A DNA stretch of 63,702 nt, counting the filler, from Nemertoderma westbladi (Eukaryota > Animalia > Xenacoelomorpha): assembly GCA_032718475.1 (NCBI GenBank). It is 4 parts of 4 records of this genome, joined end to end, with 100 filler letters (N's around TTAATTAATTAA, not from the genome) between each part and the next. Parts side by side here need not be neighbours in the genome. Positions count along the whole stretch, not along the records: positions 53,850 to 63,702 come from JAUCBJ010000996.1; 3 more parts are not named here. One strand, written 5' to 3'. Every line of letters starts with the position of its first letter. The first letter of the stretch is position 1. This document shows, in pieces, positions 1 to 63,702 of the stretch. A model generated the notes under the pieces. That model was given only the letters and a program-made list of their open reading frames with translations, was not told where the DNA came from and did no database searches. A program made the translations under genes and the position numbers.

Positions 1-2088
1 TGGAGTGGGGTAACTTAGACCAGTGGGGTAACTTAAGACATTTTTGAAAAGTTTACTATTATTTTCATTTCCATATTGAAAAGTAATGCACTAGGTTTCA
101 TGGAAATGGTCTTAATCGAAAGCACAATAATCAGATTATACGTTAAATGCGTAATATTGCTGCTATTTTTTATTTAATATGTTGTATTTCATAGTTTAAA
201 AAAGTTAGTTTTTCTGAGGAAAAATATAGGAATTTTGAGTTGACCCTTTTCTCGAAGGGGGATCATGATGATCTCTATATTAAACAATACTCATTTTAAT
301 CAGAAAAAGTCAAATCGTTCGAATTTTCACAAAAATTGACAATATTTCTTTAATAACACGAAAAAATTGGCACTGGCATAAGTTGTCCACACATTTCTTG
401 AAAAGTGGGGTAACTTATGCCACCTTGATGGCAATTTGTAACCGGTAAGTTACAAAAGTCGGTCAGTCTAGTAATAGCTCCTAGTTATCCTCTATAATAA
501 CGGTGTATAGATATAACAACCTTACCAACATAACTGTGTACAGATACACCAACCTAACCAACATAACAGTACACCAACCTAACCAACATAACGGTGTACA
601 GATACACCAACTTAACCAACATAACAGTGTGCAGATAAATACCTTAACATAACAATGTACAGATATGCCAACCTAACCAACAGCACCAACCAGTTGTCAA
701 CTAGCGATGAAGGAGAGGAATCACCCGTAACTTAGAAGGAGGCTAGTATAAGTCCCACACGAGAACCCACTCCTAACAGGGAAAACTTAGGTCAGGAAAA
801 TTCTTAATTTGAACAACGATGACATGGAGCTTACAGTCAGTCCACTATGCTAACCGGTATAAGTCCAATAATAAGATTGACACTCATGTAACTGTAACTC
901 TCACCGATCCCACCCAAGGAAATAGGCAACCACGAATTTCTCTGAAATACGAAATCCTGAAATACTAAATCCTCCTGTTTCATTTGGTGGCTCTAAACAT
1001 GTCAAGTATACCTACCATTTCGATATCAGAACCTTTGGCGATGAAGAACTCCCGCAGTTAACTTATTCCATTCTATCCGTTTCAATTGTTTTCAAACTAT
1101 TTATTATTAACGACTTAGGTCTGTCTGTCGTCAGTCTGTCTATACGGTTGTCAGTTGAAGAGGTGTAAAGTTAATCAATTCGATCTAAGTAAATTGTATT
1201 AAAACTATTGTTGATAACGTTTTGTCTGTGTCTGTCATCAGTCTGTCTGTCCAGTTGTCAGTTGAAGAGGCTCAAATACTATAATTCAGTAAATATTTTC
1301 ATTTCATAGCCTAGTTCCTTTTATATATTCTGATAACTAAATAGAGAATAGAGTCACAGCGAAGTATGAAAAATCGAATCTTATTTTTTTCCTTCGGATA
1401 CTCTTACCGCATCCAGATGAAACTTTCGATAATAATAACAAGTAGCAGTAATAATTAAAGATAATTAAGCCGCGAACCTAAGACCCTCGTACTGTTAACT
1501 GTGTATTTACTCTTAAATAATAAACATTTCAATTGTTGCTGATACAAAATCAGTCCAGAAGTACGGGTATATATGACATGTTAAAATGTAGCCTTTTTAA
1601 CGCTCTTTCACGTGGTATGCTTTTCATGCTGAACTAAAACCATGTCATTCGCTCAAAACTTTCAAAAGGTGACTGAACGTAAAAATAATTATTTAATAAA
1701 TAATAATCATTTCAATTATTGATGATACAATATCACTCTAGTATGTATATGGCATGTCATAATGTGGAATTTTTAACGCTCTTTCACATGGTATACTTTT
1801 TAAACTGGTACAACTAAAGCCACTCTGCCCACAGTAAAATATTTGGAAGAAAAACCACAAGTGGCATAAGTTACCCAACTTGACATTTTCACTTCGGCCA
1901 CCATGTTTTCTGCCATATCTTGGATTCGGTAAACCTCTTCCGTGTTCTATGTTTCGGTCTTCCCTGTTGAAAGATGTCTAGATCTAATACAGACCCATCT
2001 TTTAAGATTTTGATCATAAACACAACCAAAGTAGTACAGTTTACCACTCAAATTTTGAAATTGGCCTAAGATACCCCACCCCACACCC
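1..2088. mobile_element. Non-autonomous TIR DNA transposon (possibly pogo/Tc1-mariner group), left end clipped by the window edge
   Basis: Bases 1-22 (TGGAGTGGGGTAACTTAGACCA) match the reverse complement of 2062-2083 at 19/22 positions. The GTGGGGTAACTTA / CATAAGTTACCC motif recurs subterminally (~23-36, ~376-423, ~1861-1879). Internal ACCAACCTAACCAACATAAC repeats at ~515-690. No long ORF. Confidence 0.6.
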
Positions 2089-2293
2089 AAGGCGTACTAT
2101 ATACAAGGCCATGCCATCGAGTTAACGGGGGGCGGTGACTGGGGGCAAGATCTTTTTTACAACAATTTGATATTTTGATATGGGGAGAGTTCTATAAATT
2201 TTCATTTGCAGCAATTTGGTCAATGGACGTAATTGAAGCATCTTTAATTGAAGCAGTATTGATTTTAAACACGTTTTAGATTGAATATATTAA

Positions 2294-3902
2294 CCCTATT
2301 TGTACCGGGCTATAAAATGTTTTACAAATACCGGGAGGGGGTCATATTGACCCCCCCCCCCCCCCTCTAAAATCTACAACTTTTAATGAAAACGTATGAT
2401 TTTTTTGTTTGTACGGTAGATTTCACAAGTCTGAATCCGACCGAGAAAAAAAATTTCGAAAAAAAGTAATAGGGTGGTTATTTTGCAGTACCAAAATTAC
2501 AAGTAGTGATGAAATTTTCATACAATTTGAAAGTTACAATTTTCGGCTAATTGTTTTTCAATACAGGTTTTCTGGTGCGTAAAATCCATTTGAAAATATT
2601 TAAAAATAATATGATTAGTATAAATAGTTGTTTTAGTCCTCTACGTAGGCAAAAAATGAAAAAAACAACTAACCAGCACAGTCATTTCAGTTTGAACACA
2701 AATTTATTAATTCACTTATACGATGCCATAATTTCACATTTTTAGGTTTTCTGAGGCGCTGATTCTAATGGAATACATTTCTAGTTTTCCAGATCATTGC
2801 TAATCGTATTTTTCTGCGAAATATGTCAAAATTTGGTGCTAGCACCAAATTTAGTACCCATCACCAAATAGTACAAGTTTGATATGTCCAGTGCGGTTTT
2901 TATTGTTTCCATCGGATTCAGGACCCTCATAAAGCCGTATAACGCTAGAAGCAAGATGATACTATGTATTGATCAATTTGCTTATTTTCAAAAATTTGGT
3001 GCTGGCACAACAATTTTCACCCACTGGCGAAAAATACAAGTTTGAAAACTCTTATGCAATTTTTACTTATTCCATTGAATTCAAAACCCTCACAAACCCG
3101 TACCGGTATAACGCAAGAAACAAGGTGACACAATCAATTGATTTATTGGATGGTTTTCAAAATTTGGTGCTAGTACCAAATTTTGCACCCACTTCCGAAA
3201 AATATCTAATGATCTACCCCGTATCTAATATTATATCCCGTATCCCGTATCTAATCCGAAACATATCTAGTTAGATAATTATTTATTCCATTGAATTCAG
3301 AACCTCCATAAACCTCTAAAACGCGAGAAATAAGTTGTTACAAGCAATTGAACTATTGAATGGATTTTAAAAATTTCGTGTTGGCACCAAAATTTACACA
3401 CAGCAACGAAAAATACAAGTTTGAACACGTGGTGCAACTCGTATATATTCCAACGAACATTGCGAACAGCTACAGCTTCAAACAATCAATTTACAAAATT
3501 GATATTTTTTTCAGAATTTTTGGTGCTTGCACCAAAATTGGTACCCACAAAAAAAACATTTTTGAAATTTCTAAATTTATTTATTGAATTCCATCTAATT
3601 GTAAACACCAAAAATCGGTGTAAATGAAAAATAGAATTGTTACAAATCATATTTCATGAAATATAATTTTCAAAAAACGCCTAAAAAAAGTGCCAAAAGT
3701 AGGGTTGGGTTAAAAAATGGTGCTATAACTCGAAAATTTACCAATATTTTTGAAAACCGTTTTCACTATTAGGAAGACAATAGATTTTTAGGAAAAGTCA
3801 TAAAATTTCAGATTCTTCACTGCGTTTGTTTCAGAGTTATAACAAAAAACCACAGGGTGGGGGAGGAGGGGGTCATATTGACCCCCCCCGGGTTTAATAG
3901 GG
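2294..3902. mobile_element. piggyBac-like non-autonomous element
   Basis: Termini ttaa|CCCTATT ... AATAGGG|tcaa (TTAA-type target site, CCC/GGG ends). The palindromic GGGGGTCATATTGACCCCC motif lies near both ends. Internal degenerate ~180-bp repeats carry AAATTTGGTGCTAGCACCAAA (~2830-3550). Confidence 0.7.
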
Positions 3903-3989
3903 TCAATGACCAAAATTATTTTCAAAAATAACTAGCTACTTCATTTAAAATATGAATTTAAATTTATTCCCGTGAATTTTATTATTTGA

Positions 3990-4799
3990 TGTTAAAATTG
4001 ACACAATTTGATTCCAGAGCAGGTCTGGGGACATAGGATCCTTAATTCTATGAAAATTGTCTTTTAAGAGTATCGGTAAGTGCTGCGATATCTTAATTGA
4101 CTAGAAATTTTAAAGGATCTGAATTTTACAGATTTTAATAAATATTAAATTAATATTTAAGATAGGCACCGATTTATTCCAGAACTTGTCTGGGGACGTT
4201 AACCACTGATTCTAGAATTTGTCTTTCAAGTATATCGGTGGGTGCCGCGATATCTTAATCGACTAGAATTACAGATGGTCAAAAAGTTTAACAGATTTAT
4301 TTGCGTTTTACGCTACTGTTATAGGGACATCACGCTACTATATGTATTATTTAATATAAGGTAGAAGAGCAATATCGCACGAAGCAATGTCAGTGTGAAG
4401 AGGCAAGTCGTTTCCAAGGTCTACCCAGAGCTTGGTTTAGCCGAGACACGAGGATCTGAACTTTGCATTCCTAATACTCTGCCTACCAATAATACTTGAA
4501 TATAGTAGGGGCTTTATTGTACTTTAATAAGTACGGACATTTCATCTTACTATAGTCACGTATTTATAATATGATACGGACAGTAAGGAAAGAGAAAAAA
4601 TTATTTCTCGCCGTCACACTAAATATATATTATATATATGTAATTACGTAATAAACACTAATATATTGCACTAATCTACTAAATAATCACTAAAATAACA
4701 TTCTACTAAATAAAATTAAAGGAAACGATTATAATAAAATTACATAATAATACATACATAAATATAAAATAAAAACAAATATAAAATGATATAGTCACA
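3990..4799 (-). repeat. Putative 3' LTR of the BEL/Pao element
   Basis: On the minus strand a purine-rich tract (TGGAGTGGGCG) just after the ORF stop is followed by TGTGACT at 4799. A possible ...TTAACA end lies at 3990. Contains a ~165-bp internal duplication. No matching 5' LTR was seen, so the boundaries are uncertain. Confidence 0.4.
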
Positions 4800-4817
4800 C
4801 GCCCACTCCATATGTTA

Positions 4818-7800
4818 TTACGTTATGGAGTCCCTAGATATTTGTCGGATTAGGGAAGTGGTCGTAGGAAGAGTATCTTGCCTTCCATAGTTTCCGGACA
4901 GTTTTCGGTCTCTTTCCAGTAAACATAAACGACTAGCTGGGCGATTGAGTTGTTGTGTTACTTTCTCCGCTCCCTTGGCCTGTCTAATCTCCGCCGTGGT
5001 AAGATGAGGAGGCCATTCTTCTTCTTCTTTACTTAAGAAGTCGGATCCACCTAACCAGCCTGGAGTATCTATCAGTTCTTGAGGAGTTGCTCCTCTGGAA
5101 GCGATGTCGGCTGGATTAATCGTCCCAAGGCAATGTCTCCATTGATCTACATTGGAGTTAATATCGTCATTATCTGAGGAGTATGGTGTTCCCTCAGTTG
5201 GATCGTCCACATCACTGCTCTCCACTTCCCATTCCTTTACTTGGTATACCTGTTGTTGAGGTAATCTCTCTTTGAGAGTTCTACGGGAAGGGCCAGTGAA
5301 GTACCAACCTACTCTAGTTCTTACCGCATAGGTTTGTAGTGGCTGCGGTTGAGCAGGCCGTTTCTCCAATGTCTCGAGCGCCTCATGCGCGTTTTGGCCG
5401 ATGAGTATTTGCACTCCAGGATAATCTGTCTGGAATCGAGGTATCTTAAGCTGTTGGATGCTCTCGTCCTCGTCCCAGTTATAAGGTTCTACTTGGGTAG
5501 TAGCGAAGTTCTTTATAGCCACCATTTTTACTGACCTTATACTTTGTGCTCCTAATTTATCCTGGGGGGTGGACAACGCACCTACATAGTAATCTGCCGT
5601 TATGGTAGATTTCCAAACCTGCATAATTCCGGACATATTCAACTTAGTTTGGAATTTGGGTTGTCCAGCAAAGATATCTTCGGCTAGTTCTTGATCGATG
5701 AATGTTCCTGTGCTGCCGGAGTCAAGGAGGGCGTTCACTATGTAACTTTTGGTAGGACCGTGAACTCTTACCTGCACTACAGGAAATTCTCTGATCCCTA
5801 CGTTGGAAGTTGGAGCTTTCCAAGATGGTTGTCTGTCAAAGGTAGTTGGGGGGAACTCATTGTCGGTGTCCTTTTCGTAAGTAAGTGCTCGATACACCTC
5901 GGTATTGATTAGGTAACAGGATTCGTTGGCGTCGGAGAATTCGTCCGTATAGAATCCTTCCATCTCAGATTCTTGATCAGTGTCATTTACATCACTGAAT
6001 TGGACATGTAGTTCGGGCTCACTTACCTGACTCGGGTTGTTTCGTTCGAATTCACTGTGTAACAAGATGTGATGTTTCGCACCGCACTTTGCACACTTTA
6101 CGTCGGAGTAACAGGTTCGCCGTTGGTGTCCTTGTCTGAGGCAATTATAGCATAACCGCTTATTCCACAGGACTGCACGTCTGTCTACAAGGGATTTCTT
6201 TAGAAATTCAGCACACGCACTCAAACGGTGGGGCCCGTCGCACAGCGCACATTTTGGTTTGATGTTACTCACTTTACCTTGGGTAACGTTATGCACTCTC
6301 GTTCTTTCTTCGGGCTTTCTTCCGTGAATTCTCTTAGGAGACGTAGGAGGAGTTGTTGTTACCTGTTCTCTCCTGTCACTGGTTCGAGACTTGTATTTAC
6401 TTACGTCTTTATAGGTCTTGTTGTCATAGTAAGATTTTGCTGTGTCTTTCCCGCTGTCCTCTTCTTGAGAAGCTTGGCTTTCGCCGTCGTCAGTATAACA
6501 CACTGGTATTATCCTTCTCCTAGAAACGGGTTTCTCACTTACCTTATTTTCCGATGTTTTCTCTCTGGACTGCTTTATGAGTTGTAATTTTACTTCACTA
6601 TCTAAGAAGGACATGAGATCAGCCATGGTAGGGCTTCGTCGTTGCTGCTCATTCATATACAACACTTTCTTGTCCCAGCGTGTACATACTCCACCCTTTG
6701 GTAAAGTAGAGACTACTGCTCCAATAACCATGGAACTCTGATATTCATGAGACTTACCTAACCAGTCCAATTGTCTACAGATCTCCTGAATCTCATCGGA
6801 AAACTCTATAATCCCGCTACTAAGGAAGTTTCGGGGGGCTACTAATTTTGCATACAAATACTTAGCTATGTTATCCTTGTTACCATACCTGATGTTTAAT
6901 GTATCCCAAACTTGTCTTAATCCTTCTGGATGTCCAATAAACTTTAACGCCATTAACTTGGGAGGTCCTTCCAAGCACTTGATGAGGAACCTAAGTTTCT
7001 CTCCGTTAGATAGTACAGAGTTCTGTATGCTGTCTTTGTAGTATTCATTGAAGGGTAACCATTTCATCTCATCTCCATTGAATTTGACGATCTCTCCCAC
7101 TTTGACCGCTTGGCGGGCTTCTGTTCTAGCCATCTGACGCGTAAAGCTTTCTTGGGCCATCGTGTTATTTAATATCGAATTATCGGTATATAAATTTCTC
7201 GGATCATTATCAGGTCTATAGGGAATATCATTAACAACAGGTTTATAATCACCCTTAATAGGGTTTGCTATAGGAGTTTATACTTCACTAGCAGTATAGA
7301 TGCGTGTAGGCTCCACACCTTGCGCATGTAATACTTCAGACCTAACAGGTTGACACAATGTTACAGGGGGTATTGGTATCGCTTTTTGTATATTGACTAA
7401 TTTGTCGCGTTCTAGAGCGATACTTTGCTGCACTTCTTGCAATTCGGCCCTACCTTCCCTTACTGTTCCCTTAAGTTGGTGGACAGTCTCCTGCATCTGT
7501 CCGAGCAGGAGATTCATCCCCCGCCGTCCCTCCTCTACCCACTCGACCGCCGAAGCGGGAGTCGCCAACATTGTAGCGGGCTGACGCGGGACGACGGGAG
7601 ACAAATCTTTGATTTCTCTCTCAGCTTCCAGGACAGGGATATTCTCATGGACTGTTCTACCGGGTACAGGCAGTGTAGTACTGTGTAGAGGGAATTTAGA
7701 GTTAAGCTCTGGAAGTACAGGGGTCTCTAGCACAGGAGTGGCTTTGGGAACGACAGGCCTAATTATTTCAGGCTCATCAACTATTGTAGGGAGTCTTTTG

Positions 7801-9422
7801 ACCTGAATAATTTGTTCTGTGGGTTCTGTACTACCTAAGTCTGTGCTAGTTAGTTGTCTTCTAACCGCCGGGGGCAAATCAGGCAATTTGTGGCGGTGAG
7901 ATGTTTTTCTACTCCTGCTTAGACGAGATCTATTTCCTCCGCCTTCAGGATCGGTGGTTTCGCTTTCCTCCGATGATGTGTATCCCTGGCGTTTTGGAGT
8001 AGATCGTCTCATCATCTGCATTCGACTAGCAGTTAACTGTTTATTTATGTTGTCTTGCGTCTCTTGCAGATTTTCCAACTCCAGTTGGGTAGTCTGCTCA
8101 GACGCTCTCCGTTCTGCTTCTGCCACTGCCTTTGCCGCCTTTCTTTCCGTTTCTGCTTTTGCCGCCGCTGCCTTTCTTTCTACTTCTGCTTCTGCCGCCG
8201 CTGCCTTTCTTTCTACTTCTGCTTCTGCCATGGCCGCCGCCTTTTGTTCCTCTATCCGTCTTTTCTTTACTTGTTCTTCTTGGACTCTAGCGAGGCGGAG
8301 TTTTTCATCAAATTTAGCTTGGTTTGCAGCTAACATTTCCGCATCGATTGAGTCCAACACAAGCTTGGTTCCTTCACTATTAGGGGAAAGTCCAGACAGC
8401 CGTCTCCTCAACTCTTCATCACCCAAGAAGCGTTGATAGTCTGACAGATATATGTCTATGGCGTCTCTCGAGGGCGGCTTCTCTGCTGCTGTCTCTTCGC
8501 TTTCCACTTGAGAAAGGGTGGCATCGGTTGGTTCTTCATAGGTTAGTCTCTCAGCCAGCTGGGATTTCCACTGGGCCGTTTCTTGTACTTTGAGACCTAC
8601 CCGCTGGAACCAAGTTTTGACAGCAACCTGCAGCGACGTGTCCTGTCTTCTTTTGGAAGTTTCCTCAAAGGCTGATAAGATTAGTCTAATGCGTAGGGTT
8701 CTTTCGCGTACTTGATAAAGCAGCTCTTCCTGCTCTTGAGGTCCTTGGGGTTGTCGAAACAGTTGTTCTTCCAATCGCTCTAAGGAGCCGAAGAATCCCT
8801 GCACATATCCTGCTGCCGACCTCTTCCAAACAGCTGGATCCATTGTATCTTTAGTCACTCCCATCCTGTGTATATCTTCCCAAGTAGCTTCGGACAAATC
8901 TAACGGGAGTCCGGGTCCGGGAAAGTTCCATTGTGACTCGACAATAGACATCAATTCTTCCCTGGCGTATCCCGCATAACTATCTTGGGTCGCTCGCTTA
9001 CTTCTCGCCCAATCGGCTTGATGTTCCTCCACCGCGATCAATATAGTAGTTAGCACTGCGGCAGGAAGGGTGAGAAGGGGATCCGAGTAGGCTGTAGCCG
9101 CCATCTGCACTCCGCGTTCGGGGGTCAGCTCTACAGTATCCGAATTACTGGAGCTATCGGATCGCTGGGAACAAGTTTCTTGACTAGGATGTTGCTGCTG
9201 TTGGACAGCTGCTTCCTGGTTCCGTTTGACTTGGGCCCGAGTGCCGATGATAGACCTACGGTGTTGGATTAGCTTAGGGTCTGATACTACTACTGGAGGG
9301 ATGACCTTTCTTTCAGTAGGAGGTGAGCTGAACTCCTTTCTTAATCGCTCCACACTCCTATCTGTGTCACAGATGGTTGTATCGATTAGACTGTCTGACA
9401 GGTTTTGCTGGGTGTCAGACAT
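4818..9422 (-). pseudogene. BEL/Pao Gag-protease polyprotein (~1534 codons) with one in-frame TAA; RT, most of RNase H and integrase absent
   Basis: ORFs 7278-9422 and 4818-7160 are in the same frame, and the 39 codons between them are open. Motifs: coiled-coil N-terminal region; DUF1759-like Gag (KFNGDEMKWLPF...KLRFLIKCLEG); triple Cys/His knuckle (CALCDGPH..C / CYNCLRQGH..C / CAKCGAKHH); aspartic protease ALLDSGSTGTFI; BEL RNase H tail QWRHCLGTINPADIASRG. Confidence 0.85.
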
Positions 9423-12280
9423 GTTTAGCTATACGGTTGAATGCCTACTGCTATAGTTACAGTTAAAGCAAGTCTAGTAATTCAGTATGACCGTTGGCCT
9501 AGTACCGTTAATTTATTACAGTATATTAGAATACCGGTATACACTTATAATATATAGAAGTATTGTAAACTAGTTTTGTCACAGAGTACCGGTATATAAT
9601 TTTAGCACAAATATATATAAATATATAATAGGCCTATCGTGAATACCGGTATGCAGCTTACACTTATAGTATATATAAGTATAATTATAAACTATAATTA
9701 ATTACAGAATACCGGTATGATTTCAGCCCAACTTTATAGAAATAAATATAATAGGCCTATCGTGGATACCGGTATATCAATTATTTAAATAATTGAATTT
9801 CTGAATTTTAAAGGTTACTTAGTTACTTTAACTTACTTTATTACCGTTATTTAAGCAGTAGTCCAACTGATATTGAGACCTAGTTGTTGTATAGCAGGCC
9901 TACTATTTATAAATCGTTTGAGTTGATTTATAATATATATATACCCGTTTAAAATGGGTTTTGTCAATATTTGAAATAAATGTTATTATTTCTGGGGGGA
10001 GTCACTACACAGAAGCTGTACGCTCTCAGTGGAGTGCTACTTATTGGACACTAAAACAGATAATTCTAATTTACCTAAGTTACTTAATACTACAAATTAT
10101 GTACAAATTACGATACGGGTGAGATTAAATCTCTACTTAAACACAACAAAAATATTACGTACGAAATTTTAGGGTAATTTTACAGGAAGTCTACAAACCA
10201 GCCTAACAAAGGGTTAGAATTCTGGTTATTACAACGGACAGGGTACTACGGTATTTGAAAATAATAAGTAGTAGTAAATATATTGCACTGTCCAGATAGG
10301 AAAAATACCACCGCCTGACGACCTATAGCCGTATCGCTATAGGTACTACGTTATGTAATACGGAGTGTTCCTACCTGGAAGTTAATTACCGCAGACTACC
10401 AGATCCAACGTGCCTATTAACCACTTTACAACACAATACACTGCCTACACACTAATTACTTTCGGAAAGCACTGTACACCAAACCCTAAATTAGGTACAA
10501 GTACTGGTACAACAAATAATCAGTAGTTAAATAAACTTGAACAGTTAAAAGAACCACGGCATCTGCTGGAGTGACCGGCCTACGCCAAGCAGCCCGTGTA
10601 GTACCGGGGTTAATTTAACTATAACGGTATGTGTAACAGGCACAATTACTGTAGGAATAAACTTGGGGACATGAATGTTGCGAATAATCGCATAAACTCT
10701 GAATAATAAATATTACGCTACCCGTACAGAATACTCAAACAAAATACAAACCAAACGCTGGCAGACTACCACCAAGCCTAAGTAAACTACAGTATGTGTA
10801 GATTCCAAAATGGTTAGTTAGTATGCGTTCTAACACGGTAGTACGACTTATTCTTTAAGAGGGGATTGACCTTACAGCTATGGCTGCCCCAACTTACTAA
10901 CTGGCACTTTATCAGACAAACTCTACACACGCAGCAATCTCTTCAGACCTAATAATAGCTAGACAACAATCCAGCCTACAAAATATCTGAGTAATAACTA
11001 TTACGGTACCTGAACAGACCACACAAACAAACACAGGCTAAAACGTTGGCAGAATACTGTCAAGCCTAAATAAACTACAGTATGTGCAGATTCCAAAATG
11101 GTTAGTTAGTATGCGTTCTAACACGGTAGTACGACTTATTCTTTAAGAGGGGATTGACCTTACAGCACTGGCTGCCCCAACTTACTAACTGGCACTTTAT
11201 CAGACAAACTCCACACACGCCGTAATCTCTCCAAACCCAACACCAATCTGACAACAGTCCGGCCTACAATTATCTGAACAATCTGAGCAGACTTATACGT
11301 CTTCAGCTCAATATTAACTTACATGTAAATAAAACCGACAGAAATAAGTAAAATCTCAATAAAAGACCAGGGCGGCCGTTCCCTGATTAAGTATTAAGAC
11401 CTACCGGTATACAATAATCAAAATCGAATAATACTAATGTACTTATACTGGAAGTACCGGTTAGGACAGTTGGGCGTACAGACCTACAGCAGTACCGATT
11501 CTGGCAGTTGGGCCTACAGACCTACAGCAGTACCGATTCTGGCAGTTGGGCCTATGGACCTACAGCAGTACCGATTCTGGCAGTTGGGCCTACGGACCTA
11601 CAGCAGTACCGATTCTGGCAGTTGGGCCTACGGACCTACAGCAGTACCGGTTCAGGTTTACCGGTCGACCGGTACTTTCAACTTTATTGCTTACTGCAAT
11701 AAAGACAATAACTGTTATTTTACGCGCTTTTGAAGACCTTTAGCAGTTTAACCTGCCAAAATTTATATGTCTTTTGGTTTATAAATAGACTTTAGAAATT
11801 AACAAATATTTAATACCAATAAACACAACATTAGCAGAAGCCAGCCTAGTGCGCGTCCATTCACCCGCTGGATATACCCGGGAGACTGGATTCTGAGGGC
11901 TTAGATTATTATTGCAGTGTAAGCTTACTGTATTATTCGATTGATCGTTAATAAATAATTTCTGACTAATATTATTCACTTTCGGGAAATATTAACAGTT
12001 CCTTTAGGACGTGGCGCTCTATCTAGGTAAACAGAGATATGACTTGTACTAAACACAACGGTAAGTCGGTAAGGCTTATGATTCACGTATGAGGCGCATT
12101 CTTTAGGAAATGCTTAGTTATCAGCCACAATCATGCACACTACCGGTAACACACAATACTGATCACTAATTTGCCGACCGTCAATGAATTTTATCATATA
12201 TAAAGAGAACAGCAACTGACTCATGTAGTGCTTATCAAATAGCATTAAATTCACTACAAACCACAATAGTATAAGTCATA
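9423..12280 (-). mobile_element. Long 5' leader and probable 5' LTR (~11768-12280) of the BEL/Pao element
   Basis: From ~9890 onward it is collinear with the paralog at 53850-56045, which stops at the equivalent point with a minus-strand TGTGACT start. ACA...TGGCAGGTTAAAC (PBS-like position) lies near 11745-11770. There is an internal ~285-bp direct duplication (~10745-11290). Confidence 0.65.
11467..11650 (+). repeat. 38-bp tandem repeat, ~5 copies
   Basis: Unit CAGTTGGGCCTACGGACCTACAGCAGTACCGATTCTGG starts at 11467, 11505, 11543, 11581 and 11619. Confidence 0.95.
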
Positions 12281-12597
12281 TCTCTGTTTAATTAGATAGA
12301 GCGCCACGTCCTAAAGGAACTGTTAATATTTCCCGAAAGTGAATAATATTGGTCAGAAATTATTTATTAACGATCAATCGAATAATACAGTAAGCTTACA
12401 CTGCAATAACAATCTAAGCCCTCCGAATCCAGTCTCCCGGTTATATCCAGCGGGTGAATGGACGCGCACTAGGCTGGCTTCGGCTAATGTTGTGTTTATT
12501 GGTATTAAATACTTGTCATTTTCTAAAGTCTATTTATAAACCAAAAGACATATAAATTTTGGCAGGTTAAACTGCTAAAGGTCTTCAAAAGCGCGTA
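11721..12597. repeat. Long inverted repeat (arms 11721-12051 and 12267-12597, ~215-bp spacer)
   Basis: The arms are direct reverse complements. The ORF track shows near-identical peptides on opposite strands (11779-11979 minus, 12339-12539 plus). Confidence 0.95.
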
Positions 12598-13318
12598 CAG
12601 TGGGCTTTCCAACCATTGAGGCGATCGGCTGGTGATTCAGCCTTAACCTTGGTGGTTGGTTGGCTTTTCCGCCCAGTAAGCAGATTGATTGATTTCCATG
12701 CCTGTATATGTTTTATGCAGCTTATATAACGTACAGTATATATGTCATATATATTTATATTTATATTTATATATATATGTATTGATATTTGCTATTAATA
12801 AAATATGTTTCTGTGCCTAATGTATAAAATTCACTCATCATTCCCCCTAATCGTGTTAATATTATCTGAAGCCTTTCACAAGCCCACACAACTACTGGGG
12901 TTTTATTGCATGTTGAGCTACTTACATAATTGTTAGCATATCCCATTCTTTCCCAAGATGCAGATGATGATGATGCAGTAGTTGAAAGACACAAGACTAC
13001 ACTGAGTATTATGTAGCAAATAAACATCCTGTGGACACCTAAATAATAAAATTATATAAATATGAATATTAAAGCAAGATAATAAGTATTACAGAGGTGT
13101 CTTCAAGTGTGCCAAAGTGATGTAGCACGACCACTGATTTACTAAGGCATAGCTGGTGTGACAATATTCGTGATAACTTATTTGCATGCTATATCCCGTG
13201 CATAAAACCTCTTTGGAGTTTTTGCATGCGCAAAAATGTAATAATCGCAATTTATCAGGCGCTAAAACTAGGGGGTGTAAAATAACTCAAGAATATGTAA
13301 TTAATTTGTGGGCAATGA

Positions 13319-13606
13319 TACTACTACTACTACTGCATCGAGTGAACTTGGACAGTGGAAATGAGATCCTTCCAGGCTTCCCAATTCTCCATAGTTGTCA
13401 TAATTTCGTTTCTTTCAAGTTCAGTATCCCTTTCAAGTTGATCTATATATGTTATAGCTGGTCTTCCACAGGTACGCTTTCCATGTGTTGGTTGCCTCAA
13501 AAGTAGATCTGGTATGACCTCGTCTTTACTTCTCCAGAAGTGCCCACTGAATCTTAATCTGGGTTCACAGAGGGTGTTTGATACAGGTGGTCTTAATTGT
13601 ACCATA
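13319..13606 (-). mobile_element. RTE-clade LINE, 3' end (copy 1, split by a CR1 insertion)
   Basis: Encodes RLRFSGHFWRSKDEVIPDLLL..PTHGKR..GRPAITYIDQL and has a (GTA)n tail. Similar to the copies at 37782 and 41348. Confidence 0.85.
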
Positions 13607-13792
13607 GAGATAAGATAAGATAAGATATTTTATTAGAGGAGACACCTCGGCTAGTGCAGCACACATAACATTGATAAACAACACACTTATATCATTAAAA
13701 TTTACGACACGAAGTGACTTATGCACCAGCTAAACTAAGATTAAGTAAAATTATACACTTCAATAAAACATAGTTAAAATCAATATTAAACG

Positions 13793-15721
13793 TTACAGAT
13801 TTCGATCAAATTTTATATATTTTTTAAAATCCACAGTAAGTAATTTCGACTTAAAAACGTTAAGAGACGGACTATTCACCACATTAGTAGGTGAATCGTT
13901 CCATATGTTAACAACACGGTTGAAAAATACGTTCTCAACACAGTTTGTATTGCACTTTGACCCACGAATTTTGAAACGATGTCCTCTGGTAATGCAATTT
14001 CTTATTACGGTAAAATAGTCATTGCACCTAAGATTAACTAGACCGTGCATTATCTTAAAAGTGTATACCAAGTCAGCGTGTATCCTACGTAGTTCTAGTG
14101 GCTGTAGGCCTAGATATGTCAATCTCTCAATATATGGGATATCTGGGTCCAGATGACAACGAAAAAACAGACGCCTTGTAAAGTAGCGTTGCACGGCTTC
14201 AAGTTTATCAGTTAGACCAAAGAAAGGTACTCCCTTTGTAAATGGATTCCAAACACAACTAGCATATTCTAGAACGGGCCGAGTGTATGATTTATAAGCC
14301 GTAATCAGCGCTTCTCTGTTAGACGTAATAAAACACCGAAATATTTTATTAACAGACCGATATGCTGACGCTGTAATATTCAAAATATGCTCTGAGAAAT
14401 TAAGCCTACTATCAATAGTTACACCAAGATCACGGTAAGCATGCACAGAGTCTAGATATTTGCCGTTAATTGTATACATTGGAGATACTGAAGTACCGCT
14501 ATTTATTGTTAAAACCTTACATTTGTCGTTGGCAACACTCAATTGCCAGTCATTGGACCAATCTGAGAAAATAATAATGTTATCCTGTAACGTGTATCTA
14601 TCACTAGCACAATTAATGACGGAAAATAATTTTGCATCATCAGCAAACAGTTTCGCAGATGTACCGCTGATCATTTTATTTGGTAGGTCATTAATAAAAA
14701 TAATAAATAGAAGAGGTCCACAACAGGAACCTTCGGGAACCCCGGATATTATAGGATGGTAGTTTGAAAAAGTATTACCTATTTTTACACGTTGTCGCCT
14801 ACCAGTTAAATAATTTGTAAACCAACGATAGACGTTGCCGCTCATGCCGTAGTTACGAAGTTTTAATAGTAATTTATCAGTCACCACAGTATCAAAAGCT
14901 TTGGCGTAGTCAGTATAGACTACATCAACCATCTTTTTCTTATTTACAGCGTTTGCCCAATTATAGGAACTATTTAATAATTGTTCCTCGGTACTGCGAC
15001 CACTGACAAATCCATATTGATCCTCGCTTATTAAATTATTGCTATGTAAGAAATATGAAATATCCACAACTAGTATACGTTCTAATAAACGACATACAGA
15101 CGCCGTCTGTGATATAGGTCTGTAGTTAGGGGCTAAAGAGGTATCACCCTTCTTAAAACACGGCGTGATGTCAACACTTTTCCATCGTGGTGGAAGTTCA
15201 CCAGTAATTAATGACGTGTTAAATAGTTTACACAAGGGCGTACAAAGTTCAAATCGTAGTATTTTGAGAACAGCAACTGGTACCCCGTCAGGTGTGCCAG
15301 TGTATTTCAATGGTAATTTAGAAAGGTGTTTGTAAACCTTTTGTTCTGATATGCTATGTATATCGAACAGTTTATCTGTTACAGGGGGAAATAAAGGAGT
15401 AACATTATTATCATAAACACCAACAGATGAAAATTGCTCGTTCAGACATTCGCATTTTTCTATATCTGTTTCAGCTAATGACCCATCAGCTCTTTTTAGA
15501 GTTGAAACTGATGGTCGACTAGAAACTCTGTTCTTCGCATATTTATAGAATGCTTTTTTACAAGACCCAGTAAGGATTTTAATTTCTTTTTGCATATGAA
15601 AATCGCGAATGGCTTTTTCACAAATAAAACAAACACGTCTATAAGCACGCAAATCAGTTACGGAATTATTCTTTTTACGCCACAACAACCACTTAGAAGC
15701 CTGCAATTTTCGGATATGCAA
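13793..15721 (-). CDS. CR1-type reverse transcriptase (C-terminal part of ORF2)
   Basis: Motifs NYRPISQT, YTDYAKAFDTV, GVPEGSCCGPLLFIIFINDL, LFADDAKLF, RDLGV, RPVLEYASCVWNP and TRGHRFK...FFNRVVNIWN. Confidence 0.9.
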   Translation of the reverse strand: MHIRKLQASKWLLWRKKNNSVTDLRAYRRVCFICEKAIRDFHMQKEIKILTGSCKKAFYKYAKNRVSSRPSVSTLKRADGSLAETDIEKCECLNEQFSSVGVYDNNVTPLFPPVTDKLFDIHSISEQKVYKHLSKLPLKYTGTPDGVPVAVLKILRFELCTPLCKLFNTSLITGELPPRWKSVDITPCFKKGDTSLAPNYRPISQTASVCRLLERILVVDISYFLHSNNLISEDQYGFVSGRSTEEQLLNSSYNWANAVNKKKMVDVVYTDYAKAFDTVVTDKLLLKLRNYGMSGNVYRWFTNYLTGRRQRVKIGNTFSNYHPIISGVPEGSCCGPLLFIIFINDLPNKMISGTSAKLFADDAKLFSVINCASDRYTLQDNIIIFSDWSNDWQLSVANDKCKVLTINSGTSVSPMYTINGKYLDSVHAYRDLGVTIDSRLNFSEHILNITASAYRSVNKIFRCFITSNREALITAYKSYTRPVLEYASCVWNPFTKGVPFFGLTDKLEAVQRYFTRRLFFRCHLDPDIPYIERLTYLGLQPLELRRIHADLVYTFKIMHGLVNLRCNDYFTVIRNCITRGHRFKIRGSKCNTNCVENVFFNRVVNIWNDSPTNVVNSPSLNVFKSKLLTVDFKKYIKFDRNL

Positions 15722-16450
15722 GGGTGGGCGGAAGAAAACCCTTGATGGTCGCTCGGTTTTTGAATAGTCGAGTTTACGGCACTATTTCCAATTGGAGGTT
15801 CACATTGAACATCCCCAATTAGAAATGGATCATTACACAACAACAAGTCTAGTATTGCGTCATCACGGGTTGTAAAGTCAATTAATTGGCATAAGTTTGA
15901 TGCTGAAACTGCATTAATAAATTTATCACATTGCGAGTTTGGCCTTTTGTTTAAATCTGACCAATTAATAGCACCAAAATTGAAGTCACCCATAATGAAA
16001 ACTGGTTGGGGTACCTCGCTAATTTCAATCATAAGACTGTTAACTAGATTCAAGTACTGATGCATTTCATGGTAGTTATTGTAACATGAGTCTGGCGGAC
16101 GATAAATGCAGACAATACGACATTTTTCTACAGTATTTATGTCAACGGATACACACTCTATGCTATTGTAACGTTGAGGGATAGCTACCAGGGTTGGTTG
16201 CAGATTATTTTTACAAATGATCGCAAAACCCCCGCCACACGTATTGGGTGGACGATCCTTTCGATAAAGTTTATAATCATCTTTAAACTCGCCCAAGAGT
16301 AGAGTCCTCGTCGTCAGGTGTGAGGTGAGTCTCGCATAGACCAACAATATCATAATTAAATGAACCAATTCGCGATTGCAGGTCGCCATATTTATATATA
16401 TATATATATATAGTATTGAACGCACGTTTGCAAAGAAACATTTATTTTTT
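15658..16450 (-). pseudogene. APE endonuclease of CR1 ORF2, frameshifted
   Basis: Starts CFFANVRSI. YDIVGLCETH is in another frame after a (TA)n run at ~16390-16413. Also RKDR..GGG, IMGDFN, TR..AILDL and SDH. It joins the RT out of frame with an apparently shortened linker. Confidence 0.85.
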
Positions 16451-16486
16451 TAATATTCGATTGCGGTAAACGAGTAGAGGTGCCTC

Positions 16487-18103
16487 CTACTGGTCGTTTT
16501 CCGGGATATGGGATCCGGGGTGACTGAGCGATCCAGGTTGGGATTTGTTTGCTTTCTGCTGCAGCCGTGGGGCTCGTTTAGGTCCCACATTCTTTGACTT
16601 AAGCTGTTGAAGTGAAGCTTCCGCGCATTCGTATTCCGCGTCGCTAACTGAAACGCTAGATCTCCAGTTTATTCTACCATCATCCGTTCGCTTACGCAGC
16701 ACATATGAGTCCGATCGTTGATCAAAAACTACGAGTATGCGGCCGGATTTATCCCCATTAACGTTAAGACGTTTGCAATGTTCCCATAGAACGTTTCGAT
16801 GGCGGATGGCGTCTGAACTTAAACACGGACGCACATAAATAGATTTGAACTGAGAAGATTTCGAAAGAAGGTGCTTCCGGCTCAACAGCAGACTGCGATC
16901 GTTGGCTGAATCAAGTTGTACCTTAATAAGTCGTGGTTTATTAGAGTAGCTAGGTTTGGGGATTCGTTGGATATCTACAACTTTCATCGATGGACAATCT
17001 AGAACCGACAACAGTAATCCAATTGTATCAACATCACTGCTGGCTGAGGGGGAGTTATCGTGTACATTTTTATCAGGAACTCCTTCAATAATAACAGACG
17101 ATCGAATAGAATCCGATTCATCCTTCTTCCGGAGAATGCTGTTCACACTGTCTACAATACGTTCTTCAAGTGAGTGAGCTTGTGGTTTCACAGCACTATT
17201 AGGCCTATCCACTGTAGGTTGTCTAGGCCTACGCTTGTTAGTATGAGTTTTCCATGTGTTTCCATCACCCGTTCCATTACCGGTACCGGTATCCGTTTCC
17301 ATGTCGCCAGTAACAAACGCACTAAGTTTATCAATCTTCCTACAGAGTAGTTTAATCGATATTGACTCGTCATCTACAGGTTTCTCTAGGCTAATTTGTT
17401 CCGTGAATGTTCCAGAATTCCTACATTGTTCACATATCTATAATATCGATATATAAGAATTAATTGTTTTATGAACACCAACTGTTAGACCACTGCACTT
17501 TGAGCATGTGCACTGCTTACAACTTCCGCAATTGTCGCACTGTCCTGTGAGCCGTTCCGGTTGGCGCGTGGTTAGGCCTTCTGATGGAGATACCTGGGTG
17601 CAGTCTACCTTCGCGCCACCCTTCGGACGACCTCGAACAGCTCGGTTTGGACCGTCCGCTGGGTTGGCAGGGGCAGTGGTTTTTATTTTCGAAAGTGAAC
17701 CAGTGCTGGTGCCGGTACCGGTGGCAGACTCAAGAACATCATTCGGAGTAGCCGTAGAGTCGCCGTAGCAACTTAGTATATGAAGTTGTAGATCGTCTAT
17801 ATCTCTGAATGTAAGATCACAATTGTCACATTTCGCTGAGATTAATCGCCGTTTCCCGACATTGTTCCTTCCCATTATTTGTGTCTTGTGAGCCCTGCTA
17901 AGAGTGGACCTTCTAGGCCTAGGGTCAGCGAGATGCGATTTAACGTCATTATCAACTCCGGGAGGACCGGTATCTTCGTCAACCCCTGGGTCTTGCGACA
18001 GTACATCAATTGAGTCATCGTCAGACTCCACAAGTAGTGTATCATACCGATTTGTCGACCCACAAGGTGCCGACATAATTACTGTACAGCAGTGACACTT
18101 CAC
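16487..18103 (-). pseudogene. CR1 ORF1 with one in-frame TAG
   Basis: ORFs 17438-18103 and 16487-17302 are in frame, and the 45 codons between them are open (ICEQCRNSG...). The C-terminal SVIIEGVPD...RLIKVQL...IYVRPCLS is typical of CR1/L2 ORF1. Cys-rich region upstream. Confidence 0.8.
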
Positions 18104-18252
18104 AGCTTGATGCAGTTCAAATAAAAATGTAATAATGCAATAATAATTGATTTCTGTACTTGCAGACTCTGCGCTGTATACAGCAGTGCTGAGCTAGACA
18201 CAGTATGAGTAAATTATTAATTGTTACTTGTGATACTGTAGGTTAAACAAAT

Positions 18253-18478
18253 ATAAGCTTGGTGTTTGTCATGTGTTGTCTCCAGCTAATGTTTAGGGCT
18301 GTCCTTAGTAGTCATGTGTAGCAACCATCCATTCGTTTTTCAAGTGATTTTGTCAGTGTCCAGGTTTCACCCGTATAAAAGTACACTTTCCACTGTGGCT
18401 CAAAAGAACTTAGTCTTCAGGTGCCTGGAGAGATCTTATTTCCAGATGTTATCCATTTTTGATTGAGCTACCCTTTGG
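18253..18478 (-). mobile_element. RTE LINE fragment (continuation of copy 1)
   Basis: Matches ~38065-38297 of RTE copy 2, resuming exactly where 13606 stops. Confidence 0.85.
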
Positions 18479-18674
18479 CTGCGATAGGGTGTATATATAT
18501 TCCACAATGACAATAAATGTTTGCATAAATGATTGGCTGATATCAGGAGTGTTTTAACTCCATATTGTTCTGTTTATTTCGTGCGCTGTGATTGGTTGTA
18601 GTGTGGTGCGTTTTTATTCAATGTGGGCTTCTTGTCAATAATTATGGGATATATCTTTTCACTCTATCCGTAAC

Positions 18675-19937
18675 AAGGCCTACTAGATAATAGACCATGC
18701 AGCCAGAATTCAGCCTTCTAACTTGAGGGCTGAACTTTCTCTGTTTCTGCAGTTGTATTTCAGTATTTTTTACAGTTTTAAGCCTACCCCTATGGGCCTC
18801 CTCTGTATTACTTTGTACTGTAGGCCCTATTACCATATTTCTTTGTTATTAGGACTGTAGGATCTGAGGATATTTTAGCTTGTTCCATATTTAAATTATC
18901 AATGCTGCGATGGACTGATGGGTAAGAAGTGTTCAGTTGGTGGCTGTCAATCTGGCTTTGATCTGACAGTTGCTGAGAATCAATGAAATGAAATGTAAGA
19001 AAAAATCACTGTGTTCAGCATTCTGAAAAATACGGAGGAACACGATTCCTGGATTCGACGTTTGCCAAATATCATCAAACCCAACGAGGTAGGCCTAACG
19101 TCAAATATGGGGGTATGCTGGAAACACTGGCTGGTGATGGAGATGATGATGAAAAAGAGCAGTGGAAGATTTTACATTCCTGCCGATCCCCCATCGACCA
19201 CTGCAAACAAGGTTTTCATCAGTATCCGAATCATCACTTTGATTAGAGAAAACAGTTACAAATCCATCGATTTGGACGGCAAGATTCTTTAAAATACTGC
19301 TGATTCGCTCTTTGAAATCGACTTTCTTAATGCGATCCATCTGGAGGAAGTCCTCAGTTTGGTTGATCGCTGGAAATCTCGATGCCACGGATGTCCTCAC
19401 AGTGGTCCATTTATGTCCAGGGGGAGTCAGAATGATCGATGGAACAACTCCTTCGAATATCGATGGGGATCGGCTGGAATGTCAAATCTGCCACTGCTCT
19501 TTTTCATCATCATCTCCATCGCCAGCCAGTGTTTCCAGCATGCCCCCATATTGTACATTACCTTGTTGGGTTTGATGATATTCGGCAAATGTCAAATCCA
19601 GCAATCGCGTTTTTCGGAAAGCTGTACACAGTGATTTTTTCTTGCATTTAATTTCGTTGATTCTCGGCAACTGTCAGATCGTAGCCACATCGACAGTCCA
19701 TCGCAGCATTGATAACTTAAATATTGAACAAGCTAAAATATCCTCAGATTCTACCATCCTAACAACAAAGTAATACGGTAATAGGGCCTACAGTACACAG
19801 TAATACAGAGGAGGCCCATACGGGTAGGCCTTAAAACTGTACAAAATACTTAAATACAACTGCAGAAACAGATAAAGTTCAGCCCTCAAGTTAGAAGGCT
19901 TAATTCTGGCTGCATGGCCTATTATCTAGTAGGCCTT
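18675..19937. mobile_element. Foldback of two inverted THAP-domain (P-element-like transposase N-terminus) fragments
   Basis: Arms ~18675-19197 and ~19461-19937 are reverse complements. The plus arm reads MGKKCSVGGCQSGFD...SWIRRLPN...MGVCWKHW...PADPPS (THAP C2CH signature, with stops). The spacer is the minus-strand continuation (IFEGVVPSII...). Confidence 0.75.
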
Positions 19938-20149
19938 CATCCATAACCGTGCATTTGCCATATCTGTATGCACATACAATTATGTGCGTATGAAATGGAT
20001 TCCTATGGAGAATTATTCGTATGTGATCTGAGATATTAGACATTATAGGGTGGAGACCCTGCCCTATAATGCAAGGTCTCACTCAGGTCTTTATATCCCA
20101 GGGGTCTTTAAATCCCAAGGGTCTTTATATCCCACATCCTAATAAAGTT

Positions 20150-23067
20150 CTCTGACAACGTGTATTCGAAGCACAAGTTTGTTGTGGAAAATTTTGCTAA
20201 ACTTCCACCTTCTCCTCCAGCCCAAATGGTTCTTTCGCAACTAGTCAGCGATGTGAGCACCCTCAAAGAAAAAATGGCTTCACTGGAATCGAAGACTAGG
20301 ACTGGTAATCCGGTAAGTTCGAACTCCAGTAGGCCTTCTGACCCTGTAGAATCTGCGTTTCAGGGTACGGGTAGTGAATCTAGGCCTATCTCCTGGGCGG
20401 ACCAGACGGCAACTCCGATGAGAGACTATAATAACCTACTAGGAAATGATGACGGTAGGGTTAGAGTAGGACCATCTGATGCTGGCGGCCAGAGTCTTGA
20501 CCGGCGGCAATATGGAAACCTGTCACAGCCATGTCCGCCGACTACTACCCGTAACTGCTTCTCCTACTTAGAATGTTCCGGGGTCTAGCCAGGCTCAGTT
20601 TTACAACCCTGCTGCCTTGCAGGCTGCTTATTACACAAACCCGCCGAATCCGGCTTTGCCGCTTTCCTATTCAGCTACGCTTCTAAGTCAAAGACCTCAT
20701 TCTTCAGGGGTATCTGTATCGAGTTACAGAAGTTTACAAAATAATTCGGCTGCTTCCACCGGTGCGGCCGCTGCGATGACCTCTGACGATGGTATGACCC
20801 TTGTGGGTCGACGAGGACGTCCGATAAGCCCCGTTCCCAGCTCGGTGACAGGAACACGGACCGGACAACTTTGGCAACGCAAGCGACCACCTCCTGTATT
20901 CAGCAAGAATAATTCTGGAACCTTGAAGGGAGTAACTCGTTCTATTAAACTCTATGTCTCGAGAATCAAACCTGGGACTTAAGATAGCCAAGTGGTGAGC
21001 TTTATTAAAGACAACTTCGATGTTACAGTAACCTGCTCTAAGGTTCAGACAAACATTGATGCGTTCGATTCTTTCCAGATATCTTGCTCTAATGATGCTG
21101 CAATGACGTTTAAGGGGGGGGGGGGGGGGGGGGGGTATACCCCCCCTCAGGTAAAATTTTCAAATTGTTGTTTCTTTATTTCACCTAGAGCAGAATTTAA
21201 TGAGGATTACATATCTGAAAACGGCTTAGTGAGACCTCTTTCGGTTCTCGAGTTATCACTGTTTTTCCGTATGACGGTCTGTCCGTCAAATTGTAAGAAA
21301 GACAGAAGACCGACAGACAGACAGATAGACTAGATTCCACCAAAAATTAAAACTGACATCGGAAATGAAATCAGCGACCCCGAAAACCCCAGTAATGAAC
21401 ATTTTAGCTCGTTGGTGGGCATCCTTCGTGCCAGAAATAATTAACCAACCAGAACACAGACAACCAATTTTGGCGGGATGGTTTAAACTTTGAAGGGCAT
21501 TTTCTCGGAATGACATTTTTCATTTTCAAATTACTACTCCTCCGTCATTTTTTAACCAATTTTCTTAGTTTATGGCTCATTCGAACGAGCTTTGGACGCT
21601 CTTTAAAAGTTATCTTATGGAATTTTGATAAATATTACTATTTTTTCTAATTACCCAATTTTAATTAAAAATATGATAATTAATTAATTAAATTAATTAA
21701 TTAAAAAAAAAAATGGCTAATTAAAAATTCTATAAGATAACTTTTGTAGAGTCGATCACGCTGAGTCCAAAAAAGTTGGTTTCAAGAAATTTGGACCAAA
21801 ATTGAGGGACTAGTAGCAATTTTAGTGAAATCTTTAATTCCGCCACCAGCCGCTAGGGGGAGGCCATACATTTTCAAATTTTACTATAAAGGCTATTTGG
21901 CCTTCCATACAGTGGTTGACCATGACAAAATGGCAATATTATAATTTAACACTAATTGACAGCCATTTAAAAAAAAGGTTCATGGGGGGGTATACCCCCC
22001 CCCCCCCCCCCTTAAGTCAACTGAGTTGGCAAGTAAATGGCCTGAGGGGGCTTTAATCAGAAAGTGGTTCGAGCCGCGTTTTCGCAAGGAAGGTCGCAGT
22101 ACAGCAAGTGCTGTTTTGCCAGCTGTTACGATAGCTCTGTTTCCCAGGCTCAAGCTTAAGATCAATGTCAGCATTACAGTGTGTATTTACATTCCTTTTT
22201 TTTTTTTAATAATAATAACAGTGCTCCTATTGCCGTAACTTATTTGATCCATATTTTTATTCATTTCTTTTAAATTTTTTTTTTTACAATCAAAATGGCG
22301 AATAAACTGAAATTGCTTCATATAATTGTAACTCTGTCCGGTGCGCAGAGTCGATGTTTGTTATTAGTGAAATTTGTAAAACTTGTGATATTTTGATGTT
22401 ACAGGAAACGATGCTTCCTAAACAGGATTTGTCGGTTTTAAATACCCTGCATCCTGATTTTTTAGCGAGGGGCTCCAGCCCAGTCGACTATTCAGATGGC
22501 TTATTAACTGGGCGTCCTCACGGTGGCCTGGCCTTTCTGTATAGGAAGTCGATTGCTCACCGTATTGATATTATAGATTACAATAACGCAAGAGTCTTAG
22601 GTACTACGATAAATCTAAATAGCGGACAAAGTCTTTTGCTATTAAATATTTACTTGCCTTTTGAGTGCCCAGAAAATATTGAGTTATTTTCAGAATGTTT
22701 AGGTACGATTAAATCTTTTGTACATACTGATGTTTTCAATCACGTAATAATAATGGGTGACTTTAACTCTAATCCTAAAAAAGTATTTTTTAACGAAGTT
22801 AAAGAATGGTCCGATTCTTGTAATTTAATTATTTCTGATGTTGAGACTTTACCTGATAATACTTTCACTTATATTAGCGACGCTCATTTAACAACGTCTT
22901 GGTTAGACCATATTATTTGTGCAAAAGTTACTCATGATATTATTGATAATATTTCAGTAAATTATGATCTGACGTTTAGGGATCATTTACCGGTAAATAT
23001 TACTTTAAATCTTCCAGTTGATTTATCCAGTGCTTGCGAGGGGACACTGGATCCCACCAATTGTGCT
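20150..23067 (+). mobile_element. 5' part of an APE-type LINE (RTE-X-like, tentative): broken ORF1 plus APE
   Basis: ORF1 pieces: ENFAKLPP...; KLYVSRIKPG...FDSFQIS...KWPEGALIRKWF. APE from ~22295: ASYNCNS, DILMLQET, GRPHGGLAFLY, IMGDFN, FTYISDAHLTTSWLDH, DHLPV. Truncated by an LTR at 23068. Confidence 0.75.
21114..22011. mobile_element. Kolobok-like non-autonomous element with TTAA target duplication
   Basis: ttaa|GGGG...TATACCCCCC ... GGGGGGGTATACCCC...C|ttaa. Removing it restores the LINE ORF1 frame (ATG ACG TTT AAG TCA ACT GAG TTG...). Confidence 0.85.
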
Positions 23068-23073
23068 TGTTAG
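22354..23073 (+). CDS. APE endonuclease domain of LINE ORF2 (truncated)
   Basis: Exonuclease-endonuclease-phosphatase motifs QET, GDFN, WLDH and DHLP. Confidence 0.85.
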   Translation: MFVISEICKTCDILMLQETMLPKQDLSVLNTLHPDFLARGSSPVDYSDGLLTGRPHGGLAFLYRKSIAHRIDIIDYNNARVLGTTINLNSGQSLLLLNIYLPFECPENIELFSECLGTIKSFVHTDVFNHVIIMGDFNSNPKKVFFNEVKEWSDSCNLIISDVETLPDNTFTYISDAHLTTSWLDHIICAKVTHDIIDNISVNYDLTFRDHLPVNITLNLPVDLSSACEGTLDPTNCAC

Positions 23074-24383
23074 CGAATCAATTCCGCTAACCACCCCACA
23101 AAGTTGGGCCAGCGAGACCCTTAAGCAATATTGGGAAGCACGAGGTTGATTGCCAATCAACCTCGTATCACCCCAATAAACGGGGACGACAAACCCCAAA
23201 GGGCCTCGCACAATAGAGGTTAGAGGTCAATATACCTCCAAGAGAGAGAATGACAGTAGCAAGGGGAGAACACTCCCAGAGAGATAGGAGAGCGAGAATG
23301 AGGTTATTGGCCAATGGGGGGCAAGCATCGACTGAGTAACAAGGCCACAAGTGCAGTAACCTATATATCATGTTGCATGCCCCACTACCGGTCAGTTCAC
23401 TCAGTAGTCACCAGTTTACCGTGGACCGGCGACATAGTTCGACCGTCATTGCGGTGCTGCTATAGGCCTACATATTATCTTACTGGTATATATGCTTCCT
23501 ATGCCTGTATCAGCTATCAATAGTCTCATATTATATTATCACTCTACCAGTTGAACACCGTACTCATAGCTTTATCCGTTTATACTTTCTATCGCGCCCA
23601 TCCATCAGCCCGCTGTGACGCGTACTTGCTAGACCCGGTCGGGATCCCTCGATCCCGTCACAGTCGAACTATCACCGACGCAACCAACTGTGACCACGAA
23701 AGAGTAAAGATGAGTCGAGAAAGAGAGACGACACCGCCGCGGACCCCGGACGGCGACTTAACGATCCGCGAGGCCGCGACGCGACGGTACCGACCCACGA
23801 CGCCGGATCCGTCGACCATAGACGATCCGGCAATCCAAGAGGAGGGGGGGGGGGGCCGTCTACAACGAGAGAGCGAGTCGAGAGAGGGGAGAGACGAGTC
23901 GACACACGACGGCGGTCGACGTGCCGATGTCGCCGGCCAGCCACAGGCCGAGGGCGACAGACGGCCCACCGGAACGGCGACGGTGGGGCCGCCGGTACGA
24001 CGCCGGACACGGAGAGGAATAGAGAGGTTGTCGGCGACGAGGACGTCGGAGTTAGCGACCAGCTCCGACGGGCTTACAACGCCACAAAGGAACAACTAAG
24101 GGAGGCCAAGGAAGGGGCGAGGATGGATCAGGTGAAGTTAGAGAAGCGGCTAGGTGAGTCGAATAAACATTTTGATTATCTGGTGCGCTTTGGGCAGGGA
24201 GAACTAGCCAGTGAAAGAGCGAGAGGGGTTGCCACCGAACTGTTTAAACTGTGGGAATGTAGGGGTATGGATCCTGGTGTAGTGTACATAGGGCCATACT
24301 TAGTCGATGCCCGGGGAATAAAATTAGTGGGTTGGAGGGGACCGCAGGAGGGTGAATCCGAGGTTAACCCCGAGGATTCGGTC
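23068..24383 (+). mobile_element. 5' LTR (23068-23662) and start of a Gag-like ORF of an LTR retrotransposon, probably BEL/Pao
   Basis: Termini TGTTAGC...GATCCCGTCACA are shared with the paralog at 25924-26469. The ORF from 23710 (frameshifted) reaches VNPEDS, resembling the P-x-D-S motif of BEL Gag N-termini. Ends at a gap. Confidence 0.65.
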
Positions 24384-24483
24384 NNNNNNNNNNNNNNNNN
24401 NNNNNNNNNNNNNNNNNNNNNNNNNNNTTAATTAATTAANNNNNNNNNNNNNNNNNNNNNNNNNNNNNNNNNNNNNNNNNNNN
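24384..24483. other. Artificial contig spacer
   Basis: N44-TTAATTAATTAA-N44, which gives stops in all six frames. Confidence 0.97.
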
Positions 24484-26469
24484 CCTCACGCTCTCTGCGT
24501 TAGTTTTCCTCTCTCGCCTCGCGTTCTTTGCACTCGTTTTCCTCTCTCGCCTCACGTTCTTTGCACTCGTTTTCCTCTCTCGCCTCACGTTCTTTACATT
24601 CCGCCTCACGCTCTTTGCGCTCATTTTTCTCTCTCGCTACACGTTCCCTACGTTCCGCCTCACGCTCTTTGCGCTCATTTTTCTCTCTCGCTACACGTTC
24701 CCTACGTTCCGCCTCACGCTCTTCTTGTTCCTTCCTCCCTACTTCCTCACACACAATAAGGCTTCTCGCGGCCCTCTTGGCCCTCTCTCCGGTTTCTTTA
24801 ATCAATGCCATTTCCCTCTCTAGCAGCACTCTCCCCTCCTCTAACCGTCTACCTACTTCCCTTTGACCTTGCTCTATCAAATCGAGATGGTACGTGGCAT
24901 TTATCTCTCTCACCCGTCTTCCTTTCGCGGAGGATGTAGCAGACTTATCGGTTACGACGGATTCCCTCCACCTTCCCGACCTACTGACTTTCCCCCGCCT
25001 CCCGGAACTTCCTCCGACCGACGTGGCCGAATCCTCGGGGTTAACCTCGGATTCGCCCTCCTCAGGTCTCTCCCAACCCACTAATTTTACTCCCCGGGCA
25101 TCGACTAAGTATGGCCCTACGTACACTACGCTAGGTTCCATACCCCTACACCGCCATAAGTCACACAGTTCCTCGGCAACCCCTCTCGCTCTCTCCTTGG
25201 CCAGTTCTCTTTGCCCGAAGCGCATTAGATAATTAAAGTGTTTATTCGACTCACCTAGTCGTTTCCTCAGTCTCACCTCGTCTATCTTCGCCCCCTCTTT
25301 GGCCTCCTTTAGCAGTTTCTGAGTCGCGTTGTAGGCCCGTCGAAGTCGATCAGAAACCCCGACGTCCTCGTCGCCGACCTCTCTTCCGTCTCTCCGGGTC
25401 CGACGTCGTACCGGCGGCCCCACCGTCGCCATTTCGGTGGGCCGTTCGTCGCCCTCGGCCTGTAGCTGACCGGCGACATCGGTACCGACATCTCCTCCGT
25501 CTCTCCGGGTCCGGCGTCGTACCGTCGGCCCCACCGTCGTCGTTTCGGTGGGCCGCTCGTCGCCCTCGGCCTGTGGCTGGCCGGCGACATCAGTACGTCG
25601 ACCCACGTCCCGTGTCGACTCGTCTCCTTCTCCCTCCGTCTCGCTCTCTCCTTGTCTTGGCTCGACCTCGGGTTCCAGACGGCCCCCCTCATCCTGAACT
25701 GCCGGATGACCCGTTACCGATGGGTCCGGCGTTGTGGGCCTGTACCGCCTGGTTGCGGCCTCGCGGATCGTTAGCTCTTCGTCCGGGGTCCGCGTCGGCG
25801 TCGTCTCTCCCGACTGACTCATCTCACTCGCATAGATTGGTGGCTGGTAGTCACTGAGTTTAGTTAGCTAGGGCGGCAGCTCTGAGTTCAATTACTGTCA
25901 GGTGGCTGCTAGGTTTCAATTACTGTGACGGGATCCAGATGGGATCCCGGTTTATCCGGTTTTGTCAGTTCACGTGTCCCCGCCGTGTATGAAGAGTAAA
26001 AGAGTTTCGGTTGTTCGATGTGTATAATGTTTGGGTATATAGATATAGATACGGTATAACGGTGGATAAATTATTGTATATGGAAGGCGGGAGACGGTAA
26101 TTGAAGTCCCGGTACTTCCCTAACTAAACTATTGTAAACTACAGTAACACCAGTAACTAGCACTGAGATAACTGAGTAAATGATTACTGCCAACTGGCTA
26201 TATTGCACGGGTTGGCCTTGTTACTCTACCTAATCGATGCCTTTCCCCCCTCTGATTGGTTGATACCCTTGTTGGCGCCCTTTGGAGTGTTCCCGTTCAC
26301 TCCACCTGTTCTCTCTCTGTTAGGGGTTTGGCCCCTGACCCTCATTGTGTGTTTCTCCTTCCCATTTTGTTGGGGTGACACGAGTGATTGATTATCCAAT
26401 TTCGTGGCCCCCAATATTGCTTATCGGCTTACTTTACGGTTTGGGTTAGCGGGATTGAATAAGCTAACA
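24484..26469 (-). mobile_element. Paralogous LTR element: 5' LTR (25924-26469) and Gag-like ORF 24500-25822
   Basis: Same LTR termini as 23068-23662. The 440-aa ORF shares TP.RTPD..LTIREAATRRYRPTTPDPS and LGESNKHF.YL.RFGQ with that copy, followed by an E/R/K coiled-coil repeat. Confidence 0.7.
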
Positions 26470-28858
26470 AGCAGCATGATGAAAAATCATGAGTTTATGC
26501 CCTTTTCCTCGAAGAGACAATTTTTTTTTTGCTTTTTGCCCATTTCCTCACTTTTCCTTCAATTTGCCGGAAAATCTACAGACAGACACCCTAGGTCGTG
26601 TATTTAATGTGGTGTAAAGTTTATGGCCGGTACCGGTACCTACTTTACTGTAAGTAGGCACTCAACTAATAGTGAAATAATATTTTAAATGGCGATGTTC
26701 AATTATTGTACCGGCGGCACTGGGGGAGGGAGGACGAATGCCAGTTTAAGTGCCTGAATGAATGATTTACGATTAGCAGAGATTTTGCGGACGTCATCTG
26801 CAGCCGTCTTTCTGTGGTGGATAAGACACGGTCTCGGTATGGAAACACCCCCAACGTGTTGTCGTTGCTCGATGGCAATGAAGCGGGATGACGCGAAGGG
26901 TAAATTATAATTGCAATTGTTCCCATACTGTAGGTTTAGTTGTAATTGTGGCTCATACTTGTTGCATGTATTAATTATAATTTGTAGTTAATTTCGTACT
27001 TTTTAAATTTAATTACACAGTAGGACATAATATAGGACTGACTTATGATATAATTATGTTGTGAATTACTTTACAGTACTTTGTTGTGGCATTTTATACT
27101 GAATTATTATTCATGTAATCAATAATTAAAATCAATTATAATTAAAATTAAAATCATTTTTCAGTACGTTTTTTTTAATGTCAAATTATTATTAAGCAAT
27201 TATTATATTACAGTGCACATTTTTAGGAATTGTGGCATTTTGTACAATATGCCTAATAAATCAATTTACAGTTTGTGGCATTTATTAATAGTTAATTAGC
27301 AGTTTTAGTTAATTAGGTTATTATATGCAATATTACAGTGCAATGTATACTAACAAACTTTTGAAAAAAGTATAAGTAGTTCGCCATGGGCTGATGGGCA
27401 TAGGGGAATCATCAATGTTTGAAAAAAGTACAAGTGGATCGCCACGGGCATAGGGGAATCGACCAAAAAATGTCTTACCACTGTGTGCCTCAAATTTTAT
27501 ATTACCCAAAAACATGCAACTTTAGAACGCCAACATCTCGGTAATTTCTTGAGCATTCAGATGTTTTCAAGGAATTCAAAAATATTAATCACCCACACTA
27601 AAATAGTAGCAATACCCGGTTTCATTTTTATAACAAAATGTCTGTACCGGTATACAGTCAGAGCTCAGAGGATAGATTGAAACAGAGTCAGGGCCCCAGA
27701 GCCATAATTAATTTTAAATATGATTCTTAACATTTTTAAGTCTGAAGCCCATCTCCTTACTCCAGGTATTGTTTGGTATATTTGTATTTTTCTATAAATA
27801 ATAAGAAGAAGAAGACTGGTACAAGAGAGGGACATTAACTTATGAACTAATCCGGTACCAGTACGGTTCTAAATTACAGGTTTAAGGTTATATATTAAAT
27901 ATGTTATTAGTATTGGCGATTCATATAAAGACAGAATGTGCTCAGATGTACTGGGAACTACAGTACGGTCGCGGTTGTATGAAACTACAAAAGTTCCTAT
28001 GCAGCAAACTTTGCCCGCGTCCAATCTTCGCTAGAGCAAACACTCTTTTGAACTTAAGTAATTAATTACCGGTACATAATACTTAGTTTTTGAGTACCAG
28101 TTAAATTACTGGGAGCAAATCTTGGGATAGGAGTATCGCCCACCCCTACCCTCGGGTAGCAGCTATCGAAAGAGGAGCATTCGGGTTTCCTCCGGTTTCG
28201 GCCGACTGTTTGCTTGCTTGCTTTGCTCTGCTTGCTACATAATACTTAAAACAAAAACTCAAGTTCGTGTAGCCAACTATGAAACTGTCTGTACCAGACC
28301 CTTTAATTAGGATTGAGGCCGCCACTACTGTAACCTGCGAGTTTCATACAGTATAAAAATCCAATGGCAGTGTGGGTACCCAAACTGAATATTCCCCCTC
28401 CCCCAGCAGCCCAGTGCCGCCAGTCAGCCAGTACAATTGAACATCACCATTTAAAGGGTTTGACTAAATACGCCACCGACAGACCGACACCTTTCGCATA
28501 CCAACAACAACAAAAGACACAAAACCGACAGGTAAAATCGCAAACCGACAGTATACGACAACTTCGGCAATGTTAGTAAACTATTTCAGTACATGATTAT
28601 ACAATTTTTATTTCCAGTAGGCCTACTGACAGTGGTCAAATTACAAATTAAGTTAAGTAGGCCTATTTATATAGAAAATACAGTTTTCACGTGCTGCGCG
28701 AAGGGCACATCGTCCTCTGCCAGTCTGCAGCCGTAAAATTTACACCACATTAAATACACGACCTGGGGTGTCTGTCTGTAGATTTTCCGGCAAATTGAAG
28801 GAAAATTGAGGAAATGGTACACATTTGATAACAGATCATGATTTTCAATCGTGCTGCT
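26470..28858. repeat. ~160-bp inverted repeat pair (26470-26627 / ~28733-28858) enclosing ~2.1 kb
   Basis: TTTCCTTCAATTTGCCGGAAAATCTACAGACAGACACC...GTCGTGTATTTAATGTGGTGTAAA appears as a near-exact reverse complement at ~28738-28815. Confidence 0.85.
28086..28235 (+). mobile_element. 5'-truncated SINE/LINE 3' end with 13-bp TSD
   Basis: Flanked by TACATAATACTTA (28073-28085 and 28236-28248), with a (TTGC)n tail. The paralogous site at ~35708-35720 is empty. Confidence 0.8.
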
Positions 28859-30281
28859 CGAAACGGAAAATCACCCTAATATAAAATTAATTTTTATGAA
28901 GTTACACATACCGGTAAGGTCTGTAGGTCAGAGAGTGTATGTGTGAAATTTGAGACAAATCGGTCCAAAAATGGCCACTGGTGACTGGGGAAAGGTGTTT
29001 GTCACTGTGTAGCTGTGCCTCAAATGTGATAGAACCGTTATCAATTCTGCAATTTAAAGCTCAAAATTCCTGGCAACGGATATTATGTACCCGGTACCTG
29101 CCACACCACGCGGCCACCGGCAACAGCATACAGGCATAGGGTACAGAGTACAGGCATAGGCTGATAGGTCTGTAGGTAGATAGGTCAGTAGGCGAGGCGG
29201 AGGCCTGCGACAGTTACCTTACCACTTGGCACTTGCCAGCTTTTTGTCCCATAGTCCAAATATCAGGTACCGGTACTAACTACTAAGTACCAAATACACG
29301 CTAGGCTGCTAGGTGCTAGGCTTACAACAGTCAGACAGTACACAGTACAGCAGTACAACTGTGAAATCAGATAATGCAGTGACCTGGTGACAGCAGCATA
29401 CAATCCATTACATACGCACATACGCGTATGTAGATACGGATACAGCAAATGCATACGGATACGGATACGGTGAAAAGTTATACCCACAGGCATAGGCAGA
29501 TACTGAGATAGCATAGGCCATTAACAGATTATGGGTGACGACAGACCGAACGTAATCAGGATCGAATGTAACATACAGTAGTTATTAGTATTACATATAT
29601 GCCTATCGAACATAACCTCAATTATGTACGGTGGCCCACAAGTGCCACCGCTGCACTCGCACATACATCGTATAGTTTTGTATAGGGCCTACAGTGCAAT
29701 TCGTACTATTTATACGGATAAGTATAATTAACTTACTTTCATGATGGCCATGGTGATCACCAATTTTTTTTCGTTTTTTTTTTGACAGCTTTTCAAATTC
29801 ACACGCATTGTAGTCGGATCTCGATTAAACCCACTTATCCTCGTGATACTTGGTGATAGGCCTACCTTTATTGCACTATTGCACAGTGATTTTAAAAAAA
29901 ATTGCGCCCTAATTTAAATATATTTAAGTTTAGCCCTGTGTATAATGGCGTGAGTGATGAGTGGCCAGACTGTTAATCTAACAGTTCCAGTCATACAGTA
30001 CAGTCTATCTAAGAAATCCGCGAAAATGATCCTGACCAATATTATTCGCAGAGACAATGATTCCCAGCCCATTCGCCACACATGGTTGGAATTCGATGGA
30101 TATATCATTCCTGTTAATGAAATTCTTAGTATGCGCCACGCACTCCTGGCGCTTACATGAAAACTATTCCCAGACAAGAATCATTGGCGAATCTCTCCTG
30201 CACCTCAAGAAATGTACCAGTACGTCTGGCGAACATGTCGTTCGCCATACATGCGCTTAGCACGCTTGTTGTTTACTGGGG

Positions 30282-30500
30282 TGTAGTGAGGTGTGTGTGT
30301 ATAGAGCGGCATGAAAATATCAGGTTGCTCTCCACACACATTAAAGTACTGTAAGTTGTGTAGTGAGGTGTGTGTGTGTATAGAGCGGCATGAAAATATC
30401 ATGTCGCTCTCCACACACATTAAAGTACTGTAAGTTGTGTAGTGAGGTGTGTGTGTGTAGAGCTGCATGAAAATATCATGTTGCTCTCCACACACACAGT
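30282..30500 (+). repeat. Three tandem ~78-bp units, each a long hairpin
   Basis: Units start at ~30282, 30360 and 30439: GTGTGTG..AGAGCGGCATGA-AAATA-TCATGTCGCTCT-C-CACACAC. Confidence 0.9.
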
Positions 30501-30649
30501 CAAAATGGCTGGAAATAGAATATGAAGTACAAAGTAGGCCTAGGTCTAAGTCTGCGGAATTATCGTATGTGAAGTAGTGTTGGGTGCTACTGTATGGTAC
30601 GACATTGTGCAACGCAGTTGTATGCTATGGAAAAGTTTTAGTATTTTAA

Positions 30650-31190
30650 GAGTGGATTAACTTACCGGGAGATTGTAAATATCCTCCATAAAAAACATTG
30701 AATTACAATTAGTGAAAGGACAGTGAAGAGACGGTTAATCGAATTGCATTTAAGAGTGGGAATAAAGTCTTGATTGAAATTAAGCAAACTGTAAAATCTC
30801 TTATAGACGGAGCTGCATGTTTGTGGGGATATCGCCATTTTTGGAGGCATTTGGTAAAACTTGGCTATACTGTATCACGTTTAACAGTCCAACGTATTCT
30901 TAAGGAAATAAACCCACTCGCTTCGAATTTGAGACGTAAGCATAAACTAAAACGTAGGCAATATCGAAATAAGGGGCCAAACTATGCCTGGCATGCAGAT
31001 GGCTATGACAAGTTGAAAATGTTCGGTTTTCCCATTCATGGTTGTCTAGATGGTTGGTCGAGAATGGTTATTTGGTTGAGGTTGACGCACACAAATAACG
31101 ACCCCAATGTTGTTAGTAAATTTTATCTGGAATCCGTTGGAAAGTACGGTTGTCCTGTAGGTTTACATACAGACAAAGGGACAGAAAATT
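30650..31190 (+). pseudogene. IS3EU-type DDE transposase (integrase core), truncated
   Basis: LWGYRHFW, LKRRQYRNKGPNYAWHADGYDKLKMFGFPIHGCLDGWSR, TNNDP and G.P..LHTDKGTEN. Stop and frameshift in the N-terminal HTH; cut at ~31190 by a MULE-derived repeat. Confidence 0.8.
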
Positions 31191-31201
31191 TATATATAAT
31201 A

Positions 31202-32787
31202 TTTTTTATGTCCTTTTATTTGACTTTTTTGTCCGCCTTTCTTTACGAATTGTGCATAATGACTTTTGTTGTCCCTTTAATGACTTTGGTAAATTCCATG
31301 ATTGATAGACTATGAGATCTAACTATGATATGCGCCTGTGGTAAAAGACTCTAAATTTAATAGTTTGAGGTTGTTGTCGATAATCGATTACCACATGACG
31401 TAGCAAAACACTCATTTTATAGCCAAAAACAAACGTCCTATTGGATCCTAATAGGAACCTAATAGGAAATAAATAACCTTTAGGAAATCACTTGGAATTT
31501 GCCTAATGTAAGTCTACCTAGAGCGGCTAAATATCAAACGCAATAATTTTTATTGTCCGTTTAAATCCTTTTTTTGTCCTTTTTGTCCTTTTTATGTCCT
31601 CCAAAAGTCTAATGTTAGGTTCCATGCTACCGGTATCTCTACTGCTGTTCTCTCAGGCTATCAGTACCGGTATTAGTATATATAGCACTATTTTGCTGTA
31701 TTGTATGTACAGATGTAGGTATAAAGCAGGTATTTCTGTATTTTAGTACCGGTACCGGCACCGGTACTGCTATAGGCCTACTGTGTAGCCTACCATTTAA
31801 ATACGGTAATGGTAGGCCAACCGGTTGTGCTAATAAATTTTAAATAATTGATAGGCCAAACTGGATTGCAGGATTGTGGAAAATGTGGATATACCTTTCA
31901 CATAAGTTAGGCCTATTAATGGATCATGACTACTGTCTGAGTAGTGTTACGGATAACCTGCTCCTTTCCCTGATTTGGTAAAGTGACTGTTTATTGTTTT
32001 GGTTAGAAAATCCGGCCTTAACCTGCTCCTTTCCCTCAATTAGTTAAGTGATCGTTTATTGTTTTGGTTAGAAAATCCCGCATCTGTAACCTGCTCCTTT
32101 CCCTCAATTGGTAATGTTATCGTTTATTGTTTTGGTTAGAAAATCCCGCCTCTGTAACCTGCTCCTTTCTCTCAATTCGTAATGTAATCGTTTATTGTTT
32201 TGGTTAGAAAATCCCGTCTCTGTAACCTGCTCCTTTCCCTCAATTAGTTAATGATCGTTTATTGTTTTGGTTAGAAAATTCCGCCTCTGTAACCTGCCCC
32301 TTTCCCTCAATTAGTTAAATGATCGTTTATTGTTTTGGTTAGAAAATCCCGTCTCTGTAACCTGCTCCTTTCCCTGATTTGGTAAAGTGACTGTTTATTG
32401 TTTTGGTTAGAAAACTCGGCCTTAACCTGCTCCTTTCCATCAATTGGTAATTGTTTTTGGTTATAAAATGAGTGTTTTGCTACGTCATGTGGTATTCGAT
32501 TATCGACAACAACCACAAACTATTAAATATAGTCTTTTTACCACAGGCGCATATGGAAATCTATCTCATAGTCTATAAATCATGGAATCATGGAATGTTT
32601 TGGCACAGGCATAGTGAAATCAACTGTCTGACAGTCCAGAAATCATCTGTCTGACAGTTTGAAGAAATACATACATAAAAAGTCATTAAAAGGACAATAA
32701 AAGTCATTAAAAGGACAACAAAAGTCATTATGCATAATTCGTAAAAAAAAAAGGACAAAAAAAGTCAAATAAAAGGACATAAAAAAT
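31202..32787. mobile_element. Non-autonomous MULE-family derivative (31539-32787, plus) with an inverted right-end fragment (31202-31432)
   Basis: The left ~420 bp match the terminus of the MULE transposase copy (48532-49032, minus). Internal ~67-bp tandem repeats at ~31955-32460. Confidence 0.75.
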
Positions 32788-33797
32788 CACTGCCAATATC
32801 AAAGCTTAGAAGTGTCTATCATTCAACCTCCGGAGATAGCTGAAAGTGGTAAAGAGAGCCGCTTTGTCTAGTGGTTGAGTTGTATTTCCCTTCCCCTGAC
32901 CTATCTTACAACAACGATACTCCCCATAGGCTAATGTTAAATATGCAAAGTACACACTATTGGCTTTACTCAACATCTGGACACATTAACTATACCATAC
33001 GGTAAAGGTATCCCTGCTTGTGTAAAATAGGCCCGCCAACACGTTGACTGAGCCTCAACAAGTAGTTGGGATGCTAAGGCGTAATCTGATTTTATTCGGA
33101 TGTCAAACTTTTAATAATTTTATTTAAATTATTGCGCGAACTTTTTAGATCTAGCAATTTTACCATTTCCATGGTATAATAAATATAATTTATAATTAAT
33201 ATTAATATCAATATGCCAAGAGGTTAAATTTATTACAAACCGCCACTAAACTCATAAGGGTCTGTTAATTCCTGTCTGTAGGATGTTATGTCATTTATTT
33301 TTCGTAGCGGTAGCGATATGGATTGTGACATGTTGCGGAATCTGCTTGGAGAGTGTAATGTGCTTTGTGGGTGTTATATTTAAATACGGAACTTGTGTGT
33401 TTCAGTAAAATACAGCATTCAACATCACAGTTTATCTTCAATATTACAGTTTATCTATGTCGGGAAGGGAGGGGGGGGGGGGGGGGGGGCAATGGCCCGA
33501 ACGGATATTTAACTACACAATGAGATACAGCGTGTTAGGCAGTAAGTGGGCTGCTAGGAATAAGTGCAGGAATAAGTGCATGGGAATAAGTGGGAATCAG
33601 TTGAAGAGGGTCAAAGGGGATATAACTCGACATGCTACTAATTTATAAGTTTCACTTCGATTCATTGATTGATTTGGTTTGTGTTGCATTAAAATCAGAT
33701 CCACTGAAAACATTAATAACCTGAAAATCAATGTATTTAATCAGTTACAAATATATATAGTTCACTACAAAATACAACAATTTTGTTACCGGTAACT

Positions 33798-35303
33798 TTA
33801 AGATTTATGAACAGAATTGATATGGGTGTTTAGGTAGCCTTGCCGACTGAATTCTTTATGACAATAACCGCACTTATGTTTGATATCCTTATGTATAGAG
33901 TCGAAATGCCGTTTAAGGTCGTGTTTGTAACGGAATTCTTTATTACAATAACCGCACTTATGTTTGATATGTTTATGTATAGAGTCGACATGTTGTTTTA
34001 GTACGTGTTTGTAACTGAATTCTTTATTACAATAACCGCACTTATATTTAATATCTTGATGTATAGAGTCGACATGTTGTTTTAGTTTGTCTTTTTTAGC
34101 AAATGATTTTCCACAATCGGAGCAGCTATACTTCATGATACCTTTGTGGACAAAGTTAACGTGGGTGTTTAGACTACTTTGCCGGCTGAATTATTTATTA
34201 CAATAACCGCACTTATGTTTTATATCTTTGTGAATGTATTCGATATGTTTTTTTAGTTCGACTTTTCTAGCAAATGATTTTCCACAATGAAAACAGTTGA
34301 ACTTGATATCTTTGTGGGAGTAGTTGATATGGGTGTTTAGATTCGATAGCTGACTGAATTCTTTATTACAATAACCGCACTTATGTTTGATATCCTTATG
34401 TATAGAGTCGACATGTTGTTTTAGTTTGTCTTTTTTAGCAAATGATTTTCCACAATCGGAACAACTATACTTGATGATACCTTTGTGGGCAAAGTTAATG
34501 TGGGTGTTTAGATCTCCTTTCTGACTGAATCCTTTATGACAATAACTGCACTTATATTTAATATCTTGATGTATAGAGTCGACATGTTGTTTTAGTTTGT
34601 CTTTTGTAGCAAATGATTTTCCACAATCGAAACAGTTGTACTTGATATCTTTATGAAAGTAGTTCACATGGGTGTTTAGACTCCTTTGCTGGCTGAATTC
34701 TTTATTACAATAACCGCACTTATGTTTGATATCTTTATGGGTAGCGTCAACATGCTTCTTTACATAATTTTTTATTTTAAACAATTTCTCACAATAATCG
34801 CATTTATACTTATTCTCTACGTCTTTATGAACGGATTCTATATGTCTATCTAAATTTCCTTTGTTATTAAATAATTCATTGCAATGCAAACAGGAACTGG
34901 TGTCTGAAGAAGATACCAACTCCCCAACAGTTTCATTAGAACTACCGGACTCTGTTGTTGCACAACTGATTGTTGGTTCTGTACCTTCAGTTCCAATGGG
35001 CCTATCATACGAACAGTCTGCGCTGTCATTTTCCCGTTTTTCAACAATAAAAGAATCTCCAGATGGTTCATAAGAAATATCTTCGTCATCTAGTACAGGG
35101 ACAACATCTACTCTACCGAACAAATTGTTGTGATCTTCGATGGGAGATGATCCGTAAACGCACTTCCCTTGATTAACATCAAGATAATAGGGGGTGGAGT
35201 CTGTTGGTTCTCCCTTTATAATCATAGAATCTGTTTGTTCTTTCTTTATAACTATACCGGCACCAGATGATTTCTCTTTCAATAAATTTATATGTTGATC
35301 CAT
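33798..35303 (-). pseudogene. C2H2 zinc-finger array gene (13 fingers) with a GAA>TAA nonsense codon in finger 9
   Basis: ORFs 34191-35309 and 33798-34136 are in frame. Repeats are CxxC-x12-Hx4H with an HKDIK(Y/H)KC linker. Acidic N-terminus with IKKE/IKGEP. No introns within the coding sequence. Confidence 0.85.
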
Positions 35304-35833
35304 TATCAAATCTTCAATAAATATTAATCAATAAATTAAATACAGGTGGCAGTAGTTTTAGGTATGTTAAGCTCTTCACTAATATAAATTTCATGCGATG
35401 TAAATATAATAAATAGATTATATAAGGGCGTTCAAAAGTTGCATGTCGCTGTACGGAATGGAACATGTTATAGTGACAGTGACAAGCAAATGGAACCAAA
35501 AGAAAACTATCACTACTACAGTACCTGTACCAGCAGTACCTACAGTACCAGTACGATTCGAGAGTAAAGGTTTAGGTGATTTATTAAATATGTTATTGGC
35601 GATTCAATTAAAGAGACAGAGTGTGCTACGTACGGTCGCGGTTGTATGAAACTACGAAAGTTCCTATGTAGCAAACTTCGCCCGCGTTTGAAGTAATTAA
35701 TTACCGGTACCTAATACTTAAAACAAAAACTCAAGTTCGCGTAGCTGATTATGAAACTGTAACCTGTAAAGCTAGTCGCTACAGACATTGTCAATACTGC
35801 TAACTTTGAAGGTCGTTTTCGCTTGGTTGCTAT

Positions 35834-36235
35834 GGGGCCGTCCAAGTATGACGTCAGCACTTTAGGGGGGGGAGGGGGGTTGGGAAAATCTGATGACGTG
35901 CTGATGATGGGAGGGGAGGGGGTCAGCCAAAATCTGACGTCAGCATATATTCATTTATAGGTGCTAGAAGAGATATAGCAGAAGAGTAAATAGCTTGCCT
36001 ATTTTAATTGTTCGAAGCCCGCGGATGCCGGAGGCCCGTAGCACGACCTTCTGTTTCAGATTAATCCTAAGCTAATGATTGTTAGATGATAATATAATAG
36101 TTTATTACAAAATTTTTTTTTAATCTGATTTAGGGGGGGGGGGGGGGTCAACGCCTATCTGATGACATCTGATTTAGGGGAGGGAGGGGGTCAACATTTT
36201 GGGGAAAAGTGCAGACGTCATACTTGGACGGCCCC
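35834..36235. mobile_element. MITE with 3-bp TAT target duplication (Zator- or PIF/Harbinger-like)
   Basis: TIR GGGGCCGTCCAAGTATGACGTCAGCACTTT / AAAGTGCAGACGTCATACTTGGACGGCCCC, with tat on both sides. Confidence 0.85.
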
Positions 36236-37781
36236 TATGGTATTTTCAAAAAACTAAATATGCCATTAACTTCATCATATCAAAAATAGTAATCTTCAAT
36301 AAATTTTAACTAATCATATCTACAGATATACTATAAGAGCTGTTGCTATGGCAGTTTCCTCCGTTGCTATGTTTAAGACCCTCTAAAAAATCAGCTCAAC
36401 CGTTTGGTGAAGTCTACCCAATTTGTTATAATGTCCGATATCAGTACTAAACATCTATATGGGGCTGGGGTAGCTCAGTCGTATAAAAACACTTTACAGG
36501 GTCATAGACTGGAGCCTGTATTACATATAGAAACACCTAGATTTATAAACATTGAGGCAGAAAACAACAGTTGGACATTTTTTTTACCGACGAAAATACG
36601 AAATTAAACATCATGATTATTTAAATATTTCCGTTGCTATGTTAACCCGAGCGGGTTTTATAAATTGCAGAAATAGATAACAATTCAACCAGTATGTAGG
36701 AGTGTGGAACAATTCAACCAGTGTGGATACACTGCGATGTACCGGTACTAAACTAGACTTTAAATGATACCGCCTGAACTCTGAAACTGCAAGCTTGACG
36801 ATGAGTAGGTGTGGCATTCAAGGCGATAAATGCTCCGTTAGATGGAAACCACAATGAGACTAAACGACAAAACGAAGTTTGGACTTCGTCGTCTTCATTC
36901 TGAGTTTATTGGACATCAGTCTTCCATTCCGGGTTTATTTGGACTCGGCGACTTTGTTCTCGGGTTTACTTTTACTCCATGTGCACCTGCCATATTAATG
37001 TTCCACCGAGCATTTTTCGCCGCCACATCGTATTCATCGTGAAGCCTTCAGTTAGTCGGAATCGTTAATATGAGTAGTCTAGTCTAGTACAGTAGTACCG
37101 GTACAACGCAGTGCATTCTACTGAAGTACTGGCTAAATTGTTATCAATTCTGAAATTTAAAACTCCTTAAAGTTTAAAACTCCTGGCAACGAACGGTACG
37201 GCAACGGTAGTTAACTATGTCGTTTTCGTTTGAATTTTCGCTAAACAAAGTAGCAAAGCATAGTTTCTGCCTCATTTTTAATAAATCTAGGTGTTTCGAG
37301 ATGTTTCCGGCCTTTATCAAACTCGTTGTTTATTCTAGCTGTAGATGCTTCCAGGTATTAGAACGTTTGAACGACAATTCAGCCATTAATTATCGGGTAT
37401 AACTTTTCGCCGTATCCGTATCCGTATGCATTTGCCGTATCCGTATGCACATACGCGTGGATTCCTATGGAGAATAATCCGTATGTGATTTTAAAGATTA
37501 GGCATTGCGGACCAGTAAGAAGTGCACAACACACATGCAGTGCAGACTGAAGACAGGTAGACCTACTTAAAGCTAAGTGATTTAAAGAGTGTGGCTGCCG
37601 CTAACCTATGTCAAATAAACATTGTAGGTCCAGGATGAGTATGACAGATGATGTCCTTCAGTCCCGCTGTGTTGCACTCGCTGACACGTGGTTTGACTAA
37701 CTGGCACTAGGTTGGTTTTGTTGGCACTTTGGCTGCATAGGGCCTGCTATGGTCAACTAAATACTGGCCCCGATTATATAT

Positions 37782-38418
37782 TACTACTACTGTACTACTA
37801 CGTCGAGAGAACTCGGACAGTGGAAATGAGATCCTTCCAGGCTTCCCGATTCTCTATAGTTGTCGCAATTTCGTTTCTCCCAAGTTCGGTATCCCTTTCA
37901 AGTTGATCTATATATGTTATGGCCGGTCGTCCACGACTACGCTTTCCATGAGTTGGTTGCCAGAAAAGTAGATCTGGTATGACCTCGTCTTTACTTCGCC
38001 AGCAGTGCCCACTGAATCTTAATCTGCGTTCACAGAAGGTGGTTGATACAGGTGGTATTGTACCATAAAGCTCGGCGGTTTGTCATGTGTTGTCTCCAGC
38101 TGATGTTTAGGGCTGCCCTTAGTAGTCTTGTGTAGCAACCATCAATTCGTTGTTCAAGTGATTTAGTCAGTGTCCAGGTCTCACCCCCATATAAAAATAC
38201 ACTTTCCACTGTGGCTCGAAAGAACTTAGTCTTCAGGTGCCTGGAGAGATCTGATTTCCAGATGGTATCCATTTTTGATAGAGCTACCCAAGCCTTTGCT
38301 TTCCTAACTTCTATGTCCTTTTTGCTACTCCCCTATCCATGATCCAAGGTACTGGAAGTCATCGACCTTCCTTAGTTGATTATTATCAATGGTTGTCAAG
38401 TTTCCATCAACATTAAAC
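37782..38418 (-). mobile_element. RTE-clade LINE, 5'-truncated (copy 2)
   Basis: IWKSDLSRHLKTKFFRATVESVFLYGGETWTLTK...DGCYTRLLRAALNISW, with a (GTA)n tail. Confidence 0.9.
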
Positions 38419-38633
38419 CTTGTTTTGGCTCTTTGCCATCTGAGTAGCATGGCGGTAGCCATGCGGTAGCCATTACATGAATTCCAGAATACCTATATCA
38501 GAGGGGGTGTCATGCTGTCATATGGATACTCATGGAGGCGGATGGTCTGACTCTTCCATGGCGACGAAAGCAGGTCGCGACCCCCTTATCCCTCACATCC
38601 AATGCCAATCCAGCCAATCATGTACTCCATCTA

Positions 38634-39838
38634 CAGTCCCGCTCACCAACAGAGTGCCATCGGATCCGATCGGATCCAACACACTCCGACAGCTTCAAAC
38701 AAGCACAATGCTAACCTACGGAGATTTAGTACTGTTTGATTCTGTTGGAGAAAATATTTCCAACAAGTTTAGTCTGTTGGAGCCCATCTGAATCTGTCTG
38801 AAATCCGTCTGAAAGTGTTTGAAATTTCTGTTGGATGTTGTTGGAAGCTATCTGAAGTTGTTTGAAGTTGTCTGAAGTTGTCTGAAACTGTTTGAAGTTG
38901 TCTGAAGATGTTTGACGCCATCGGAATTTGTTGGAATTTGCCAATGCTTTACAAAAGCGTAGTTCATTAACGAAATGTCAATCACTTTAACTCTCAATTT
39001 GAAGTGATTGTGAGGGTGTGCTATTGTCAATTATAAACCGAAACAAAGATTTGTTTCATTTAACAATTTTTATTTACATAATTATGTCGTTAATTATATC
39101 AATTAATTAACTAGAATGCATAAACGAATAATAAATTCCTATAATATAAATTCCGATAAATGAATATAATAACACCAACACGTTTTTAATTCCTTAATTT
39201 AATTAGAAATGTAAATAATGCTATAAATATATTAGTTTCTTTGACGTAGGGCACTAAATACTGCACATAAACAGATATAAACACAAACAGATTAAGCAAA
39301 CAGAAATATAATTACAATGAGTGAAAAAAATATTTTTGGTTAATTTTATTAGTTGTGTTGAAAGAGCATCGAAATGAAAAGGTTTGCACGTAATACTTCT
39401 AGCCCAACTATTTTTTCGCGCACCTACCCTATTTGAGTAAATTACATTCACACACTCAAACCGACCTCACTAATGGGCTGTTCCTTCAGGTCAGCTTAAG
39501 TTACAGTGGGAATGTTCAAGGGCGCCGCCAGTGGCCAGTCCACTCTGTCGTTATTGTGGCTTTATGAATGGAGTTCCTTTAGTAGTTTCAAACGCTTTCA
39601 TTCTATCTGCGCGCAAGAAGATGGGAGTTGAGTTGGGGTTGCGGTTGAGTGTGGGTGGAGTGATTGACAGGTTGTTGGAAGTTGTCTGATTCTGTTTGAA
39701 ACTGTCTGAATCTGTTTGAAACTGTCTGAATCTGTTTGAAGTTGTTGGACTGTTGGAGTTTGTCTGAAAGTGTTTGAAGCTGTTGGATCCGATCGGTTCA
39801 GATCGGATCCGATGGCACTCTGTTGGTGAGCTGGACTG
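38634..39838. mobile_element. Tc1/mariner-like non-autonomous element
   Basis: ta|CAGTCCCGCTCACCAACAGAGTGCCATCGGATCCGATC ... GATCGGATCCGATGGCACTCTGTTGGTGAGCTGGACTG|ta. Internal 10-bp GT(T/C)TGAA repeats. Confidence 0.85.
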
Positions 39839-39845
39839 TATATCA

Positions 39846-40812
39846 ATGTTAACGAAACACTTCCTTTCTATGAGGCCGTTGTCGGTAATATTTAAAGACG
39901 TCATCAATATCCATAGCAACGGCGACGCATCGGCACAGGGCACTATACTGAAACTAACGGTGGACCACCCAATAGCGAAGGAATTCCCACCCTCGAGAAC
40001 TTATCTTATAAACTTCCTCAAGTTTCTCTTTAATAATGTTACCGAAGTTAGCGACATGGTGTATGAAAGATTCTCTCCGCTTATGGCTCAACCCGATTCG
40101 CAGACCAACTGCTTCTGGACTTACGTTTTACCCTGCGACTGCTGCGTGACTATTCGCGAGAACGTTGTCACCCTATCTGGGGGAACTACCGGTTTGGTTA
40201 GCTGGCCAGCGGGTTTCTCGCTGACGGAATGGTTGAGTGCACGACTCCATCTAACGGACGGTAATAGAATCCTAGAGTTGGGATGCGGCGCGGGTTTGTC
40301 CGGTATAATTACGTGTATGACGTCACTTCCTGCGGGGTACACGTTTACGGAGTGCGAGCTTAAACGTTCTGGACAATTTACGCGAGAATATTCGCATTAA
40401 CTGCCTCAACTCAAAGGCTTTTCAATGCAAACAGAATCATCAGCTTCAAAAGGATTACATTAGAGTGCAGCCCCTTGATTGGAGTTTGTCTAATTGCGAT
40501 CAAGCGGTTGACAGATGTATACGATATTATTGTCGCCACTGATGTGACCTTTGACCCCGAGAGTCTACCAGGTCTAGTTAACCTACTCCATATTATCTGT
40601 TATCAACCAGCAACTCAGCCAATCCATCTCGCTGCGCTTATATTTCTTGCACTATTAGAAATCCAACTACTCATACATTGTTTACTCAGTTGCTGGACAA
40701 CGCCGGTCTTATTACTGTTTACGAAAACATTGACAGACCCGAGTTGTTCTATTACGACAGGAATCAACAATTTGCTGTCCTTAACATAAAAATGAGCTTC
40801 CCTTTCAAATAA
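39846..40812 (+). pseudogene. EEF2KMT: Protein-lysine N-methyltransferase EEF2KMT (FAM86) homolog, intronless, about 3 frameshifts
   Basis: FAM86-like TVDHPIAKEFPPSRTY; GTTGLVSW; SAM motif ILELGCGAGLSG. Then in shifted frames NVLDNLRENIRIN...LDW, DIIVATDVTFDPE and YISCTIRNPTT, collinear with known EEF2KMT motifs. Stop at 40810-40812. Confidence 0.85.
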
Positions 40813-40843
40813 TATTTCTGCAAATTTTGTTATTCTGTATATA

Positions 40844-41345
40844 TAGGGTGAGTGAGGGAGACTTGAGAGTTATAATCGCTCTAAATAACAGATAAATAAA
40901 TTTTTCAATGCCGTTTTAACTTTTTTAAATTACATTTATGATTGCTACTGTATCATTATGTGAGAGTTTGAGATTTTAAACTCTTAAACTTTTTTTATTA
41001 AACCAATTATACGTATTTTCGAAAAAGCGTCAAGTCTCCCTCAATGGGGGGAGACTTGACACCTAGGGTGGGAGACTTGAACCCCACCTCGCATACTTGT
41101 AAATTCGTTCAAAAATGCAGAGGAAGTGTAATAATTACATGTTCAACATGTCTATTTTCTAGTAGAGCAAAAAAAAATTCAAAAAATGCGATTGTTAAAT
41201 TGTTAAAATATTAATCCAAAATTTTATACAAATTGTCTATTTTCTAGTAGAGCAAAAAAAAATTCAAAAAATGCTATTGTTAAATTGTTAAAATATTAAT
41301 CCAAAATTTTATACAAATTTAGGTGGTCGTTCACATGGTTCTCCC
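40844..41345. mobile_element. One end of a TIR DNA element (unclassified)
   Basis: Starts TAGGGTGAGTGAGGGAGACTTGA. GGGAGACTTGA recurs in both orientations at ~41030-41080. There is an ~88-bp tandem duplication at ~41150-41320. Confidence 0.45.
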
Positions 41346-41347
41346 AA

Positions 41348-43373
41348 CTACTACTACAGTACTAGGTCGAGCGAACTCGGACAGTGGAAATGAGATCCTT
41401 CCAGGCTTCCCGATTCTCCATAGTTGTCGCAATTTCGTTTCTCCCAAGTTCAGTATCCCTTTCAAGTTGATCTATATATGTTATGGCAGGTCGTCCACGA
41501 CTACGCTTTCCATGAGTTGGTTGCCAGAGAAGTAGATCTGGTATGACCTCGTCTTTACTTCGCCAGCAGTGCCCACTGAATCTTAATCTGCGTTCACGAA
41601 GGGTGGTTGATACAGGTGGTATTGTACCATAAAGCTCGGTGTTTGTCATGTGTTGACTCCAGTTAATGTTTAGGGCTGCCCTTAGTAGTCTTGTCCGTAT
41701 AAAAATCACTTTCCACTGTGGCTCGAAAGAACTTAGTCTTCAGGTGCCTGGAGAGATCTGATTTCCAGATGGTATCCATTTTTGATAGAGCTACCCAAGC
41801 CTTTGCTTTCCTAACTTCTATGTCCTTTTTGCTACTCTCTATCCATGATCCAAGGTACTGGAAGTCATCGACCTTCCTTAGTTGATTATTATCAATGGTT
41901 GTCAAGTTTCCATCAACATTAAAGGTCATGAATTCGGTCTTGGTAGCATTTATATGCAATCCAACCTCCTTAGCAGCCCTCTCCACTTTATTTAGTAGAA
42001 GCTGTGCATCTGCTAGCGTATTAGAGAGCAGGGCGATGTCATCCGCAAAGTCGGTGTCTGTGACTGTAGTTGCCGGATATCTACTACTTCTGCGTTCTTG
42101 AAGTGTGAATCCCAGATCTTCACCCTTTGTGGCTGTCCTCATTGCGTAATCCAGCACAATTACAAATAGTAATGGTAATAATGTGTCACCTTGCAGTACG
42201 CCAGCCAGGATTGAGAAAAACTCAGTTTCATCATCTGGTGAGAGTACCTGCGCTTCTGTGTCACAATATAACAATCCAATGCCTGCAACAATTACTTCTG
42301 GTATTCCATAAGCTCTTAGGATTTCAAGCATTTTACCTCTATGGATGGAGTCGAATGCCTTCTTGAAGTCCACAAAAGTCATGACTGCGGGGAGATTCTT
42401 TGACTTAATTCCTTCAATCAGTCTCCGTAGTGCAAGTATCTGAGCTATTGTTGATCTACTTATTCGAAATCCGTTTTGGCTCTTACGCAGTAGTTTCTCT
42501 ATGTGAGGCCTAATCCTATATAGAATCATTTTATTCTATATTTTGGCAGCTACTGTACCACAAGCAGACAGATCCTACGATAGTTTGTTGGTATGCCGAG
42601 GTCTCCTTTCTTGGGGAGAGGCTTTAGTTGACCTTTAGTCCAAATTGGTGGTGGCTTTTCCCCTTTTAACATCCGGGTGCAAACATTCAATAATGGTCTA
42701 TTTAGCACTCCGGTTTTCCATACCTCCGCTGGGATTTCATCTAATCCACTCGCTTTAATATTGGACATGCTTTTAATGCTTCTTTGGAGTTCGGCAGGTG
42801 TGAAGTCCCCTGTTTCTATAGGTAGTGTCTTGTCATATATTTTCCTTGTAGGGCTGACCTCGATGTTTGGTGGCTGCCCAAGCAAGTTGCTGAAGTGATT
42901 TTTCCACTTCCCAACACGTTCTTCAGGACTATCCGCTTTGAGGCGCCCCTTTGCACAACTTGTCCGACCAGATACCTCATTTACAGTTTGCCAGGTAAGT
43001 CTTGATTGTTGCTGTATGTGAGCAGTTGTAATTGCTTCAGTTTTATCCTGTATGTACTTTTCCTGGCTGATGTTGTAGGCCAATTTAAGATCGTCCTTAG
43101 CTTTCTCAAACTTGTTAATGTTTTCGGTTGTTGGTTGTTCGGTTTTAACTTTGTAGGCTATCTTAAGATCTTCTCTCTTACAAGTAACCTCAGAGTTTTG
43201 CCATGGCACATACTGTTTTCGTTTAGGTTTCTGGGGGATATGCCTCTTAGCTGATTCCTTGTGGGCTGTTATTATATTCTGGTATATTGAATCGGTGGAT
43301 TGGTCTTCATCCATTGACTGAAGTGCTTCAAAGCGGTTTTGAACTTCTACTGTATAAGCATCCTTTACAGCAT
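41348..43373 (-). mobile_element. RTE-clade LINE (copy 3) with frameshifted RT
   Basis: PLPKKGDL..PTNYR, FVDFKKAFDSIHR, GVLQGDTL, DTDFADDIALL and FQYLGS, with a (GTA)n tail. Small deletion near 41695 relative to copy 2. Confidence 0.92.
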
Positions 43374-43398
43374 TATATATTATTATATGTTAATAAAT

Positions 43399-46202
43399 CG
43401 CAATAATTTGCCTTTTCCGTTTAAATCCTTTTTTTGTCCTTTTTTTTTACTTTTTATGTCCTCCAAAAATCTACCGTTAGGTTCCTTGCTACAGGTTTCT
43501 CTACTGCTGTTCTCTTAGGCTATAAGTACCGGTATTAGTATATATAAACGCAATAATTTTTATTGTCCGTTTAAATCCTTTTTTTGTCCTTTTTTTTTAT
43601 TTTTTATGTCCTTCAACCGGTTTCTCTACTGCTGTTCTCTCAGGCTATCAGTACCGGTATTAGTATATATAGCACTATTTTGCTGTATTGTATGTACAGA
43701 TGTAGGTATAAAGCAGGTATTTCTGTATTTTAGTACCGGTACCGGCACCGGTACTGCTATAGGCCTACTGTGTAGCCTACCATTTAAATACGGTAATGGT
43801 AGGCCTACCGGTTGTGCTAATAAATTTTAAATAATTGATAGGCCAAACTGGATTGCAGGATATTGTGGAAAATGTGGATATACCTTTCACATAATTTAGG
43901 CCTTACTGTATTAGTTTTATAATCAATAATGGATCATGACTACTGTCTGAGTAGTGTTACGGATAGCGGCACCACTACTTCCAACAGCACAGAAGGCCCG
44001 CCTCTGTAACCTGCCCCTTTCCCTCAATTAAATGATCGTTTATTGTTTTGGTTAGATAATCCCGCCTCTGTAACCTGCTCCTTTCCCTCAATTGGTAATG
44101 TTATTGTTTATTGTTTTGGTTAGAAAATCCCGCCTCTGTAACCTGCTCCTTTCTCTCAATTGGTAATGTTATCGTTTATTGTTTGGTTAGAAAATCCCGT
44201 CTCTGTAACCTGCTCCTTTCCCTCAATTAGTTAAATGATTGTTTATTGTTTTGGTTAGAAAATCCCGCCTCTGTAACCTGCCCCTTTCCCTAAATTAGTT
44301 AAATGATCGTTTATTGTTTTGGTTAGAAAATTCCGCCTCTGTAACCTGTCCCTTTCCCTCAATTAGTTAAATGATCGTTTATTGTTTTGGTTAGAAAATC
44401 CCGCCTCTGTAACCTGCTCCTTTCCCTCAATAAGTTAAGTGATCGTTTCTTGTTTTGGTTAGAAAATCCCACCTCTGTAACCTGCTCCTTTCCCTCAGTT
44501 AAATGATCGTTTATTGTTTTGGTTAGAAAATCCCGTCTCTGTAAACCTGCTCATTTCCCTGATTTGGTAAAGTGACTGTTTATTGTTTTGGTTAGAAAAC
44601 TCGGCATTAACCTGCTCCTTTCCATCAATTGGTAATTGTTTTTGGCTATAAAATGAGTGTTTTGCTACGTCATGTGGTAATCGATTATCGACAACAACCA
44701 CAAACTATTAAATATAGAGTCTTTTTACCACAGGCGCATATGGAAATCTATCTCATAGTCTATAAATCATGGAATCATGGAATGTTTTGGCACAGGCATA
44801 GTGAAATCAACTGTCTGACAGTCCAGAAATCAGCAGTCTGACAGTTTGAAGAAATACATACATAAAAAGTCATTAAAAGGACAATAAAAGTCATTAAAAG
44901 GACAACAAAAGTCATTATGCATAATTCGTAAAAAAAAAATGACAAAAAAAGTCAAATAAAAGGACATAAAAAATGGCAAAAAGCGGTAAAAAGACTCTAT
45001 ATTTAATAGTTTGTGGTTGTTGTCGATAATCGATTACCACATGACGTAGCAAAACACTCATTTTATAGCCAAAAACAATTACCAATTGATGGAAAGGAGC
45101 AGGTTAAGGCCGAGTTTTCAAACCAAAACAATAAACAGTCACTTTACCAAATCAGGGAAAGGAGCAGGTTACAGAGACGGGATTTTCTAACCAAAACAAT
45201 AAAGAGATCACTTAACTAATTGAGGGAAAGGAGCAGGTTACAGAGGCGGGATTTTCTAACCAAAACAATAAACGATCATTTAACTAATTGAGGAAAAGGG
45301 ACAGGTTACAGAGGCGGAATTTTCTAACCAAAACAATAAACGATCACTTAACTAATTGAGGGAAAGGAGCAGGTTACAGAGGAGGGATTTTCTAACCAAA
45401 ACAATAAACGATCATTTAACAAATTGAGGGAAAGGGGCAGGTTACAAAGGCGGGCCTTTCTAACCAAAACAATACACGGTCACTTTACCAATTCAGGGAA
45501 AGGAGCAGGTTACAGAGGCGGGATTTTATAACCAAAACAATAAACGATCATTTAACTAATTGAGGGAAAGGGGCAGGTTACAGAGGTGGGATTTTCTAAC
45601 CAAAACAATAAACGATCATTTAAATAATTGAGGGAAAGGAGCCGGTTACAGAGACGGGATTTTCTAACCAAAACAATAAACGATAACATTACCAATTGAG
45701 AGAAAGGAGCAGGTTACAGAGGCGGGATTTTCTAACCAAAACAATAAACGATAACATTACCAATTGAGGGAAAGGAGCAGGTTACAGAGGCGGGATTTTC
45801 TAACCAAAACAATAAACGATCACTTAACTAATTGAGGGAAAGGAGCAGGTTAAGGCCGGATTTTCTAACCAAAACAATAAACAGTCACTTTACCAAATCA
45901 GGGAAAGGAGCAGGTTATCCGTAACACTACTCAGACAGTAGTCATGATCCATTATTGATTATAAAACTAATACAGTAATAGGCCTAAATTATGTGAAAGG
46001 TATATCCACATTTTCCACACTCCTGCAATCCAGTTTGGCCTATCAATTATTTAAAATTTATTAGCACAACCGGTAGGCCTGCCATTACCGTATTTAAATG
46101 GTAGGCTACACAGTAGGCCTATAGCAGTACCGGTGCCGGTACTAAAATACAGAAATACCTGCTTTATACCTACATCTGTACATACATAATACAGCAAAAT
46201 AG
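43399..46202. mobile_element. Cluster of MULE-family non-autonomous copies: partial left end, full copy 43549-44986 (plus), inverted copy 44985-46202 (minus)
   Basis: Ends CGCAATAATTTTTATTGTCC and GGACATAAAAAATGGCAAAAAGCGG. Arrays of ~67-bp units at ~43995-44640 and ~45075-45915 in opposite orientations. Confidence 0.8.
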
Positions 46203-46215
46203 GGGTAAATCTTTT

Positions 46216-46437
46216 CGACCTACGGGTAGGCCTACGCGTAGCTACGCGTAGCTACGCGTAGTTTGTAACTTCCATTCCTGTCATTTACCGGTAGGGCCAG
46301 ACTTACTGCCTTTTTAACAACTACGCGTAGGTGTTTTAAAACTTCGCGTAGTTATTTTGGAACTACGCGTAGGTATTTTGAAACTACGCGTAGGTGCTAC
46401 GCGTAGATACGCGTAGGTGCTACGCGTAGCAGTCCTG
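46216..46437. repeat. CTACGCGTAG palindrome cluster, possible hAT-type subterminal region
   Basis: About 10 copies of CTACGCGTAG, ending in CAGTCCTG (reverse complement CAGGACTG). Confidence 0.55.
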
Positions 46438-46680
46438 ATAACAATTATTTTTCATTTCAGGTCCGGTAGGGTTGAGTTGTTAGGCAAGTATCGGTATGTC
46501 AGGTATCTGATTATCAGACAAATGTAATAACAGAATCGGAAACTCATATCTCTATATACAGAACTGGTAATAAATAATATTCGGCTCTTTCACATACAAA
46601 CACAGAGGATGAATAAAAAGTAAACTTAAAATTCACGTCTCATGATTCAAGTATCTTTGTTTCCATTGGATTATTTAAAT

Positions 46681-46780
46681 NNNNNNNNNNNNNNNNNNNN
46701 NNNNNNNNNNNNNNNNNNNNNNNNTTAATTAATTAANNNNNNNNNNNNNNNNNNNNNNNNNNNNNNNNNNNNNNNNNNNN
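46681..46780. other. Artificial contig spacer
   Basis: N-TTAATTAATTAA-N. Confidence 0.97.
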
Positions 46781-48480
46781 TACTAATATATGTTTGCAAT
46801 GATAATGTTTTAAAAAAGGCAAACATGTACAAGTCGACATCTTATAATCCTTAGGACAGAAAGATATTTTCCAGAAACCTAGTCTTAAATCTCTATAAGA
46901 ATCGAAAGTACCGGCAATCTTTGGTGTCTCGAAGATGTATATCGCCGCATCCTCTATTGTGACAGGGGTCCTACCAGATGCAGCGACTATAAAATCCGCG
47001 TCATTAACTCGCACCATTGGACGCCTTTCTCTGGCGAACGAGTCCGCATTGCACCAATCGGTATGGGACAGTTTTGGCTCAATACAGAAGGGTTTCGCAT
47101 TGACGTTTCGCGGGTCTTTGTCGTACGCCCATTGCTGCACCAGCTGCTCCATTGAGAGGAGAAACTGGTGCATAGGCAATCGTTCTCTAAACGTGGTCTG
47201 ATCTTTAATATAACGATTGGTGGACTCCAGACCGTTATTAGTAGACGGATGTCCAGCAGCGAATCCCTCGTACCACTTAGAGTTCGAGTCCACATACAAA
47301 GTTTGAAACTTTTCAAGGAATTTGGCAGGTGCAGTTTCGAATTGCCACTTCTGCTTCAGAAGTTCCCATGAATGGGAGAAGTGTTCCTCATTCAGAGAAG
47401 ATTGAAGAAAATACACGTCGTCCAGGAGAAGTGATCTGACTTTTCTATCTTTGATGGATGCGATTTCTTTTTCAATCAATCTCAAGATGTGGGCCCAACA
47501 GTGAACCCGGTGAAAGTTAGGCCCGAAAGCTGCGACAAAAGCTGAGGTAATTGCCGTGGAGCAATCAGCGATAAGAACGGTTGGGTTATATGGTTCATTT
47601 TCCAATGATTCCACACAATACGACAACTCACGGAAAACATACTCAAAATCGCTCGCATTCTCGGTTGAAGAAACTGCCATGCATAGTGGGTGAAATGTTT
47701 TAGACCTATCGGTGCATCCGGTAACCAAAACAGGAAAACCATTCCAGTTAAGTTTGTAGGTAGCAGCCGTACATAAGTTGTAGTCTGGGCGAGCTTTGGC
47801 AAAACGAACCAACCGTTTACAAGTGAAAATAATTCGGAATAATCCAAAGTCCGCGTCGATTACATGGGCAACTAGCAGCTCATCCTCAGAAACGTGAAGA
47901 ATTTGTGAGATGTGCGTCTTTGTTAAGCAATATGCCTCCAACTCACCATAGTTAACTATAGGAGGATTAACCAAATGTTTATAGCGGTATAAGAAATTAC
48001 GCAGTTTAACTATATCCAGTTGTATACCTCGCTCCCCCAATTTACGACTAATTTGAGCTGGTTTCGTAAATCCATCGGTGTAAAGCGATATAATGGCAGT
48101 CTTCGTAGATTCGGATAGCGCGCCGAGTTCGACGTCATGGTTATGTTCGGCATTGGACTTAAATAGTTCGCATTCAGAACTGTTAGGGGCTACGAGCAGA
48201 TAACACACTTTTGGACATTTCTCAGTGTATTTTCTACGGTTCATTGGGCAGTGATAAGTAATCCTGGTGGAACCATCTTTCAAATATTTATTCTCTTTGA
48301 AACGGACATCATTTTCTTTCTCAAGATAATGCTTACCTTGGGAAACGTCTGAGAATGTACGAATCCGTATATACCCTTTATTGGACGAACCTCTTGGACG
48401 TCCGATCCTTTGGGCTAAAAACGGGTCGTTGTTTTCGCTATCATTGTGACTACCGGTATCAAACGGTAACGGGGTATAAC
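46781..48480 (-). pseudogene. MULE/MuDR transposase with SWIM finger; first catalytic Asp replaced by Ala
   Basis: CTAATYKLNWNGFPVLVTG (normally D-x-TYK), LIADCSTAI, HCWAH, STNNGLESTN and CTCLPFLKHYHCKH. The frame stays open upstream of 48283 and includes an AT-hook GRPRG. Cut by a gap. Confidence 0.88.
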
Positions 48481-48531
48481 ATGTCAGACATGTATAAGTA
48501 TAGTTTTTTCGAGTACGGATGAGTTTATGAA

Positions 48532-49032
48532 CTGATCTGTGCTGTTGGAAGTAGTGGTGCCGCTATCCGTAACACTACTCCAGACAGTAGTCATGATCCA
48601 TTATTGATTATAAAACTAATACAGTAATACTAATACAGTAATACAGTAATAGGCCTAAATTATGTGAAAGGTATATCCACATTTTCCACAATCCTGCAAT
48701 CCAGTTTGGCCTAACAATTATTTAAAATTTATTAGCACAACCGGTAGGCCTACCATCAGACCATTACCGTATTTAAATGGTAGGCTACACAGTAGGCCTA
48801 TAGCAGTACCGGTGCCGGTACTAAAATACAGAAATACCTGCTTTATACCTACATCTGTACATACAATACAGCAAAATAGTGCTATATATACTGATACCGG
48901 TACTGATAGCCTGATAGAACAGCAGTAGAGAAACCGGTAGCATGGAACCTAACATTAGACTTTTGGAGGACATAAAAAATAAAAAAAAAAGGACAAAAAA
49001 AGGATTTAAACGGACAATAAAAATTATTGCGG
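48532..49032 (-). mobile_element. Left terminus of the MULE element
   Basis: Begins CCGCAATAATTTTTATTGTCC on the minus strand, upstream of the transposase. Shared with the copies at 31539 and 43549. Confidence 0.75.
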
Positions 49033-49793
49033 TAATAAACTGCCTAATTTGAACAGTGATTTACACAAAGATAGTATAGGGTATCTGAATGTTGATATCA
49101 ATGGGATCCCGAGGCGTACAGTGACGTCACGACCAATCACAGATCGTTCTCAAATTTTGAATAATTTTTAAACTGCAAACACCAATATCTCGGCTATTTT
49201 AGCATCTTATTGAATTCTGTAAACGCCATTGTGTTTCTGTGATATTATTGCATCTAATTAATCTGGTTTTGAATTTGAGTCGTGTACCCCATTAACAACA
49301 CGTTGTGGGGTCTTCGAGCAGCACGTGTTCAAATGTTCAATGACTGAGCAGCGACTAATTAACAAATTTATGAGGGATTCATTGACCAGCTACCGACAGA
49401 CCAATATTGTCACATATATTTTAGTTTAATGTTTGATTCAATTAAAGGCACAAATTAAAAAGGCTACAAATATATAGGGGTGAATAATTAAATTAGTCAC
49501 CCATTAAAAGGTAGCCAAATATAAGTTGCAATCTATATAAATTTTTAAATTCAGTAGTGTGCTTGTGTTGTGTATTGATTCCGTAGATTTCATGTTGAAA
49601 TAGCGTTCATTAATTTAATTTCTATTTAATGATTCAGGCATACTAATACACACATTAAATTAGTTCGTGTGTGTTAAGTGTGTAAGATTTGATTGTTTCG
49701 TCACGAAACCAATAGGGCACAGAAACTGACGGATTCTTCGCGAATTTCGCAAACGTCGCAAACTTCGGGAATTTGTTCTATAATTTTGACTCC

Positions 49794-50172
49794 TTAAGCA
49801 AAAGGGTCCCGAATGAGTTTTTTAACCTTTATTTTTTGTGATTTTGTGTGCTTTTTTTATATTAGTGAATGTTCTAGAACCTTAGTAGATTTTTTATGGT
49901 ATATAGCTAGTATTTTTTACTAGCTAGTAATTTTTGGAAATTATTTTGGTCATTAAAGATATTCTTCAACAGTTTAACCTGAAATGGACTTTCACATTTT
50001 TTATAATTTCAAAAAATACTAGCTAGCAAAAAAACACTAGCTATCATAAAAAACATATCTACTAATGTTGTAGAACTTTCACCAATAACCAAAAAAATGA
50101 AAAACTCTAAAAAAGGATTGGTGAAAAATGGCTGGGGTGTCGACAGGGCGAAGTAGGGACCGTGTTGCTTAA
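49794..50172. mobile_element. Short TTAA-flanked TIR element
   Basis: TTAAGCAAAAGGGTCCC ... GGGACCGTGTTGCTTAA, with internal inverted TACTAGCTAG blocks. A piggyBac-like ttaaCCCCTTAG end abuts it. Confidence 0.55.
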
Positions 50173-50414
50173 CCCCTTAGAGCGTATGACGTCCACTGCA
50201 CGTCACCATGGACAGCACGAAGACATGCAGTGGACGTCATGCTGGAATACATGTTTTATTGGAAGGCTCTTGGAGTAGGTATACTGGTGGATAGTATTAA
50301 TGACATTTATTGCTCTTCATGGCAAAAAATCCATTCTGTACTGTAGATAGGCTGTATTGTAGACTGTATTATTAGTGTTAGGTATATGGCGTAATGCCAA
50401 CCACAGTACAGTAG

Positions 50415-51240
50415 TTCAGACTGACAGAGAGACCGACAGACAGACTAGATTTATGTAAACGTGTAAACTGACATCAGAAATGAAATCAGCAACCCTTAAA
50501 ACCCCCATAGCGAGAATGTTGGTTAGTTAGTATACTTTCTTAAGTTTTCACAGACTGACTGACAGAAAGACCGACAGCCAGACAGACTAGATTTTTTTAA
50601 ACGTGAAATCTGACATCTGAAATAAAATTCGCACCCATTAAATCCCCCATAACGAGAATGTTAGTTAGTTTGTATTCTTTTTTAAGTTTTCACAGACTGA
50701 CTGACTGACAGAAAGACCGACAAACAGACAGACTAGATTTATGTAAACCTGAAAACTGACATCAGAAATGAAATCAGCAACCCTTAAAACCCCCATAGCG
50801 AGAATGTTGGTTAGTTAGTATACTTTCTTAAGTTTTCACAGACTGACTGACAGAAAGACCGACAGCCAGACAGACTAGATTTTTTTAAACGTGAAATCTG
50901 ACATCTGAAATAAAATTAGCACCCATTAAAACCCCCATAACGAGAATGTTAGTTAGTTTGTATTCTTTTTTAAGTTTTGACAGACTGACTGACTGACAGG
51001 AATACCGACAAACAGACAGACTAGATTTATGTAAACCTGAAAACTGACATCAGAATTGAAATCAGCATCCCTTAAAACCCCCATAGCGATAATGTTAGTT
51101 AATTTGAATTCTCTTTTATGTTTTGACAGACTAACTGACAGAATGACCGACAGACAGACAGACCAGATTATGTAAACGTGAAAACTGACATCAGAAATGT
51201 AATCAGCACTCTTTAAAACCCCCATAGCGAGAATGTTAGC
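50415..51240 (+). repeat. Tandem array of ~135-150-bp units (~6 copies, with a dimeric higher-order repeat)
   Basis: GACAGACTAGATTT...AAACTGACATCAGAAATGAAATCAGCACCCTTAAAACCCCCATAGCGAGAATG. The same module occurs once at ~21300-21400. Confidence 0.9.
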
Positions 51241-53164
51241 GACAAGTTTTAATTATTAACCATATTTCGTAAGATATATTTTAAAACATTTATTTATTAA
51301 TAATGCAATAACTGAATAATCAGATAACGGAAAGACAAACCGAATTGAAACTTTTAATTACTAATAATAATTGTGGTGAGAGGTGATGGAAATCAAGGAT
51401 ATATGTTGTTATGTTATGGAGCACGCGTTGGTTGGCACAGGCAAATGAATTGATGTCTGTTGAGATGTATTGAAGGATCACTATTCCTTCTCTACTGGAC
51501 TACTATGTCCTTGTGTACTAGCCTAGGCACTGGCTTGGTCAATGACTTTAGCTTGCCATGTTAGTAATGTAGAACTTAAAGAAATATTATTGGGCACGGC
51601 TGCCCTTGCCATGCCTTAGGCTCTATGGGGGAGAATGGAATCAGGGTATGAATTTACAATGTTAATTATGTTTAAATCCATTAAAAATACATTTATTAAC
51701 GCAAATCACTTGAAAAAATATAAAAGTATAATGGAATGGGGTACATGGATTCCAGATATCTAATTTCTGTGCAAAATAACTTTAATCGTATGGTGCTAAA
51801 CAATTAATTTTCATGGAGAGACCGTTCAAAATGACTCAACCATACAATTTAGCTGAAGATATTAACTTCGATTATGGCTTCCGACATTTATGGCTTCCGA
51901 CACACACACACACACCCACCTATACGGGCATATGGTGTAAAACGAGGACTTCCGTATATCATCTACAAACCGAGGACTATCAATTCTTTTCTTTATCTCG
52001 TTTTCGTAAAACTAATTTAAAAAAACACCTTCACTTTTCAATAAACGGTACGAGATGGGTTCAACACACTTTGAATATAATAGTTGAAAGTGTAAATTTG
52101 TTCACGCGTATTTCACAGGGGCACCGAGGACATGGAACATACACAATATACACATGTGTGTGAGAGGTCCTCGGTTCTACTTAACTTCAGGTGAAACTTA
52201 TACTGTACTATTATGGCCCTGACAGGAACAAAAAATATGTTTAATATCATATGATCCATTATTAATTAATTATTTATATACCTTATCTGCTTCATTTAAG
52301 ATCAACATTTAAACAATTATTGAATAATATTATATGTTTACATAATTTATTTTAATTTGTATGTCTGGAATATTCAAACCATTCAATCCTAATGCTGAGC
52401 TGCCTGTATTCAATCCCATTATCGGCGCTGTATGTGGGAGGGAGCCTGGCGCATGTGTTGTGGGGCGAGCTACTGTACGAAGTAAGAGAGCCTTAGGGCC
52501 CGTAGGGGTACCATGAAATCAACCTGTCGGTCTGTCCATCTGTCTCTCTGTCGCTCTGTCTCTCTGTCGCGCTAATATTTGAACGTTAATAACTCGATCA
52601 CACCTCGATGAAATGTAACCAAACTTGGTACACATGTAGTTGGGCACATATCTAAATATTTTCCAAGTTGAATTTTCGTGGGGCCTTCGTAAAGCATCAG
52701 TGTCAGTTAATTAAGTAATTATACTAATTACAGTCAAATGGAGCTTGGAAATTAATAATTTACATTTTTTACTGCAAAAATGGCTTAGTTTAACGGGGAA
52801 ATTAATTATTTTCGGCGCCTGAAATATATTTTATCTGCACAAAAATCATAGTTAGAATCCTTAACATCTTGGCACCTACTATTAAAAAAAAATTTAATCA
52901 ATTTACATTAAGAAATACGTTTAAAATTGGAAAAACTACATTTAAGTCTATTCTTCACAAGCAGGATGGTTCACTTTGTATATAAGGTATTAGGGCAGGG
53001 TTATCTTGCCAGCTTGGCCACACAGAGCAATTAGTAGTATACTTACAACCAACCACCTAATAATTATAGGAACCTAATAATTAATTGCTAGCTGCTGCTT
53101 GCCTTTCACATACCCCAGCTCTTCATTCCTTCGTGCACGCACGGTCAAGCCGGCATTTAATAAT

Positions 53165-53390
53165 GTAGTTTTGGGACTTCGAGCAGCACGTGAACAACTA
53201 AGCTAACTTACTATTACTAAACCATCTCGTTTGAGACTTCGCGCAGCACGTGAACAACTAACTTAACTGGTTATGTAGTTTCGGACTTCGAGCAGTACAT
53301 GAACAACTAAGCTAGAACTGCTTATTTAGTTTAGGACTTCGCGCAGCACGTGAACAATTAACTTAACTGGTTATGTAGTTTGGGACTTTT
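53165..53390 (+). repeat. Degenerate ~50-60-bp repeats
   Basis: GACTTCG(A/C)GCAGCACGTGAACAACTAA repeated about 4 times. Confidence 0.75.
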
Positions 53391-53749
53391 AGTAGTATTT
53401 TTTACTTTTACTTTACATTTTTACTTTTAGTAGACTTTTAGTCGTTTTTGGTTATGTAGTTTGGGATTTTTTTAATAGTTCAGTGAATTCGGGAATTCTG
53501 TTAAAATATATTGTCCGGAAGTTTTACGATAATTTGTGCAAAAATCATTGTAGGGCAAATAAATTGTCCCCAAAAATTTACAAGTACGGTAAACTTTAAT
53601 GTGGGAAGTTATATTATATTGTTAAATGTTTAGGAAATTTCTCAAGATTTGTTGTAATACTCCTTTTTAGAGTTTGGTCAGTTGTCATTTATTGCCTTAC
53701 CGGGTTTCTGTGCTGTTTACAGTAGGCCTACATATCTACAGTACTGTAC

Positions 53750-53849
53750 NNNNNNNNNNNNNNNNNNNNNNNNNNNNNNNNNNNNNNNNNNNNTTAATTA
53801 ATTAANNNNNNNNNNNNNNNNNNNNNNNNNNNNNNNNNNNNNNNNNNNN
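53750..53849. other. Artificial contig spacer
   Basis: N-TTAATTAATTAA-N. Confidence 0.97.
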
Positions 53850-56045
53850 TGTATGGTAGGCCTACTATTTATAAATCGTTAGATTTGATTTATAATATAT
53901 ATATACCCGTTTTAATGGGTTTTGTCAATGTTTGAAATAAATGTTATTATTTCTGGGGAGTAATCACTACACAAAGCGGTGCGCTTTCAGTGAAGTGTTA
54001 CTTATAGACACTAAAACAAATATTACTAATTTACCTAAGTTACTTAATACTACAAATTACGTACAATTCGGGTGAGATTACAATCTCTAAATAAATGCAA
54101 AAATTTACAAAAAACACAAAATACGAATTTTTAGGGTAATTTTACAAGAAGTCTACAAACCAGCCTAACAAAGGGTTAGAAAACTGGTTATTACAACGGA
54201 CAGGGTACTGCGGTATTTGAAAATAATACGTAGTAGTAAATACACTGCGTTGTCCAGATAGAAAAATACCACCGCCTGACGACCTATAGCCGTATCGCTA
54301 TAGGTTCTACGTTATGTATCACGGAGGGTTCCTACCTAGAAGTTAATAGAGCTAATCGAATGTGCCTATCAACCACTTTACAACACAAATATAATGCCTA
54401 CACTAATTATTCTCGGAAAGCACTGTACACTAAACCCTAAATTAGGTACGAGTACTTGTACAACAGATAATCAGTAATTAAATATACTTGAACAGCTAAA
54501 AGAACCACGGCATCTGCTGGAGTGACCGATGCACAAAATCACCAGTCTTTACCTACGCCAAGCAGCCCGTGTAGTACCGAGGTTAATTTAACTATCGCGG
54601 TATGTATAACAAACACAATTACTGTAGGAACAAACTTGGGGACTTGAATGTTGCGAATAATCGCATAAACTCTGAATAATAAATATTACGCTACGCGTAC
54701 AAACCACTCAAACAAAAATGCAGACTAAATACTGACAGACTACTATCAAGCCTAAATAAACTACAGGACATGCAGACTCCGAAATAGTTAGGTAGTATGC
54801 GTTCTAACCCAGTAGTACGACTTATTCTTTAATTGGGGGTTTACTTTACAGCAATGGCTTTTTATCGGACAAGGGCTCTACACACACTGCAATCCGTTCA
54901 GACCTAATAACAGACAGACAACTATCCAGCCTACAAATTATCTAAATGATATTATACGCTACCTGTACAGACTACACAAACAAAAACACAAACAAAGTAC
55001 AGACCAAACGATGGCAGACTACTCTCAAGCCTAAATAAACGACAGGACATGCAGACTCCGAAATAGTTAGGTAGTATGCGTTCTAACCCAGTAGTACGAC
55101 TTATTCTTTAATTGGGGGTTTACTTTACAGCAATGGCTACCCCAACTTCCCAACCGTTCTTTATCGGACAGGTGACCTACACACACTGCAATCCGTTCAG
55201 ACTTAACAGCAATCAGACAACAGCTCAGCCTACAACTTGTCTGTACAATATGATCAGGCTTACACGCCTTCTGTTCAATACTGGCCTACAAACAAATAAA
55301 ACTTGACAGAAATAAGTAAAAGTCTCAATAAAAAACCAGGGCGGGCCCTCCCTGATTAATTATTAAGGCCTACCGGTATATAATTATCAAAATCGAATAA
55401 TACTGCTGTAGGTACCGGTCCGGATGATCAGGCAGTCAGGCCTACTGGTTACCGGTCGACCGGTACTTTCGACCTTATTGCTTACTGCAATAAAGAAGCT
55501 ATATCCGTTATTGTTCGCGCTTTCAGACCTTTGGCAGTTTAACCCGCCAAATTAGGATGTCTGTTAGATAATAAATCACTTTAGCCGATGACAAATATTT
55601 GATTCACTACACTAGTCGAAACCAATCTGTGCGCGATCATTCACCCGCTGGATAATTCCCGGGAGATTGGGTTCGACGGCTTAATTTTATTGCTATGTAA
55701 GCTTAATGTATTATTCGACTGACAGTATTATATAATCTCTGACAATATTATTCACCTTCGGGAATATTAACAGTTCCTTTAGGACGTGGCGCTTTATTTA
55801 TATAAACAGAGTTATGACTTAAACTACTCACAACGATATGGCTTAATTATAATTCACATATATGGCACATTCTTTAGGAAATGCTTCGTTATCAGTATCA
55901 CTCGCACACAATGCTGCACAATACTGCACACTGATCTGCCGATCTTCACTGATTTTAGTTACATATAAAAGGAACACGGACTGACTCATGTAGGGGCTAT
56001 CAAATAACATTAGATTCACTTCAAACCACTTTAACATAAGTCACA
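53850..56045 (-). mobile_element. Second, diverged copy of the BEL/Pao 5' LTR and leader
   Basis: Collinear with ~9890-12280, including the internal duplication. The minus strand starts TGTGACTTATG at 56045. Confidence 0.85.
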
Positions 56046-56052
56046 ATCGTTA

Positions 56053-56669
56053 TGTATAACCTTTCTCTCTTACCTTCAGTATATCAAGAATATTGGGTTT
56101 TCGGGGTTATTTATCGTTATTCCAAATATAATAATTCATCAACCAAATTATGAAGTACAGACAGCAAATAGCAATATAACAATATAAAGTATGCACAGTG
56201 TTACACAGTATGCAGTGTATGCAGTACTGCAGTATGCATTGATTGCATTGAGTTAGGTTAGTCAAGTTAGATAACGGATATATGTCCTTATGATTAAGCC
56301 TACTAGTGTACGGCTAAAACAGTAAAGCACAAAATACTTCCAAGCCGTTCTCTCTTTGGCTCAGGACTGAATGAAAACACTGCACATAGGCATTGCGTCA
56401 TTTCTCGGAAATTTTCTGTACAAGGAGCCACAAAAACGCTCTAATTGGCTGACTGAACTGAGAGACGCCGTAGAACAAAGGAAATCAACACGTATGAATG
56501 TCAGCTGTTAACCGTAGTCATAGTAACTACTGTTCAAGAGTAGCTATCACCCCTTTGCGTCACGAATTGCCATAGAATCATAAAATATGCCTTTCACAGT
56601 ACACATACGGAGGAAATAGGTCTTAGATCCTCTAAAAACACCGATACAGCAATAATACGGTCTCTTACA
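56053..56669 (-). repeat. Possible solo LTR
   Basis: TGTA...TACA termini on both strands and LTR-like length. The TSD is imperfect (gtta/ctta). Confidence 0.3.
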
Positions 56670-56847
56670 CTTATTAAATCAACTACAGAGTATTTTAATG
56701 TAAAAGATAATAAAAATAACGGGGCAATTCAGCAAAGGCTTTTACAGTTGGGTTTGAGTAAACCAGACAGGTTTGAGTTAGTAAGAGTGAGGTAAGAGAA
56801 AAGGTACCCAGTTTGAGAAACGGTATCTAAAATGAGATAGGGACTGT

Positions 56848-58467
56848 ACTGTAAGTCTGTAATACGCCATAGACAGTGCAGCCGTAATACGTCATTGAAT
56901 ATCAAACTACTGTAAGTCTGTAGTACGCCATAGACAGTGCAGCCGTAATGAGTCATTGAATATCAACCTACTGTAAGTCTGTAGTCCGCCAGAGACAGTG
57001 CAGCCGTAATAAGTCATTGAATATCAAACTACTGTAAGTCTGTAGTACGCCATAGGCAGTGCAGCCGTAATAAGTCATTGAATATCAAACTACTGTAAGT
57101 CTGTAGTACGCCATAGACAGTGCAGCCGTAATAAGTCATTGAATATCAACCTACTGTAAGTCTGTAGTACGCCATAGACAGTGCAGCCGTAATAAGTCAT
57201 TGAATATCAAACTACTGTAAGTTTGTAGTACGCCATAGACAGTGCAGCCGTAATAAGTCATTGAATATCAACCTACTGTAAGTCTGTAGTACGCCAGAGA
57301 CAGTGCAGACGTAATAAGTCATTAAATATCAAACTACTGTAAGTCTGTATTCCGCCATAGGCAGTGCAGCCGTAATAAGTCATTTAATATCAAACTACTG
57401 TAAGTCTGTAGTACGCCATAGACAGTGCAGCCGTAATAAGTCATTGAATATCAACCTACCGTAAGTATGAAGTACGCCATAGACAGTGCAGCCGTAATAA
57501 GTCATTGAATATCAAACTACTGTAAGTTTGTAGCACGTCATAGACAGTGCAGCCGTAATAAGTCATTGAATATCAACCTACTGTAAGTCTGTAGTACGCC
57601 AGAGACAGTGCAGCCGTAATAAGTCATTGAATATCAAACTACTGTAAGTCTGTAGTCCGCCAGAGGCAGTGCAGCCGTAATAAGTCATTGAATATCAACC
57701 TACTGTAAGTCTGTAGTACGCCAGAGACAGTGCAGCCGTAATAAGTCATTGAATATCAACCTACTGTAAGTATGAAGTACGCCATAGACAGTGCAGCCGT
57801 AATAAGTCATTGAATATCAAACTACTGTAAGTTTGTAGTACGTCATAGACAGTGCAGCCGTAATAAGTCATTGAATATCAACCTACTGTAAGTCTGTAGT
57901 ACGCCAGAGACAGTGCAGCCGTAATAAGTCATTGAATATCAAACTACTGTAAGTCTGTAGTCCGCCAGAGGCAGTGCAGCCGTAATAAGTCATTGAATAT
58001 CAACCTACTGTAAGTCTGTAGTACGCCAGAGACAGTGCAGCCGTAATAAGTCATTGAATATCAACCTACTGTAAGTCTGTAGTACGCCAGAGACAGTGCA
58101 GCCGTAATAAGTCATTGAATATCAACCTACTGTAAGTCTGTAGTACGCCAGAGACAGTGCAGCCGTAATAAGTCATTGAATATCAACCTACTGTAAGTCT
58201 GTAGTACGCCAGAGACAGTGCAGCCGTAATAAGTCATTGAATATCAACCTACTGTAAGTCTGTAGTACGCCAGAAACAGTGCAGCCGTAATAAGTCATTG
58301 AATATCAAACTACTGTAAGTCTGTAGTCCGCCAGAGGCAGTGCAGCCGTAATAAGTCATTGAATATCAACCTACTGTAAGTCTGTAGTACGCCAGAGATA
58401 GTGCAGCCGTAATAAGTCATTGAATATCAACCTACTGTAAGTCTGTAGTACGCCAGAGACTCTGTAG
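56848..58467 (+). repeat. 61-bp satellite, ~26 copies
   Basis: Unit CTACTGTAAGTCTGTAGTACGCCAGAGACAGTGCAGCCGTAATAAGTCATTGAATATCAAC. Confidence 0.97.
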
Positions 58468-59466
58468 TTATTATTATTGTTTATTTCAGGCTATACGGCC
58501 CATAGTAAAATATATATACAGTATATATACACTAACACAACTGATACAAGACTTATTAGTAATATAATTAAATAGCACATATTATTATCCTAACTAAATA
58601 TTCTACTGTATTGATGACAGAAATTAAATGTAGTACTTAAAATATCGTTATTGGATTTAGATACTCTTCTCTCGAGACTACCCAGAGACGCATGATGAAT
58701 GTGTACGAACATTGGTAGGTTGAGCCTACCAAATGTGAATGACATGCTCGTCGGTTCATCATTAGTCATTCTAGGGACATTAAATAATAAACGAACAGCA
58801 TTGTTATATGCAACCGATAGCTTATTAAACACTGCACCAGTATAATTACGCCGTGCCCACAATGCATTACAATACACTGGAGTTATGTAAGCTTTAAATA
58901 AGCACTTTTCAACATTATCTGAGCATCTTCCAAATTTTCTAACGAGCATATTCGCCCTAGCGTATATCGAGCACGTCTGTGATTTAATATCAAAGTCATA
59001 CTACAATGCAACCAGTGTCCTAGGTACTTGAATTTTTCTACTATGTCGATTGGTCTGTTATATAGATAGACCCTACCTACTTCCAAACCTTTGCAACATT
59101 GAGGCACATAATATAAACATTTAGTCTTTACTGTATTAAACAAAATTGAATTAGCATTTGCAAAAGATACTGCCTTATTAATTAGTATTTGCAGGCCTAT
59201 CATTGAGTTTGACAATAAGCACAAATCATCTGCGTACATGATATGGTTTATACGTAAACCTCCTAAACAACAACCTACACACGTGTCAGTGAGTTGTTTA
59301 CTTAAACCGTCAACGTATACAATAAATAATGTCGGGCTTAATAAACCACCCTGGCGGGTACCGTTAGATACCGTAAACGTTGAGGATTTATTTCCATCCC
59401 AATTGACACACATTTGCTGCGTCCTATACCAAAAAGCTAACAACCGTACAATATATACCGGGAAAC
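58468..59466 (-). mobile_element. 5'-truncated LINE (RTE-X-like RT C-terminus) inserted in the satellite
   Basis: NGTRQGGLLSPTLF, HIMYADDLCLL, FKYLGH, LFKAYITPVY and VAYNNAVRLLF, with a frameshift. AATAAA and (TAA)n tail at ~58468-58486. Confidence 0.85.
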
Positions 59467-60066
59467 ATCAACCTACTGTAAGTCTGTAGTCCGCCAGAGG
59501 CAGTGCAGCCGTTAAGTCATTGAATATCAACCTACTGTAAGTTTGTAGTACGTCAGAGACAGTGCAGTCGTAATAAGTCATTGAATATCAACCTACTGTA
59601 AGTCTGTAGTACGCCAAGACAGTGCAGCCGTAATAAGTCATTGAATATCAACCTACTGTAAGTCTGTAGTACGTCAGAGACAGTGCAGCCGTAATAAGTC
59701 ATTGAATATCAACCTACTGTAAGTCTGTAGTACGTCAGAGACAGTGCAGCCGTAATAAGTCATTGAATATCAACCTACTGTAAGTCTGTAGTACGCCAGA
59801 GACAGTGCAGCCGTAATAAGTCATTGAATATCAACCTACTGTAAGTCTGTGGTACGCCAAGACAGTGCAGCCGTAATAAGTCATTGAATATCAACCTACT
59901 GTAAGTCTGTAGTACGTCAGAGACAGTGCAGCCGTAATAAGTCATTGAATATCAACCTACTGTAAGTCTGTAGTACGCCAGAGACAGTGCAGCCGTAATA
60001 AGTCATTGAATATCAACCTACTGTAAGTCTGTGGTACGCCAGAGACAGTGGAGCCGAAATAAGTAA
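59467..60066 (+). repeat. 61-bp satellite, continuation (~10 copies)
   Basis: Same unit as 56848-58467. Confidence 0.97.
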
Positions 60067-60256
60067 TTGCTGATGAAATCAACGTCGAAACATTGGGAAT
60101 GCCAGTATAGTACAGTAGTATATCAAAGCATAGTGGGGCTCATGAAACATAATTATCTCAATGGCTTTAATTTTATACAAAATACAATATAATTAAATAG
60201 TAACATTAGCATATAAGAAACTTAGTTTTCGTTTTTATTTTTATTCAATTTTATTA

Positions 60257-60460
60257 TTTCGAAGTGTTGACATGGCTGTTTCGAAGTGTTGACATGGCTG
60301 TTTCGAAGTGTTGACATGGCTGTTTCGAAGTGTTGACATGGCTGCTTCGAAGTGTTGACATGGCTGTTTCGAAGTGTTGACATGGCTGTTTCGAAGTGTT
60401 GACATGGCTGCTTCGAAGTGTTGACATGGCTGTTTCGAAGTGTTGACATGGCTGCTTCGA
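60257..60460 (+). repeat. 22-bp minisatellite, ~9 copies
   Basis: Unit TTTCGAAGTGTTGACATGGCTG. Confidence 0.97.
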
Positions 60461-60764
60461 ATCAAATATTGCAGTATAATTGTCCTTGAGCACTCGGTTA
60501 AAATACTCATTCCAATTTGCAATAGTTTGGACTACCATATGTGTAGATATGAAATGTACCTAAAATAATTACTGTACAGTATTGCCGAGATATTTATGAA
60601 TAGGCCTACACACACATATACATTTGTACCCCAAATAATGACTGTATCTTTAAAACACAATTTACTTTCTAAAATGAATACTGATTATCAAAAAATAATA
60701 ATGAATTGTCTATTATTTGTAATAATCAAAAGGAATTTTGCACATTTGAGGAGTGCTGCACTAA

Positions 60765-62471
60765 TCAGTCGCTAGACTTTTTAAAAACTACAGACTTTGC
60801 TGAATCAACTACACCTACACCAGAAGCATTTTTGGAAAATGTTACAAACCTTGCTGGTAAAATTTCATTCCTGTTATTTTGAATATCCAATTTTCGTGAG
60901 CAGCTTCCCAATGTGATGGGACGAAAAATGCCTACAAAGGCGGTATTCAATTAATACAATATATTAAGAGTATCTTTATTTTCTGCAACAGAATAGTTTA
61001 ACTTGCTTAATTCAACTTTCCCTCCTAAAGCAGATCTATAAAAAATATCATAAAGATCTTCCGAAACATGGGATTTTCTCCAACCTAATTTGGTGACATG
61101 AAGATTGAATTTATCAGTCATGGGTAAAATATACTGAGGATCATCGAGGTAGTCCTCAATGGAAATATTACTCGGTTTCCTAGAATTTAATTCCTTAGAA
61201 GTAATATGTTGGACCCAGTCCCCTGTTGTGGCAGTAGCTAGCATTTCTTTGAAAATTCGTTTGCCATTCGAAGTAAAAATTCTGTCATGTCCTAAAGAGC
61301 AATGCACCATACTAACATGCCTCAATTTCTCATCAGATCCCTGTGTTTTTTCTTTTATTGCCACAACTTCATTACTATAAGAATCTACCAAAATTGAAGT
61401 CAACTTAGTTTTTTCTTGGTAAGTAAATCTATCTGGATATGTATGAAGCAAATATTCTATAATTGTTTCCAATATATTTGGGTAGAAACATCCGTCATTA
61501 GGCATGATATGTGCGTGCATTTTCTGTCCATCTATGTTTAATAGAGTTTTTTGTTTCAAGAAGGAATCATCAACCCAATGTACTTCAGTATCCAATTTGT
61601 TCCAAATCTCATATCCGTTCTTCAACTTTTCCAGATCATTAGAAAAGCAAAAGGCCAAACGCCCTTTTCTCTCTAAAATGGCTTTTCCTAAACTCTTTCT
61701 AATTAGAAGATCGATATAGCTTAAATTTTCCAATGAATGTCTCTGCAGATCGACCATCATTTTACTCGTAGGAGTAACATCTTTTCCGGCAAAAATTTTT
61801 TGTCTTAAAAACTCAAAGCCAAGTTTTGTGAATGTAGGTATTGCCTTAAGTGTGTTCAAATTAAATGATAATGGTATAGTAAGACTATCATAATCAGTGC
61901 TTTCGGGATTTCTAGAATCATAAATATTATATGAAAAAGCTCGTATCATATCGAATACACTATATACATCATATTGTGTAGGGTGTTCATGGGCTTGCAG
62001 GCCACTCCTATCTAAAATCGATAATTCGCCATCATGACAAAATACAACTTTAGTTGACGAATTGTTGTGAAGGATTTCAAATGCCTTTATTAAAGCATTT
62101 AAGCCTCCCGCGGTGTAGGCTACTTTTTTACCCTTTGGTATAGTTGTAGGCGGGGTATATAACAGTTCAACTGTATGAGGTTGTGGGAATTCCTTTTGAA
62201 AACATTTTACTCGCATTGTTGTCAATGTTTTTGCCAATTCATTATCAAGAATGTGCATTTTTGAAATGCTAAAATCTATTTCTGATATTAATTTCTTTGA
62301 TTTCTTGTAGCTTAATTTCTTTTCTTCTGACCAATCATCTGTAAAAATACACGAGTGACTGTAATGTTTTATAAAATACTGATCACCTGTTCTATTTAGT
62401 AATTTTATCTTGTGTTGTGCTGCCTTTTTTTGAAAAAAATTCGATGCCGTTCTACAAGTGATAATTGACAT
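60765..62471 (-). CDS. Intronless ORF (506 aa, plus 61 in-frame codons after one TAA); putative divergent FAD-dependent oxidoreductase (DAO/glycine-oxidase-like fold)
   Basis: Long open frame in AT-rich DNA with no TE motifs. Ordered DAO-like elements: KVAYTAGGLNALIKAFEIL..KVVF (degenerate Rossmann), SILDRSGLQAH, KGRLAF, MPNDGCFYP, TKLTSILVD..VVAI and VHCSLG. The function is an inference. Confidence 0.55.
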
Positions 62472-63069
62472 TATGGTAAAATAGATGACTGCAAATTACG
62501 ACTGTCGGATAATAATACTAAATTTATAATATAAATGAGTAGAGAAAGTTAAGGCGATGTGATGTAATATCAGAGGAGAGAAGCCAACAGAGAGAAGATA
62601 ATTCTATAAGTTACCAAGTAAGGTTGAACGGATTTCAGTTAATTCAGTTATTGTCATTAATATAACATCAATTGAATCAAAATTACCTGCATAAATATAA
62701 AAGAAAGAGTAATTAACATCAATCTATACACATTGTTTTGTATTACTGTATAGCGTAGTCAATAATTATATTGTACTCAAGTAATGCAATAATTTTAAAT
62801 CAGGGTGGTGTAATTTTGCAATTTCTTGTGTCTGTAATTTCTTGTGAAATACAATTATATTTCAAGATAAATTCATACTTTTGTTGAAAAAATATAATAG
62901 CAAATATCCCAAATTGAAGATTAAAATTTAATTGTTTTAATTTTAATTTTTGAAAATTGAAATTAAAACAAATATGAAATAATCTTATTGTTTATAAGTT
63001 TTATCATCCATGAGATTGTATAAATTATAAGTATTTTAAACATGACTTAGGATGATCCAACTCTATAGC

Positions 63070-63290
63070 AAATGGAGCTGAAAAAATGAATTTTTAACCC
63101 TACATGGATTAAATAAACTCAAAACACCAAAGGAATTAGTTACACGCATAGGAGACGACATTGTAACTATTACAGATCCATCTCAAATAGCTTCTGCACT
63201 AAATACTCTTCTCATCCATTATTGGTTCAAAATTAGCAGCTGATATTCCTAAATCCAGGCAATCACCAACGCATTACATTAAGAATACCC
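63070..63290 (+). mobile_element. Degraded CR1/L2-group LINE ORF2 linker fragment
   Basis: Translates to ITDPSQIASALN.. / IGSKLAADIPKS..PTHYI, the conserved pre-RT linker. Confidence 0.6.
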
Positions 63291-63702
63291 CCCCCCCCCC
63301 CTACACCTTATTTACACTTTATTTTTCTAATCTAATAATATAATCTCGACTCAGGTTAGGTGCTAGCACTTGCAGTGTAATAATTAATTTATTATTTACT
63401 TTTATTCTATTCGATGGGTAATATTTACATATTATTTTACACCTTTTTCTTTATTTAACTGTTTATTACGCTCTAATATAAAACGTTCTCTTACATAATA
63501 ATTACATAATCATGAAATCGCCCAAATATTAGCTCAGAGCCAGAACCTAATATTGTAATTTTTTCAGTTACTATTGCCCTCAAATTCAGACGCATATACT
63601 AAAATAGGCCAGTTTTATGGCCGTCTTATATATAAGACCGTCTTATGTGAATTTCAGCAGTATACCACAGTCGCTCGAGACGATGTTAGGACAACAATGT
63701 TA

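What the first reader, a model, noticed from the sequence alone, without database searches (positions are those of the whole stretch)
60765..62471. Intronless orphan ORF resembling a highly diverged DAO-family flavoenzyme: candidate horizontally acquired gene, possibly targeted to mitochondria
Seen: the only long non-TE, non-zinc-finger ORF in the window. It has no introns, and its frame continues for 61 codons past a single TAA. Known: DAO/glycine-oxidase enzymes have a beta-alpha-beta GxGxxG start, a GAS..xG motif, a 'DG.vdP' motif and a 'V..I...v.gV...d.VV.a.G' segment. Inference: all of these appear in order but degenerate (TAGGLNA instead of GxGxxG), after a ~110-aa extension whose first 29 residues are basic/hydroxylated with no acidic residue, like a transit peptide. 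I do not recognise it as any standard animal gene. That suggests a bacterial- or virus-derived gene, or a lineage-specific enzyme or pseudoenzyme.
Basis: partly seen in the sequence, partly recalled or inferred. Interest (0 to 1): 0.75.

Follow-up and report, generated by a model that had tools for sequence, protein, structure and literature searches.

The report
Hidden glycine-oxidase-fold family, broken allele
This animal gene belongs to a small unnamed protein family, also found in Trichoplax, two protists and environmental chlamydiae, that is predicted to fold like glycine oxidase and likely makes glyoxylate from glycine inside mitochondria; the sequenced copy carries an early stop that other copies in the species lack.

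Summary
The ORF is real (minus strand, 62471 to 60951, 506 codons, frame open 61 codons further). It is not an orphan. Nearest relatives are an unnamed ENA protein (52%), Trichoplax (48%), Abeoforma (45%) and Rhynchopus (43%); all others, Parachlamydia included, are about 30% or less. The AlphaFold model (pLDDT 89) matches glycine oxidase (Z 25.2, rmsd 3.3, 327 residues) although Pfam misses it. The TAA is a segregating nonsense allele: a Lys codon stands there in all four full-length homologs first aligned and in public contigs of two samples, and the lost 61 residues hold four invariant family residues, so this allele is likely dead. Recent transfer from bacteria or viruses is not supported; an ancient transfer stays open. 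Function clue: in 400 Chlamydiota genomes, 34 of 38 with malate synthase have isocitrate lyase, and the 4 without it have this gene beside malate synthase (one clade, so one event). Another copy lies just upstream of a Rid imine hydrolase. Best reading: an FAD amine oxidoreductase yielding glyoxylate, imported into mitochondria. No activity, flavin binding or location has been shown.

The parts
60951..62471 (-). ORF as assembled: ATG to premature TAA, 506 aa
60765..62471 (-). full gene frame, 568 codons plus TGA; length matches homologs of 550-585 aa
60951..60953 (-). codon 507: TAA in the window; position 60953 is polymorphic, the other allele gives AAA (Lys)
   Evidence: table 3: other letter at depth 7.2 of 24.5 in X1, 51.7 of 51.7 in X2, 62.4 of 62.4 in X3; an X1 contig of 238 nt with no difference carries the TAA (depth 17.3)
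60768..60950 (-). 61 codons lost in the TAA allele; hold 10 of the 62 family-conserved columns, among them invariant R526, N532, G551, G553
   Evidence: structural match runs to residue 563
62352..62471 (-). leader, about residues 1-40: basic, no acid before residue 30, low pLDDT; candidate mitochondrial presequence (inferred)
62136..62351 (-). family-specific N-terminal part, about residues 41-112, confidently modelled, outside the glycine-oxidase match
60783..62135 (-). glycine-oxidase/DAO-type fold, residues 113-563, with a degenerate dinucleotide loop (T-A-G-G-L-N-A, 120-126) and an invariant G-x-Q-x-H-x-H motif (157-163)
62687..62716 (-). pyrimidine tract ending in CAG; candidate splice acceptor of a 5' UTR intron or trans-splice site (one 84-nt contig, weak)
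   Evidence: table 8 (X4 record 27 starts to align at 62686, first 30 nt unaligned)

Best explanation
This is a host nuclear gene of a small unnamed family predicted to have the glycine-oxidase fold, whose intact allele likely works as a mitochondrial FAD enzyme oxidising glycine or a related small amino acid to an imine that would hydrolyse to glyoxylate and ammonia, while the assembled allele carries an early stop and is likely inactive. Shown: frame, homologs, both alleles in public contigs, gene neighbours in chlamydiae. Predicted: the fold. Inferred: flavin binding, substrate, mitochondrial import, and that R526 binds the substrate carboxylate. Origin: most likely inherited in animals from at least the common ancestor with Trichoplax and lost from most lineages; the family's deeper history involves exchange between eukaryotes and intracellular bacteria, direction unknown.
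For: Fold: model pLDDT 89.0, pTM 0.88; the best six VIA entries are glycine oxidases or the related CmiS2, Z 25.2-24.1, top rmsd 3.3 over 327 of 368 residues; Foldseek ranks glycine oxidases first; all ten best Atlas clusters carry PF01266; one family fragment passes the Pfam DAO cut-off (28.1 against 27.9) and a more distant chlamydial relative scores 49.1 and aligns to the family profile at probability 95.9. Glyoxylate: of 400 Chlamydiota genomes, 38 have a strong malate synthase match, 34 of these have isocitrate lyase, and the 4 without it all have this gene head to head with malate synthase; three more genomes show the same pairing and no isocitrate lyase match. Imine product: one copy lies 17 bp upstream of a Rid-family gene; Rid genes cluster with FAD amine oxidases and hydrolyse their imines (PMC4433059, passages). 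Leader: 4 of 5 proteins of the window's clade have at most one acid and net charge of +2 or more in the first 25 residues, against 12 of 63 neighbouring chlamydial ORFs. Null allele. Host gene: GC3 0.28 against 0.30-0.35 for the zinc-finger and LINE frames; contigs without differences run from the gene into high-copy flanking repeats; its contig shares a repeat with 9888-12278.
Against: No sequence method ties the window protein itself to the DAO family: no DAO match in Pfam, none in NCBIfam, none to PDB flavoenzymes below E 2.6; structural identity is 10-13%. The Atlas first hit shared 165 and 159 of 256 features, under the 170 typical of same-family hits. The top Z-scores are near ties: iminodiacetate oxidase 23.4, proline dehydrogenase 23.3, sarcosine oxidase 23.0, D-arginine dehydrogenase 22.7, so fold does not give the substrate. 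The dinucleotide loop lacks the first and third Gly. The malate-synthase-linked proteins form one clade (100/100), so that is a single event, far from the animal clade; the Fisher p of 7e-5 overstates it. One of the four linked copies (G002) is split in two frames, G001 has a dehydrogenase gene in between, genomes are incomplete, and G233 has the gene without malate synthase. The Rid neighbour is one locus. The leader test is a crude count; secretion signals also pass it. The window copy departs from 12 of 62 conserved columns against 5-7 for its three full-length clade mates, so the gene may be decaying in this species. The RNA-like run covers only the 5' end.
Confidence: 0.5

Rival explanations
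1. Same fold and location, other chemistry: a membrane-associated, quinone-linked dehydrogenase for D-amino acids (DadA-like) or for a 2-hydroxy acid (glycolate to glyoxylate, or malate, as in LhgO and Mqo).
For: The family has an insertion at about residues 165-235 with a long helix (205-228) where DadA has a membrane-binding insertion (recalled, not tested). An Atlas cluster named D-amino acid dehydrogenase ranks third. Mqo and L-2-hydroxyglutarate dehydrogenase are among the Foldseek hits. Glycolate oxidation would also feed malate synthase.
Against: Amine oxidases fill the top of the VIA list; Mqo and LhgO are not among its 50 rows. Profile against E. coli DadA alone gave probability 0.1 (weak test). 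The Rid neighbour points to an imine.
Confidence: 0.25
2. The gene entered this animal lineage by its own horizontal transfer (from a bacterium, a protist or a symbiont), independently of Trichoplax.
For: Very patchy range: 46 representatives at E <= 0.001 among 1.84 billion, with Trichoplax the only named animal; intronless coding frame; bacterial members exist; the sister protein P0003 comes from a 2-kb ENA contig of unknown organism; the next clade out (P0013, P0019, P0025; 95/93) is unnamed and may be bacterial; grouping the five-member clade with chlamydial proteins is not rejected (AU p 0.114).
Against: Window + P0003 + Trichoplax form a clade (99; 97/99; 88) inside a 100-support clade with Abeoforma and Rhynchopus; identity falls from 43-52% to about 30% outside it; no viral relatives in four scans; host-like GC3; another host gene in the window also reads without introns.
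Confidence: 0.25
3. The gene is dying in this species: all copies are under relaxed selection and the TAA is one step of pseudogenisation.
For: The nonsense allele is the majority form in X1 (17.3 against 7.2); 19 of 28 codons with listed differences change the residue (only 30 of the 227 differences were used, mostly in the variable N-terminal part); 12 of 62 conserved columns changed; no cover of the coding frame in the RNA-like run.
Against: The Lys form is the only one seen in X2 and X3 (one sample); every invariant family residue is kept; no frameshift in 568 codons; the other allele has the homologs' residue at 311, 321 and 507.
Confidence: 0.3
4. Contaminant or chimeric contig, or the TAA is an assembly error.
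For: The window is a scaffold with three 100-nt spacer gaps; no single public contig spans gene and flanks; only contigs were available, no long reads.
Against: Three runs of two samples labelled as the same organism hold the gene at even depth with its flanks; contigs without differences bridge into host repeats; the TAA is held by a 238-nt contig at depth 17.3, though X1 may be the source sample; host-like composition and a shared repeat.
Confidence: 0.05

Closest known systems
Glycine oxidase ThiO (Geobacillus kaustophilus 4YSH, Bacillus cereus 7CYX, B. subtilis 1NG3/1RYI; TIGR02352)
   Same: Predicted fold over residues 114-563 (Z 25.2, rmsd 3.3, 327 aligned); an invariant late Arg in the G-S-C-S-R-K loop at the place in the chain of the W-A-G-L-R-P loop whose Arg302/308 contacts substrate (PMC3818420, passages; equivalence inferred from order, not superposed).
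   Different: 10-13% identity; about 200 residues longer (leader, N-terminal part, central insertion); A-G-G-L-N-A in place of GxGxxG; an invariant H-x-H motif; no TIGR02352 match; no thiamine genes recognised among the neighbours I scanned.
Pfam PF01266 (DAO) superfamily: sarcosine oxidase, D-arginine dehydrogenase, iminodiacetate oxidase IdaA, D-amino acid dehydrogenase DadA
   Same: Same fold at Z 20-23; best Atlas clusters; edge members reach the Pfam cut-off.
   Different: The window protein and its four closest full-length relatives have no PF01266 match even at E 10; no match to E. coli DadA.
Trichoplax hypothetical proteins RDD38813.1 (H2) and EDV21878.1/TRIADDRAFT_59532; Parachlamydia acanthamoebae F8L238
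   Same: Same family: 48% identity to Trichoplax over 532 residues, about 23% to Parachlamydia.
   Different: All are labelled hypothetical or uncharacterised; none has the stop; a search of six accession terms found no paper.

Membership tests
DAO / glycine-oxidase structural superfamily | FAD-binding plus substrate-binding two-domain fold | tested here: met
   Predicted model pLDDT 89; Z 25.2, rmsd 3.3, 327 of 368 residues of 4YSH. Model read with X at codon 507.
Pfam PF01266 DAO | Score above gathering cut-off 27.9 | tested here: not met
   No match for the window protein or P0003-P0007; met by fragment P0035 (28.1) and relative L016 (49.1) only.
DAO superfamily | GxGxxG dinucleotide loop after the first strand | tested here: not met
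   T-A-G-G-L-N-A at 120-126; G122 and G123 in 26 of 26 rows, first and third Gly positions replaced family-wide; strand-loop-helix is modelled.
DAO superfamily | Late Arg that binds the substrate carboxylate, followed by a Gly-rich helix start | tested here: inconclusive
   R526 in 29 of 29 rows, G551 and G553 in 28 of 28, inside the aligned range; no residue-level superposition was available. Absent from the TAA allele.
DAO superfamily | Binds FAD and oxidises an amine or hydroxy acid | not testable with these tools
   Needs protein.
Glycine oxidase ThiO (TIGR02352) | Score above 250.8 | tested here: not met
   No match for the window protein; 13.7 and 15.8 bits for P0035 and L016.
D-amino acid dehydrogenase DadA | Sequence similarity to E. 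coli DadA | tested here: inconclusive
   Probability 0.1 against one sequence; no NCBIfam match; DadA is not among the listed structural rows.
Mqo / L-2-hydroxyglutarate dehydrogenase | Closest structural neighbour | tested here: inconclusive
   Foldseek ranks 12 and 48; not among the 50 VIA rows.
Recent bacterium- or virus-to-animal transfer | Best relatives non-eukaryotic; gene nested in a donor clade | tested here: not met
   Best named relatives eukaryotic at 43-48%, others about 30% or less; AU p 0.0003 against window plus chlamydial rows; organism of the closest protein P0003 unknown.
Mitochondrial presequence protein | Basic, acid-free, amphipathic N-terminus that directs import | tested here: inconclusive
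   Composition fits, only two Arg, no R-x-[YF]-[AS] site, hydrophobic moment 0.40; no TargetP or MitoFates on hand.

The most novel reading that the evidence does not exclude
An unrecognised mitochondrial glycine-to-glyoxylate flavoenzyme family shared by a few animals, protists and intracellular bacteria. Most chlamydial members keep a presequence-like leader (9 of 13, several with an R-x-Y/F-A site) and would be sent into host mitochondria, while one chlamydial clade lost the leader (2 of 8 pass) and replaced isocitrate lyase beside malate synthase, giving a glycine-fed half glyoxylate shunt.
Probability: 0.15. Interest if true: 0.82.

Novelty: new variant of a known kind. Interest (0 to 1): 0.55.

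Why it matters
It gives a fold and a testable reaction to a family that every profile library I ran misses and that databases call hypothetical, including a Trichoplax gene. If the reaction holds, a few animals keep an old mitochondrial amino-acid oxidation route that most lost, and some chlamydiae feed malate synthase without isocitrate lyase. The null allele segregating beside an intact one is a natural loss in progress or a natural knockout. As a case of recent gene transfer into an animal, it is weak.

Tried and rejected
No whole genome is held, so copy number and synteny in the host were not tested. Pfam, NCBIfam and PDB sequence searches gave no DAO-family match for the window protein. 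A first model from 7 sequences was poor (pLDDT 46), though its hits were already glycine oxidases. BFVD gave only generic flavoproteins at 7-13% identity among the hits with E <= 0.001. Pattern scans of viral contigs, metagenome contigs and tblastn of plasmids found no relatives; pattern scans are insensitive. No RNA holder was listed; absence of X4 cover over the frame is no evidence. A second lay of reads at 33000-41300 was meant as a single-copy depth baseline and failed, because that stretch is all multi-copy; so I cannot tell two alleles from two or three paralogs at about 90% identity. A homolog search with the EEF2KMT-like frame to place the host found nothing; the host phylum is unknown. 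Stop read-through was dropped: the site is a plain single-base polymorphism and its context is TAT TAA TTG. The shorter loop near residue 490 is length-variable across the family, not a lesion. Tree notes: one search is a quick tree of 31 rows; one search left out fragments and the three longest rows and is rooted on one very long branch, so the root is unsafe; one search used 18 rows. G010 was not scored. The 63 control ORFs include about 7 family-like proteins, 3 of them among the 12 that pass. Literature searches found no description of this family; seen as listings, plus passages of PMC5169069 (says transfers are hard to detect in Trichoplax), PMC3641634 (chlamydial-origin genes in the Trichoplax assembly; this gene's number not in the main text, supplements not read), PMC3818420 and PMC4433059, and the abstract and outline of bioRxiv 10.1101/2022.08.30.505961. 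Earlier-finding look-ups by sequence and words were empty.

Full report
Observation. The feature lies on the minus strand: ATG at 62471, 506 codons, TAA at 60953-60951, then 61 open codons to TGA at 60767-60765. It is not the only non-TE, non-zinc-finger frame: a FAM86/EEF2KMT-like frame lies at 39768-40400. The window is a scaffold with three 100-nt spacer gaps; the gene's contig is 53850-63702. No whole genome is held.

Relatives. A search of the 90% clusters gave 4 proteins among 7993 candidates scored: an unnamed ENA protein, Trichoplax sp. H2 (with T. adhaerens in its cluster), the diplonemid Rhynchopus euleeides and a JGI protein. A profile over 1.84 billion representatives gave 46 at E <= 0.001, 23 at 1e-30 (the last rows include a likely false hit, P0050). 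Of 20 looked up, named ones were Abeoforma whisleri, an unlabelled EukProt protein and Parachlamydia acanthamoebae. Identity to the window protein is 51.6% (ENA), 48.5% (Trichoplax), 44.7% (Abeoforma fragment), 43.2% (Rhynchopus), then about 30% or less. In 400 Chlamydiota genomes, 11 matched, 6 of them at full length. Four viral scans and two metagenome scans were empty.

Fold. Pfam, NCBIfam and PDB sequence searches miss the window protein. With 32 sequences and X at codon 507, AlphaFold gave pLDDT 89.0 and pTM 0.88. The best structural matches are glycine oxidases: 4YSH, Z 25.2, rmsd 3.3, 327 of 368 residues, model range 114-563 (Foldseek agrees). Other amine oxidoreductases follow within 2-3 Z units, so the fold fixes the superfamily and not the substrate. 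The Atlas gave only PF01266 clusters, with shared-feature counts a little under the same-family norm. Sequence bridges exist: fragment P0035 passes the Pfam DAO cut-off, and a distant chlamydial protein with a DAO score of 49.1 aligns to the family profile at probability 95.9. The dinucleotide loop is degenerate across the whole family, not just here: G122 and G123 are in 26 of 26 rows, the outer Gly positions are replaced. Q159, H161, H163, R271, D326, S392, G394, N456, H458, R479, G483, R526, N532, G551 and G553 are invariant and all kept in the window frame. That argues for an enzyme family rather than a pseudoenzyme (inference).

The stop. The four full-length homologs first aligned have Lys at codon 507 and continue in register. 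Public contigs show both forms at 60953: the Lys form at depth 7.2 of 24.5 in X1 and as the only form in X2 and X3 (one sample); a 238-nt X1 contig without differences carries the TAA (X1 may be the source sample). The lost tail holds 10 of 62 conserved columns, including R526, G551 and G553, and is inside the structural match. R526 sits in a G-S-C-S-R-K loop, in the chain position of the W-A-G-L-R-P loop whose Arg contacts substrate in glycine oxidase (PMC3818420, passages); I could not superpose them. The assembled allele is therefore likely a null. A second form about 90% identical is present in X1-X3 (31 differences in 317 nt; 64 in 658); whether allele or paralog is open, since my depth baseline failed. 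Signs of relaxed selection are modest: 12 of 62 conserved columns changed against 5-7 in clade mates, and 19 of 28 listed codon differences are non-synonymous (30 of 227 differences used).

Host gene or contaminant. Depth over the gene is even and close to that of its immediate flanks; contigs without differences run from the 3' end into the flank (60466-60869) and from the 5' flank into a very high-copy repeat (62633-63064). GC3 is 0.28, like the zinc-finger (0.31-0.35) and LINE (0.30) frames, and the contig shares a repeat with 9888-12278 at 78-82%. Run X4, listed as DNA, behaves like RNA: zinc-finger coding depth about 400,000 against 5,000-11,000 on a LINE, the reverse of X1-X3. In X4 an 84-nt contig begins to align at 62686, directly after a pyrimidine tract and CAG, with 30 unaligned letters before it. 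That hints at a spliced 5' end. Against it: one short contig, and X4 cover stops after codon 8 with 25 unaligned letters, which I cannot explain.

Origin. Three trees group the window protein with the ENA protein and Trichoplax (99; 97/99; 88), inside a fully supported clade with Abeoforma and Rhynchopus. Forcing the window protein alone among chlamydial proteins is rejected (AU p 0.0003); forcing the whole five-member clade next to them is not (p 0.114). The simplest reading is inheritance in animals with many losses; separate transfers cannot be excluded because the range is very patchy, a diplonemid sits in the clade, and the organisms behind P0003, P0013, P0019 and P0025 are unknown. Lack of introns adds little: the EEF2KMT-like gene nearby also reads without them.

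Function from neighbours. In chlamydiae one clade (100/100) lies head to head with malate synthase A (G003, G004, G005, G364, G394, the split copy in G002, and G001 across a zinc dehydrogenase gene). Of 400 genomes, 38 have a strong malate synthase match and 37 a strong isocitrate lyase match; 34 have both; the 4 with malate synthase alone are G002, G005, G364 and G394, all with the linked gene; G001, G003 and G004 also gave no isocitrate lyase match. Malate synthase needs glyoxylate and glycine oxidase makes it from glycine (established knowledge), so the enzyme likely replaces isocitrate lyase there. This is one evolutionary event in incomplete genomes, and glycolate oxidation would serve as well. 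A second G002 copy lies 17 bp before a Rid-family gene, a pairing reported for FAD amine oxidases (PMC4433059, passages); the Parachlamydia-type copy follows an EamA transporter. Carrying this to the animal clade is inference.

Leader. At most one acid and net charge of +2 or more in the first 25 residues: 4 of 5 in the window's clade, 4 of 5 and 3 of 5 in two unnamed groups, 9 of 13 unlinked chlamydial members, 2 of 8 malate-synthase-linked members, 12 of 63 neighbouring ORFs; an R-x-[YF]-[AS] site (a recalled cleavage motif) occurs in 5 of 13 unlinked chlamydial members, 0 of 8 linked ones and 5 of 63 controls. The count is crude and start codons are guessed. It supports a presequence in the eukaryotic members and raises the idea that chlamydial members are host-derived or aimed at host mitochondria; C. 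trachomatis proteins with such sequences are reported (bioRxiv 10.1101/2022.08.30.505961, abstract).

Verdict. A real host gene of an unnamed, very divergent branch of the DAO/glycine-oxidase superfamily: it works like one by predicted fold, but fails the Pfam, ThiO and GxGxxG membership tests. I found no description in print (subscription journals and supplements not covered). New variant of a known kind; interest 0.55. The recent-transfer orphan reading is not supported.

Noticed in passing
window 38631-40789: FAM86/EEF2KMT-like methyltransferase gene that reads without introns, multi-copy (depth about ten times the DAO-like gene in X1) and broken here by a 1.2-kb insertion (joint 38631-39839 in all four runs) and a frame change near 40350-40400.
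   Followed up: partly
window 24384-24483, 46681-46780, 53750-53849: Three gaps of 44 N + a 12-letter all-frame stop spacer + 44 N: the window is joined from separate contigs.
   Followed up: partly
window 33798-35327 (-): C2H2 zinc-finger array split by one stop at 34191; member of a very large family, by far the deepest signal in the RNA-like run X4.
   Followed up: no
window 56847-60069: 61-bp satellite (26.5 + 10 copies) interrupted by a LINE reverse-transcriptase fragment at about 58460-59467; a 22-bp array follows at 60257-60461.
   Followed up: no
window 63028-63092: Short very high-copy element (depth 27,000-56,000 in X1-X3) whose loose ends look like a tRNA 3' half; possible SINE. ARAGORN found no tRNA.
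   Followed up: no
window 7278-9428 (-) and 24500-25867 (-): Open frames of 716 and 455 aa without a Pfam match; the first is in frame upstream of a DUF1759 (BEL/Pao-type) frame.
   Followed up: no
L013:1135-2439, L014:1024-2187, L015:1219-2442, L012:1477-2907; P0048: Degenerate relatives in chlamydiae that lack the H-x-H motif and the late Arg; three sit inside a glycosyltransferase run (GT9 before, GT2 after in L013). Candidate true pseudoenzymes.
   Followed up: partly
L016:742-2478: 579-aa chlamydial DAO-domain protein beside an aminotransferase; bridges this family to PF01266 and may represent a larger sister family.
   Followed up: partly
L017:885-2325 (G002): The malate-synthase-linked copy is split into two overlapping frames, while a second intact copy lies elsewhere beside a Rid gene.
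   Followed up: partly
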